Source: Nemertoderma westbladi | Taxonomy: Eukaryota; Animalia; Xenacoelomorpha | NCBI GenBank assembly: GCA_032718475.1 | Contig: JAUCBJ010000238.1 | Span: forward strand, 41,647-105,646 | DNA length: 64,000 nt | Direction: 5' to 3' | Shown: positions 1-64,000 of the stretch, in pieces | Position numbering within the stretch: position 1 is the stretch's first letter | Layout of the letters: every line of letters begins with the position of its first letter | Notes under the pieces: generated by a model | Seen by the model: only the letters and a program-made list of their open reading frames with translations | Databases searched by the model: none | Told to the model about the DNA's origin: nothing | Position numbers and translations under genes: made by a program

Positions 1-3000
1 TTGTTGATTTTGTAATCTGTTGTTTGTCTCTTTGTTGATTTTGTAATCTGTTGTTTGTCTCTTTGTTGATTTTGTAATCTGTTGTTTGTCTCTTTGTTGA
101 TTTTGTAATCTGTTGTTTGTCTCTCTGTTGACTTTGTAATCTGTTGTTTGTCTCTTTGTTGATTTTGTAATCTGTTGTTTGTCTCTTTGTTGACTTTGTA
201 ATCTGTTGTTTGTCTCTTTGTTGACTTTGTAATCTGTTGTTTGTCTCTTTGTTGATTTTGTAATCTGTTGTTTGTCTCTTTGTTGATTTTGTAATCTGTT
301 GTTTGTCTCTTTGTTGATTTTGTAATCTGTTGTTTGTCTCTTTGTTGATTTTGTAATCTGTTGTTTGTCTCTTTGTTGATTTTGTAATCTGTTGTTTGTC
401 TCTTTGTTGATTTTGTAATCTGTTGTTTGTCTCTTTGTTGATTTTGTAATCTGTTGTTTGTCTCTCTGTTGACTTTGTAATCTGTTGTTTGTCTCTTTGT
501 TGATTTTGTAATCTGTTGTTTGTCTCTTTGTTGACTTTGTAATCTGTTGTTTGTCTCTTTGTTGACTTTGTAATCTGTTGTTTGTCTCTTTGTTGATTTT
601 GTAATCTGTTGTTTGTCTCTTTGTTGACTTTGTAATCTGTTGTTTGTCTCTCTGTTGATTTTGTAATCTGTTGTTTGTCTCTTTGTTGACTTTGTAATCT
701 GTTGTTTGTCTCTCTGTTGATTTTGTAATCTGTTGTTTGTCTCTTTGTTGATTTTGTAATCTGTTGTTTGTCTCTTTGTTGACTTTGTAATCTGTTGTTT
801 GTCTCTTTGTTGACTTTGTAATCTGTTGTTTGTCTCTTTGTTGATTTTGTAATCTGTTGTTTGTCTCTTTGTTGACTTTGTAATCTGTTGTTTGTCTCTT
901 TGTTGACTTTGTAATCTGTTGTTTGTCTCTTTGTTGACTTTGTAATCTGTTGTTTGTCTCTTTGTTGATTTTGTAATCTGTTGTTTGTCTCTTTGTTGAC
1001 TTTGTAATCTGTTGTTTGTCTCTCTGTTGATTTTGTAATCTGTTGTTTGTCTCTTTGTTGACTTTGTAATCTGTTGTTTGTCTCTTTGTTGACTTTGTAA
1101 TCTGTTGTTTGTCTCTTTGTTGATTTTGTAATCTGTTGTTTGTCTCTTTGTTGATTTTGTAATCTGTTGTTTGTCTCTTTGTTGATTTTGTAATCTGTTG
1201 TTTGTCTCTTTGTTGATTTTGTAATCTGTTGTTTGTCTCTCTGTTGACTTTGTAATCTGTTGTTTGTCTCTTTGTTGATTTTGTAATCTGTTGTTTGTCT
1301 CTTTGTTGACTTTGTAATCTGTTGTTTGTCTCTTTGTTGACTTTGTAATCTGTTGTTTGTCTCTTTGTTGACTTTGTAATCTGTTGTTTGTCTCTTTGTT
1401 GACTTTGTAATCTGTTGTTTGTCTCTTTGTTGATTTTGTAATCTGTTGTTTGTCTCTTTGTTGACTTTGTAATCTGTTGTTTGTCTCTTTGTTGATTTTG
1501 TAATCTGTTGTTTGTCTCTTTGTTGATTTTGTAATCTGTTGTTTGTCTCTTTGTTGACTTTGTAATCTGTTGTTTGTCTCTTTGTTGACTTTGTAATCTT
1601 TTGTTTGTCTCTTTGTTGACTTTGTAATCTGTTGTTTGTCTCTTTGTTGACTTTGTAATCTGTTGTTTGTCTCTTTGTTGACTTTGTAATCTGTTGTTTG
1701 TCTCTTTGTTGACTTTGTAATCTGTTGTTTGTCTCTCTGTTGACTTTGTAATCTGTTGTTTGTCTCTTTGTTGACTTTGTAATCTGTTGTTTGTCTCTTT
1801 GTTGACTTTGTAATCTGTTGTTTGTCTCTCTGTTGACTTTGTAATCTGTTGTTTGTCTCTTTGTTGATTTTGTAATCTGTTGTTTGTCTCTTTGTTGACT
1901 TTGTAATCTGTTGTTTGTCTCTTTGTTGATTTTGTAATCTGTTGTTTGTCTCTTTGTTGACTTTGTAATCTGTTGTTTGTCTCTTTGTTGACTTTGTAAT
2001 CTGTTGTTTGTCTCTTTGTTGACTTTGTAATCTGTTGTTTGTCTCTCTGTTGACTTTGTAATCTGTTGTTTGTCTCTTTGTTGATTTTGTAATCTGTTGT
2101 TTGTCTCTTTGTTTATTTTGGTTTCTGTTGTTTGTCTCTTTGTTGACTTTGTAATCTGTTGTTTGTCTCTTTGTTGACTTTGTAATCTGTTGTTTGTCTC
2201 TTTGATGATTTTGTAATCTGTTGTTTGTCTCTTTGTTGATTTTGTAATCTGTTGTTTGTCTCTTTGTTGATTTTGTAATCTGTTGTTTGTCTCTTTGTTG
2301 ATTTTGTAATCTGTTGTTTGTCTCTCTGTTGACTTTGTAATCTGTTGTTTGTCTCTTTGTTGATTTTGTAATCTGTTGTTTGTCTCTTTGTTGACTTTGT
2401 AATCTGTTGTTTGTCTCTTTGTTGACTTTGTAATCTGTTGTTTGTCTCTTTGTTGACTTTGTAATCTTTTGTTTGTCTCTTTGTTGACTTTGTAATCTGT
2501 TGTTTGTCTCTTTGTTGATTTTGTAATCTGTTGTTTGTCTCTTTGTTGATTTTGTAATCTGTTGTTTGTCTCTTTGTTGACTTTGTAATCTGTTGTTTGT
2601 CTCTTTGTTGATTTTGTAATCTGTTGTTTGTCTCTTTGTTGATTTTGTAATCTGTTGTTTGTCTCTTTGTTGACTTTGTAATCTGTTGTTTGTCTCTTTG
2701 TTGACTTTGTAATCTGTTGTTTGTCTCTTTGTTGATTTTGTAATCTGTTGTTTGTCTCTTTGTTGATTTTGTAATCTGTTGTTTGTCTCTTTGTTGACTT
2801 TGTAATCTGTTGTTTGTCTCTTTGTTGACTTTGTAATCTTTTGTTTGTCTCTTTGTTGACTTTGTAATCTGTTGTTTGTCTCTTTGTTGCTTTTGTAATC
2901 TGTTGTTTGTCTCTTTGTTGATTTTGTAATCTGTTGTTTGTCTCTTTGTTGACTTTGTAATCTGTTGTTTGTCTCTTTGTTGATTTTGTAATCTGTTGTT

Positions 3001-6000
3001 TGTCTCTTTGTTGATTTTGTAATCTGTTGTTTGTCTCTTTGTTGACTTTGTAATCTGTTGTTTGTCTCTTTGTTGACTTTGTAATCTTTTGTTTGTCTCT
3101 TTGTTGACTTTGTAATCTGTTGTTTGTCTCTTTGTTGATTTTGTAATCTGTTGTTTGTCTCTTTGTTGACTTTGTAATCTGTTGTTTGTCTCTTTGTTGA
3201 TTTTGTAATCTGTTGTTTGTCTCTTTGTTGATTTTGTAATCTGTTGTTTGTCTCTTTGTTGACTTTGTAATCTGTTGTTTGTCTCTTTGTTGACTTTGTA
3301 ATCTGTTGTTTGTCTCTTTGTTGACTTTGTAATCTTTTGTTTGTCTCTTTGTTGACTTTGTAATCTGTTGTTTGTCTCTTTGTTGATTTTGTAATCTGTT
3401 GTTTGTCTCTTTGTTGATTTTGTAATCTGTTGTTTGTCTCTTTGTTGATTTTGTAATCTGTTGTTTGTCTCTTTGTTGACTTTGTAATCTGTTGTTTGTC
3501 TCTTTGTTGACTTTGTAATCTGTTGTTTGTCTCTTTGTTGATTTTGTAATCTGTTGTTTGTCTCTTTGTTGACTTTGTAATCTGTTGTTTGTCTCTTTGT
3601 TGATTTTGTAATCTGTTGTTTGTCTCTTTGTTGACTTTGTAATCTTTTGTTTGTCTCTTTGTTGACTTTGTAATCTGTTGTTTGTCTCTCTGTTGACTTT
3701 GTAATCTGTTGTTTGTCACTTTGTTGACTTTGTAATCTGTTGTTTGTCTCTTTGTTGACTTTGTAATCTGTTGTTTGTCTCTTTGTTGATTTTGTAATCT
3801 GTTGTTTGTCTCTTTGTTGACTTTGTAATCTGTTGTTTGTCTCTTTGTTGACTTTGTAATCTGTTGTTTGTCTCTTTGTTGACTTTGTAATCTGTTGTTT
3901 GTCTCTCTGTTGACTTTGTAATCTGTTGTTTGTCTCTTTGTTGATTTTGTAATCTGTTGTTTGTCTCTTTGTTTATTTTGGTTTCTGTTGTTTGTCTCTT
4001 TGTTGACTTTGTAATCTGTTGTTTGTCTCTTTGTTGACTTTGTAATCTGTTGTTTGTCTCTTTGATGATTTTGTAATCTGTTGTTTGTCTCTTTGTTGAT
4101 TTTGTAATCTGTTGTTTGTCTCTTTGTTGATTTTGTAATCTGTTGTTTGTCTCTTTGTTGATTTTGTAATCTGTTGTTTGTCTCTCTGTTGACTTTGTAA
4201 TCTGTTGTTTGTCTCTTTGTTGATTTTGTAATCTGTTGTTTGTCTCTTTGTTGACTTTGTAATCTGTTGTTTGTCTCTTTGTTGACTTTGTAATCTGTTG
4301 TTTGTCTCTTTGTTGACTTTGTAATCTTTTGTTTGTCTCTTTGTTGACTTTGTAATCTGTTGTTTGTCTCTTTGTTGATTTTGTAATCTGTTGTTTGTCT
4401 CTTTGTTGATTTTGTAATCTGTTGTTTGTCTCTTTGTTGACTTTGTAATCTGTTGTTTGTCTCTTTGTTGATTTTGTAATCTGTTGTTTGTCTCTTTGTT
4501 GATTTTGTAATCTGTTGTTTGTCTCTTTGTTGACTTTGTAATCTGTTGTTTGTCTCTTTGTTGACTTTGTAATCTGTTGTTTGTCTCTTTGTTGATTTTG
4601 TAATCTGTTGTTTGTCTCTTTGTTGATTTTGTAATCTGTTGTTTGTCTCTTTGTTGACTTTGTAATCTGTTGTTTGTCTCTTTGTTGACTTTGTAATCTT
4701 TTGTTTGTCTCTTTGTTGACTTTGTAATCTGTTGTTTGTCTCTTTGTTGCTTTTGTAATCTGTTGTTTGTCTCTTTGTTGATTTTGTAATCTGTTGTTTG
4801 TCTCTTTGTTGACTTTGTAATCTGTTGTTTGTCTCTTTGTTGATTTTGTAATCTGTTGTTTGTCTCTTTGTTGATTTTGTAATCTGTTGTTTGTCTCTTT
4901 GTTGACTTTGTAATCTGTTGTTTGTCTCTTTGTTGACTTTGTAATCTGTTGTTTGTCTCTTTGTTGACTTTGTAATCTTTTGTTTGTCTCTTTGTTGACT
5001 TTGTAATCTGTTGTTTGTCTCTTTGTTGATTTTGTAATCTGTTGTTTGTCTCTTTGTTGACTTTGTAATCTGTTGTTTGTCTCTTTGTTGATTTTGTAAT
5101 CTGTTGTTTGTCTCTTTGTTGATTTTGTAATCTGTTGTTTGTCTCTTTGTTGACTTTGTAATCTGTTGTTTGTCTCTTTGTTGACTTTGTAATCTGTTGT
5201 TTGTCTCTTTGTTGACTTTGTAATCTTTTGTTTGTCTCTTTGTTGACTTTGTAATCTGTTGTTTGTCTCTTTGTTGATTTTGTAATCTGTTGTTTGTCTC
5301 TTTGTTGATTTTGTAATCTGTTGTTTGTCTCTTTGTTGATTTTGTAATCTGTTGTTTGTCTCTTTGTTGACTTTGTAATCTGTTGTTTGTCTCTTTGTTG
5401 ACTTTGTAATCTGTTGTTTGTCTCTTTGTTGATTTTGTAATCTGTTGTTTGTCTCTTTGTTGACTTTGTAATCTGTTGTTTGTCTCTTTGTTGATTTTGT
5501 AATCTGTTGTTTGTCTCTTTGTTGACTTTGTAATCTTTTGTTTGTCTCTTTGTTGACTTTGTAATCTGTTGTTTGTCTCTCTGTTGACTTTGTAATCTGT
5601 TGTTTGTCACTTTGTTGACTTTGTAATCTGTTGTTTGTCTCTTTGTTGACTTTGTAATCTGTTGTTTGTCTCTTTGTTGATTTTGTAATCTGTTGTTTGT
5701 CTCTTTGTTGACTTTGTAATCTGTTGTTTGTCTCTTTGTTGATTTTGTAATCTGTTGTTTGTCTCTTTGTTGACTTTGTAATCTTTTGTTTGTCTCTTTG
5801 TTGACTTTGTAATCTGTTGTTTGTCTCTTTGTTGATTTTGTAATCTGTTGTTTGTCTCTTTGTTGACTTTGTAATCTGTTGTTTGTCTCTTTGTTGACTT
5901 TGTAATCTGTTGTTTGTCTCTTTGTTGACTTTGTAATCTTTTGTTTGTCTCTTTGTTGACTTTGTAATCTGTTGTTTGTCTCTTTGTTGATTTTGTAATC

Positions 6001-9000
6001 TGTTGTTTGTCTCTTTGTTGACTTTGTAATCTGTTGTTTGTCTCTTTGTTGACTTTGTAATCTGTTGTTTGTCTCTTTGTTGATTTTGTAATCTGTTGTT
6101 TGTCTCTTTGTTGACTTTGTAATCTGTTGTTTGTCTCTTTGTTGATTTTGTAATCTGTTGTTTGTCTCTTTGTTGATTTTGTAATCTGTTGTTTGTCTCT
6201 TTGTTGACTTTGTAATCTGTTGTTTGTCTCTTTGTTGATTTTGTAATCTGTTGTTTGTCTTTTTGTTGATTTTGTAATCTGTTGTTTGTCTCTCTGTTGA
6301 CTTTGTAATCTGTTGTTTGTCTCTTTGTTGACTTTGTAATCTGTTGTTTGTCTCTTTGTTGATTTTGTAATCTGTTGTTTGTCTCTTTGTTGACTTTGTA
6401 ATCTGTTGTTTGTCTCTTTGTTGACTTTGTAATCTGTTGTTTGTCTCTTTGTTGACTTTGTAATCTGTTGTTTGTCTCTCTGTTGACTTTGTAATCTGTT
6501 GTTTGTCTCTTTGTTGACTTTGTAATCTGTTGTTTGTCTCTTTGTTGACTTTGTAATCTGTTGTTTGTCTCTTTGTTGACTTTGTAATCTGTTGATTGTC
6601 TCTTTGTTGATTTTGTAATCTGTTGTTTGTCTCTTTGTTGATTTTGTAATCTGTTGTTTGTCTCTTTGTTGACTTTGTAATCTGTTGTTTGTCTCTTTGT
6701 TGACTTTGTAATCTGTTGTTTGTCTCTTTGTTGATTTTGTAATCTGTTGTTTGTCTCTTTGTTGATTTTGTAATCTGTTGTTTGTCTCTTTGTTGACTTT
6801 GTAATCTGTTGTTTGTCTCTTTGTTTATTTTGGTTTCTGTTGTTTGTCTCTTTGTTGACTTTGTAATCTGTTGTTTGTCTCTTTGTTGACTTTGTAATCT
6901 GTTGTTTGTCTCTTTGTTGATTTTGTAATCTGTTGTTTGTCTCTTTGTTGATTTTGTAATCTGTTGTTCGTCTCTTTGTTGATTTTGTAATCTGTTGTTT
7001 GTCTCTTTGTGGATTTTGTAATCTGTTGTTTGTCTCTCTGTTGACTTTGTAATCTGTTGTTTGTCTCTTTGTGGATTTTGTAATCTGTTGTTTGTCTCTC
7101 TGTTGACTTTGTAATCTGTTGTTTGTCTCTTTGTTGACTTTGTAATCTGTTGTTTGTCTCTTTGTTGACTTTGTAATCTGTTGTTTGTCTCTCTGTTGAC
7201 TTTGTAATCTGTTGTTTGTCTCTTTGTGGATTTTGTAATCTGTTGTTTGTCTCTCTGTTGACTTTGTAATCTGTTGTTTGTCTCTTTGTTGACTTTGTAA
7301 TCTGTTGTTCGTCTCTTTGTGGATTTTGTAATCTGTTGTTTGTCTCTCTGTTGACTTTGTAATCTGTTGTTTGTCTCTTTGTTGACTTTGTAATCTGTTG
7401 TTTGTCTCTTTGTTGACTTTGTAATCTGTTGTTTGTCTCTCTGTTGACTTTGTAATCTGTTGTTTGTCTCTTTGTGGATTTTGTAATCTGTTGTTTGTCT
7501 CTTTGTTGACTTTGTAATCTGTTGTTTGTCTCTTTGTTGATTTTGTAATCTGTTGTTTGTCTCTTTGTTGACTTTGTAATCTGTTGTTTGTCTCTTTGTT
7601 GACTTTGTAATCTGTTGTTTGTCTCTTTGTTGACTTTGTAATCTGTTGTTTGTCTCTCTGTTGACTTTGTAATCTGTTGTTTGTCTCTTTGTTGATTTTG
7701 TAATCTGTTGTTTGTCTCTTTGTTGACTTTGTAATCTGTTGTTTGTCTCTTTGTTGACTTTGTAATCTGTTGTTTGTCTCTTTGTTGACTTTGTAATCTG
7801 TTGTTTGTCTCTTTGTTGATTTTGTAATCTGTTGTTTGTCTCTTTGTGGATTTTGTAATCTGTTGTTTGTCTCTCTGTTGACTTTGTAATCTGTTGTTTG
7901 TCTCTTTGTTGACTTTGTAATCTGTTGTTTGTCTCTTTGTTGATTTTGTAATCTGTTGTTCGTCTCTTTGTTGATTTTGTAATCTGTTGTTTGTCTCTTT
8001 GTGGATTTTGTAATCTGTTGTTTGTCTCTCTGTTGACTTTGTAATCTGTTGTTTGTCTCTTTGTGGATTTTGTAATCTGTTGTTTGTCTCTCTGTTGACT
8101 TTGTAATCTGTTGTTTGTCTCTCTGTTGACTTTGTAATCTGTTGTTTGTCTCTCTGTTGACTTTGTAATCTGTTGTTTGTCTCTTTGTTGATTTTGTAAT
8201 CTGTTGTTCGTCTCTTTGTTGATTTTGTAATCTGTTGTTTGTCTCTTTGTTGACTTTGTAATCTGTTGTTTGTCTCTCTGTTGACTTTGTAATCTGTTGT
8301 TTGTCTCTCTGTTGACTTTGTAATCTGTTGTTTGTCTCTTTGTTGACTTTGTAATCTGTTGTTTGTCTCTTTGTTGATTTTGTAATCTGTTGTTTGTCTC
8401 TTTGTTGACTTTGTAATCTGTTGTTTGTCTCTTTGTGGATTTTGTAATCTGTTGTTTGTCTCTCTGTTGACTTTGTAATCTGTTGTTTGTCTCTTTGTTG
8501 ATTTTGTAATCTGTTGTTCGTCTCTTTGTTGATTTTGTAATCTGTTGTTTGTCTCTTTGTTTATTTTGGTTTCTGTTGTTTGTCTCTTTGTTGACTTTGT
8601 AATCTGTTGTTTGTCTCTTTGTTGACTTTGTAATCTGTTGTTTGTCTCTCTGTTGACTTTGTAATCTGTTGTTTGTCTCTCTGTTGACTTTGTAATCTGT
8701 TGTTTGTCTCTTTGTTGACTTTGTAATCTGTTGTTTGTCTCTTTGTTGATTTTGTAATCTGTTGTTTGTCTCTTTGTTGACTTTGTAATCTGTTGTTTGT
8801 CTCTTTGTGGATTTTGTAATCTGTTGTTTGTCTCTCTGTTGACTTTGTAATCTGTTGTTTGTCTCTTTGTTGATTTTGTAATCTGTTGTTTGTCTCTCTG
8901 TTGACTTTGTAATCTGTTGTTTGTCTCTTTGTTGACTTTGTAATCTGTTGTTTGTCTCTTTGTTGACTTTGTAATCTGTTGTTTGTCTCTTTGTTGACTT

Positions 9001-9810
9001 TGTAATCTGTTGTTTGTCTCTTTGTTGATTTTGTAATCTGTTGTTTGTCTCTTTGTTGACTTTGTAATCTGTTGTTTGTCTCTCTGTTGACTTTGTAATC
9101 TGTTGTTTGTCTCTCTGTTGACTTTGTAATCTGTTGTTTGTCTCTTTGTTGACTTTGTAATCTGTTGTTTGTCTCTTTGTTGATTTTGTAATCTGTTGTT
9201 TGTCTCTTTGTTGACTTTGTAATCTGTTGTTTGTCTCTTTGTGGATTTTGTAATCTGTTGTTTGTCTCTCTGTTGACTTTGTAATCTGTTGTTTGTCTCT
9301 TTGTTGATTTTGTAATCTGTTGTTTGTCTCTCTGTTGACTTTGTAATCTGTTGTTTGTCTCTTTGTTGACTTTGTAATCTGTTGTTTGTCTCTTTGTGGA
9401 TTTTGTAATCTGTTGTTTGTCTCTCTGTTGATTTTGTAATCTGTTGTTTGTCTCTCTGTTGACTTTGTAATCTGTTGTTTGTCTCTTTGTTGACTTTGTA
9501 ATCTGTTGTTTGTCTCTTTGTTGATTTTGTAATCTGTTGTTTGTCTCTTTGTTGACTTTGTAATCTGTTGTTTGTCTCTCTGTTGACTTTGTAATCTGTT
9601 GTTTGTCTCTTTGTTGATTTTGTAATCTGTTGTTTGTCTCTTTGTGGATTTTGTAATCTGTTGTTTGTCTCTTTGTGGATTTTGTAATCTGTTGTTTGTC
9701 TCTTTGTTGACTTTGTAATCTGTTGTTTGTCTCTCTGTTGACTTTGTAATCTGTTGTTTGTCTCTTTGTTGATTTTGTAATCTGTTGTTTGTCTCTTTGT
9801 TGATTTTGTA
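1..9810. repeat. 31-bp tandem satellite array (consensus TTGTTGAYTTTGTAATCTGTTGTTTGTCTCT), running off the left edge of the window
   Basis: The monomer recurs at 1, 32, 63 and onward. The minus-strand ORFs have a 31-aa periodicity (3 x 31 nt). The array ends at TGATTTTGTA 9810. Confidence 0.99.
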
Positions 9811-10212
9811 TATTATATGTCACAGAAACTGCACAAATTAAATTAGGGGGGCCTACAGTAGTTGCTGTAGTTGCTAATAATGGTAATTTAGTAATTTAGC
9901 AACCACCGATGGTGGTGGCATCGCTAACATTGCACTGTAGATGATCTTTAATAGAAATTGCACTTTTTATTGTTACCGTCGTCGTCCAATTTAAGACAGT
10001 TTATAAGAATATTAAGTTATAATATTGGTAGGCCTAATTTGCTAATTACAGTAGGCCTATATATACAAGGCTCCCTAGCTATCTCTATGTTAGCCGCATT
10101 AAGCGATAATTCAGCAATAAGATTGGCGAAATAAATATTTTAATTTTAATGATTTAATTTTAAAGCGGTTTGTGTTTTAATTTTATACGTGTAACATTGG
10201 GTGATGTATTTT

Positions 10213-10815
10213 TTACGGTAAAATTATGTTCCTCGAATTAAAGGCCCTATAAATAAAAGCTAAATTTTTAATTTTGGTAGATTTGGATAAACTGATTAAT
10301 GAACGGAGTTTGTATTCTGAGGGGTGAAACCAATAGAAACGATAAATTAAAGTCTTCCGAAGTTCACTATAGGCATGACAAACAAGGACAAAATGCAATT
10401 CACCATCTACTCCCCCCAAATGATAGACCCTACAAATTCTATTCTCCGGTGCAACTCCTTCCCAACGCCCAACTTCAATCTGGAGGCGGTGGATTGAACA
10501 CCATAAACGCGCCAATTCTAACTTGAGGTTTATACTATTGCAAAGTGAGTTCAGGTAGATCTCTCTGCCAAATACGTCATTAACGTAGAGCTTACCCTTA
10601 GACGAGTTGCGAATTCTGCCGCGCCAATCCTGAATAAATTGGTCACGAAGGATTGTCATAACTTCTTTCAGGAAACTTTCATTATTATCAATATTCTGGG
10701 AGTTCCACGCCCAAGAGAGACCTAAATCATTGAGACAACTTCTAACTTGTGTGACCCAACTTACAGACGAGGGAGGGCGATGACACTGATCTATCCAAAA
10801 GTTCAAGATAAACAC
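10213..10815 (-). mobile_element. 3' fragment of a non-LTR retrotransposon ORF2 (RTE-X-like C-terminus), decayed
   Basis: The translation LARLWCSIHRLQIEVGRW...ENRICRVY...ELHFVLVCHAYSELRK matches the degenerate C-terminal CCHC-type motif of these LINEs. The clade assignment is from memory. Confidence 0.7.
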
Positions 10816-10943
10816 ATTTGCTTAATCGAGTATCAGGGAGGCCGATTAAGCGAGATTAAGCTACATGAACTACATCGTCGGCGTATAGAAGTAGCAATAA
10901 CTGAAAGTAGCCAAAATGCAACCCCGATCCGAGTTCTGCTTGT

Positions 10944-11230
10944 GTGGTAGCTGCCAAAATATACAACAAAATGATTCTATATAGAATTAGACCTCACGTA
11001 GAGAAACTGCTGCGTAAGAGCCAAAACGGATTTCGACCAAATAGATCAACAATAGCTCAGATACTTGCGCTACGGAGACTGATTGAAGGAATTATGTCAA
11101 AGAATCTCCCCGCTAGTCATGACTTTTGTGGACTTCAAGAAAGCATTCGACTCCATCCATAGAGGTAAAATGCTTGAAATCCTAAGAGCTTATGGAATAC
11201 CAGAGGTAATTGTGGCTGGCATTGGATACT
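10944..11230 (+). mobile_element. RTE-like LINE reverse transcriptase fragment (frameshifted)
   Basis: AAKIYNKMIL..RIRPHVEKLLRKSQNGFRPNRSTIAQILALRRLIE is followed in a shifted frame by FVDFKKAFDSIHRGKMLEILRAYGIP, which are non-LTR RT motifs. Confidence 0.9.
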
Positions 11231-12298
11231 GCCGAGGTATGTCCGGCTACATCCCCCCCCCCCCACTGCCGAAGTATGTACATTACGACTTACCCCTCCC
11301 CCACTCTCGAGGTAGTCCGACTACCCCCCCTCCACCCCACTACCAATGTTGTTTGAATGTTGTTGATATAACAAAACGAGAAACCTGTTTTATTGACTTT
11401 CGTTTATTGTTTGGAATAACGTTCCACTGTAAACTGCTCCTTTCCCTAAATTGAATTTAGCATTGTGACGAAATATTATTCATTCATCGATATGGGATTC
11501 GCATCAACCCCGCCCCCCCCCCCCCCGTCTCTAATTGAGATATTTTTGATATATGAAGTAATTCTTGCAATTAACTTATTCCAATCATAATTTATATTTC
11601 ACATTTATATATATATCAAGTAAATATCATTGGGCAGATGCAAAACAACAACTTAAGAAGTATCTCAGTTATTTCTCCATAAAATCATTATTTTTTATTT
11701 TTTTTACAGTTTGTAATCCTTACGGCGTTTACTTTCTAGAGGTATAAACAATTATCTTGGGTCATTCGTAGCAAACTGAATAAACAAGAGTCATAAGTAT
11801 TAAAGTACCTCATTTAGTTCCATTACGCCAACATATCGGGGTTCACTACGTAATCACTCTAATTATGCGAATATTTAGGAATAAATCCATTTATGTACAA
11901 AAAACAATCGTACACCTTATCATACAGTATAGCCTATTATACATGCTAAAGCAATGGAGAATGTAACAAAATACTTTATAGCGTTACATATATACATAAT
12001 GCTTCATACGCACAAAACGAATTCCGTAGATCAAACATTTTCCAATATTCTCTGCTACAATGCTATAATTCTCAAAGGAACATAAATCTTATTGACGGTA
12101 GACGACAGTATGTTCTCGGATTTTATGTTCGCGGACTTTATGTTCCCATATTTATTTTCTTCTTATCAATTAAACGGACTGTAGGTTCCCGTCAATTCGG
12201 ACATTGTGTTCCCATTACTGCTTTTGGTAAATGGGTATTTAAAGTGGTCATCATCACAACTCCATTGAATAACACAAACTGATTCCAGTTTGTTACCG

Positions 12299-12580
12299 CT
12301 GTAATTTTGCTCATTAATTATAACTAATTAAGATTTATAAGCGCAACTGCGCAACTGAAGGGTTCTGGGTTAAATAATACAGTTATTGTTCATGAGTTTG
12401 AGTTACATTACATTACATACAAAGGAATTTAACCCATTATAACTGTAATTTTGCTCATTAATTATAACTAATTAAGATTTATACAGCGCAACTGCGCAAC
12501 TGAAGGGTTCTGGGGGTTAAATAATACAGTTATTGTTCATGAGTTTGAGTTACACTTACATTACATACAAAGGAATTTAA
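12299..12580. repeat. Tandem duplication of about 140 bp
   Basis: CTGTAATTTTGCTCATTAATTATAAC...CATACAAAGGAATTTAAC occurs at about 12299 and 12443 with small indels. Confidence 0.9.
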
Positions 12581-13860
12581 CGATAAACGTTGAATGATTA
12601 TCTGATTTCACTTAGCCAGTGAAATGATTAATAATTATGATAATAATGTACAGTAGCTAAAAATCACACCATTCAGTCAAAGTGCAAAATAATAAAATAG
12701 AGGTGCATATTTCAGGAACAATTGCTCTAGGTAACAGGAACTAGGAGGGAATTTTATCAAAATTCCAAAATTTCGCTTTAAATACAAATAAAGGGTCAGG
12801 TTCACTACGACGTGTGAAAATGTATCTTTAAAATTAATTAGTGTGAAATAATTCCGACATCATTCTCAATAAGTATTACGGGGTCTTTCCCTAGGTTTGT
12901 ATCACCAGCAAAAACGAATTTTTCAGAAACATCATGAGAATAGCATCTTAAAAAAACAGAAGAGCGGCTGTTTTAGTAAGAGGCGTAGTTAACTGCTCAT
13001 AATTTGTTCCGTGAAGAGGGCCAACTATGGTTGAGGCAGAAAGATCGGGAATTACTAAAAACGATGATAATCGTTCTCATATACTGAGTATAGAAAGTTA
13101 TTATTACTTTATTACCTTGGGCTATAAGGGGGAGGGGGGGGGGGGGGGGGGGTCGAATATACGTCGTGGGTGAATCTATTTCAAGGCCCCCTTATCGTAC
13201 AAGGCGTTGCGTTGGTCTAAATGCAAACCGGTATGCATCCCAACAGAGGCCTCTGTCATACCACACCTATCCTTCACCTGTCTCCAAACCCAATAACGGT
13301 CCACTTTTAAGCGTCCACAATACTTCAGAAGTTAACAAAGCTATAAGATAGAAAAAGAACCTGCTTGTTATGTTTGTGGCTTTGGATAAGAAGATAAGTC
13401 CTTGGGCGTCTAATTATAGCAGTAGATGGATGCAGTTACACTCCCAGATCTTCTGTTATCTTCCACTTACTTAATAAACACACCTTACCGGATATCTCAG
13501 AAGTTCCCCCATATGAGACAAGCAGACTATCTATTATGTTCGCTTCCCACAATGTGATATCTTTAAATACTAATAAAGATCCGGAACTTCAATATCGCGT
13601 TTCATCATTTCATACATTTATGGCTGTCTAGTTTAGTTTTCAATTCTGGGTTATTATTAATAATTTCCTGTTTTTCAAAGTTTAAATATCATAATTATTA
13701 TCATTAAATTTCCTGTTGATTTTTATAATAAAAATATAAAAGCAAAAGCAAAAAAACAAAGATTCGGGCGAAGTCGGAAGCGACCCGAAGGCTCCTCTTT
13801 CGATAGCTGCTACCCAAATGTAAGGGTGGTTTATCACAAGTTTTGCTCCCGCTATTATAC

Positions 13861-13930
13861 TTGTTATTATTGTATTATCGTGACCTACATAGGTTATCTA
13901 TAGTAGGTCATGGTATTATCACAATAACAA
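13861..13930. repeat. Imperfect palindrome, probable MITE remnant
   Basis: TTGTTATT...TGACCTAC ATAG..CTAT AGTAGGTCA...AATAACAA. Confidence 0.6.
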
Positions 13931-16119
13931 TACATACATCTGATAGTAGTAAAAAGCAAATATAATTTGACAAATTTGACAAGTTGGTCTGGTCAAATAA
14001 TAATGTACTATAGTGGATATGTGAGGTCAACTAATTCAACTAGTTAACACTTGAACATCAGAAACTGAAAATTCTCATTGGAGAAAATTGGCGGAATTCA
14101 TAATACTAATTTGCCTGTAACTTTGCACACTGGTCCCTCACCAATAATTGGAGACCTTTTGGTACCAAATGGGCCTCCGGAAAGAATTGGGGGCCCCATT
14201 AAATTCGAATCTGTCGTGACAGCTTCACATACATTTAAAATCCCATCGTAGGAGTTTATAATTAAACAAAACAAAACTAGGCCAAAGTCTTGGAAAGACA
14301 ATCTGTCGCTTACTAGAGCAGAACGGATCCCTCCACGGCCCCAATCCATACAGCCCTTTACCAACCGCATAACTACGCAGAGACCTACTAACTGTACAGT
14401 AGGCTTGCTATCTGTCGAAGGACATGGATACGGACAGGCCCTTACTTTTAAAATCAAGCTCAGATTTATTGACGGCTTGTGCTTCCTTTTAATCATCCCA
14501 ATGTTATCCATAAACCATCAGCCCATAACTAAGCGTTTTAGCCTTCGATTGTAGTTGGTACCTGCGGGTATGAAACTGGAAAATATTCAAAGGATAGCCG
14601 TCGTCACAAAAAGGATGATTGTAACTCTAGTGGTTTTCTTCTGACTTTCCCGTTCGCCCAGAGGTTGATGACGGGAAGTCTGGAGAAGTTTAAGATGATC
14701 GTAATTACTCTGCTAATCGGCGAACGTGAAATGCGAAACAACGGAGGCAATTCGAAGGCTCCTCTCTCTCTCTCTCTCTTGGCTGTTTCTTGTAATATCC
14801 AGGGAGTTAGACCCCATTCAACTATATTTCCCATTACTGGAATACCACTCAGCCACCATAATCCATAATAATCCATAATCCATAACCATAATCCTGTTTC
14901 TTGCGAGACAGGGATGGCACCACACTAACTCTCAAAGTTGAAGCTTTCTTAGATTAGCTCTCGGGTCTTTTTTCTAAATCATTTATATATTATTAAATAA
15001 ATGCTTAGGCCCTACTTCCTAAACACCACTCCCTTACAAACTTGATATTCTTCATAGGGTAGCATTAGTGTATGTTAAATATTTTATACAGCTGATAGCC
15101 TTCTCAGTCAAGGTATGGGCGAATGTGAATTTCTTACTAATTCCAGGTGAATGAATTTTAGTAATATTGTAGGCTTTCAACTGTAGTACTACAATAATTG
15201 GTGTAATTAGAATCATGAGAGGGATAGAAGTGTTCTGAAGATTTACATCCCGCGTGGTTGCACGCCACTAGTTTATCGAAATAGTCTTATGGCCAGAACG
15301 TTGATAGCATGCCATTATTCATTAGATGCCCTGCTTTTATCTGCGACAATATTATCTACAGTTTACTTACACCATTCATCTGCCTTGTTTTCCAAGTAAT
15401 TTCAAGATAAGAGTAACTTCACATTGTTTTTGGCCAGTAGTGTTGGTGATGAATGGGACCCTCTCTGGGCTCCAATAAGTTTATCCCTTTGGTACAGAAT
15501 GCGATGCCCTTCGGCAATATTCAATATCGGCCAGAACAAAACATACTTTTCTATCATTGACTTCTATGGGCAAAGAATCTGTTGTGATAAAATTGTGAAT
15601 TTGACGTGAAGTTGATGGCGATTTTACAACTATTTAATATTGACTTGAATTGACGTGGAATTCTTCACGTCACGTTTTATAATCACCATTTAATAATAAT
15701 TATTCATAGTCAACATTAAATGTGAAGTAAAATTTGATTTGAGTAATCCACGTCACAATTTTAATAACACATTTTTACACTGTATCAAACGTAAAATATT
15801 TGCATTAAAATGACTTGAAAATATGTGTACTTGTGTACTTGTTTCACGTCATTTTCGCTAACTTATTTTAACGTCCCGATATGGGCCACGGATATCCAAT
15901 GTAGTGTAGTTTTAGAGTGTTTGTGGGTGGACCCCGGCATTACGCTTACATCGAATACATAAATCAAATCCTGTAGATGGTGTTGACCTGTGGCTCTAGC
16001 TCTAGGATGATGGGGGCCGGAGCCTGGACCGGAAGCCATTGCCATTTACCATTAGTGCTGACTTACATTACTGGCATTACTTCAGCTATCATCCACGCAA
16101 CTGCACAAGGTTGCTGTTT

Positions 16120-16200
16120 CTCATTGGTTGATCTTGGCATATAGTTTCTCAGCGGATTCACTGATTGGTTGATTTTACCTCTCAATGTTTGAATTTAGGT
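16120..16200 (+). promoter_or_regulatory. Candidate cell-cycle promoter: two inverted CCAAT boxes plus a CHR-like TTTGAA
   Basis: ATTGG at 16123 and 16164, TTTGAA at 16188-16193. A higher-GC block follows and ends in a donor-like CAG|GTGAGG near 16617. Confidence 0.35.
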
Positions 16201-18667
16201 GGCTTTATAGCTGTGGAGATGAAGGTGAACGAGTCATAGTAACAGAGTAGGAGTGCAGATGCTATCCTGTCCTGCAGCAATCAGCTGGAGTTTTGGCTCA
16301 GGGCTGCAGCTGCACTACTGCCGGTTACTGACTACGAAGCAACAGTACCGTACTGCAGTACAGTACAGAAACAACTGTGCTACCGGTAGCCCCGCAGTCT
16401 GCAGTCTATGGCATTACATCACCAGGATATTGCAGTCAGTCTTGCTGTCTTGTACTGGTATTCTGTCTGTCTGTGGCAGTACAGCAGCATTAGGCAACTT
16501 GATATCATCAACATTTATCGGACGGACAGCCGGATTACCGCCTAGGCCTATGGTCAAATTAGGTCAAATAAACAGACCAGCATACGTTAGACATTGTGGA
16601 TTGAGACGCCGTGACAGGTGAGGATTGAAGTGAAGACTTAATGTGAAGGATGGGTAGCCTAGGGCTGTAGGGTATTGGGTAGGCCTACAGGGTAGGTCAG
16701 TAGGACTGTCAGTCTGTAGGTATCTGATCCTCATGTTACGGTCTGACGGTAAAATCTACTGGTACCTAGCTGCCTAGCTAAGCATAACTTAACTGTTTAA
16801 TAGGCTTAATAATAAAGAAATAGGCATAAAATGCTGTTTTCGCGAGACAGGTTTGTGCCATTTTTGGAACATTTTTCTAACGTTATTAAGTCTGAAAACT
16901 GGCACAAAAACGCCAGAGTATTGAGTAATGTTGTACCGTACAGCCGTACGTCAGTCCGTACGGCAGTCAGGCAGTCCTAATTAAATCAAAATATGATTAG
17001 GCCTATGTTACAAAGTTTGTGTTGATTGTCATAACACCTGAACACTGTAACCTGGTAACAGGTACAAATATGGTAAAATAGTACAGTAGGCCTATAGCTG
17101 TATAGCTGTGTAGGATAAAATATATACACTAAATAAATAAAGATCAAATAACTACGGGTACCGGTACGTACATCGATTTATTAAATTTAGAGTAAGGTAG
17201 CATTCCTAGCAAGTTGACCCACTAAAGGCTCTTTATTGGCGGAGTTAACAATAATGGTTGAATGTAAGTTATTCCAAACTGAAACAACTTTAATATCGTG
17301 TATACTACAGGTATAGGCCTATCTAGTATATATATATATATATGCTGTCTATATCTATTTCATACTGGCTTAGTAACTTGAGCTTCAAGTTAGATTACGC
17401 ACTCGCGCTCCTAATCCTTAATCAATACGATAGTTGGAATTTGAATTTGGAATTTTTTAGTTTACAAACAAATTAAACATAAAACAGAACAGTTAAATTT
17501 TAATAATTGAATTAATTTCAAAGCACATTAATAAGCACCTATCCAAGCGTATTAAATAAGTACATACAGAAATATAACAGACAGTGGGTAGGGATATACT
17601 TCATTTTCGTTATTGGGAACCTGCGATTGTGGTGTTCAGAGTTTTTCAGAGAAGATTTGGAAAACCCCTGCGATTTAATGAATAAAAAGAAAGTAAATCA
17701 ACGTTCGAGAATATATTATATTATTTTCTATTATACTTTCACAAACACTTAGGCCTATGTAACTAGCTTATTATAATGTGTACTTTAAAGATTAAAGGCT
17801 TGGTTTAGCAATTATTAATGGCCATCTAATTCTAAATAAGGGTTTATGGTCAGGTTGTGGTATATCTCAGTATGTAGGTGGTGTTCCCTTCACGTATAGC
17901 CTACTTAATTGTTATCTTTATTTGCAGTGCCCAGTAAAGAGATGCCAGTTATGGATCGCTAGCAGAGGACGTAGAATCAACTTTAATATTGGATTGGTGC
18001 AGAATTATTCGTTCTCTTGTGCTTTTAGTTAACATAATATATCAACTACTACAATGGATGTTTAAATCAAAATCTCCATTCTTTCTATATGTATATCTAT
18101 TTATAATTTATATATCGATTTGATAAGGTATGTTATGTATGTATAGTATAACAATTCTTTTAATTACTGTTTTCTTTATATATATATATATATTATTTTA
18201 TTCCATAAAAATTGTTGGATATTATTAGAAAAATATTTGTGGCACTAACAAGTGGCACTTAACAATTTGCAGATATGAGTTAGAATACTGTGTGTGTATG
18301 TTAGTTTTTTTGTTACAAATGTTTGAAAAGAAAAATAATAAAATCAGTGAAAATTTAATTAAAATCATCGCAGATGAATAATTCGTTCGATTATTATCGA
18401 CATTATTTTCGATTGATTTTTGATCAATTTTGAACAACCCTACGAAATAGCCTCCCCTAAGTAACCACAGACAATTCAAGGACGAAAGTTTCTGTTAAAC
18501 CTAATGCTCTATCAATAGTCAATACGTATTACATAATTACTGGAGAAATTCCACCATTAAGTTAACTTTGCAGCAATTTAGTTTTTTTTTATAAGACCTT
18601 TCGTTTTTAGTTTTTTATGTAACATCTCGCGGTGTTACACCTTTGAAATAAAACTGCATAGGGCTAC

Positions 18668-21600
18668 ATCAGTGTAACCCTATGGGTGCAGTCAGTGTAA
18701 CCCTATGGGTGAAGTCAGTGTAACCCTATGAGTGCAGTCAGTGTAACCCTATGGGTGCAGTCAGTGTAACCCCTTGAGTGCAGTCAGTGTAACCCTATTG
18801 GTGCAGTCAGTGTAACCCTATGGGTGCAGTCAGTGTAACCCTATGAGTGCAGTCAGTGTAACCCTATGGGTGCAGTCAGTGTAACCCCTTGAGTGCAGTC
18901 AGTGTAACCCTATTGGTGCAGTCAGTGTAACCCTATGGGTGCAGTCAGTGTAACCCTAATTGGTGCAGTCAGTGTAACCCTATGGGAGCAGTCAGTGTAA
19001 CCCTATGAGTGTAGTCAGTGTAACCCTATTGGTGCAGTCAGTGTAACCCTATGGGTGCAGTCAGTGTAACCCTATGGGTGCAGTCAGTGTAACCCTATGA
19101 GTGCAGTCAGTGTAACCCTATGGGTGCAGTCCGTGTAACCCCTTGAGTGCAGTCAGTGTAACCCTATTGGTGCAGTCAGTGTAACCCTATGGGTGCAGTC
19201 AGTGTAACCCTATTGGTGCAGTCAGTGTAACCCTATGGGTACAGTCAGTGTTACACTATGAGTGCAGTCAGTGTAACCCTATTGGTGCAGTCAGTGTAAC
19301 CCTATGGGTACAGTCAGTGTTACACTATGAGTGCAGTCAGTGTAACCCTATTGGTGCAGTCAGTGTAACCCTATGGGTACAGTCAGTGTAACCCCATGAG
19401 TGCAGTCAGTGTAACCCTATTGGTGCAGTCAGTGTAACCCTATTGGAGCAGTCAGTGTAACCCTATGGGAGCAGTCAGTGTAACCCTATGAGTGTAGTCA
19501 GTGTAACCCTATTGGTGCAGTCAGTGTAACCCTATTGGAGCAGTCAGTGTAACCCTATGGGTACAGTCAGTGTAACCCTATGGGTGCAGTCAGTGTAACC
19601 CCATGAGTGCAGTCAGTGTAACCCTATTGGTGCAGTCAGTGTAACCCTATGGGTACAGTCAGTGTAACCCTATGGGTGCAGTCAGTGTAACCCTATGGGT
19701 ACAGTCAGTGTAACCCTATTGGTGCAGTCAGTGTAAACCTATGGGTGCAGTCAGAGTAAGAATATGGGAGCAGTCAGTGTAACCCTATGAGTACAGTCAG
19801 TGTGACCCTATGGGTGCAGTCAGTGTAACCCTATGGGTGCAGTTAGTGTAACCCCATGAGTGCAGTCAGTGTAACCCCATTGGTGCAGTCAGTGTAACTC
19901 TATTGGTGCAGTCAGTGTAACCCTATGGGTGCAGTCAGTGTAAGAATATGGGTGCAGTCAGTGTAACCCTATGGGTGCAGTCAGAGTAAGAATATGGGAG
20001 CAGTCAGTGTAACCCTATGAGTGCAGTCAGTGTAACCCTATGGGTGCAGTCAGTGTAACCTTATGGGTACAGACAGTGTAACCCTATGAGTGCAGTCGTG
20101 TAACCCTATGGGTGCAGTCAGTGTAACCCTATGAGTGCAGTCAGTGTAACCCTATTGGTGCAGTCAGTGTAACCCTATAGGTGCAGTCAGTGTAAGAATA
20201 TGGGTGCAGTCAGTGTAACCCTATGGGTGCAGTCAGTGAAACCCTACGTGTGCAGTCAGTGTAACCCTATTGGTGCAGTCAGTGTAACAGTCAGTGTAAC
20301 CCTATGGGTGCAGTCAGTTTAACCCTATGGGTGCAGTCAGTGTAACCCTATTGGTGCAGTCAGTGTAACCCTATAGGTGCAGTCAGTGTAAGAATATGGG
20401 TGCAGTCAGTGTAACCCTATGGGTGCAGTCAGTGAAACCCTACGTGTGCAGTCAGTGTAACCCTATTGGTGCAGTCAGTGTAACAGTCAGTGTAACCCTA
20501 TGGGTGCAGTCAGTGTAACCCTATTGGTGCAGTTAGTGTAACCCTATGGGTGCTGTCAGTGTAAGAATATGGGAGCAGTCAGTGTAACCCTATGGGTGCA
20601 GTCAGTGTAACCCTATGGGTGCAGTCAGTGTAACCCTATGAGTGCAGTCAGTGTAACCCTATGTGTGCAGTCAGTGTAACCCTATGGGTGCAGTCAGTGT
20701 AACCCTATGAGTGCAGTCAGTGTAACCATATGGGTACAGTCAGTGTACCCCTATGGGTACAGTCAGTGTACCCCTATGGGTGCAGTCAGTGTTACCCTGT
20801 GAGTGCAGTCAGTGTAACCCTATGGGTACAGTCAGTGTTACACTATGAGTGCAGTCAGTGTAACCCTATGGGTGCAGTCAGTGTAACCCTATAAGTGCAG
20901 TCAGTGTAACCCTCTTGGTGCAGTCAGTGTAACCCTATGGGTGCAGTCAGTGTAAGAATATGGGTTCAGTCAGTGTAACCCTATGGGTGCAGTCAGTGAA
21001 ACCCTATTGGTGTAGTCAGTGTAACCCTACGTGTGCAGTCAGTGTAACCCTATCTGTGCAGTCAGTGTACCCCTATGGGTGCAGTCAGTGTAACCCTATT
21101 AGTGCAGTCAGTGTAACCATATGGGTGCAGTTAGTGTAACCCTATTGGTGCAGTCAGTGTAACCCTATGGGTGCAGTCAGTGTAACCCTATGTGTGCAGT
21201 CAGTGTAACCCTATTGGTGCAGTCAGTGTAACAGTCAGTGTAACCCTATGGGTGCAGTCAGTGTAACCCTATGGGTACAGTCAGTGTTACTACTACTAGG
21301 ATCGGCATGCTGCATTGCAGCTGCATTTTTAAGAATGCTGTGCCGGCTTATCGACAAAATTGCACCGCCACAACTCCCTATCACCCATGACATTTGCTAG
21401 ATCATCCGCATCTTCAAGGCCAGTGTCCTTTAAGATGCGTCTCAAGAAAGTCATGGGCTGTCCAGTCCACCATGCTTATTCACTCCATGAGGCTGCCAAA
21501 GTACAATATTATGCACTGGTTGGTCCTCACGGCGAAAGCAATGTCCTGCAAAGCGGAGGCGATTTTTGTTCTAGTGTCAAGTTTGGGGGAACCAATGAGA

Positions 21601-23125
21601 CACCTCCAATGTTATATAGTGTCTGGTTGGAGATGTGTGCGTGCATTGTACTTGACACAATGAACCCGGCGTAGCATTCTTGTGAATGTGCCATCCAGAG
21701 ATATGGTGTCCTCAGCAGTTAGAGCCCAGCATGGACTCCCATAGAAGAGTACTGGAACTACTGCTGCTCTAAATAATCGGACCTTAAGTTTCCGATTAAT
21801 TCTCGGTGACTTCCAAATCCTGAAAAGCCTATTCAAGGCTGCCCATGCCTTTCTCTTACGTATTCGAAGGTCCTCACCTGACTTCCGGATCCGTGATCCC
21901 AGGTAACAGAAGTCGTCCACATGCTCAAGCATACCATCTTTTGAGCTTATGCTCATCAGATCAGAGACTTGCTGAGGACTTTCAAAGTTAACTGTCAACA
22001 TTTTGGTCTTTCAGGAGTTAATAAAAAGACCAACACTAGAAGCAGCATGTTCTAATCAGTCAGTGTTACACTATGAGTGCAGTCAGTGTAACCCTATGGG
22101 TGCAGTCAGTGTAACCCTATTGGTGCAGTCAGTGTAACCTTATGGGTGCAGTCAGTGTAACCCTATGAGTGCAGCCAGTGTAACCCTATGGGTGCAGTCA
22201 GTGTAACCCTATGTGTGCAGTCAGTGTAACCCTATGGGTACAGTCAGTGTTACACTATGAGTGCAGTCAGTGTAACCCTATGGGTGCAGTCAGTGTAACC
22301 CTATTGGTGCAGTCAGTGTAACCCTATGGGTGTAGTCAGTGTAAACCTATGTGTGCAGTCAGTGTAACCCTATTGGTGCAGTCAGTGTAACCCTATGGGT
22401 GCAGTCAGTGTAAGAATATGGGAGCAGTCAGTGTAACCTTATGAGTGCAGTCAGTGTAACCCTATGTGTGCAGTCAGTGTAACCCTATTTGTGCAGTCAG
22501 TGTAACCCTATTGGTGCAGTCAGTGTAACCCTATTGGTGCAGTCAGTGTAATTCTATGGGTGCAGTCAGTGTAAGAATATGGGTGCAGCCAGTGTAACCC
22601 TAAGGGTGCAGTCAGTGTAACCCTATTGGTGCAGTAAGTGTAACCCTATTGGTGCAGTCAGTGTAACCCTATTGGTGCAGTCAGTGTAATCCTATGGGTG
22701 CAGTCAGTGTAAGAATATGGGTGCAGCCAGTGTAACCCTAAGGGTGCAGTCAGTGTAACCCTATTGGTGCAGTAAGTGTAACCCGATTGGTTCAGTCAGT
22801 GTAACCATATGTGTGCAGTCAATGTAACCATATGGGTGCAATCAGTGTAACCCTATGTGTGCAGTAAGTGTAACCATATGTGTGCAGTCAGTGTAAACTT
22901 ATGTGTGCAGTCAGTGTAACCCTATGGGTGCAGTAAGTGTAACCCTACGTGTGCGTGCAGTCATTGTAACCCTATGTGTGCAGTCAGTGTAACCCTATGG
23001 GTGCAGTCAGTGTAACCCTATGGGTGCAGTCAGTGTAACCCTATGTGTGCAGGCAGTGTAACCCTACGTGTGCAGTCAGTGTAACCCTATGTGTGACCAG
23101 GCAGTGTAACCCTATTGGTGCAGTC
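18668..23125. repeat. 23-bp satellite (GCAGTCAGTGTAACCCTATGGGT), interrupted by a LINE
   Basis: AGTGTAACCC recurs at 18671, 18694 and onward. The array resumes at 22057 after the insertion. Confidence 0.98.
21291..22056 (-). mobile_element. 5'-truncated RTE-like LINE with (TAG)n tail and 13-bp target-site duplication
   Basis: ORF motifs VDDFCYLGS, KAWAALNRLFRIWKS and KVRLFRAAVVPVLFYGS. TSD CAGTCAGTGTTAC at 21278-21290 and 22057-22069. The tail reads TACTACTA on the + strand. Confidence 0.95.
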
Positions 23126-23639
23126 TGTAGTGTAGGAGTCTTGAAAATTTATGTATGCGAATTTTCCTTAATATGGGAATTTTTCGTATTTTTTGGAACC
23201 AGTGATTTTCATATTCTCCCCACTTTTTCCCTTCATCATAGCAATGTTCATGCTTTTGTAAAATTATATGCATGTTGGCCATTTTTAAAGCATAACAGAC
23301 TCCACTATAACGAATTTTAGTTTTTATGACAACTGTTGGAGTCACTATATCTTCCCAACGGTGCAGAGCGACTAGTGCAATGTACACTTATACTTATTTT
23401 AAACGCTTGTATCTAACGAATTAAAGCGAACGAAAATTATGGCTCACCCAACCCAGCAAGGAGTAGGTGAGAGGGGAAACTATCTGTTTCAAATTTCATG
23501 CAATTTTATTATGATTTCTCTACCCACCGTTATTACCGTTATGGAAAAGGAACCGGTTATATTGCAAGTCTATTCTAACAATAAAGAATAAACTTTGATT
23601 TTATTTTATTTGAGGAGAGATAAGTGTGCGGGTTACAGT

Positions 23640-23980
23640 TTCGATTTTGTTCATAGTAGCGGTTTCCGGCTGTGGTTGTCGGCTGACGCGTAAAACCGAG
23701 GTATTCTATATGTTATATAGGTTATTCTTTACAGGTGCAACAATGTTTAATTTAATTTAATCAATGCGTTATTTTTATATATATTTCAGGAGCCACTTGG
23801 GTGAAAGAATTATCAGGTATCTAATTTCCACGGAAAATCGTTATTCTAGAAAACGGAATTCAATTCATTATTAAAACAATCGGAATTCAACAGTCCCTTT
23901 ATTATTATTAATTGGTCATATAATCTCTGTAATTCGACTTTTAATAAATTCTATGTAGATAAGTTTTATTCGCTACCAAC
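23640..23980 (+). promoter_or_regulatory. Putative spliced 5'UTR of cdc25 (small introns 23701-23789 and 23817-23958)
   Basis: Sites GAG|GTATTC, TTTCAG|G, CAG|GTATCT and TATGTAG|A flank AT-rich blocks. A GC-richer block containing ACGCGT lies upstream. Confidence 0.4.
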
Positions 23981-25537
23981 ATGTTACCCAACCCCAATAT
24001 CGTCGCCATTAAACGGAGTCCTCTGGGCGAATCAAACCGTAATTCTTTATCTCCTATGACGAGTCTCGCTATTAATCTCGACAACGTGCTCAACACTTCC
24101 GGTGACGTCACTACTGGTCCAGTCCCTGACACCCCCAGCCCGTTCCTCTGCAGTAAACTCCGAGGAAGCGGCCGCGGTTTATCCTTAACTCGACGTTTCT
24201 CCCTCGACGACTTTCCCTCGGATTCCGATTCTCCGTCGACCTTTAAGAGACCCCGGTGCCCGCTGGGGGGCGTCGGGACCCGTCTCCAGCGCTACCGCTC
24301 GGGCCCCGTTGGTTTCGCGTCGTCAAACCGCCCGCCGCTGATCCGCTCCGGCGCCGTGGACCTCCCGGACGACTCGCCCTGCTTCGTCGCGGATTGCTCC
24401 GGGGATTGTCCCGACAAGGAGAACCGCAACCCGACCCGTCGTCCCGGGGAGCAAGCCCCCGCCGTTCGGACGACCAAACGATCGCCGCTCAAGTCGATCC
24501 CGCTGTTGCCGACCCGTTCGGCTCCTCCGGATCACGAAACTCCGACGAAATCCTCGGGTTTCGCCTCCGATGGATTCTCGGTAGACGATTTAACCGCGGA
24601 CGGCGACTCTCCATCCCCAACCAACCCGAACGTTAAACAACTCTACGACGCCTTCGATAAGAAACCCCTTACCGCTCCCGGCAAGGCGAGATTAAACTTT
24701 ACGAGTTTCGATAAAGATAACCAATCGGTTTCTCCCGAAGGGGTAGTTCCCATCCGGAATATCGACGTTGAAGTTGTCAGCTCGGGGGGCTCCTTCCTGC
24801 TGAAGAGACCCGCGGTGAAACCCAAATCGTTGATTCGATCTCCGGCGAATAAACGGAGTAAATACGAGGAGGATGACTCTCGGACCTGTCGTCTACAACC
24901 TCTGAAACTCCAGCGGTCCCAATCGGTGTGTCCGGAGGAGATCAACCGAATCCTCGATCGGATCTCCAACACCGACGTTATCGGGGATGGGAGCGCGAGC
25001 CACGCGCTCCCGCTGGTGGTCGGGAGGCGTCCGGATTGCCGCTCCATCGAGGCGGCCACCCTGGTCGGCCTGCTCGACGGTCGGTTCGCCGACTCGGTTA
25101 CTCGCTACCTCGTCATCGACAGCCGCTACCCGTTCGAGTACCGCGGCGGCCACATCCGCGGCGCGGTTAACTTCTACACCCACGAGGACCTCTCCGACGG
25201 GTTGTTCCGCTCGGCGCCCCCCCTCCTCGGGGCGGCTAACGAGTCGCAGCGATTGGTTCTCATCCTGCACTGCGAGTTCTCGTCGGAACGGGCCCCTCGC
25301 GGCTATAAGTACATCCGCGAGCAGGATCGACTGGTCAACTCCACGGTCTTTCCCCATCTACACTACCCCGAGGTTTATTTACTCCAAGGGGGATATAAAG
25401 AGTTTTATTCCCGCTACCCTGAGTACTGCGAGCCCCGCGGATACGTACCAATGAACCATTCGGAATATAAAGACGATCTCCGCAGGTTTAAATCGAAGGC
25501 CAAAAGTTGGCCACCTTACAGACCAAGTAGAAAGTAA
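23981..25537 (+). CDS. cdc25: Cdc25/String-like M-phase inducer phosphatase, 518 aa, single coding exon
   Basis: C-terminal rhodanese domain with VIDSRYPFEYRGGHI, catalytic HCEFSSERAP and YPEVYLLQGGYKEF. The Ser/Pro-rich N-terminus has many SP/TP sites, a KEN box and an RSQS 14-3-3-like site. ATG context is CCAACATG. Confidence 0.97.
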   Translation: MLPNPNIVAIKRSPLGESNRNSLSPMTSLAINLDNVLNTSGDVTTGPVPDTPSPFLCSKLRGSGRGLSLTRRFSLDDFPSDSDSPSTFKRPRCPLGGVGTRLQRYRSGPVGFASSNRPPLIRSGAVDLPDDSPCFVADCSGDCPDKENRNPTRRPGEQAPAVRTTKRSPLKSIPLLPTRSAPPDHETPTKSSGFASDGFSVDDLTADGDSPSPTNPNVKQLYDAFDKKPLTAPGKARLNFTSFDKDNQSVSPEGVVPIRNIDVEVVSSGGSFLLKRPAVKPKSLIRSPANKRSKYEEDDSRTCRLQPLKLQRSQSVCPEEINRILDRISNTDVIGDGSASHALPLVVGRRPDCRSIEAATLVGLLDGRFADSVTRYLVIDSRYPFEYRGGHIRGAVNFYTHEDLSDGLFRSAPPLLGAANESQRLVLILHCEFSSERAPRGYKYIREQDRLVNSTVFPHLHYPEVYLLQGGYKEFYSRYPEYCEPRGYVPMNHSEYKDDLRRFKSKAKSWPPYRPSRK

Positions 25538-26040
25538 TTATTGTTTTGTTATTTTGTGTTATTTATAATATTTATACATTAAATTTACGGTGGAAGTTCA
25601 TAATATTTCATTTTGTGTTCTTTGCTATTTACTTGCTTTGCTACTAGTGTTGCTATTTTAGGTTTAGGTTTTATTTCCCAGTCTTACATATTTTTCGTTT
25701 TGTTTACTTGTTTTTATTAATTCGCTTTTACTGGTGACTTGGCATACTTTTTGCTCCTTTAGATTTGTTTTTCATATTGTTTTTCTAATTTTATTATTTA
25801 GTTTTGAGCCAAATATTATTAGTTTTTACTAGGTTGCATCGATCGTTTGCATTAGCTATTCCCATACAAACTACAATTCGTACAAAACCATCAATATTCA
25901 ATATCATAATGTACCACCCTGTTTGTTTGTTTGGTATAGTTATGAAATAATTTGTATGTTTAATGTGTTTTACCATGTAACTTCTCTTTGCTAGCCTTGC
26001 CTAATATACCATTCTTCCTTAAACCTCTTGTGACAAATAT

Positions 26041-26815
26041 TCTATAACGTCCCAACCAGACTCAATAACGTCCCCTCCATCAATAACGTCACAACCAGAC
26101 TCAATAACGTCCCACCCTTACTAAATAACGTCCCTCTCGTACTCAATAAAGTAAAGTCCCCTCCATACTCAATAACGTCCCAACCAGACTCAATAACGTC
26201 CCAACCACACTCAATAACATACCACCCAGGGTCAATAACGTCCCAACCAGACTCAATAAAGTCCCAACCAGACTCAATAACGTCCCAACCATACTCAATA
26301 AAGTCCCAACCAGACTCAATAACGTCCCAACCATACCCAATAACGTTCCCTCCATAATCAATAACGTCCCAACCAGACTCAATAACGTCCCAACCAGACT
26401 CAATAACGTCCCAACCATACCCAATAACGTTCCCTCCATAATCAATAACGTCCCAACCAGACTCAATAACGTCCCAACCAGACTCAATAACGTCCCAACC
26501 ATACCCAATAACGTTCCCTCCATAATCAATAACGTCCCAACCAGACTCAATAACGTCCCAACCAGACTCAATAACGTCCCAACCATACCCAATAACGTTC
26601 CCTCCATAATCAATAACGTCCCAACCAGACTCAATAACGTCCCAACCAGACTCAATAACGTCCCAACCATACCCAATAACGTTCCCTCCATAATCAATAA
26701 CGTCCCAACCAGACTCAATAACGTCCCAACCAGACTCAATAACATCCCACCCATACTCAATAACATCCCCTCTTTACTCAATAACGTCCCCTCCATACCC
26801 AATAACGCTTCACCC
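26041..26815. repeat. 21-bp minisatellite (CTCAATAACGTCCCAACCAGA) with an 84-bp higher-order unit
   Basis: The minus-strand translation shows 7-aa and 28-aa periodicity. Confidence 0.95.
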
Positions 26816-26869
26816 AACTCACTACGTATATTCCATTATATAATTAATTATCAGCTACTTTTTTTCACC

Positions 26870-27250
26870 ATTGTGAGGCGAGCCACGAAGTCGTTCCTTA
26901 CAGAGCAGTACGGCCCCAATTGGCATGGTCTGTCTGTCTGTGTTTGTCTACCTGGTTCAATGCTTGAAGACCAATATCTCAGAAACGGCTTGTACTAATT
27001 TATTGAGATTTAGTACTAAGTGTCAGCAGTAGACGAAAAGTGTCGGCTGTAGACGAAACGTTTTGTAAAAAATTGCAGAGAATTTCTCTAGGAAGAGCGA
27101 CTTCCTAAATTCCTTCCAATTTAGGATGTAAGATACAGAATTTTCACACCGGATAATGCCTATTGGGGCTGTACGAAAAACTTACGCTAAGTTCCACAGA
27201 CATCGTGCATGTGAATCACATCAACGTGTACTGCTATATAATGTTAGTTG
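26870..27250. mobile_element. Short interspersed non-autonomous element containing a (GTCT)n tract (Helentron/DINE-like layout)
   Basis: GTCTGTCTGTCTGTG is followed by AATATCTCAGAAACGGCT. The layout resembles the element at 30.65 kb. Confidence 0.4.
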
Positions 27251-27333
27251 ATTCTTGAACGTAGTTTTTATTTTAACTATTTCCCTTGTGTTGTTGTCTG
27301 TAAATAAATTTACCTCAATGGTGTCTGCGCCTT

Positions 27334-27593
27334 GTGTAATCCCGTATGTAGTGTGACCCACTCCTATTTAGTGTAATTCCGTATGTTGTGTGACCCACTC
27401 CTATTTAGTGTAATTCCGCATGTTGTGTGACCCACTCCTATTTAGTGTAATTCCGTATGTTGTGTGACCCACTCCTATTTAGTGTAATTCCGTATGTTGT
27501 GTGACCCACTCCTATTTAGTGTAATCCCGTATGTATTGTGACCCCTCATATTTAGTGTAATCCTGTAGTGTGGCCAATCATATTTAGTGCAAT
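27334..27593. repeat. 37-bp tandem repeat, about 6-7 copies
   Basis: GTGTAATTCCGTATGTTGTGTGACCCACTCCTATTTA at 27371, 27408 and onward. Confidence 0.95.
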
Positions 27594-28328
27594 TCAATAG
27601 CCAGACTCGCCTTAAGATACCTTTTATTAATCATGACCGGACTTACTGTAGCTCAGTAACCAGTATACTTACCGTCTCCTGGTAGACTAGAAGTTATCAA
27701 ATCAAACAACCGAAGCCTCATCATAATTATATATTAACCTGATTTTTAATTTCTTAGCATTTCGTGTTTGTGTGTTGAACTCTTTTACCACTGTCGACTA
27801 ACTAAAGTTATTGTTTATTTAACTGTTGTAAATAAACCCATCGATTGTCACTCTGTTGTCGTTCATATAAATACTACCTGATTTCATATGATTTTTATCT
27901 CAGCTCGTTTTCTTATACTTACCGAAGTTAAATATTTCTAAATTTTTTGTTCGACCTAATAGACAGCAGCCTTACGCCTTACGTCTCCTTCACTTATTCC
28001 ATAATATATTTTCTCATGTTTTGTTGCAATTTTCGAATAATATTTATCATTCTGTGTAAGCCCTACTTATTAGGGCGTTAAAGAATATGTCACTGAATTT
28101 ATCTGGATTTCTGACCCCAATTTATTATCTATCGTTAAGTGTCTTTATTTGACAGACCACTTTGTCAAAACATAACACCCCACTCACCCCCCTTAAAATT
28201 ATACATCAAAGCTTTGCGCTGGGATAAAGATAGACCTCCGAAAATATCACAAGTTGAAAAGTACTGTTTACCCGATTCTTGGCACAAAAACAATAAAAGT
28301 GATTACATGGAGCTTATATACAAGACTT

Positions 28329-28532
28329 CTAGACCCCCAACCCCCGCCCCCTCATCCTATAACCCATCTGTAGACCCCCAACCCCCGCCCCCTCATCCTA
28401 TAACCCATCTGTAGACTCCCAACCCCGGCCCCCTTTATCCTATGACCCATCTCTAGAAGCCCAACACCCGCCTCCCTTATCCTATAACCCATTTCTAGAC
28501 CCCCGCCCCCTCATCCTATAACCCATCTCTAA
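28329..28532. repeat. ~41-bp C-rich tandem repeat, about 5 copies
   Basis: AGACCCCCAACCCCCGCCCCCTCATCCTATAACCCATCT at 28331, 28372 and onward. Confidence 0.9.
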
Positions 28533-29168
28533 ACCCTCTCTAAAGGTAAGGGTTTACGATTCAGTGGAATCAACTTTCATTTTAACTTTCTGTGTGACAT
28601 GTTTTTATAAACGCCGTTGTAATGATAGTTTAATTCGGTAGTGGTTCTCTCAATATCTAAGTTCACGTTCTCTCCATCAATCTGTACAGATAATTAATTT
28701 AATTGAAGGCATAATTAACTTCAGTTTTTAGTATTTTTCTCTTATTAATCATTCGCGCTATATTTTTATATTAATATTTGATAATGTTGACGTACTACTG
28801 TAAATGATAAAACCTATTAATCGTTGAATCAACGACCTCTTTTTTCATTATCACCTTATAAATTTGAAGTAGATAAAGTTTCCATCGGTACATTCAAACC
28901 GCTAGAATAATGGTGAAGAATAACAGCAGTGCGACCGACTGGGGCAATATCGATTGAGATACTTTTTTAAAACGCTCGCAGCTAAAGATTGAACTCAACC
29001 AGGTCAAATAACTAGAACGCCAGCAAGCTGGCTAGCCTTAATAAGACCGTCTATAACACAACAAAACAGAAAAAAACGAAATAATAATTCCCATCAAATG
29101 TAAACATCTCCCTCCAAGCTGTCACGGAGAAAGCAGAATTAATGTCACGCCCAACCAGTTCGCAACCC

Positions 29169-30067
29169 TGTACGGTACTTTGTTCCAAAATCGACGTTTG
29201 CGAACTTTGTACCAATGGGTAGCCAACTTTGTTCCAATAAATGCGAACTTTTTTCAAATGCTAACTTAGTTCCAATGAATGCGAACTTTGTTCCAATAAA
29301 TACGAACTTAGTTCCAATGCTTATTTGCGAACTTTGCGTGCGTGCGTGCGTTCATTGTAGCAACTGTAGTGCTTGCGAACTTAGTTCCAATGAATGCGAA
29401 CTTTGTTCCAATAAATACGAACTTTGTTCCAATAGTTGCGAACTTTGTTCCAATAGTTGCGAACTTTGTTCCAATTATGGAAGTTTACAATAAACGAAAT
29501 AAAGTTAATCAGGAAATGTTTTACCATTTATTAACCTAATGAAAGGAGCAATTGAGCGACAAGCAGAAGCTTATGAGATCCGTCTTGTAAGAGGATTATT
29601 GTTGTATTGTATAACTTACAGGTTTTTTTAATGAGTACCTTAGAATACCGGCATTATATCATATCAAAATATATACGGTCAACTATTTTTTACTTCAGTG
29701 TTGTAGACTAGTTTAGACTAAACACTCGAATTATTAGATATTAGAGTGCGAGGCGAAGCGAGGCGGAACGTGCGAAGCCACACGGTGGTGTATGGTGTAG
29801 GGTAGGCGTCTTGCCTCACACTATAGGCTTAATGATAGTTATGGACTAGAACACTGAAGGAAATTGTTGGTACTGAATCTATTCGTAATCGTAATATCTT
29901 GTTGTTATGCCGGTATTCTTATGTTAGTTATTAAAAACCTATGGGGTGGGATTCATTGGAACAAAGTTCGCATCGTATTGGAACAAAGTTCGTAACTATT
30001 GGAACAAAGTTCGCATCCCATTGGAGCAAAGTTCGCAAAAGTAGGTTTTGGAACAAAGTACCGTACA
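29169..30067. mobile_element. Non-autonomous DNA transposon with 22-bp TIRs and arrays of ~21-bp subterminal repeats
   Basis: TGTACGGTACTTTGTTCCAAAA at 29169 and TTTTGGAACAAAGTACCGTACA ending at 30067. GCGAACTTTGTTCCAAT repeats occur in opposite orientation at the two ends. Confidence 0.9.
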
Positions 30068-30653
30068 CGCTAACAGTCTTCTACTGTAATAATATACCAC
30101 TTAACTATTCCTAAACCACAGGACACAATAATTTAGCACTTTAAGTAGAAGACCGTTAGGACTTCTTACTGTAAAAGTATTCACTATGTATCTGTATATA
30201 GGGTGAACTCCTCCAAAGCTATAGCTCGTCCGTCAATGAAACTTATATCAATCGACGCAGCTCAAACCCAGGATGTGTAAAAAAAAGTTTCGAAAAAAAT
30301 TATTAAAGTGTCTTTTTTTATTTCGAAAAATAGCCGGAAAACACGAAAATTGCCATCAACTCAACGATATAAACACCAGCTGCTGGTGCTCATGGCGGGC
30401 CTAGTAAAGCTACTACTATTGATTGAAATGGCTAGGCCCAAACTGCAGAGAAGTATATTATTTGCCAATAAGTTTATTACTATCTCACTCTATCCCAGAC
30501 AGAAAGCAAACATTGTAATGTATTAGCCAGCCAGCTGAATAGCTCTTCCCAGAGAATCCTATGGGAATATCTAATGGGTTACTCACTGCTATGTTAGGTG
30601 GGACACAAGCTGATTGAATTATAAGCACTGGGCCGTTCAAATGTGGGGCGAGA

Positions 30654-31235
30654 CACGTAGTCGGCGAGCCTTTGCATACGGTTCATATAGGGCAAATGGG
30701 GCATGTCCGTCTGTCTGTCCGTCCGTCCGTCTGTCTGGTAAATGTTTGAACGCGAATTTCTCGGCATCGCTCGTTCGGAATTGAACCAAACTTAGTAGGT
30801 AAGTAGTAGAGAGAAAGTTTAGAAAGTTTGTAAAGTTTGGTCAAAAATCATGCAGTCTGACGTCAGCTACGACAGATTATGTGGTTTTTAGAAAATGTTA
30901 AATTTCTCGGGAAGGCCTCATTTTCCTGAGCTGAAATTTTGGTGGCCTGTAGAGAATCATGAGGTCTATCTTTTACGAAATTGAAAAGTTAAGACATTTA
31001 ATTGGGGATCCGCTAGAGACTCAGAAGTAATGACATAGGCCTACCGGTACGGTACTGCTGTACAGTGCTGCACTGGTAAGTACGAAATTGCAGAATAACA
31101 ATTTGACACCACCTAGCGGATTAACATATGATTGTATATCGAATGAATACATTTATAGCATGGGATATGGGGTCCAAACTAGACATGCCCCATTTGCTCT
31201 ATATGAACCGTATGCCAAGGCTTGCCGACTACGTG
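30654..31235. mobile_element. MITE-like element with ~54-bp inverted repeats and an internal (GTCY)n tract
   Basis: CACGTAGTCGGCGAGCCTTTGCATACGGTTCATATAGGGCAAATGGGGCATGTC (30654-30707) pairs with GACATGCCCCATTTGCTCTATATGAACCGTATGCCAAGGCTTGCCGACTACGTG (31182-31235). Confidence 0.85.
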
Positions 31236-31869
31236 CTGCGCGAAGTCCCCACGAACGTGTTTTATAGGTTAATAATAATGACATTTAGGGGCTGGGATAT
31301 CTCTCTCTTAAACTGTAAGCAAAGCTGTTCGATGGGGTGAGGGACCCAACTGCACTACGTTTGTCTTATTGCCGCCAGCTTGTTGGCTTTTAGTTATATT
31401 ACAGCCATACCCATACAAGTGTAAAAATTAAGCTCTGTGGCCTGTACATTTCCGTATAAAATTATATAAAATAAGCTTCTTGCCGTCAAAAAATATATGT
31501 TTGTTTGTTGGTCTGTGTGTGTGCGTGCACATTGATATTGGCTTGGAAGAGAACGTGTTCCACATGTTGGGATATCAAGTATTCTTGCAGCTTTAACTCT
31601 GTCTTCGTTCAATCTAATATTCCACTAACAATCAGTCAGCTATAATCACAACAGCTCTGCCGTGCAATGTAAAAAGACTATGTAATGTTATAATCGAGAA
31701 CACCGTATCTACTCTAGTTCTTAAGATATGCAATGTAGAAAGGCCGTAAGTCAACAAATGTATAGTGTTACAAAGGTAAAAGACCGTAAGTGCAATACAA
31801 AAGACCGCAACTAATTAAATTTATGCAAAAAACCGAAGTCTCAAGACTTGCGGTGTTTTGTCATTGCCT

Positions 31870-32365
31870 ACTGGCTCCAGAAGTCGAGTCGAGGAAATCC
31901 TGCCAAGCACCTAACTGATCTAGACTTTGCTGATGACTTAGGAGTACTCTCGAAATCACTAGAGGGAGCCCAACGGCTCCTCAGCTCATTAGAACATGCT
32001 GCTTCTAGTGTTGGTCTTTTTATTAACTCCAGAAAGACCAAAATTTTGACAGTTAACTTTGAAAGTCCTCAGCAAGTCTCTGATCGGATGAGCATAAGCT
32101 CAAAGGATGGTATGCTTGAGCAAGGGAAAGGCATGGGCAACCTTGAATAGGCTTTCCAGGATTTGGAAGTCACCGAGAATTAATCGGAAACTTAAGGTCC
32201 GATTATTTAGAGCAGCAGTAGTTCCAGTACTCCTCTACGGGAGTCCATGCTGGGCTCTAACTGCTGAGGACACCAAATCTCTGGATGGCACATTCACAAG
32301 AATGCTACGCCGGGTTCATTGTGTCAAGTACAATGCACACATCTCCAACCAGACACTATCTCCAA
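31870..32365 (+). mobile_element. RTE-like LINE fragment of the same family as 21.3 kb, with an internal deletion
   Basis: It contains the LTDLDFADD RT core and is nearly identical to the reverse complement of 21620-22054, but lacks the VDDFCYLGS segment. Confidence 0.93.
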
Positions 32366-32620
32366 CCAGACAACCGCCCCCCAGTTCTGAGTTTTTAGGA
32401 ACTTATCGCCCTCGAGTCTTTTCGCCACCGAGTCTTTACCGCCGCTGGTCCTTTATGGCCCCTGTCATTATATACAGGATACTTTCCCCCAACTTTCTCA
32501 TACTTCCTCTTGTGGAGGGGTAGGCCTACAGACAGGTATAATACGAATGGAAGTAATTGGCGAATGTGAAATTATGGCTACATATAAATAAATTATATCA
32601 GTTATTTGTTTATTGGTTTA

Positions 32621-32799
32621 GGCCGCGTTCACACTACCGAGTCAAAGTCAAAATAAAATAAATATAGCTAGCTAGCAATAATAAATAATAATACATAGGC
32701 CTAATATAATACATAAGGGCATTCTAGAAAAAATTAAATTTCTTGTGATGTGTTTTACATGTTGTCTTTTGACTTTGACTCGGTAGTATTAATGCGGTC
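32621..32799. mobile_element. PIF/Harbinger-type MITE
   Basis: TIRs GGCCGCGTTCACACTACCGAGTCAAAGTCAAAA and TTTTGACTTTGACTCGGTAGTATTAATGCGGTC, flanked by TTA on both sides. Confidence 0.85.
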
Positions 32800-32914
32800 T
32801 TAGACAGAATTGCTAAATTTACGAAATACCTCCAGTTTTACATTTCAGTATAAATAAGTTTATTGTTATTTGTCAGTGAACGAATTCATATTGATTATCT
32901 CTATATCCATTACT

Positions 32915-34078
32915 TTAATCTGAACTGCTTTGAGTGTTTTCGTCAACGTCAAAAACTCGTTCTGGTAAATAAAAATCATCGGAATCTGTTGGCTCTGCAT
33001 CACAAACACGACGAAATGGTGGTTTCATATCCGTGAAAACTTGTAGATTTTCTAGTAGATTTATCATCCCAAAACACCCTCTCTTGGTCCCAGCTAGAGT
33101 GTCGAGTATTTTTTCAATGTGGCTCTGAAATAATTTACACACTGCTTGGCATCTATCAGTAGTGTTTGGCAAACATCTACTACTCTCAACATGATCCCTG
33201 AAACATCCAACCACCACATTGCCAACCATGTAACGAAGTTCACTATTGTACGCCGCGATGTTAAGCGGGAGGACACTGAAGTCTACTAAATTGTCGATAA
33301 ACTTCTCTAATAAATCAGGATTGAGCGTAAATTTGTAAGACATCTGATATAAGTCGCTGTGACCGAATCCGAATGTTTCAACCCAGTTCACTGCAGCCCT
33401 AAGTAGGTTGGGAACGTGACTTCCATCATCAGCTGTGTACAATTTATCCAAATCAAACATAAATTTCCTTGCACATAATTTAATTCGACTTGCGTCTTCT
33501 CTCGCTTCACTCTCGCTAACACTTCCCGTTGGCGAATATAAATGGGTTTTCTTTGTTTTAAAGAATTTCCACTCGATTATTCCATGATCCCCAAAAGCTA
33601 CAACCATTGAGTCTACCTCACTCTCGTTCATAAAATAAAACACAACTTCTACTTCGTATGGAAGCGGTTCTTTAACGAAGACTTTAAGCTTCTGTGTTGA
33701 CATTCGTTGATAACCTATGCCCGTAAACGAAACTTTTTGAATCACTCTTTCACTACTGTGACTTAACAATTCTAAAACGAGATATTTCTCGTCTTTCAGT
33801 ATAACTTTCGACAAGAAATAATCTCGTGTCACCTTATCTGAATCCCCGTTATCTTCTTGAGTAATTTTAACACTAAGTTGTATTACAATTTTATCAAATA
33901 TTGTAGAAGAGGCGTCTCCTTGTAGTACCTTATCGATTCTTATATTTTTATGAATTTTCTGTAGTTCCTCTTTTTCGCTGTCGTTTATCCAACCCGACGC
34001 TAGATGGCGTTCGTTAGGGTACGCGTCCACAAACGGATTAAGAAAATCCCTTATAGGTATTGAATAAATCGATTCCAT
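32915..34078 (-). CDS. 387-aa intronless protein with a divergent RhoGAP-like C-terminal half, predicted catalytically inactive
   Basis: An intact ATG-to-stop ORF in AT-rich DNA, with AATAAA (minus strand, 32859-32864) about 50 nt past the stop. FMFDLDKLYTADDGSHVPNLLRAAVNWVETFGFGHSDLYQMS resembles the RhoGAP start FGxxL...VPxxLxxCVxxIExxG....GLYRxS. The ORF itself is well supported; the domain call is moderate. Confidence 0.65.
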   Translation of the reverse strand: MESIYSIPIRDFLNPFVDAYPNERHLASGWINDSEKEELQKIHKNIRIDKVLQGDASSTIFDKIVIQLSVKITQEDNGDSDKVTRDYFLSKVILKDEKYLVLELLSHSSERVIQKVSFTGIGYQRMSTQKLKVFVKEPLPYEVEVVFYFMNESEVDSMVVAFGDHGIIEWKFFKTKKTHLYSPTGSVSESEAREDASRIKLCARKFMFDLDKLYTADDGSHVPNLLRAAVNWVETFGFGHSDLYQMSYKFTLNPDLLEKFIDNLVDFSVLPLNIAAYNSELRYMVGNVVVGCFRDHVESSRCLPNTTDRCQAVCKLFQSHIEKILDTLAGTKRGCFGMINLLENLQVFTDMKPPFRRVCDAEPTDSDDFYLPERVFDVDENTQSSSD

Positions 34079-34274
34079 TACGATAATTTAATTGTTGCCG
34101 TAATTTGATACTCAATAATTATATTATTTTCGGGCAGGTACGATTATAGGCCTATAATGATTATTATTAGATTATATTAAAAACGATATTAAATAAGATT
34201 TTATAAAATTGAAGTTAAAATTGAGAGAAAACCATTTTTACTACTCAACTGTTTTCAAAAATACACCTTATAAA

Positions 34275-34544
34275 AACGCCTCCGCTTTTCAGGACATTGC
34301 TTTCGCCGTGATGACCAGCCAGTGCATAATCTTGTACTTTGGCAGCCTCATGGAGTGAATAAGCATGGTGGACAGCCCATGACTTTCTTGAGACGCATCT
34401 TAAAGGACACTGGCCTTGAAGATGCGGATGATCTAGCAAATGTCATGGGTGATAGGGAGTTTTGGCGGCGCAATTTTGTCGACAAGCCGGCACAGCATTC
34501 TTAAAAATGCAGCTGCAATGCAGCATGCCGATCGTAGTAGTAGT
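34275..34544 (+). mobile_element. 3' end of the RTE-like LINE with (TAG)n tail
   Basis: It matches the 21.3-kb and 59.1-kb copies and ends GCATGCCGATCGTAGTAGTAG. Confidence 0.92.
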
Positions 34545-34700
34545 TATAATAACACTAACTGTGGCTGCAACAATAATATCGCAGGTCGTCCAACCATATT
34601 CCAGAGAATCAAAACAGCCAAAAAATCAGTAAACAAAAATGCAAAACTAATGCAAACTTCTTACTCAGCGGATTTTGGGGTTTATTCGAGCGAAAAAGTA

Positions 34701-35509
34701 GGTACTTTTGCACTTTAGGTCCCCACCACCCAGATTTTTTTATATCAAGGAAACATAATATTATTATGTTCTAGAATATGAATAGCATTATCTGAGAACA
34801 TTTTTATGTATTCAGTTTAACATTTTTAATAAAAGCAGTAGCCTAAAATGAACTCTATTCGTGAGCTCATTTACCACACTAGTTCACTTGAAAAAACTTT
34901 AAATTGGTGTCGGGATAATTGTTTAATATATTCGGCTAAGGATTGTTCATCATGTGGCAATCAGATGCAATTAAGATCAAAGACCGTTATAGATGGCGAC
35001 TTTTTTATGGTAGCTAACACAGTTACTTTTTACTACCTAGAACTTTTTGAAATTAAATAAAAAAAACTAGCTAGTAAAAAAAACACTAGCTAGTAGCTAC
35101 CATAACAAAATATCTAATATAAGAACATTCACCTGGAACTATTCAGGAAAATATGCCCCCGTTTCCGAAAAAGAAAGAACATAAATAAAATAAAAAGTAT
35201 AATGTTCTAGAACATATAGCTAGTTTTTTATTTAATTTTAAAATAGCTAGTAAATTTAAAAAGGTAGATGCAGTTTAGATATAGATGCAAAGTGCTGTTC
35301 CTAGATTTAACGCTTGACTATTTTAAATAAAAATAAATAAATAAACCTTTTTGTTTTGGGTTAGGGTTGATCGGGGGTGCAACATAATCTAACATTTTTT
35401 ATACCAAAAATGTTACTAGATAGTCACACTAACCTTGTAGTAGTGTAATTTGCATAAAAAACACACACAAAAAAAATCTAGGGGTGGGGACCTAAAGTGC
35501 AAAAGTACC
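34701..35509 (+). mobile_element. Internally deleted Merlin (IS1016/IS1595-like) DNA transposon
   Basis: TIRs GGTACTTTTGCACTTTAGGTCCCCACC and GGTGGGGACCTAAAGTGCAAAAGTACC, with 8-bp TSD AAAAAGTA (34693-34700, 35510-35517). The ORF remnant 34848-35060 (LNWCRDNCLI...CSSCGNQMQL...DG) resembles the N-terminal zinc ribbon of Merlin transposases. Confidence 0.9.
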
Positions 35510-35636
35510 AAAAAGTAACGATTAAGAATAAAATTACGTATTACATGGGAAAAAAACGTAGAACATCTTTTTAATATGTAATCTTGATCTACAGTAGCTA
35601 GAAAATTCTAGCTTCTGGCCTACCATGGCCTACTAT

Positions 35637-36599
35637 ATATACGGCCTAACATGATGTCGATTTGGCTTTAAAAAAAGAGGCCAGTTTTTTTACACTATTT
35701 TGATATGGGGAGAGTTCTATAAATTTTCATTTGCTGCAATTTGGTCAACGGTCGTAATTGAAGTCGCCTCGTTACGGAAGATACTAAATTTTATGGTAGC
35801 TAGTGTTTTAGATAGGTTTAGCTAGTAATTTCAACACTGGTTCCGACATCCTACTTCCCTCTATAGATATTTTATAGTAGCTAGTTCTTATTACTATTTG
35901 TATAGAAAATGTTCCAGAACATGTTACTTTTCATTTTAAGAAAAAATCACGTTCTACAACGAATATTTTTGGTTCTAGAACATTTTTTAGAAAAAAATCT
36001 AGATTCTATTTAAAACGCATGGAATCGTTCTAAAACGTGTTTAAAATAAAAAAAAAAAATTTTTTCAAAAAATTTTATTCACAATATTTTTTTTCACAAT
36101 TTTTTTTATTGATTTTAAACTTTTTTTTTTTTTTTTTTTAAATAAATTAAATCAAATATAGTAAAATAATTATCACCCGCTTTGACACCCGACAATTAAG
36201 TAATACTGGGATTGTTCATTTAGCTAATTAATTTTAAACACGTTATAGAACGATTCCATGCGTTTTAAACAGAATCCAGATTTCTTTCTAAAAAATGTTC
36301 TAGAACAAAAAAATTTGTTCTAGAACATATTTTTTTAAAAAATTAATAGCTAACATGTTCTGGAACATTTTACAAAATATTTATAGAGGGAAGTAGGATG
36401 TTGGAACCAGTGTTGAAATCACTAGCTAAACCTACCTAAAACACTAGCTACCATAAAATTTAGTATCTTGCTTAACGAAGATTACGTCCTTTGACCAAAT
36501 TGCAGCAAATGAAAATTTATAGAACTCTTCACATATCAAAATAGTGTAAAAAAGTGGCCTCTTTTTTTAGTCCAAATCGACAACATGTTAGGCCGTATA
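35637..36599. mobile_element. Foldback-like element with ~370-400-bp inverted arms
   Basis: TATACGGCCTAACATGATGTCGATTTGG... (35637 to ~36045) is the diverged reverse complement of ~36232-36599 (...CCAAATCGACAACATGTTAGGCCGTATA). Confidence 0.9.
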
Positions 36600-37228
36600 C
36601 ATACACCATGACCCGTAATATAGTGTCATTTTCAGATGACACGGGCCACACCCCCCCCCCCCCCCCAGATTTTTCTACAAGTCTTTATCATATTACTTGA
36701 AATTTGAAACACAACTAGTTCCACTCACCGTCGATGACCCCATGAAGCCGGAATTTTCGATTTTACCTTTAAATTTTTTTTATAAGCGTTTTAAAAAAGT
36801 GTCTCCTCCGTATCGTGGCCATTCTTCACATGAGTCGTAACATATAAGTCATATCATTAAAAAGCTTGCGTTGCAAGGATTCCAAATATGTAACAATATC
36901 TGAATTTCGTTGAGAAACAACTGAGATATACGCGTTCAAAGATTGCAAGAATTATCGTTCGCTGCAGGCCATTTATTCTATTTAATAAATACACAAAATT
37001 CTAGAATGTGATATTTATTTTATAAGTTGGTTGGCAACAGCGGTATTTGTTCTAGAACAATTTAAAAAAAATTTAAAAAATTAATGTACTATTTTTATTT
37101 TTTAATAATGTTCTAGAACATGTTAGCTATTCAGAACTAGAAAAAAAAAGTTCAAGAACAAATAGTTTTTGTTCTAGAACAGTTCAAAAAATATAAAGAT
37201 TTTTTTTTTAAATTTTACTTAGAATTTG

Positions 37229-38347
37229 GGGTAAATCTTTTCGACCTACGCGTAGTTTGTAACTTCCATTCCTGTCAATTACCGGTAGGGCCAGACTTAC
37301 TGCCTTTTTAACAACTACGCGTAGGTGTTTTAAAACTACGCGTAGTTATTTTGGAACTACGCGTTGGTATTTTGAAACTACGCGTAGGTGCTACGCGTAG
37401 CTACGCGTAGGTGCTACGCGTAGCAGTCCTGATAACAATGATTTTTCATTGCAGGTCCGGTAGGGATGAGTTGTTAGGCAAGTATCGGTATATGTCAGGT
37501 ATCTGATTATCAGACAAATGGAATAACAGAATCGGAAACTCATATCTCTACATGCAGCACTGGTAATAAATAATATTCGGCTCTTTCACATACAAACACA
37601 GGATGAATAAAAAGTAAACTTAAAATTCACGTCTCATGATTCAAGTATCTTTGTTTCCATTGGACTATTTAAATATTCTACAGTAGTAAGCTACCAATCT
37701 ACCGGTGAAGTGGTTAAGCGAAAGCTGATAAATACTGCATATAATTCAATTGTTTGGTCAAATAACAAGTGCAACCAATCATGGTAGACAATTTAGTCTC
37801 CCCCTTCCCTTGTCAAGGGGTTAACATATATATCCTTGCCCTATCGTGAACAAAGGCAATAAAAAGCATAGAGAATCGATAAGAACCATCGGCCTATTTC
37901 CTTTGTAAACTATTTTTGAACTCTAAACATTATTACCGGAAACACATTTTAGCACCCGCAACGCATGAAGTGAAGAATATGTAGTCTTAGCGTATTCCTC
38001 TATATAGAGTATACAGGTATAGGATGCATTACTGTTGAAAGCATTTGATGGTTGTGGGTTGTTTATTGAACATACCGTATGGTCTTATTTTAGTACTGAA
38101 CCGCTTGGAATACGTAGGCCTACTATTGATAAACGACGTATAGGCATAGTTATGGGTAGGACCTACGCGTAGTTATACGTAGCACCTACGCGTAGGTCGC
38201 GTAGGACCTAGGCGTAGCTACGCGTAGCACCTACGCGTAGTTAATGTTAAAACTCTGAAACTGGTGATATATGACCCAATGTTGCGAACTACGCGTAGCT
38301 ACGCGTAGCTACGCGTAGGCCTACGCGTAGGTCGAAAAGATTTACCC
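37229..38347. mobile_element. Non-autonomous TIR element with 8-bp TSD (Merlin-like) and CTACGCGTAG palindrome arrays
   Basis: TIRs GGGTAAATCTTTTCGACCTACGCGTAG and CTACGCGTAGGTCGAAAAGATTTACCC. TSD AGAATTTG at 37221-37228 and 38348-38355. Confidence 0.92.
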
Positions 38348-39960
38348 AGAATTTGTTTCATATAATTTTTAATCGTTGCTGGCAAGATGGGTTTGGGGGG
38401 GTTAGCTAGTATTTTTTAAATAGCTAATTAAAATTAAAAAATTCACTGTATTGAGGTCATTATATTTAGATATTAATGATATACTTAGAATACGTAAACT
38501 GTATAATATTTATTATTTAGCAGACAGCGGGTAATATTTTCTGATCAAATCCAACAGAGCAAGGAATGGGTATTATTTGTGTAGAAGCTTCCAACGAAAC
38601 TCAGCTAGTTGTTGGGCAAAAGTAAAATCTTAGCTGTAGAAATTCGAATATTCTAGAAAATTAAATTTCATTGACATCAAATAAAACATAACTAACAAAA
38701 AATAAAATTTATAAGCTTTTTTTAAAATTTGTTCTAGAACAAAAAATGTTTGTTCTAGAACATTTTATTATTATTTTTTAAATGTATCTCATGTTCTAGA
38801 ACATTTCATAAAAAGAAATACCAAAAACTAGGTAGTAATAAAAATTGAGGGGTGTGTACCTGTAACACACTAGTATTAAATAATATAACGAATTCAAGAA
38901 TAATATTTTTACTAATAACCATGACCTTTGTTGCGTTAAACCTGGGCAGTAAGACATGGCAAACTTTTCAAATTATTAGTGGTTTCAACTAAAATTCAAG
39001 ATTCCTAAATCTCCAATTACATTTCAAATTCTAAATCAATAATATCTAAAGTGTTTCGTACAAGCGGTACGTTCTTATTCTGGAACATATTGTGGTCTCA
39101 TTATATGATAAATTTTTGTGGTAGTTAGTGGTTTTTATGGTAGCTGGTGTTTTTTTTCATTATAGCTATTATAAAAAATGTGACGGGATCCGAAAATCCC
39201 GATTTATCCTGGTTGTTTTGTTTACGCGTCCACGCCGTATGTAAAAGAGTTCGTTGTTGTTCACATATATGTATATAATATAATAGATGTACTGAGATAA
39301 TGAGATAACTGAATGTTGATGGTTTGTACGGTAGTATACTGCACAGATATAGAAAACCGGTAATGGTGGCGGCGACGGTAACAAAAGTCACCGTTCTGCC
39401 CTAACTGTACTGAGATAACTGAATCAATGAATAACACCAACCGGTAATATACTGCTCTGGTTTGGCCATATTACTCAGCAGATGCCTAATTCTCGTCCTC
39501 CCATCTCTCTGGGAGTGTTTTCCCCCCACTACTGTCATTCTCTCTCTCTCGGAGGTGTAACCTCTGACCCCCTTTGTGTGTGGCCCTTTGGGGGTTTTAT
39601 TTGGGTGATACGAGGTTGATTGGCAATCAACCTCGTGCTTCCCAATATTGCTTAAGGGTCTCGCTGGCCCAACTTTGTGGGGTGGTTAGCGGAATTGATT
39701 CGCTAACAAAAAATGTTTTTGAAATCACATAAAAATTTTAAATACTGCTGTGTTACCATGCATACAACGCAAATAACATTAATTTAAAAAAAAATACGAT
39801 TTTTTTTTATAAAAAAAAGTAGCTACTATATAAAAAGACTAGCTACCATAAAAAACACTAGCGATCACAAAAATTTAACGGGTAATGAGTCCAAAATATG
39901 TTTCAAAATATAAATCAACAACCAAAAACAGCCCCAAACAGCTATTAAAAAAGCGTAATA

Positions 39961-41672
39961 ATGGTAACACGGGATACACTAGTACCATCATTATTGGCAC
40001 TAGCCACCGCAGCGGACGAAGACGTGGACGAGGACCATGGCGCAGTGCAAGCAGCGCTTGACCGACTGCTGACTGAACGAACCATTAAATGGTTAGAACA
40101 GGACTCAGCAGAACCCGGTAGTTACGAGACCGCTATGTCAGAACAGGAAAAACGGTCATTAAATATTATGAGAGATACCATTCGCCAGACCGCGAATGGC
40201 CACTACGAGGTTGGCATGTTGTGGCGCCATGGACAACCTAAGCTCGTTAACAACTACCCGCTTGCTTTGAGGCGACTCAAATCAATAAGGCAGCGATTGT
40301 TGCGAGACGAGACGGCCCATATGCAATACAATGCACAACTTCAGACGTATCTCCAAAAGGGATACGCCATTAGGATGTTAAATCCCGAGGTAACCACAGA
40401 TCAGACATATTACCTGCCACATCATTTTGTTCGACACCCGGACAAACCTGGCAAGGTGCGTGTAGTCAACGACTGCGCTGCGCTTTACCAAGGGATGTCT
40501 ATGAACAGCGAACTGATGGACGGGCCGAATATGAATAATTACCTCATGGGAGTCCTAATGCATTTTAGACAACGCAAAGTGGCTTTCACCTGTGACGTAG
40601 AGGCCATGTTTCACCAGGTTAAGGCTTTGGAGCGGAACAGGGACAGTTTGAGGTTTCTTTGGTATCCGGACGGAAATTTAGAACTTCCGCCAGAAACTTA
40701 CCAAATGCAGGTAAGAATTTTCGGAGCCAGGGACAGCCCCAACTGCACCATGTACGCCTTAAAGCAGACAGCATTAGACAGACAAGACCAATTTGACCCA
40801 GAAGTAGTTCGGACAGTGGAACGAGACTTCTACGTGGATGACGGCCTCAAGAGTTGTGACACTCTGGAGCGCGCTATGACCGTAGCACCCCAACTCCAGG
40901 ATTGTCTCGCTGAGGGCGGATTCCACCTTACGAAGTTCGCTTCCAACAAACCCGAACTAGTGAACTCATTCGACCTGACAGATCGCAGTGGAGGAGACTT
41001 AGACTTAGACCTAGAACCTCTACCTACGACCAAAGTATTAGGACTTAGTTGGGACCCTAACACCGACAATTTTAGGGTACGTGTAAGGTCCAACGACCAG
41101 ACTAGACCTCTCACTAAGAGGACTTGCTTATCGACCATGAGACGATTTATGACCCATTGTGTTTCATTAGTCCAGTGATCCTACATGCTAGGATCATACT
41201 CCGCAGCATTTGGCAAGCCGGACTGGAATGGGACGATCCCATCCCAGAAAAGTTAGCTGAGCAATGGAGGGACTGGGAAGCCCAACTGACGTTCCTACAA
41301 GACTATACCATACCAAGGGTATACTTTCCTTTGCAGACCACCTTTCCTGCCGATTTAGAGCTTCATAGCTTCAGTGACGCTAGTAAGGATGGACTGGGGG
41401 TTACTTTATACCTTAGACGACAAGTGATATCGGACAGCTACGAAGTGTCTCTCGTTACTTCAAGGGCTAGAACAATGCCGTTGAAGTATATGACTGTACC
41501 TCGTGGAGAGCTCCAAGCCGGGACGATATCCACCGATATTGTCAGTTTAGTTCAACGCGAGCTGGATGCTAACTTGAAGGTCACATATTGGACGGATGCG
41601 ACGTTGGTACTTTGGTACATAAACAACGAAACATTTAAGTTCAAGACTTTCGTAGCCAACAGACGGGCTGAA
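39961..41672 (+). pseudogene. BEL/Pao retrotransposon pol, RT and RNase H part (frameshift near 41140; gag/protease not seen upstream)
   Basis: YYLPHH...KPGKVRVVNDCAA, DVEAMFHQV, FYVDD, KVLGLSWD, then IYDPLCFISP, FSDASKDG, TVPRGELQA, WTDATLVL and FVANR. Confidence 0.96.
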
Positions 41673-44600
41673 TTTTTTCTCAGTTTCCAAGTTTTCTCTG
41701 CAATAGCTGTATTTTTACCGAACTTCCCTTTCATGATACAATTTTAGAATCAGAAACCGACGATTCATTTCTCACATCGCCTCTGCAAACTCCAAGTGAT
41801 GCTGAGAGTGAAACTTTTAATTTTTTTAAGAAAAAAGGTCTGCATTTTTTGCACTTAAACGCACGATCTCTGCTTCCAAAACTTTCCGAAATTCGTATTT
41901 TAATCAATAAATGCAACCCAGCAGTTTTAACAATCTCTGAAACTTGGCTCGATGATAGTGTTTCTGATGGAGAAATTTATATTGATAATTACGTAGTTTT
42001 ACGTAAGGATAGGGACAGACACGGTGGTGGTGTCTGTACTTACATTCGATGTGATTTAGCTTTTAATCGTAGGGAAGATTTAGAGACTTGTGACGAAGTT
42101 TTACTGGTGGAACTCTTACTTCCTAAAACTAAACCTATTTTAATCGGTACTTTATATCGGCCCCCTAAACAATCAGATTTTTTGCAAAATTTTGAAAATA
42201 CAATTTTATGTAATCTTAGGTCAGACTGTGAAATATATTTCTTAGGTGATTTTAATATCTGTTACCATCACAAAGCATCCCCCATCTGTAAACAGTACCA
42301 AAGTATTTTAAATTTGTTTGGTTTAAAACAAATTATTCGAGATTCTACCAGAATTACCAGTAAAACTTCTACTTTACTAGATCACATCCTTTGTAATAAT
42401 ACCGATATTATTTCTCAATCTGGGGTTTTACCTATAGGTCTAAGCGATCATTTTATAGTTTTTTGCACAAGAAAGACACAAAAATCTTTTTTCGGGGATC
42501 ATAAAACAGTAACAGTTAGGTCTATGAAAAATTACAGCAAGGAACGCTTTTTAAGTTTGTTAGTTAATTCTGACTGGGAACCCTGTTTTAAGGCCGCTGA
42601 CATTAACCATGCGTACACTGTTTTTAAAGATATATTTTTAAAGGCACTTAATACTGTAGCACCAATTAAAGAAATTAGTCTTAAACAACGCACTGAGCCC
42701 TGGATGACCTCGGGTATTCTTAGTAATATCAGAGAAAGAGATAACTATTTGTATAAATTTAGGAAATACCGTGTTTTAGCTGATTATAATAATTACTGCA
42801 AATATAGAAACCTTGTCCAACGGGAAATAAAAAAAGCGAAATCTGAATATTTGTACAACAAAATAAGTGAGAATAAAGATAATCCTAAAAGTCTATGGTC
42901 TACCCTAAAATCTTTAGGTTATAAAAACCTTAAATCTAAATCGAATATTGTTCTGCAAGATAACGGTGAGCTGATTCATGATCATACTCTAGTTAGTAAT
43001 TTATTTAATAATTATTTTACTAATGTTGCCTCTAATTTAGTTAAGAAATTACCGTTATCAAGTAATAAATATAGTATAGGGTCCGAAACTCTAAATAATT
43101 TTTATTTAGAAAAGTTACAAAATTCAGAAAAGTTATTTTTAAAACCCGTTTCTGAGGATTTCGTTTTTAAAAATCTACTTAGCCTATCAGCCTCAAAAAG
43201 TACCGGTCTAGATCTAATACCTGCCCGTTTTCTTAAGGATGGTGCTGAAGTACTTAAAGTGCCTATTACTTTTATTATTAATTACTCTATCGTAGATAAT
43301 GTAGTACCAGACGAACTGAAATTAGCTAAGGTTGTTCCTCTGTATAAAAAGAATAGTAAAGTAGAACCCTGTAATTACAGACCTGTTAGTATCTTAAGTA
43401 TTGTATCTAAAATTCTAGAACGTTCTGTTTTTCTACAGCTGGAGGCACATCTTAGTAGGCTAAATCTGATCTATGAACTTCAGTCCGGTTTTCGTAAATC
43501 ATATTCTACAGACACCTGCCTTATTAACTTAACTGATACAATTAGATGTAATAACGCAAAGGGTTTATATACTGGTATGGTAATGTTGGACCTACAAAAG
43601 GCTTTCGATACTGTAGATCACGAAATTCTGCTTGGTAAGTTAGGCCTGATGGGTGTAGGTTCTATAGACTTGTTCAAGTCCTACCTGTCAGACAGAGGTC
43701 AAACTGTAGTCATTAGCAAATCGCTGTCTACTGTACAAGAGATTACCTGTGGTGTACCGCAAGGTAGTATATTAGGTCCTCTGCTTTTTGTATGCTATGT
43801 AAATGATATGATAAGTAGTATAGATCCCGATTTTAAACTCATTTTATATGCCGACGACAGTGCTCTTATTTTCTCTCATAAAGATCCTATCCATATTTCC
43901 CAAAAGTTAAGTGCAGTTCTAGAATCCTGTAATGAGTGGTTGGTTGATAATAAGCTATCCATTCACTACGGTAAGACTGAAAGTATTTTGTTTGGTTCCA
44001 AAAGAAAGTTAAAGAAGGTAACTAAGTTTGAAGTCACTAGTAATGGACATAAGATTGAAAATAAAAAGGAAGTTAAATATTTAGGCGCCACATTGGATAA
44101 CTGCTTATCAGGAGAAAGTACAGTGAAAAATATTTTCTCGAAAGTTAACAGTAGGCTTAGGTTTCTATACAGAAATAAAAATAGTTTGAACACCGACTCC
44201 CGCAAGTTACTTTGCTCTCCTTTAATACAGTGTCACATGGACTATGCGTGCTCTTCTTGGTATGAAGGCTTAACCAAACAGCTTAAATGTAAATTACAAG
44301 TAGCTCAGAATAAATTAGTACGATTTATTAAAGACTACAAACCTAGGCACCACCTAACTCCAGATGACTTTTCTGAATCTGGACTACTTAACTTAGATAG
44401 TAGAGTTAAGCAGCTACGCCTTAACCATGTGCATAAAGTGTATAATGGTAAATGTCCCAATTACCTAAAACAAAAATTCAACAGAGTACGCGATACACAC
44501 TCTTATAGTACCAGAGCTAGTGCTTCAAACTTCTACCTCCCGAATTGTAAATCCTTTGAATCTGATACTTTCTTTTTTAACGGCATAAAAAATTGGAACG

Positions 44601-45052
44601 CTCTGCCTAATGAAATTAAAAACCTAAATAATCAACATTCTTTTAAATCTGCAGTTAAATCTCATCTCCGTGTGCAATGTAAAAATAGGTACAATAGTCC
44701 TACAGTAAGTTATTAGTTTATTAATTATTTACTATTTATACTGTAATTACGTTTTATAATAAATTGTTCTGTACATTACATCTTTATCGTTGAGTCGGGC
44801 ATTGTCACGCTCTCGGTAAAGTTGTACATGTACATAGTGTAATTACGTTTTATATTGGTTTTAGGTTAGCGTAGTGTAATATTGTATTTGTAACCAAGTA
44901 ACATAAAGGACCCCCTTGGAAATAAGCTGCAAAGCTTTAGGGGTAATCCTATATGTTATGTTGGACAATACCTTTATACCGGTACATTGTTTGGTGTATT
45001 TGTTATTGTTTTTACATAATGTATAAATAAATCTATCTATCTATCTATCTAT
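41673..45052 (+). mobile_element. 5'-truncated CR1/L2-group (Crack-like) LINE inserted in Pao pol
   Basis: TSD CTGAA (41668-41672, 45053-45057). AATAAA is followed by an (ATCT)n tail. The 3'UTR has a stem-loop around GGAAATAAG at about 44905-44950. Confidence 0.95.
41849..44716 (+). CDS. LINE ORF2: APE endonuclease plus reverse transcriptase, uninterrupted; the frame is open back to the insertion junction
   Basis: HLNARSL, ISETWL, YRPP, GDFN, LDHIL, SDH; NYRPVSIL, QSGFR, LDLQKAFDTV, GVPQGSILGP, YADD, YLG. The in-frame upstream FLCNSCIFTELPF looks like the end of a PHD finger. Confidence 0.96.
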   Translation: MHLNARSLLPKLSEIRILINKCNPAVLTISETWLDDSVSDGEIYIDNYVVLRKDRDRHGGGVCTYIRCDLAFNRREDLETCDEVLLVELLLPKTKPILIGTLYRPPKQSDFLQNFENTILCNLRSDCEIYFLGDFNICYHHKASPICKQYQSILNLFGLKQIIRDSTRITSKTSTLLDHILCNNTDIISQSGVLPIGLSDHFIVFCTRKTQKSFFGDHKTVTVRSMKNYSKERFLSLLVNSDWEPCFKAADINHAYTVFKDIFLKALNTVAPIKEISLKQRTEPWMTSGILSNIRERDNYLYKFRKYRVLADYNNYCKYRNLVQREIKKAKSEYLYNKISENKDNPKSLWSTLKSLGYKNLKSKSNIVLQDNGELIHDHTLVSNLFNNYFTNVASNLVKKLPLSSNKYSIGSETLNNFYLEKLQNSEKLFLKPVSEDFVFKNLLSLSASKSTGLDLIPARFLKDGAEVLKVPITFIINYSIVDNVVPDELKLAKVVPLYKKNSKVEPCNYRPVSILSIVSKILERSVFLQLEAHLSRLNLIYELQSGFRKSYSTDTCLINLTDTIRCNNAKGLYTGMVMLDLQKAFDTVDHEILLGKLGLMGVGSIDLFKSYLSDRGQTVVISKSLSTVQEITCGVPQGSILGPLLFVCYVNDMISSIDPDFKLILYADDSALIFSHKDPIHISQKLSAVLESCNEWLVDNKLSIHYGKTESILFGSKRKLKKVTKFEVTSNGHKIENKKEVKYLGATLDNCLSGESTVKNIFSKVNSRLRFLYRNKNSLNTDSRKLLCSPLIQCHMDYACSSWYEGLTKQLKCKLQVAQNKLVRFIKDYKPRHHLTPDDFSESGLLNLDSRVKQLRLNHVHKVYNGKCPNYLKQKFNRVRDTHSYSTRASASNFYLPNCKSFESDTFFFNGIKNWNALPNEIKNLNNQHSFKSAVKSHLRVQCKNRYNSPTVSY

Positions 45053-47655
45053 CTGAAATATTGGACCGGTCGCTCAAACAAGATTGGCATCGCTGTCCAG
45101 GGAAGCTGAACCCAGCTGACATCGCGTCACGGGGGATGCTGCCGATCGACTTTTGTAAACCGGACAATAAATCCTTTTGGTTTAGAGGACCCGATTTCCT
45201 ACAGCGACCTCCAGACGAATGGCCACCGTTATTCGACACGACAACCAATACCATACCAGAGGGTGTCGAGATAAAAATCGACACAGTTGTCAAATCTAAA
45301 GCGAAAGCCAACGCCAAGGTCAAGAGGAAACGAGGACGGACGAAATCTGATGACCTGGACGCTAGACCTGACATTACGCCAGACGTCTCACCAGAATCTC
45401 GACCAGACGCTTGTATGAATCTTTCACCGGATGTTCCGCAGGAGATTTCACCAGACGTTTCGCCGGATTGTTCACCAGATGACTCGCCAGATTATTCACC
45501 AGAAGCGACACCAGATTGTTCTCTGGATTGTTCGCCAGATTGTTTTATGGAACTCTCGACAGATTGTCTACCGGAAGTTTCACCAGACTTTCCACCAGAC
45601 ATCTCGACAGACTGTCCACCAGACTTTAGACCAGACTTTCTGACAGAAGCTACGCCAGACTTTCTTTGGGACCGACGACAGGACATTTCGCCGGAAGTTC
45701 CGCGCTATGTCTCACCAGACATCTCACCAGACTGTTCGCCGGACGCTTCACCAGACTGTCTACTAGACTCTCCATTAGAAGACCCATTGGAGCGGACTAG
45801 TACACACTCACTAGGTATTAACAACTTACCGAATTTGACTTCTTTGGACAACGAAGGTGTGGCCACAGCGATCACACTCCGCTCAAGGAAAATACTTGAC
45901 TTACCACCTACAGGTAAACGTGTAACTAAGGTTAGGAAGCTTACAAGCTCACAGGAACACACTAGGACTGTAGAGTTGAAACCGTTACTGCCAGTCAATT
46001 CACTAGGTGCGGACGGTAGAGGTAAGACCGTGGAGATTGACATACTTGGGGACTCAGACAAACCTACCGGAAGGCCCGTGGGCCTACCAAGTCCAAACAA
46101 GCATCCACATTATGACTATACCTTACCTGATGACGTCACTAACACTTACGTTGACAGGATAGTAAACCTAACTAAATCATGGACTGACGCGTGCCGCAAG
46201 TTAGCATGGCTTAAACGTTTGAGACAATATGCCAGAGGCAAACGCGACTTTCCTAGAAGACTTACCTTAGAGGAAGTTGGTCATTGTGAAGTTGATATCA
46301 TTCGCCATTATCAATTGCGATATTTCGCACGAGAATTCACAGCGATCAATCAAGGTAAACAGATCAAGTCTTCACCGATTTTGAGTTGGAGTCCGATTTT
46401 TTACAGGGGCTTACTTTGTCACAAGTCCAGACACCAGAACATTGACTTTGCACTTGACTTTAGGTATCCTATCATCATACCGCAACACCATGAGTTACAG
46501 CGCGCTATGATACTGGACGCACATGTACAACTCAAACACGTGGGTAGACATCACTACCTATCACACTTACGATCGAGGTTTGTACTGATTAGGCCTAGCA
46601 AGGCACTGAGTTCTGTAACACGGAACTGTATGATTTGTAAGAAGGTGCACGCGAGGATAGGACACCAAGAAATGAGTGAACTACCACTAGCGAGATTACA
46701 GGCGTTTAGACCCCCTTTCACTGAGACAGGGATAGACTGTTTTGGACCTATAATCGCGAAACGCGGAAGGGTACAGGTAAAACGTTGGGGATTAATCTTC
46801 ACTTGCATGGCCAGCAGAGCTGTCCATATAGAGCGTGTGACAGACTTGACTACCAATGCCTTTATCCTAGCCTTACGGCGATTTATCGCTAGACGTGGAT
46901 TGGTCAAATCCATTTATTGTGACCAAGGGACAAACTTTGTGGGTGCACGGAATGAGATAACTAGAGCTTTAAGGAAGTTGGACCAAGACCAGTTTTCCGA
47001 GGAACTACGTCCTCACCGTATTGTTTGGAACTTTAACACTCCAGACAGTCTGTGGAGAGGCGGCGTTTGGGAAAGGCTGATTGGCTCAATTAAGACAGCA
47101 ATGGCTAAAGTAATACCGACGCAACACATTTTAACAGACGACCAACTGACGACGTTGTTAATAGAAATCGAAGCGATTTTGAACACTCGACCGATCGCTT
47201 TGATCCCAGACAATAACGACGCACAGTTTGCCTTGACACCAGCGCACCTGCTTATGCAGGCGCCGACGACATTGTTGGCCACTTCGGTACCTGTTGATAG
47301 CGACGGATACGGCAACAAGGCTTGGAAAATCACTCAGCTGATAGCCAACAAATTCTGGGAAATATGGCAGAAGCATTATTTGCCCTCTATTTCGACCAGA
47401 ACCTCTTGGTATCTTAATACCCGATGTTTAAGACGTGGTGACCATGTTTTATTGGCTGAAGCTAATCTGAAAAGACGGTTTTGGCTGACTGGAGTCATTT
47501 TGACCACGCACCCTACATCTGGTGTAGTAAGGACAGTTACTGTACGGACTATCGACGGACGTACCGTAGATAGGCCTGTACAACGTCTCGTGCTCCTTGA
47601 GGAGACTAGAAACGAGACAGGAGACTACAAATCTCCACCCAACCTTAGTAAATAG
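45053..47655 (+). pseudogene. BEL/Pao pol C-terminal part: end of RNase H, low-complexity insert, integrase
   Basis: NPADIASRG; zinc-binding HVQLKHVG...CMICKK; GIDCFGP, YCDQGTNF, GGVWERLI, LNTRPI, LTPAHLL, VDRPVQRL. It joins in frame to VANRRAE when the LINE is removed. Confidence 0.96.
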
Positions 47656-48189
47656 AGATGTCGGACCCTTGATGGCCGCCACATAGATTTACCGTATTTT
47701 AGTAATTTAGTATTTTGTATTACTGTATGTGCATTTGTATTCCTCTTCACTGTAGATAGAGACAGCGGTGGAATTCCATTGTCTTTATATGTGAACATGG
47801 AGGGTAGTACCCTTATGTATCACATAGGAGCGGGATTGTGTGTACAGTAGGAATGGAATTCCACTTGGAACCCACAAGTGAGACAATTTTCAAAAATTAT
47901 TAGACAAATCCATTTGGTTGGATTTAAATTTAAGAAAAATGATTCTCCAGTGAATGCGAATTCTAGAATACAGCTAGATAAAAATTAAAATTGGGGAGGA
48001 CAAGAGCGGATGGAAGGCTTGCGAGCCTACCGATAAATTTTTTTTTGGAAAAGAAAATCGGCCTTGTTCTACGTAGTCGTGTCTACTATTATTTAGACCA
48101 AATTAATTCTCGACTGCACTATTTTCTTTGGGAAGTAGTTTGGGAAATTAAAAGGTGAATATTTTAGACTCGCGGCTAGTTTACCCGGA

Positions 48190-50469
48190 ATGCGTTTTTT
48201 ATCGGCACATATTTTGGATTAGGAGCCAGTGCGAAATCACGCGAAACCCGAAGTCATTAGGCAAATGGGTAGGGGTTTTAGAGCAAAGTTGAGCCAAAAG
48301 CCGACTAAACTCTAAGTCTCCTCACATCTAACCTCTGTTTGTGCTTCCTCTAGTAGAAACACTACATATACAGGGATTCACGCAGGAATAGGAGCACCAG
48401 GCGCCGTTCAACCGATATGGGGCCAAAACTTTAACGTGTTTGTAGTGGAGAGTAGGGCTAGGAGTACAGCCAAGCTCGCTAAATCCAAGGCGGATCCAAA
48501 CGTTACGCGACAGCGATTGGACGCTTATAACAAAAGAGCGGAGGAGTTACACGCGGAGTTCAAAGCGTTGTACCCCTACGATGCGTTATGCGACGCCAGC
48601 GACGTTTGCGAGGACCCGAGACACAGAGATATGATCTTTATAGACGCGCTCGAGGAGCGGATCCGGAAACTAAGGAAGCGTTCTCCATTTATAAACTGTT
48701 CTATAAATGCAGTGCCGGATTAAGCCTCTGGTGGCCCTAAGGCACATTTTAGTAATTTCCAAAAATGGCCCGAAAATTGATATTTTTTCGCAAACCCTTT
48801 CAAAAGAAAAAGCTGCTAAAAACAACTGAAATTGTGAAAATGTTGCGAAGGAAATATAAAGTATTTTCGTTGGATGACTGCGTGTAAATAAGTACTAAGT
48901 ACTATTTTGTGATAGACAAAGTGTAGCAGTTACGAAATCGGTTCTAGAAGATCCAAATGGCCATGTTTTACAAACCAATATTCACGATTGTAGCCGTAAA
49001 GATGCTAAACATTTTGTATATGTTTAATGGAAATTGAGTAAAAAATAAAAAGTAGTAGGGAATTTAGTGATGAGTCAAAAGTCAAAATCAAAGTCAAAAG
49101 TCAAAATCGACAAACTGATAAAAATGTTGTTTTATACAGAGAGGAATAAATATAAGCAATAATTATTCTGTTGTTGAAAAGTGCAGTTTTGAGGTCAAAA
49201 AATAATTCAATGTTGAAAACCGATATCACCTTTTATGAAAGCCCTTCTATCAAACCACAAAAAATTGTGTAAATTTTCAAAAATTTCATTTCTGTAGGGG
49301 TTATAGTGAGCCCCCTTAAAGCTGACTGGTCCCTGTAGGTATTTAGCAATTTTGATCGGATCTTGGAAATGTGTTATTTATTTGCTGTAGGTTTCGCAGG
49401 GTACTTATCTATACTGGACTTGCTGAGAAATATAACACACCAAAAGTGTGCGGCTTAGTGCAAAGATATAATATTTCTGATCTATATTTGGACTTGCTGA
49501 GAAAGTAATGTTCTTCGATAAGAGAAGTAAATAAATAAATGGAAATAAAAGGAAATAAATACTTTTTGTCACTAATTTTAATTTACCCAAACTCAATTGT
49601 GCTGTCCGAGAGTTTTAGGTTTTGCAGGAATTGCACCTAAAATGCCATCGAATGCAAAATTCAATACACGAGGGCATAACATCTGAATTTCGGTTAAATT
49701 AAATTACAGTAGTGACAAGAAGTTATTTCTGATACGTTTTTTTTTATCTACAACAAATTTATCCTTTTTTTTTTTATCTATTAGAGCCTATATTAATAAA
49801 ACTCGTTTCCGGTGAAAAAAATTAATTTCGCACTACCATCTTCGGGCCGTACATTAACGGCCTTTAGTTACGATGTACAGTATTTCCAGTATGCAGGCAT
49901 GGCAAAACGTCAATATTTAGTTGTTCTAGAAAGTTTTAAGTACGTAACTACAAATAATTCCCCACAAGTAAATAAAATTAAATTCTCCATTGTTCATAAT
50001 TAGCACTTTAATGTTTTATTATTTCCCTGCCATCAGGTCAGGTCATGAACTAATAACACAAGCAGCTGTCGGTCGATTGAGCTACAATTTTGCAATTTCT
50101 ACCACAAATCTAGTGATAGGAAGTAGTCGAAAGATGCACTTTTGTTCTGTTTTCTAGAAATTTTAGTGAGAAAAAATTTGGACTTTTCAGATAAAAATAA
50201 TTTTTTTCACAGGAATGACTCGCTGAGAAAAAATGGCCCGTATTTTCGTCTGGCCCTAAGGCACGTGCCTTATATGCCTTAAGGTTAATCCGGTACTGTA
50301 TAAATGTGGAGGATGTATGCGTGAGCAAGACAACGCGATTCCTATGCGCTTGAACCCGGAGAACCCCGAGCCGATATTAGCGCGTTGCCCAAACCACCAA
50401 AGTCTGCGTTACCAAGAAGGCGGTCGTTTCATTTTCCGGTATTCTAGAACCGCAGGCAACTCGACGTAG
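48190..50469 (+). pseudogene. Decayed accessory ORF downstream of Pao pol with a CxxC...CxxH motif, split by a hAT insertion
   Basis: One frame runs from ATG 48190 with stops at 48220 and 48313 and a frameshift near 48585. Joining 48588-48709 to 50307-50469 gives an open 94-aa frame. Confidence 0.6.
48710..50298. mobile_element. Non-autonomous hAT-like DNA transposon
   Basis: TIRs CAGTGCCGGATTAA and TTAATCCGGTACTG, 8-bp TSD TATAAATG (48702-48709, 50299-50306), and subterminal GGCCCTAAGGCAC at both ends. Confidence 0.93.
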
Positions 50470-51149
50470 GAGCCCTAGCTCAGCTAGACCGAAGTCACCG
50501 ATTAATCGTATAAAAGGGCGAAGGCGTAGAGAGCGAGATGATGGAGAAAGGAAGGCTTGCGAGCCTACCGTTAGCGATCAGCGCTCAGGAGACAATATCC
50601 AGACCAGTAGGACGAACTATTGAGCTCGTCAGGAGTACACTTTAAGACTTATTTGGAAGATATTAGCGTATTATGTTTATTTTATATTTGAACTGATTTA
50701 ATTTGGTGAATTTATTATGTATATTTGCAATATATGAAGATTATTGAAAGTTTGAAATTATTTGTTTTGATTTGTTTAATTTGCTTATCTTGATAACCGA
50801 AAGCTCTTTTTTTTGTATTTTATGCACTAAAGTTAATTGGTAAATTTGTATTTTGTATGTATGATAGATTGTATTTAAGCCGTACCCGCAATATTAAGTA
50901 TGCAATAAATAGATAGTGTTTATTTTATATTTTAGGCCCCACTATTAGACTTAAGAAATATTTGTAAATAGTTTATATTTCGATTGGTGAAAACAGTCTT
51001 ACTTACTGTTTTCATGGAGCGGTGATGGATTATTTCACTATAAGATAGCATTTGTAGTTTAACGTAAAAACTTTCTAAAATCCGACGCATTTTGATTAAA
51101 TTACAGTAATGTAATATGCCTATTCATATTGGTACACATAAAACCCATA

Positions 51150-51245
51150 GGTAATCTCATGGCGTAGTGGTCAGATGGTTAAGGCGTTGGTTACATTACA
51201 GATAGGTTACGAGTTCGAATCCCAATCGGGAAATTTGCATTTTGG
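51150..51245 (+). ncRNA. tRNA-derived Pol III cassette (SINE head or tRNA pseudogene)
   Basis: A-box-like TGGCGTAGTGG (51160), B-box GAGTTCGAATCCC (51211) and a T-run at 51240. No clean cloverleaf could be folded. Confidence 0.6.
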
Positions 51246-51314
51246 GGCAATTTATTTTCATTTGATTTAATTTGTTAAACCAATGAGGTGCGTACAACAC
51301 ATGGAACGATGAGT

Positions 51315-51679
51315 TGGGCCAATCATAGGGCATGGAACATCTTATTGCTCCAATGTGAGGCCATGGAATGCTCTGGAAGGTTCTAGCGGATTCTATGTCC
51401 CAGATTTAGTATAAAAAGGGCTGGTTAGCCTTCGGTTATCATTCACTTATCTTGCTCACTAATGTTAACTCTTGTTAACTTAGTATTTGTTTCTTTTGTT
51501 ATAAATCTTTAATCTGTTTGATAAATCTTTGTAAACTGTAAATATACTGTAAACTTCTGAACATGTATATTTCCAATTGTCCACCTTTGGGACAGCCAAG
51601 CATTGGGAGGATGGCTGCCTAGACCGTTAGGCCGTCAGCAACGCAGGGAAAGATGTCCACAACACGCTAAGCTCCCACA
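51315..51679 (+). promoter_or_regulatory. LTR-like promoter block (CCAAT, TATA, T-rich R/U5-like tract, ends CCCACA)
   Basis: CCAAT at about 51319 and 51350, GTATAAAAAGGG at about 51409, and CATTCACTT about 30 nt downstream. Confidence 0.45.
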
Positions 51680-53131
51680 TTAGATTTGCTCGCGCGCCCG
51701 TTCGAAGTATGCCCCCTTGCCATACAGCGCCCACGTCAGAGGAAGGTAAGACTTTGTTTGACGCCCTTGCCCGCAGTAAGACCTATAGATCAGGGTAAGC
51801 GTGACGCCGTCCTGGAGCGCCGTAAAATTTAGGATCGAATATTTTAGACTAAGACAGGAGCAAACAAGCAAAATCCTCGGATTAACCTGTATCTCCAACA
51901 GGTGTGAACTATTGCTGTTCGTCAGTACGCGCAAGTACACTTTAGGTGCAGACAGCACAATTCCATAATTTGGTGATTTGCAGTACTGACAGTTCTGTAC
52001 CGGTTCACTTTGTAGTTTATACATTTGCCCGCCCCTGTCTGAGCCCAAAATATTTGATCAGGCAAGGAGCAGCTTTCTGCTACCGGCACTTTGCTTGGCC
52101 TAGGGAGGTTACTAATATCCTACCGCGCCTTGCCACGTACTGATAGGTATTTGCTGCTAACCACCGCAGCAATAAAATTCTAGAATCAAATTGTATACCA
52201 GATCAGCTAACGTACGGTAGCAATTAACACCTATTTCTTATCTTACAACCAGAATCTGGTATTTGTGCCGATCACGGGTGTAGTTACCAACACCGTAATT
52301 GCCCGGTTGAGTTGTGGATAGGAAGGAGAGAGCTTTGACGCCATTTTGTAAGTATAAAGCCCTACAGAGCGCGACTAGCTTATTTTAGTAGCTAGCGCCC
52401 GGTATTGTTTTTGGTCAGAAATCACCGAAACCTAGTACAACGGCGATACACCAAAATTGTTTTATTCGTAACACAAACACACACACATGTCCTAAAACAT
52501 ATATACCCCCCTTCGAGACCTGCCAGCTATTAGTTTACTTTAGATTACTTTAGGCAGAATTTATCTGTAATTTACTATTCGTAGTTTGTAAATTTAGGAT
52601 CTGATATTTAGTTTTACGGCAAGTATTTTAGATGGCATGCACCCTTTTGACTGCATTGCTCCTGTCAGCAGTATTGTTACTTTAGGTACTACCCCCTTTT
52701 GACTGCTACCGCTTGTTAGTAGTATTGTTACGCTAGTCTGTTAATCCACTAGCTCGTATATAAACCATATAAATCACACCGCGGCAAGTTACGGTATTTA
52801 GGTCTGTCAGCGATAGTTAGGATTCGCTGCGCGGGGATTGTTTTCCCGTGAGTTTGGTCTGTCACTGTAACTGTACATCTGCCTCACCGGTTAGAGGACA
52901 GGTTTCCTTTTGTCTAGTTCGTAGGCATTAGACCCGCTCACGTACGTAGAATAGACACTAGGCTCTGTTCCTCGCCAGTAGTTGTTCGCGTATTTGTATC
53001 TGTTTGTTTAGATACCCTGGACTGGGATTTGTTGTCAGATACTGTACGAGCCCGTATACACTACTGGATCTTACGGTAAGATACATCGTTACTAGGATCC
53101 GGTAGACGGCATACTACTGGACTTTTCACGT

Positions 53132-54354
53132 AGGGAAAAAATGAAAAAAACAAGTAACCAGCACTTTTCAGTTAGAACACAAAATTTTTAATTCACTTAT
53201 ACGATGCTATAAATTCACATTTTAAGGTTTTTTAGGGCGCTGATTCTAATGGAATACATTTCAAATATGCCAGATCATTGCTACGTGTATTTTTCGGCGT
53301 AATTTGGCAAATTTTGGTGCTAGCACCAAACTTCGTACCCATCACCAAAAAGTACAAGTTTGCGATGTCCAGTGCTGTTTTTATTGATTCCATCGGATTC
53401 AGGACCCTCATAAACCCGCATAATACAAGAAACAAGATGATACTATCTACTGATCAATTTACTCATTTTCCAAAATTTGGTGCTGGAGCAACAATTTTCA
53501 CCCACCGGCGAAAAATACAAGTTTGAAAACTCTTATGAAATTTTTACTGATTCCATTGAATTCAGAACCCTAACAAACTCGTATAACGCAAGAAACAAGA
53601 TGACACAATCAATTGATATATTTGATGGTTTTCAAAATTTGGTTCTAGCACCACATTTTGCACCCACTTCCGAAAAATATAAGTTTGAGATGTCTAGTTC
53701 GATAATTATATATTCCATTGAATTCAGAACACCCATAAACCTCTAAAATGCAAGAAATAAATTGTCACAAGCAATTTTATCTATTGAATGGATTTTCAAA
53801 ATTTCGTGCTAGCACCAAAATTTGCACACAGCACCGAAAAATACAAGTTTGATACGCTTGGTGCAACTCGTATATATTTCATCGAAACCAGAACCCTAAA
53901 AAACCCCAATTGCGTAAAAAACAAGTTTCAAACAATCAATTTACAAAATTGACATATTTCAAAATTTGGTGCTGGCACCAAAATTTGGCAACCGCCGAAA
54001 AAAACAAGTTTGAAATTTCTAAATCAATTTATATGAATTCCATCCAATTGCTAACACCAAAAAACCGGTGTAAATCAAAAATAGAGATGTTACAATTAAT
54101 ATTTAATGAAATGTAATTTTCAAAAAACGTCTCAAAAAAAGTGCCAAAAGTAGGGTTAAAAAATGGTGCTATAACTCGAAAACTACCCAATATTTTTGAA
54201 AACGGTTTTCACTACTAGGAAGACAATAGATTTTTAGGAAAAGTCATAATATTTCAGATTCCCAAATGCGTTTGTTTCAGAATTATAATAAAAAAACCAC
54301 GGGGGGGGGGGGGGGGTCATATTGACCCCCCCCCCCCGGGTTTAATATGGTTAA
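53132..54354. mobile_element. AT-rich DNA-transposon fragment with a piggyBac-like right end, carrying about five diverged 162-bp tandem units
   Basis: CAAAATTTGGTGCTAGCACC-like anchors at about 53308, 53471, 53633, 53797 and 53960. It ends GnTCATATTGACn...TATGG-TTAA. The left terminus was not found. Confidence 0.6.
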
Positions 54355-55057
54355 TTAATAGATCATGGGAGCGGAGATTCACCCTATTAAGTATATCAGT
54401 GTGAGAGAATCTCCAGTGTATAGTCAATAGCCGATAAAATTCATAAAATCATGTATAAGGGGAATATTGACAATTAAAAGTCACTATTAAATAGCATCCC
54501 AGATCTGTATGCATGAGAAATACCCTAATTCTACCGCTAGCTTTGCATAATGTCACCATAGTAACAACCACGCTAGAATTAGAAGTGAGTTAAAAGAACA
54601 ATAGAAAGCTTGGTGCCCCATTGAATAGGATGCGGAATAAATAGCACCTTGCTAGTATCTAGGGATACATAATAATAACGTGGCATTCTGGAAGGCATTT
54701 GACTAACGGACAAATGGCCCTAATTTGTACAAATTGTGGCAGGAATGTGGAATTTGTGTATTTATAGGTGAATGTTACTACTAAAGTGTGTTTACAGTAG
54801 CGAGTCGCAGTTGTGAAAATTACCCTGCATCTGTAGCAAGTACATCCAGTATACTCAAGCCCTTGGGACGGACAGTGGAGTGACTCATGCTGGTTATTGT
54901 TGTCGCTGTGTAGCTACTACGTTGACGAGAGGCACAGCGACGACAGTACATCAGCGCTGAGGATCTCAGGGCTGTCCGGGGGCATAGAGGGGAAGGCAGC
55001 GACGCCCACTAGCCTTATTATTATTCACTATAATATCGATAAACTCATGTAGCAGCT

Positions 55058-57064
55058 ATGACTGAGTTGATAGAAGATGATCTTGGTATCAGGGAGCGAT
55101 TTACCCTACCACTGCAAGTGTTTGTTGATAGTTTGATAAGCGGCGACGCAAGTCAACACACGACGGAAGACAATGGCCATTACATCGAACTGAAAATGTC
55201 AAAGGAACAGCTCAAGCGTGAATTGGACTATAGAAAATTCACCGCTCGCTATACGCATCGTAATGGTACGTATATGGACTTGTTAACTACTGGTCATCCT
55301 ATCGATTTACACGATGCGGACGATGTAGACACCGAAAGGGAAATGATTCTATTTAAATATCATGCCCAGCAAAGTCGGAATGATAAACTGAGGATTGAAC
55401 ATGAAAATTCTATTAGAAACCGACTCGGAAGAGAAGATGTTGAAGAACCGGAAAAACGTAGTGACTTCAACGAATATTTAGAATTCTTGAGAGAAACTTA
55501 TCTCAATGTAGCTAGTCAACAAAATCTAGAAACTCGATATCCTCAAGGTATACATCATAACCCTATGATAGAACTCAAACGACTCTATTTTACTATGATG
55601 TATCTTACCGCCGATCGACCGCTACCTGTTGTACCGGATAGCTTCGAACAGATGGAGGAATATTGTAAAACTGGAGAAAGATCACCAGCGTTTCCCTTAC
55701 AAGACGTGCGTCTTTGGTATTACTGCGATGAATGCCCTAGACCCAATCAACAAACGGAAAGACATAAACATCCGCGGAGACGTTGCGCTAAACACAGTTT
55801 TACTCGCTATACTTATGGGAGTTTTGAGCGAAACTTGTTCGACATATCACCTACACTCGCTCAACTCAAACGATCCTTAAATAAACCAATGACCAGAGTT
55901 CCGGAATACTCGGTCAGACCTCCTCATTCCCTGGTGCGACCTCAGACTCTTGATCCTAATAGTATGACGGATCCTCCTGAGTTGTACTCATTGTTCAAAG
56001 ATCTAGTGTTACCCGAACAATTAGTCGGTGGCACTCCAGTTGTGGGCTCTCTAGATATTCGCCCATCCTACCTAGCCGGATTGGGACGCGGACATCTAAT
56101 ATCTCCGTTCAACCCGTATAATCGTCCCAGTTTAACTCCGATACAACCTGTCACCGAGGTGGAGGACAGCGTTGTATTAAATGCGCTAGACGCTATTCGA
56201 CAAAAGATCGGAAAGGGAACCTACAGTTGTTTAGACAAACGTAAATTGCAACAACAAGTCCAAGCGGTAAAGGAATTAGCTTTACCCCAGTTCGATCGTG
56301 AAATCCAGAATCTTGTGGAAGATATCGAACTTGGACGAACTTACTCTCTACAAGAGTTCTTGGATGAACGCTTTCAAAGACAAGCAGAGGAGAATCAGCT
56401 CGAGGAGAAGCATATCGAAATGGATGATAGAGAAGAAGCAGCTTTAGACCAATTGGAAGCTCAAATCCTTATGACTGATCTCTATTCCAAAACCATCATT
56501 CATCCTTCGATGGTTCCCCATTTCGGAGATAAACTCTTCGCTACAGCACAACCCCAACCGGTTGATATCAACTTAAGATCTAGAGATCTTATCGCTGACG
56601 CTCCTATGTTACAACGTCCGCCAATCGAGACTGCTCGTGTCGACGCTATACTCGTTGAACCTCCGGACAATCGAGCGGATCTTATCCGTCGTATGGTACA
56701 CAAGGTCAACCTACGCGCTAGACCTTTACCGAACTCATTTTACGGGATCAAAGATCACCCTTATTATGTCCATTTAACTCAATATTATATGGTGAAACTG
56801 GAAGATCCTACACACAGTTTTAAGTTTCTACCATTGATAAATCCCCTCGATCTTGTTGAACTCGAGCAACTACAGAAACATTTAGATCAATTGGTTAAAG
56901 TAAACTCATTCAGAAAACCTTATAATGTTTCAAGAATAGAAAAGGACATAATACCTCCGTATAATCTCGATGGATTCATTAAAACTCGATTAGTCCATTG
57001 GAATTTATATGTATTGTTTGAGAAAGAAAGAATACGGCGACTTGTTCATAAACTCGCATCCTGA
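55058..57064 (+). CDS. 668-aa orphan ORF, probably retroelement-associated, with a CxxC-x16-CxxH motif and an acidic coiled-coil-like region
   Basis: A long intronless ATG ORF containing RLWYYCDECPR...RRCAKHSFTRYTYG. It has no signal peptide or TM segment. It probably extended further through a frameshift near 57025 and a TGA at 57240. Confidence 0.7.
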   Translation: MTELIEDDLGIRERFTLPLQVFVDSLISGDASQHTTEDNGHYIELKMSKEQLKRELDYRKFTARYTHRNGTYMDLLTTGHPIDLHDADDVDTEREMILFKYHAQQSRNDKLRIEHENSIRNRLGREDVEEPEKRSDFNEYLEFLRETYLNVASQQNLETRYPQGIHHNPMIELKRLYFTMMYLTADRPLPVVPDSFEQMEEYCKTGERSPAFPLQDVRLWYYCDECPRPNQQTERHKHPRRRCAKHSFTRYTYGSFERNLFDISPTLAQLKRSLNKPMTRVPEYSVRPPHSLVRPQTLDPNSMTDPPELYSLFKDLVLPEQLVGGTPVVGSLDIRPSYLAGLGRGHLISPFNPYNRPSLTPIQPVTEVEDSVVLNALDAIRQKIGKGTYSCLDKRKLQQQVQAVKELALPQFDREIQNLVEDIELGRTYSLQEFLDERFQRQAEENQLEEKHIEMDDREEAALDQLEAQILMTDLYSKTIIHPSMVPHFGDKLFATAQPQPVDINLRSRDLIADAPMLQRPPIETARVDAILVEPPDNRADLIRRMVHKVNLRARPLPNSFYGIKDHPYYVHLTQYYMVKLEDPTHSFKFLPLINPLDLVELEQLQKHLDQLVKVNSFRKPYNVSRIEKDIIPPYNLDGFIKTRLVHWNLYVLFEKERIRRLVHKLAS

Positions 57065-58962
57065 GTTACAAGAAGTTCATAGACAACCATATGAATATAA
57101 AACCAGAGAACGCGAATTAGAGAGAACAATCAAACCGAGGAAATTTCTCACTACACACGGTCAACCTACCGCTATCGTGCAAATGACCCATCAGGGACCA
57201 GTAAGAGCTGCTGTCCTGAAACGCGCTCTAAAGGTTGTTTGACCTCGTTCCACCGATGTTGATATCGATCAACTGGGTACCTCGACTGGCGGATACACCG
57301 ACTGTAATCCGAAACCTTCGGATGCAATCGTATTGCACCCCTCACCCAGGAGTTATAGCCCTCCTAGTAAAGTGGCTCGCCCCAAAGAGAAAAAGACTCT
57401 TACTAGTCTAAAAAACTTCGTAAATGCCGTTCACAAAAGAAGGACTAATAGTTTAGAATATTTTTGTATTTTAGAAACTGTGATTTTTTATATTTTATAT
57501 AATAAACTTATAACTTCCGCAATAACTTCCTCTGGAACCCGAATCCAGTCTCCCACACCGTGGGTCATACGCCGCGCACGGACTGGCTTTGGCGGATGTA
57601 AATCAGTACACCAGATAATTGGTACGGGCAAAAGTCGATTCATAATTAAAAAGACATTTAAATTGGCAGGTTAAACTGCTAAAGGTCTAAAAGCGCGAAC
57701 ACTCTGGCACGATAAGCTCCTAAAACGGCTTTGTATCTCTAAAGTTTCAAAAAAGTGCTTTCACTTTTTTACTGATTTGGTTTCTCGGTATCAAGATAAA
57801 CTAGCTCGTAATAATACACGCGGTCCTTCAATGACTTGTTATTTACGGACATCCACAACCCTTTTCTAGACAGTGCAAAATACAGTGATTTCTGCTCTTT
57901 CCAGGTGTTATATTGCTTCCTTCTGATATAATAATAGTGAACTCTACGTAACACCATAGAAAAACATATGGGAAGAGGGAAAAAGAGAAACTGGGTGAGG
58001 GGTGCTTTTGGTCCGTTAGGATCCAAAGTATAGCCTCGAAAAATAATAAAATCCTAAATAATTTGTATCCAAAATATACAGAAAATACAGTATTTTAGTC
58101 GTTTCATTAGGGTAAAATACTCTGAAAAGTTATAATAAAGACAGTCTAAAATAGTGGATTTTAGTCATAAAAAGTGTATGGAAAAAGTCGTGAAAAGTCG
58201 TAATAAACTTGGTGCAGCTTCACGCTTTGGGAACTTGGCAATAGTACATACACCAGGTAACCGTCTGGGTCCAAATGGTGGTGGAACCGATTGGATACAA
58301 ACGGTTGGCTACTTCTTTGTCCTACGACTTACAGGATTGACCTCTAAGTCTATGGGCAAAGTGCGTAAGCACTACCATAATTCAACAGAGTTAAGCCCGG
58401 GAGATTGCTGCTAGTATGTCCTCAAAATTAAACCATTGATCCTGGGACGAACGGAGTAGCAAGTGGGCAGAGTGTGCTAGCGCTCTAGAGCTGGTCGGCT
58501 AAAGCTATGTCCTCAGTGGGAGCCTTACCTGCGAGCCCAAATACCAAGTAACCTCTGCAGCGAGGAACAAGGTAATGGATCAAAGTAGGTCCGATACCGA
58601 AGAGCAGAGCCTAGATTAGCTGCCGAGGCTGCCATTTACTAAGGCCTGTCCTTACTGACTTGGTTTTCCATCCAAATGTGTGTGGTCAATGTGTTAGGGG
58701 TCAATGTGAAGTTGACCCCTAATTATCACCTAATCATAATTTGTCTTCCCTATGCAATGATTTACGTTGAACAGATGTAAAATGTGATTAATATAGGTTT
58801 GATAAACTGACTAATAACCGGTTACTACCAATGATAATTCATAGAGTTTTATTAGTTACAAAATATTCCCTTGTTAATGACTGGGAGGGTTTGATGCAAT
58901 AAGGAAGAAGGGAATGTCTGTATAGTGGGGGCTCTAATGAGTAGGAAGGAGGTGGGGGGGCT

Positions 58963-60120
58963 TGTGTGTTTGTATAGGGCACTCCCTTATTGGACGGCAG
59001 TAGATTACAGCGAAGCTAGCTGTGAGCGGATTCAATTCCGTGCATTACCCATCCAAAATGGGACTAATGGTATTTTACCAATATAATTGGCTACTACTAC
59101 TAGGATCGGCATGCTGCATTGCAGCTGCATTTTTAAGAATGCTGTGCCGGCTTGTCAACAAAATTGCACCGCCACAACTCCCTATCACCCATGACATTTG
59201 CTAGATCATCCGCATCTTTAAGGCCAGTGTCCTTTAAGATGCGTCTCAAGAAAGTCATGGGCTGTCCACCATGCTTATTCACTCCATGAGGCTGCCAAAG
59301 TACAAGATTATGCACTGGCTGGTCCTCACGGCGAAAGCAATGTCCTGCAAAGCGGAGGCGATTTTGTTCTAGTGTCAAGCTTGGGGGAACCAATGAGACA
59401 CCTCCAATGTTATATAGTGTCTGGTTGGAGATGTGTGCATTGTACTTGACACAATGTACCCGGCGTAGCATTCTTGTGAATATAATTGGCGATGTGAGAT
59501 TACCAATAATAATCTCACCTCATAACCAACTGGGGGGGGGGGGGGGGGGAGTGATACACGCCATAAGCCACAGAGAGAGGTGAGAGGTCAAACCACCTCA
59601 GAGGGAGAAACCAGCTAGTGAGGCTAGCACCACGGGGTAACACCAACAGGGAGTGGCGAAGTGACAATTAGTATATTAGCCAATAGCGGGCAGGAAAGCA
59701 CATTGGGGAGGACAAGAGCGCATCCATTGGGTATTAAAGGCCCCCCAGTAGTGTAGGGCTAACACCAATATGTGTCAATGATATAACTCTTGTAATCACT
59801 GATTATTAGTTAGTTGAGTAAGTTGATTCCCTTACGGTTGTGAGACTGGAATAGTTTTTGACCGTCTTCGTTATTAGATCGTTACTACATCATTGTTACT
59901 GTTACTGTGCATTGCATAATATTCAATGCATATATGAATTACATTCAGACTGTGCTATTATCAACTGCTGTGATTATCAACACTGATAATTTAACTCTTT
60001 GTTTTCAACGGCCTTCGGCCTAACGTATCCAGCAGTCAGCCAGCAGCTTACGAACGCGACGACGCGTACAATCTACACCGGTCGGGAGCTGATACTGCCA
60101 ACTCCGTCAGTCCCGTCACA
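58963..60120 (+). mobile_element. Candidate 3' LTR (TGTG...CACA) preceded by a polypurine tract
   Basis: AGGAAGGAGGTGGGGGGG-CT-TGTGTG at 58943-58968, TATA-like GTATTAAAGG at about 59730, end CCCGTCACA. No partner LTR is present in the window. Confidence 0.4.
59092..59478 (-). mobile_element. 5'-truncated RTE-like LINE with (TAG)n tail and 12-bp TSD
   Basis: TSD AATATAATTGGC at 59080-59091 and 59479-59490. The sequence is nearly identical to 21291-21686. Confidence 0.95.
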
Positions 60121-61970
60121 CTAGCAATATTATGGTTGGTAGGTGAGTGAAGGGGTGGAAAGGTGGCTGGATGGGAATAGGCCGTGATATTGGTTATGGA
60201 TGGAGATGGGATAATTCGGTGAGAAAGGGGGAATGGGAATACAGTAATTATGTAGTGATTACTGCATTTCTAAAATCATAATCTTGAAGGAGTGTATTTT
60301 TGTATGTTTGCCTACGGAGGCGCGAAAAATCGATTACAGAATTAATACATCAATCAGAGGTCACTTTCTTGACTATCACTATTTAATGTTTTCTCACTCG
60401 TCTTTTCAAGGTCCTCACGGCTTTATTATTTTAACTCTCACCCATAATTCAATTCAATTCAATTAATAAATTTCCAAAATTTTCTTTAATAATAAATGGG
60501 TGAGCAGGTGGGGCAGGTGCAGGGCAGGTAGTCCCGAAACTAGGAATTCCTTTTCGATGACGTTTGAGGCCAGGCTCTCTGATGGAATGGCTCCCTGTAC
60601 GGAGTCTACAGAGTGAGTAAGAGCTTCCACACTGGGTGACAGGGACAGTGGGGTGAGCGCCGGTTGTACTGTAGTTGCTGATTGTGTAAAAATACTTAAA
60701 AACTTTATTTTGTTCATAACCGGTTTGTCCAACCCTGTCAGTCCACCCACGTTCACTGTCACCTTTACGGGTTTAAGACAAACTTCACATATTATATTAT
60801 ATTATATTATGTAGGTTACTTCAACCCTTCCGCATCCTCTAACCAATTAAATTATTTTATTGATTTGTAAGGTTTCTTAAAACATTGTAAACATCTTCTG
60901 TAGTTCCGTTGCGATGCGATAAACGTTGGTAAAATCTTAACATGTGATGTTACTGTATATTCGTGGAATGTAACTCATTGATCTCAACCCCCATAAGCTA
61001 CACATAACATAAGCAATATAATGTGCATAACTGTAGGCCTGCGTTCTCAGTATTATTACAACGAATTATATAACATGTCAGTAGGCCTACAGTATTTGGT
61101 GGTAGTGATGCAAATCTACTCTATTGTTGGTCTATAATACAGTAGATACATAGATGTCCAGGAACAAGTAAATGACCTGATGTGTTATCGTGCTAGCACT
61201 AACATACTGTAACTACGATAAAAAAATATTATATTGTTCCTGAATTTTGAGTATCGGTATTTATTAAATAGAATAAAATATATTCGCGTAGATTTAAAAC
61301 CATGCAACTTTCGAACACATTATCTCAGCTATTTATAACGAAATTCATCATATTATTTTATTATCTTGGGGGTGGAACCTGTACCAGAATAACGACACTA
61401 TATTCAAAGACATGGTGTAAATTTATGAGAATAATTCATATTTTCGCTTACGAGTAATACAATTTTTTTTCTAGTTGCTATGGATACTAGTGGGAGAAAC
61501 TCCATTGAAACTCCAAGCTATAGTGAATTTCGTGAGAATATTGACAAAAGAGATACTTTCCAAAATTTGTATCGAATAACATTATATGAATTTTAGTGAA
61601 TAAAACTTGTGCGTGATATTCTCACGTACAAGCAGAATTGTGACAATGATACCAAGGCCACTGACAGTGACTGTGTAGTGTAGAGTACCAGGCATAATTA
61701 GCAGATTAGCAGGCATAATTATTGGTTTCCTACACGAATTTGGAAAACGGCCTTTGTATAATTATAACCTTCCTCTGTTTGCTCACAGTTGGAACTCACC
61801 CCTCACACCTTTAAAAGTCCAACCACACCTCTATCAATACCCATTACATGAAGTCAATTCAATAACATAATAATTCTCACAACTTATGCGATGTAACCTA
61901 CATATTTATTTTATACAGCAACAACTGCAGGATTGATCAATAGTGATCCAATTAATGCTGGTCAAATTTA

Positions 61971-62642
61971 ATGGGTCACACTGCCAGCCAGGTTGGACCG
62001 GTATCATACAGTATAATGTTCCTCATCTTTCTCGTTTCATTACACTTGACCCTCGTCTGCGGCTTTACATGTCCATGGGGTCAAAATTGGACCATGTCCT
62101 CTGAAAACGGAGATCTTCAGAAATATATCGAAGGTTTGGCGACAATATATTCTGAGAGTAATGAGCTCTTTAAAGTCTCTCAAATTCAAACCAATTGTCA
62201 TGTTTGTCGAACCATCGAATTCAGAACGAGGGGATACTCGTCAGAGTACGATGCCGAAATCTCTGTAGAATACGTAGAGTGGCGGTGCGAACCTGAAGGC
62301 AACTGTGTACCTCTCATAGAGGACGCTTGCCAGTATATGTGGACCGTTGTACTCCCAGAGGCTAATGTGAGGGAAGAAGATCGACAATTGTATGGAAGAA
62401 TGTCCATTGTGAAAGCAATGCAAACCGACCTTACAGATATAGTTGACGAGTGTCAACTCGACTGCTGTGATGGGCCTTGCCCTCGCGCACAATGGAAAAG
62501 TGACGACATAACTACCACGGTAGAGACAACGGAGGTTTACACTTCCTCTACAATAACGGATAGCGGAACAGATGACGTCACAGCAATGTCGACCCTCGTG
62601 ACTGTGGTGTTTCTATTCGTAACATTTTTGGGACGAATGTAG
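61971..62642 (+). CDS. Secreted, probably GPI-anchored Cys-rich protein, Ly6/uPAR (three-finger)-like
   Basis: Signal peptide MFLIFLVSLHLTLVCG (likely start at the second Met). Ten Cys in the mature part ending in CCDGPC, a Thr/Ser stalk and a C-terminal hydrophobic tail. An upstream acceptor TTTTATACAG lies at about 61918 and AATAAA at 62696 and 62744. Confidence 0.75.
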   Translation: MGHTASQVGPVSYSIMFLIFLVSLHLTLVCGFTCPWGQNWTMSSENGDLQKYIEGLATIYSESNELFKVSQIQTNCHVCRTIEFRTRGYSSEYDAEISVEYVEWRCEPEGNCVPLIEDACQYMWTVVLPEANVREEDRQLYGRMSIVKAMQTDLTDIVDECQLDCCDGPCPRAQWKSDDITTTVETTEVYTSSTITDSGTDDVTAMSTLVTVVFLFVTFLGRM

Positions 62643-63346
62643 AGATACAGTATAGGCCCACAGTATAACTAAACTACTGTACTATTGTTGGAGGGAAATA
62701 AAATCCACTAGGGTGGAGGGTGGTGGCGCTTTCTGGTACAACTAATAAACTATTATGTGAGGTGTTGTAGGCCTAATCATTAGTAGTCGACATTTCTAAA
62801 AATACAATTTTCTTTAACATATCCCCTTTATTGTTCGCATAAGTGCGGACAATAAAGACTTTAATATCCGCATTTACGGACTATAAAGTAAATATCCAAT
62901 CAACGATCTGAAAGTTAAATCTGTTGATTTCGCATTATTTATTCTACATCAGTAATTAATTACGCTGGTAATAAATGATACATTTAGCATTAAAATGTTT
63001 AGTTGTAGGATACTTTGGTCCAGTAGGTAGTTTAATCAAATGTTTGGTTGAATATTTGATTAAATTCTGGAATATCCCCTTCACTCACAAAGTAGTAGCT
63101 AGTGTAGTAGCTAGTATTATTTAATTAAACAATGCTGCAGAATTTAACTCAAATTTGCAATAACTTTGTTAGGTTTAACTTCTAACCTAAAGTGAATATT
63201 TCAAAGAAAACTACAGTAATGTTTTACATGAAGAAAGTATTGTTTGTCCCCCTTATACATTTCCACATTTCCTCGAAATAGTAATTTTTTCATTTCTTTA
63301 ATTCCGAGTTCAACAAGTGTAGTTTCCCAGTGGCCGGGATCGGTTC

Positions 63347-63490
63347 ATGATTCGCGCATCTTTAAAACTTCTGGATTGGATTGAAAACGCTGACTACGCT
63401 TTCAACAAGATGCACAAGTCCGAACGTTCCATTGTTGAGCGGATGTTTTGCGCTATAAAACGTCGTTATATTTGTTCTAGTACCGGTATG
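63347..63490 (+). mobile_element. PIF/Harbinger DDE transposase C-terminal remnant
   Basis: AFNKMHKSERSIVERMFCAIKRRYIC matches FNxxHxxxRxxVERxFGxLKxRFxCL. Confidence 0.75.
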
Positions 63491-63862
63491 AGATCCGAGT
63501 GGCTTTGTTACACGAACGAACGCAGTGAGTGAGTGAAAATAAAGCCACGAGAATCAGAACACTGTAAAGTACTTTGCAACAAGTATGTATGTAGTTTTAT
63601 TCCAAAATTGTAACATTCAGAAATGATTGTATATATATTATAAATGATAGAAACTGCACAAATTATATTAGTTGCTGTATAAATAAATGTAAAAATGACA
63701 TAAATTATGTTATAAATAAGTTAGCTTATATTTATCGCGGCGTTTGGAGCCATTGTTATAATAATATAGCTAGGCCCTACTGGTTATTAATAGCCATACC
63801 CCGCCTACCGGTAGGTAATGTACAGTAGTAGGCCTATCTGGCTGTCAGGCACATTTCCACCC

Positions 63863-63951
63863 ATTGTTTACGTGGTATTTAATGACGGCGTTAAGTAATG
63901 TCAACTTAGTGGACATTACTTAACGCCGTCATGGGTTACCACGTAAACAAT
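63863..63951. other. 89-nt near-perfect hairpin
   Basis: 15-bp and 21-bp perfect stems separated by a 4x4 internal loop, with a ~9-nt terminal loop. Confidence 0.9.
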
Positions 63952-64000
63952 AACACCAAATACGATACTGTATGTACAGGCTAATGCAATGCTGTAATGT

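What the first reader, a model, noticed from the sequence alone, without database searches (positions are those of the whole stretch)
48190..57064. Hidden accessory zinc-finger gene family downstream of BEL/Pao pol: two ORFs share a novel-looking CxxC...CxxH motif
Seen: deleting the hAT element and one TSD joins 48588-48709 to 50307-50469 into MRRQRRLRGPETQRYDLYRRARGADPETKEAFSIYKLFYKCGGCMREQDNAIPMRLNPENPEPILARCPNHQSLRYQEGGRFIFRYSRTAGNST*, which is invisible in the ORF track. The 668-aa ORF at 55058 contains AFPLQDVRLWYYCDECPRPNQQTERHKHPRRRCAKHSFTRYTYG. The shared pattern is AF..L[FW]YxCxxCxR-x(13-17)-RCxxHxxxRYxxG. Both ORFs are sense to pol, lie in the env position and lack signal or TM segments. 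Established: extra 3' ORFs in BEL/Pao elements are typically env-like. Inference: an undescribed non-env accessory family (nucleic-acid binding, trans-activator or anti-silencing), either duplicated within one giant element or carried by two related nested elements.
Basis: partly seen in the sequence, partly recalled or inferred. Interest (0 to 1): 0.85.

Follow-up and report, generated by a model that had tools for sequence, protein, structure and literature searches.

The report
Orphan zinc-finger gene in Pao retrotransposon
A BEL/Pao jumping gene in an animal genome carries, where its relatives have an envelope gene or nothing, a small and now broken extra gene whose copies differ mostly at silent positions and which likely encodes a zinc-binding regulator of the element's own RNA; a larger gene nearby, also without known relatives, likely shares its cysteine-histidine motif.

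Summary
Mostly confirmed, with corrections. A 1589-bp insert with an 8-bp target duplication splits ORF A, and contigs from two studies show the uninterrupted site. ORF A is a real gene: 19 of 29 listed differences between copies are silent, against 27% expected. A strong splice-acceptor-like signal precedes it. ORF B (668 codons) is intact. The shared CxxC-x16/23-CxxH motif exceeds chance in anchored tests (p about 1e-3 or lower) but is only borderline in plain alignment (p about 0.005-0.03 in six of seven schemes). ORF B and the ORF A pieces that were searched have no significant hit, and neither ORF has a membrane segment, so they are not Env-like; 90 related BEL loci lack both. Whether ORF B belongs to the same element is unproven. 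Function is inferred: most likely a spliced, Rev/CERV-like regulator. The scan had not noted this on other DNA.

The parts
39949..41660 (+). BEL/Pao pol, RT and RNase H region, in two frames; no gag or 5' LTR upstream in the window
   Evidence: Pfam Peptidase_A17 E=2.4e-37; translations
41672..45045 (+). LINE insertion (endonuclease plus RT ORF 41672-44716) splitting pol
   Evidence: Pfam RVT_1 and Exo_endo_phos; simple-repeat tail
45046..47655 (+). BEL/Pao pol, integrase region
   Evidence: Pfam DUF5641 E=9.8e-19, Integrase_H2C2; best database relatives 32-42% identical
48012..48035 (+). 24-bp sequence repeated after ORF A (50550-50573); possible cis-element, untested
   Evidence: 96% identical pair; score 44 against a shuffle maximum of 34
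48325..48356 (+). Splice-acceptor-like signal (branch-point-like site, pyrimidine tract, tandem AG) ahead of ORF A; splicing inferred
   Evidence: Best branch-bearing site of 366 YAG sites in 47656-59500; no RNA data
48392..48709 (+). ORF A, 5' part; frame breaks in this copy near 48428 and within 48614-48635
   Evidence: 19 of 29 differences silent when each segment is read in its own frame
48702..48709 (.). Left copy of the 8-bp target-site duplication
48710..50298 (.). Non-autonomous hAT-like DNA transposon inserted in ORF A
   Evidence: Terminal inverted repeats and 8-bp duplication; uninterrupted site in other copies
50299..50469 (+). Right copy of the duplication and ORF A 3' part with C-x2-C-x23-C-x2-H (Cys codons at 50305, 50314, 50386; His at 50395), stop at 50467-50469
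53135..54353 (.). Insert with 163-bp tandem repeats, ending in G/C runs and TTAA; no matching left end, so a possible deletion junction between the ORF A and ORF B regions
55058..57064 (+). ORF B, 668 aa, intact, no known relatives; C223-x2-C226-x16-C243-x2-H246 motif at about 55715-55830
59532..60119 (+). G-run (polypurine-tract-like) followed by an LTR-like stretch that shares 22 bp with 47990-48011; which element it closes is not settled
   Evidence: no partner LTR in the window

Best explanation
ORF A is an accessory gene of a divergent BEL/Pao retrotransposon whose copies differ mostly at silent positions, likely made from a spliced RNA, and its small soluble product likely uses a CxxC...CxxH zinc site with flanking Arg and aromatic residues to bind the element's own RNA and would help the unspliced genomic RNA leave the nucleus, as Rev or nematode CERV do. 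Shown: BEL/Pao pol; the position of ORF A 0.7 kb after pol; its breaks in this copy; silent-site excess among copies; no membrane segment; no known relatives. Inferred: splicing (from the acceptor-like signal), zinc binding (from the Cys/His spacing), RNA binding and export (from analogy: an element with a strong internal acceptor must still export unspliced RNA). ORF B is likely a distant relative that keeps only this domain inside a much larger protein and is likely carried by a second, more widely copied repeat unit nested behind the first. I put about 0.85 on ORF A being a selected accessory gene, 0.75 on common descent of the motif, and 0.4 on the RNA-regulator mechanism.
For: Selection: 6 of 6, 10 of 19 and 3 of 4 differences silent in the three ORF A segments, 19 of 29 overall against 26.6% expected, binomial p=1.3e-5, about 4e-4 after allowing for 27 frame choices; the upstream 240 bp shows no such frame (at most 4 of 11) and holds all 11 listed indels. 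The minus-strand frames that share third positions carry stops in the two longer segments. Acceptor-like signal ranks first among branch-bearing sites; extra ORF3s of LTR elements are typically expressed from spliced messages (PMC5408684, passages). Motif: 7 of 24 flank positions identical with the four ligands held fixed; 65 to 142 of 200,000 random draws reach that identity and 8 to 28 reach the score; 0 of 17 background motifs from 626 kb of related loci come near. CERV is a spliced accessory protein of an LTR retrotransposon whose cysteine loop and one Arg are needed for export of unspliced RNA (PMC10309623, passages).
Against: No RNA run holds the region, so expression and splicing were not observed. 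Plain local alignment of A (X at the break) with B is only borderline: 9-67 of 2000 shuffles reach the score in six schemes and 302-378 in BLOSUM80; with X at the Cys codon it was 824 of 3000. The anchored test was designed after seeing the motif. ORF B shows no silent excess in the 14 differences listed (5 silent; these are mostly private to this copy), and many ORF B contigs skip stretches whose lengths are not multiples of three. AlphaFold2 did not fold either region (pLDDT 36 and 46). ORF A pieces are only mildly basic. No sequence likeness to CERV or Rev was found.
Confidence: 0.4

Rival explanations
1. Same anatomy, but the zinc domain binds DNA or chromatin: the proteins are trans-activators or anti-silencing factors that recognise a short site in the element, such as the 24-bp repeat flanking ORF A or the 22-bp sequence shared with the LTR-like stretch.
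For: Short exact repeats at 48012/50550 and 47990/59702; C2CH-type zinc sites occur in DNA binders such as THAP (recalled); nuclear accessory ORFs are described in plant Grande and fly MDG1-group elements (PMC7264820; bioRxiv 2025.03.14.642691 section 7).
Against: No Pfam DNA-binding family matched; the spacer is shorter than THAP's (recalled 35-53); the repeats are only two-copy.
Confidence: 0.22
2. ORF A is a real Pao accessory gene but ORF B belongs to an unrelated repeat that happens to sit in the same nest; the shared motif is convergence of two Cys/His metal sites.
For: Borderline plain alignment; no likeness outside about 60 residues and none between the DNA flanks of the two ORFs; an insert with a missing left end lies between them; a single element would exceed 13 kb net of inserts without gag, against 4.2-10 kb for the family (arithmetic from coordinates; PMC8742986).
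Against: Anchored tests; the only two such motifs in 54 kb lie 5.4 kb apart on the same strand as pol.
Confidence: 0.2
3. ORF B is the main gene of a separate pol-less or unclassified mobile element, and ORF A is a piece of it that the Pao lineage captured; the domain serves packaging or competition for the Pao machinery.
For: Single contigs inside ORF B reach depth 5167-13278 where long low-depth contigs show about 20-60; the deepest listed joints are 257-700 in pol and 1362 in ORF A (a hint only, contig depth cannot rank genes); depth falls after about 57850; many internally skipped forms.
Against: No terminal repeats or target duplication could be placed around the ORF B unit; no gag knuckle or capsid family in ORF B; the runs were found with ORF B as the query.
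Confidence: 0.13
4. ORF A derives from a captured piece of a host p53-family DNA-binding domain (the loop that carries one Cys and one His zinc ligand).
For: Best PDB sequence hit of the ORF A 3' piece is entry 7pc6 'DNA-binding domain' over 26 residues; that the entry is p53-family is recalled.
Against: E=0.13, next to unrelated hits at E=0.19-0.8; Pfam gives nothing; the ORF B motif region has 0 hits at E<=10; in p53 the second Cys pair follows this loop, here it precedes it (recalled).
Confidence: 0.05

Closest known systems
BEL/Pao (Belpaoviridae) elements with a third, env-like gene: Roo, mosquito chuvirus-glycoprotein elements, Atlas virus (PMC8742986 whole text; PMC13524379 passages; PMC9094657 search listing)
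   Same: Extra sense gene between pol and the 3' end of a BEL/Pao element.
   Different: ORF A and ORF B have no hydrophobic segment, few cysteines (5 in 668 for B) and no match to any fusogen; ORF A is about 150 codons.
CERV of C. elegans Cer1 (Gypsy/Ty3; PMC10309623, passages)
   Same: Accessory protein of an LTR retrotransposon, made by splicing, with a small cysteine cluster and an essential Arg.
   Different: Other superfamily; CERV is 517 aa with a proposed C4 site and shares its start with Gag; no sequence match; its function is shown, ours is inferred.
Non-env ORF3 genes of bdelloid rotifer LTR retrotransposons (GDSL, DEDDy, coiled-coil, TM; PMC5408684, passages)
   Same: Family-specific non-envelope gene after pol in an invertebrate LTR element, expected to be spliced.
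   Different: Those are Juno, Vesta and TelKA elements with enzyme or membrane ORFs; no zinc-finger ORF3 in the passages seen; no Pfam match here.
Plant additional ORFs between pol and 3' LTR (Grande, RIRE2, Retand; PMC7264820, parts 1-2 of 3) and sORF1 of the fly MDG1 group (bioRxiv 2025.03.14.642691, section 7)
   Same: Conserved accessory ORFs of unknown function, some shown to be nuclear.
   Different: Gypsy elements; plant ones often antisense; sORF1 lies upstream of gag with a predicted helix-turn-helix.

Membership tests
BEL/Pao (Belpaoviridae), host element of ORF A | pol with RT, Pao-type RNase H and downstream integrase | tested here: met
   Peptidase_A17, Integrase_H2C2, DUF5641 in that order; 1192 relatives at E<=1e-30 among 7988 scored
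BEL/Pao (Belpaoviridae), host element of ORF A | gag, paired LTRs, PBS and PPT | tested here: inconclusive
   No gag or LTR pair in the window; the copy is 5'-truncated; one PPT-like run at 59532
BEL/Pao (Belpaoviridae), as carrier of ORF B | ORF B inside the same LTR-bounded unit, total 4.2-10 kb | tested here: inconclusive
   No bounding LTR pair; a single unit would exceed 13 kb; possible deletion junction at 53135; no genome held
Env-like fusogen of BEL/Pao elements | Signal peptide and transmembrane anchor | tested here: not met
   No 19-residue window reaches 1.6; maximum 1.06 in B, 0.21 in three A pieces
Env-like fusogen of BEL/Pao elements | Homology to F, gB or GN-GC glycoproteins | tested here: not met
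   No Pfam, PDB or library hit
sORF2/FAST-like fusogen | 60-210 aa, one transmembrane segment, N-terminal myristoylation motif | tested here: not met
   No hydrophobic segment in the three longer ORF A pieces; criteria; true N-terminus unknown
CERV/Rev-like RNA export factor | Made from a spliced message | tested here: inconclusive
   Acceptor-like signal at 48325-48356; no RNA run listed
CERV/Rev-like RNA export factor | Sequence homology to CERV | tested here: not met
   No hits in Pfam, PDB or protein libraries; CERV itself was not aligned directly
CERV/Rev-like RNA export factor | Nuclear, binds genomic RNA, needed for its export | not testable with these tools
   Needs cells of the host
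THAP (C2CH) domain | C-x2-4-C-x35-53-C-x2-H with conserved Pro, Trp, Phe between the pairs (recalled) | tested here: not met
   Spacers 16 and 23; no Pfam THAP hit at E<=10
p53-family DNA-binding domain | Significant domain-wide homology | tested here: not met
   26 residues at E=0.13 for ORF A only
Zinc finger (any) | Four ligands converge on one zinc ion | tested here: inconclusive
   Spacing fits; models have pLDDT 36 and 46

The most novel reading that the evidence does not exclude
A lineage-restricted family of zinc-finger accessory proteins is shared between an autonomous BEL/Pao retrovirus-like element (small spliced ORF A) and a far more widely copied pol-less satellite element whose only large gene is ORF B. 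ORF A would be the first Rev-like or anti-silencing factor in Belpaoviridae, and ORF B would let the satellite hijack or compete for the same cis-sites.
Probability: 0.17. Interest if true: 0.78.

Novelty: new variant of a known kind. Interest (0 to 1): 0.5.

Why it matters
The ICTV profile gives BEL/Pao elements only gag, pol and sometimes env, and nine literature searches turned up no non-envelope accessory gene in this superfamily. A selected, probably spliced, cysteine-histidine accessory gene would make this lineage a 'complex' retroelement, like Cer1 with CERV, and gives a concrete protein to test for how such elements export unspliced RNA or escape silencing. It also shows that decayed accessory genes are invisible to ORF and homology searches but can be detected from silent-site patterns among copies. 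The weight is limited by having one species, two genes and no functional data.

Tried and rejected
Homology searches with no significant hit: ORF B by phmmer against 1.84 billion representatives, 0 at E<=0.001; word-indexed search, 0 of 7997 scored; motif region against shorter proteins, 0 of 5; viral and metagenome contigs, 0 of 3 and 0 of 52 pattern matches confirmed; Pfam, NCBIfam, PHROGs (best E 0.005 to coiled-coil or unknown families); PDB sequences; ESM Atlas first hits 0.77 and 0.80 for ORF B, and 0.92 for the ORF A 3' piece to small unannotated proteins with low shared-feature counts, a lead only. Structure prediction was uninformative, so no fold search was run. No RNA holder listed; this is no evidence on expression. 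No genome is held, so copies could not be mapped. BEL loci in viral contigs: none. Of 90 related BEL loci, 37 have at least 1 kb and 13 at least 3 kb of 3' flank; none matches ORF A or B (best blastp E=0.027, best profile E=0.35), two carry unrelated loose motifs. Long ORFs behind pol in those loci first looked like extra genes but are gag-pol restarts. Rfam: one match at E=0.04 far below threshold. No tRNA gene. An antisense reading of ORF A was rejected on stop codons. A resemblance by eye between the ORF A middle piece and ORF B residues 46-90 was rejected (325 of 800 shuffles or more). LTR boundaries could not be fixed.
Full report
Setting. The window is repeat-rich animal-like DNA; no whole genome is held. 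A BEL/Pao pol runs from 39949 to 47655: Peptidase_A17 E=2.4e-37, then Integrase_H2C2 and DUF5641. It is split by a LINE (41672-45045) and by a frame change near 41150, and no gag or 5' LTR precedes it, so this copy is dead. Its integrase region is only 32-42% identical to the best 120 database relatives listed, so this is a lineage without close sequenced kin, which limits every homology search below.

The insertion. 48710-50298 is 1589 bp with imperfect terminal inverted repeats and identical 8-bp flanks; the hAT label is from these recalled hallmarks. Contigs of runs X1 and X2, from two studies, leave the left flank at 48710 with 20 loose letters that match the window's right flank at 17 places. 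One further contig joint links 48609 to 50359 in X1, X2 and X4. The insertion therefore hit a pre-existing continuous sequence.

ORF A is a real gene, but not quite the one proposed. A 94-codon frame alone is weak (chance about 0.01 per frame start). Laying four runs on 48150-48745 listed 40 of 46 differences and 11 indels. All 11 indels and 11 differences lie upstream of 48392 and favour no frame (at most 4 of 11 silent). Loose ends at 48428 and 48614 mark where other copies depart from this one. The minus-strand frames that share third positions have stops in the two longer segments. Just upstream, 48325-48356 is the best branch-point-bearing acceptor-like site of 366 YAG sites in 47656-59500; splicing is inferred, as no RNA run is listed.

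ORF B. 55058-57064 is open for 668 codons (chance about 1e-18), has 5 Cys and no hydrophobic segment. It has no relative in 1.84 billion representatives, in the word-indexed library at similar or shorter length, in viral or metagenome contigs, in Pfam, NCBIfam, PHROGs or PDB or in the Atlas. It is a repeat: many contigs of four runs cover it, some single contigs at depth 5167-13278, and many skip internal stretches, several of lengths not divisible by three. The 14 differences listed in it show no silent excess (5 of 14), but they are the best-supported 40 of 2317 rows over 15 kb and mostly private to this copy; pol gives 2 of 9 in the same table, so this test has no power.

The shared motif. 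C-x2-C-x23-C-x2-H in A and C-x2-C-x16-C-x2-H in B are the only loose matches of this pattern in 54 kb of six-frame translation (0.52 expected). Plain local alignment of A (X at the break) to B gave 9-67 of 2000 shuffles at or above the score in six scoring schemes and 302-378 in BLOSUM80; an earlier run with X on the Cys codon gave 824 of 3000. With the four ligands fixed, 7 of 24 flank positions are identical, reached by 65-142 of 200,000 random draws, and the BLOSUM62 sum of 25 by 8-28; 17 background motifs from 626 kb of related loci reach at most 5 identities and a sum of -2. The anchored test is post hoc. I put common descent at about 0.75. The likeness is confined to about 60 residues. 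AlphaFold2 could not fold either region, so zinc binding is inferred from spacing only.

Linkage. ORF A starts about 0.7 kb after the pol stop on the same strand with no insert boundary seen between them. ORF B is 7.4 kb after pol, behind an insert (53135-54353) whose left end is missing, and no LTR pair brackets either gene. A single element reaching the PPT-like run at 59532 would exceed 13 kb net of inserts and without gag, against 4.2-10 kb in the ICTV profile. Contig depth is higher over ORF B than over pol and ORF A and falls after about 57850, a hint only, since contig depth cannot rank genes and the runs were found with ORF B. Two nested units fit better than one giant element, but this is not settled. 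Two short exact repeats, 48012/50550 and 47990/59702, are unexplained.

Relatives elsewhere. Only 37 have 1 kb or more of 3' flank. None matches ORF A or B. In 11 of the 12 loci where a long downstream ORF was measured it begins 481-1082 bases after the integrase match, and these ORFs are mostly gag-pol restarts (L059 not assigned), so typical relatives have little room for an extra gene.

Mechanism. An element with a strong internal acceptor must still export unspliced RNA. In C. elegans Cer1 this is done by CERV, a spliced accessory protein whose cysteine loop and one Arg are required (PMC10309623, passages). ORF A is small, soluble, probably spliced, and its motif keeps Arg and aromatic residues next to the ligands. 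I therefore favour a Rev/CERV-like RNA regulator (0.4) over a DNA-binding activator or anti-silencer (0.22), convergence with an unrelated ORF B (0.2), capture from a pol-less ORF B element (0.13) and a p53-derived fragment (0.05; E=0.13). All functional steps are inference.

What is known. ICTV profile, whole text (PMC8742986): gag, pol and sometimes env. Passages of PMC13524379, PMC3118150 and PMC2774666 name only env-like third genes for BEL/Pao. Non-env extra ORFs are known in other LTR groups: rotifer ORF3s (PMC5408684, passages), plant additional ORFs (PMC7264820, parts 1-2 of 3), fly sORF1 and sORF2 (bioRxiv 2025.03.14.642691, passages and section 7); PMC6431247 (passages) and PMC6338049 (one passage) added nothing on BEL/Pao. 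Nine searches found no non-env or zinc-finger accessory gene in BEL/Pao. Repbase and Dfam entries, subscription papers and supplementary files were not seen and may hold such ORFs. Earlier scan notes held nothing on this.

Verdict. A new variant of a known kind: a selected non-envelope accessory gene in a BEL/Pao element, with a probable distant relative nearby. Interest 0.5: real and apparently undescribed, but one species, two genes, uncertain linkage of ORF B and no function shown.

Noticed in passing
window 23963-25537 +: Intronless 524-codon ORF with a C-terminal rhodanese domain that reads like a Cdc25 phosphatase (label recalled); host gene or retrocopy amid repeats.
   Followed up: no
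window 1-9900: 31-bp satellite, 313 or more copies, 97-98% alike, with strong strand asymmetry.
   Followed up: no
window 57066-57460 +: A second ORF-like stretch directly after ORF B in another frame, with one in-frame stop and a basic C-terminal part; no Pfam hit for its first 58 codons.
   Followed up: partly
window 45380-45780 +: The region of pol ahead of integrase holds a low-complexity Ser/Pro/Asp repeat of about 130 residues.
   Followed up: no
window 51070-51900 +: LTR-like stretch by eye (TG...CA ends, TATA-like box) containing a tRNA-like A/B-box segment at about 51155-51230; ARAGORN calls no tRNA and no partner LTR was found.
   Followed up: partly
window 59552-60119 and 39200-39800: The LTR-like stretch after the G-run has weak likeness to sequence inside the inverted-repeat element upstream of pol (scores 34-36 against shuffle maxima 26-30).
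   Followed up: partly
L090:4234-4947 +: 238-aa ORF between a BEL integrase and the next gag, with a C-terminal motif like that of SGNH/GDSL esterases (recalled); no Pfam hit at E<=0.01. If inside the element it would be another non-env BEL extra gene.
   Followed up: partly
L036:8099-8767 + and L043:4085-6019 +: Unassigned ORFs of 223 aa (10 Cys) and 182 plus 452 aa downstream of BEL integrases; no Pfam hit.
   Followed up: partly
L080-L090: Eleven BEL/Pao loci sit in prokaryote genome records, mostly metagenome-assembled; likely host-animal contamination of bins.
   Followed up: no
window 32915-34087 - and 61956-62642 +: Two intronless ORFs (390 and 228 codons) without Pfam hits; the second is Cys-rich with hydrophobic ends.
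   Followed up: no
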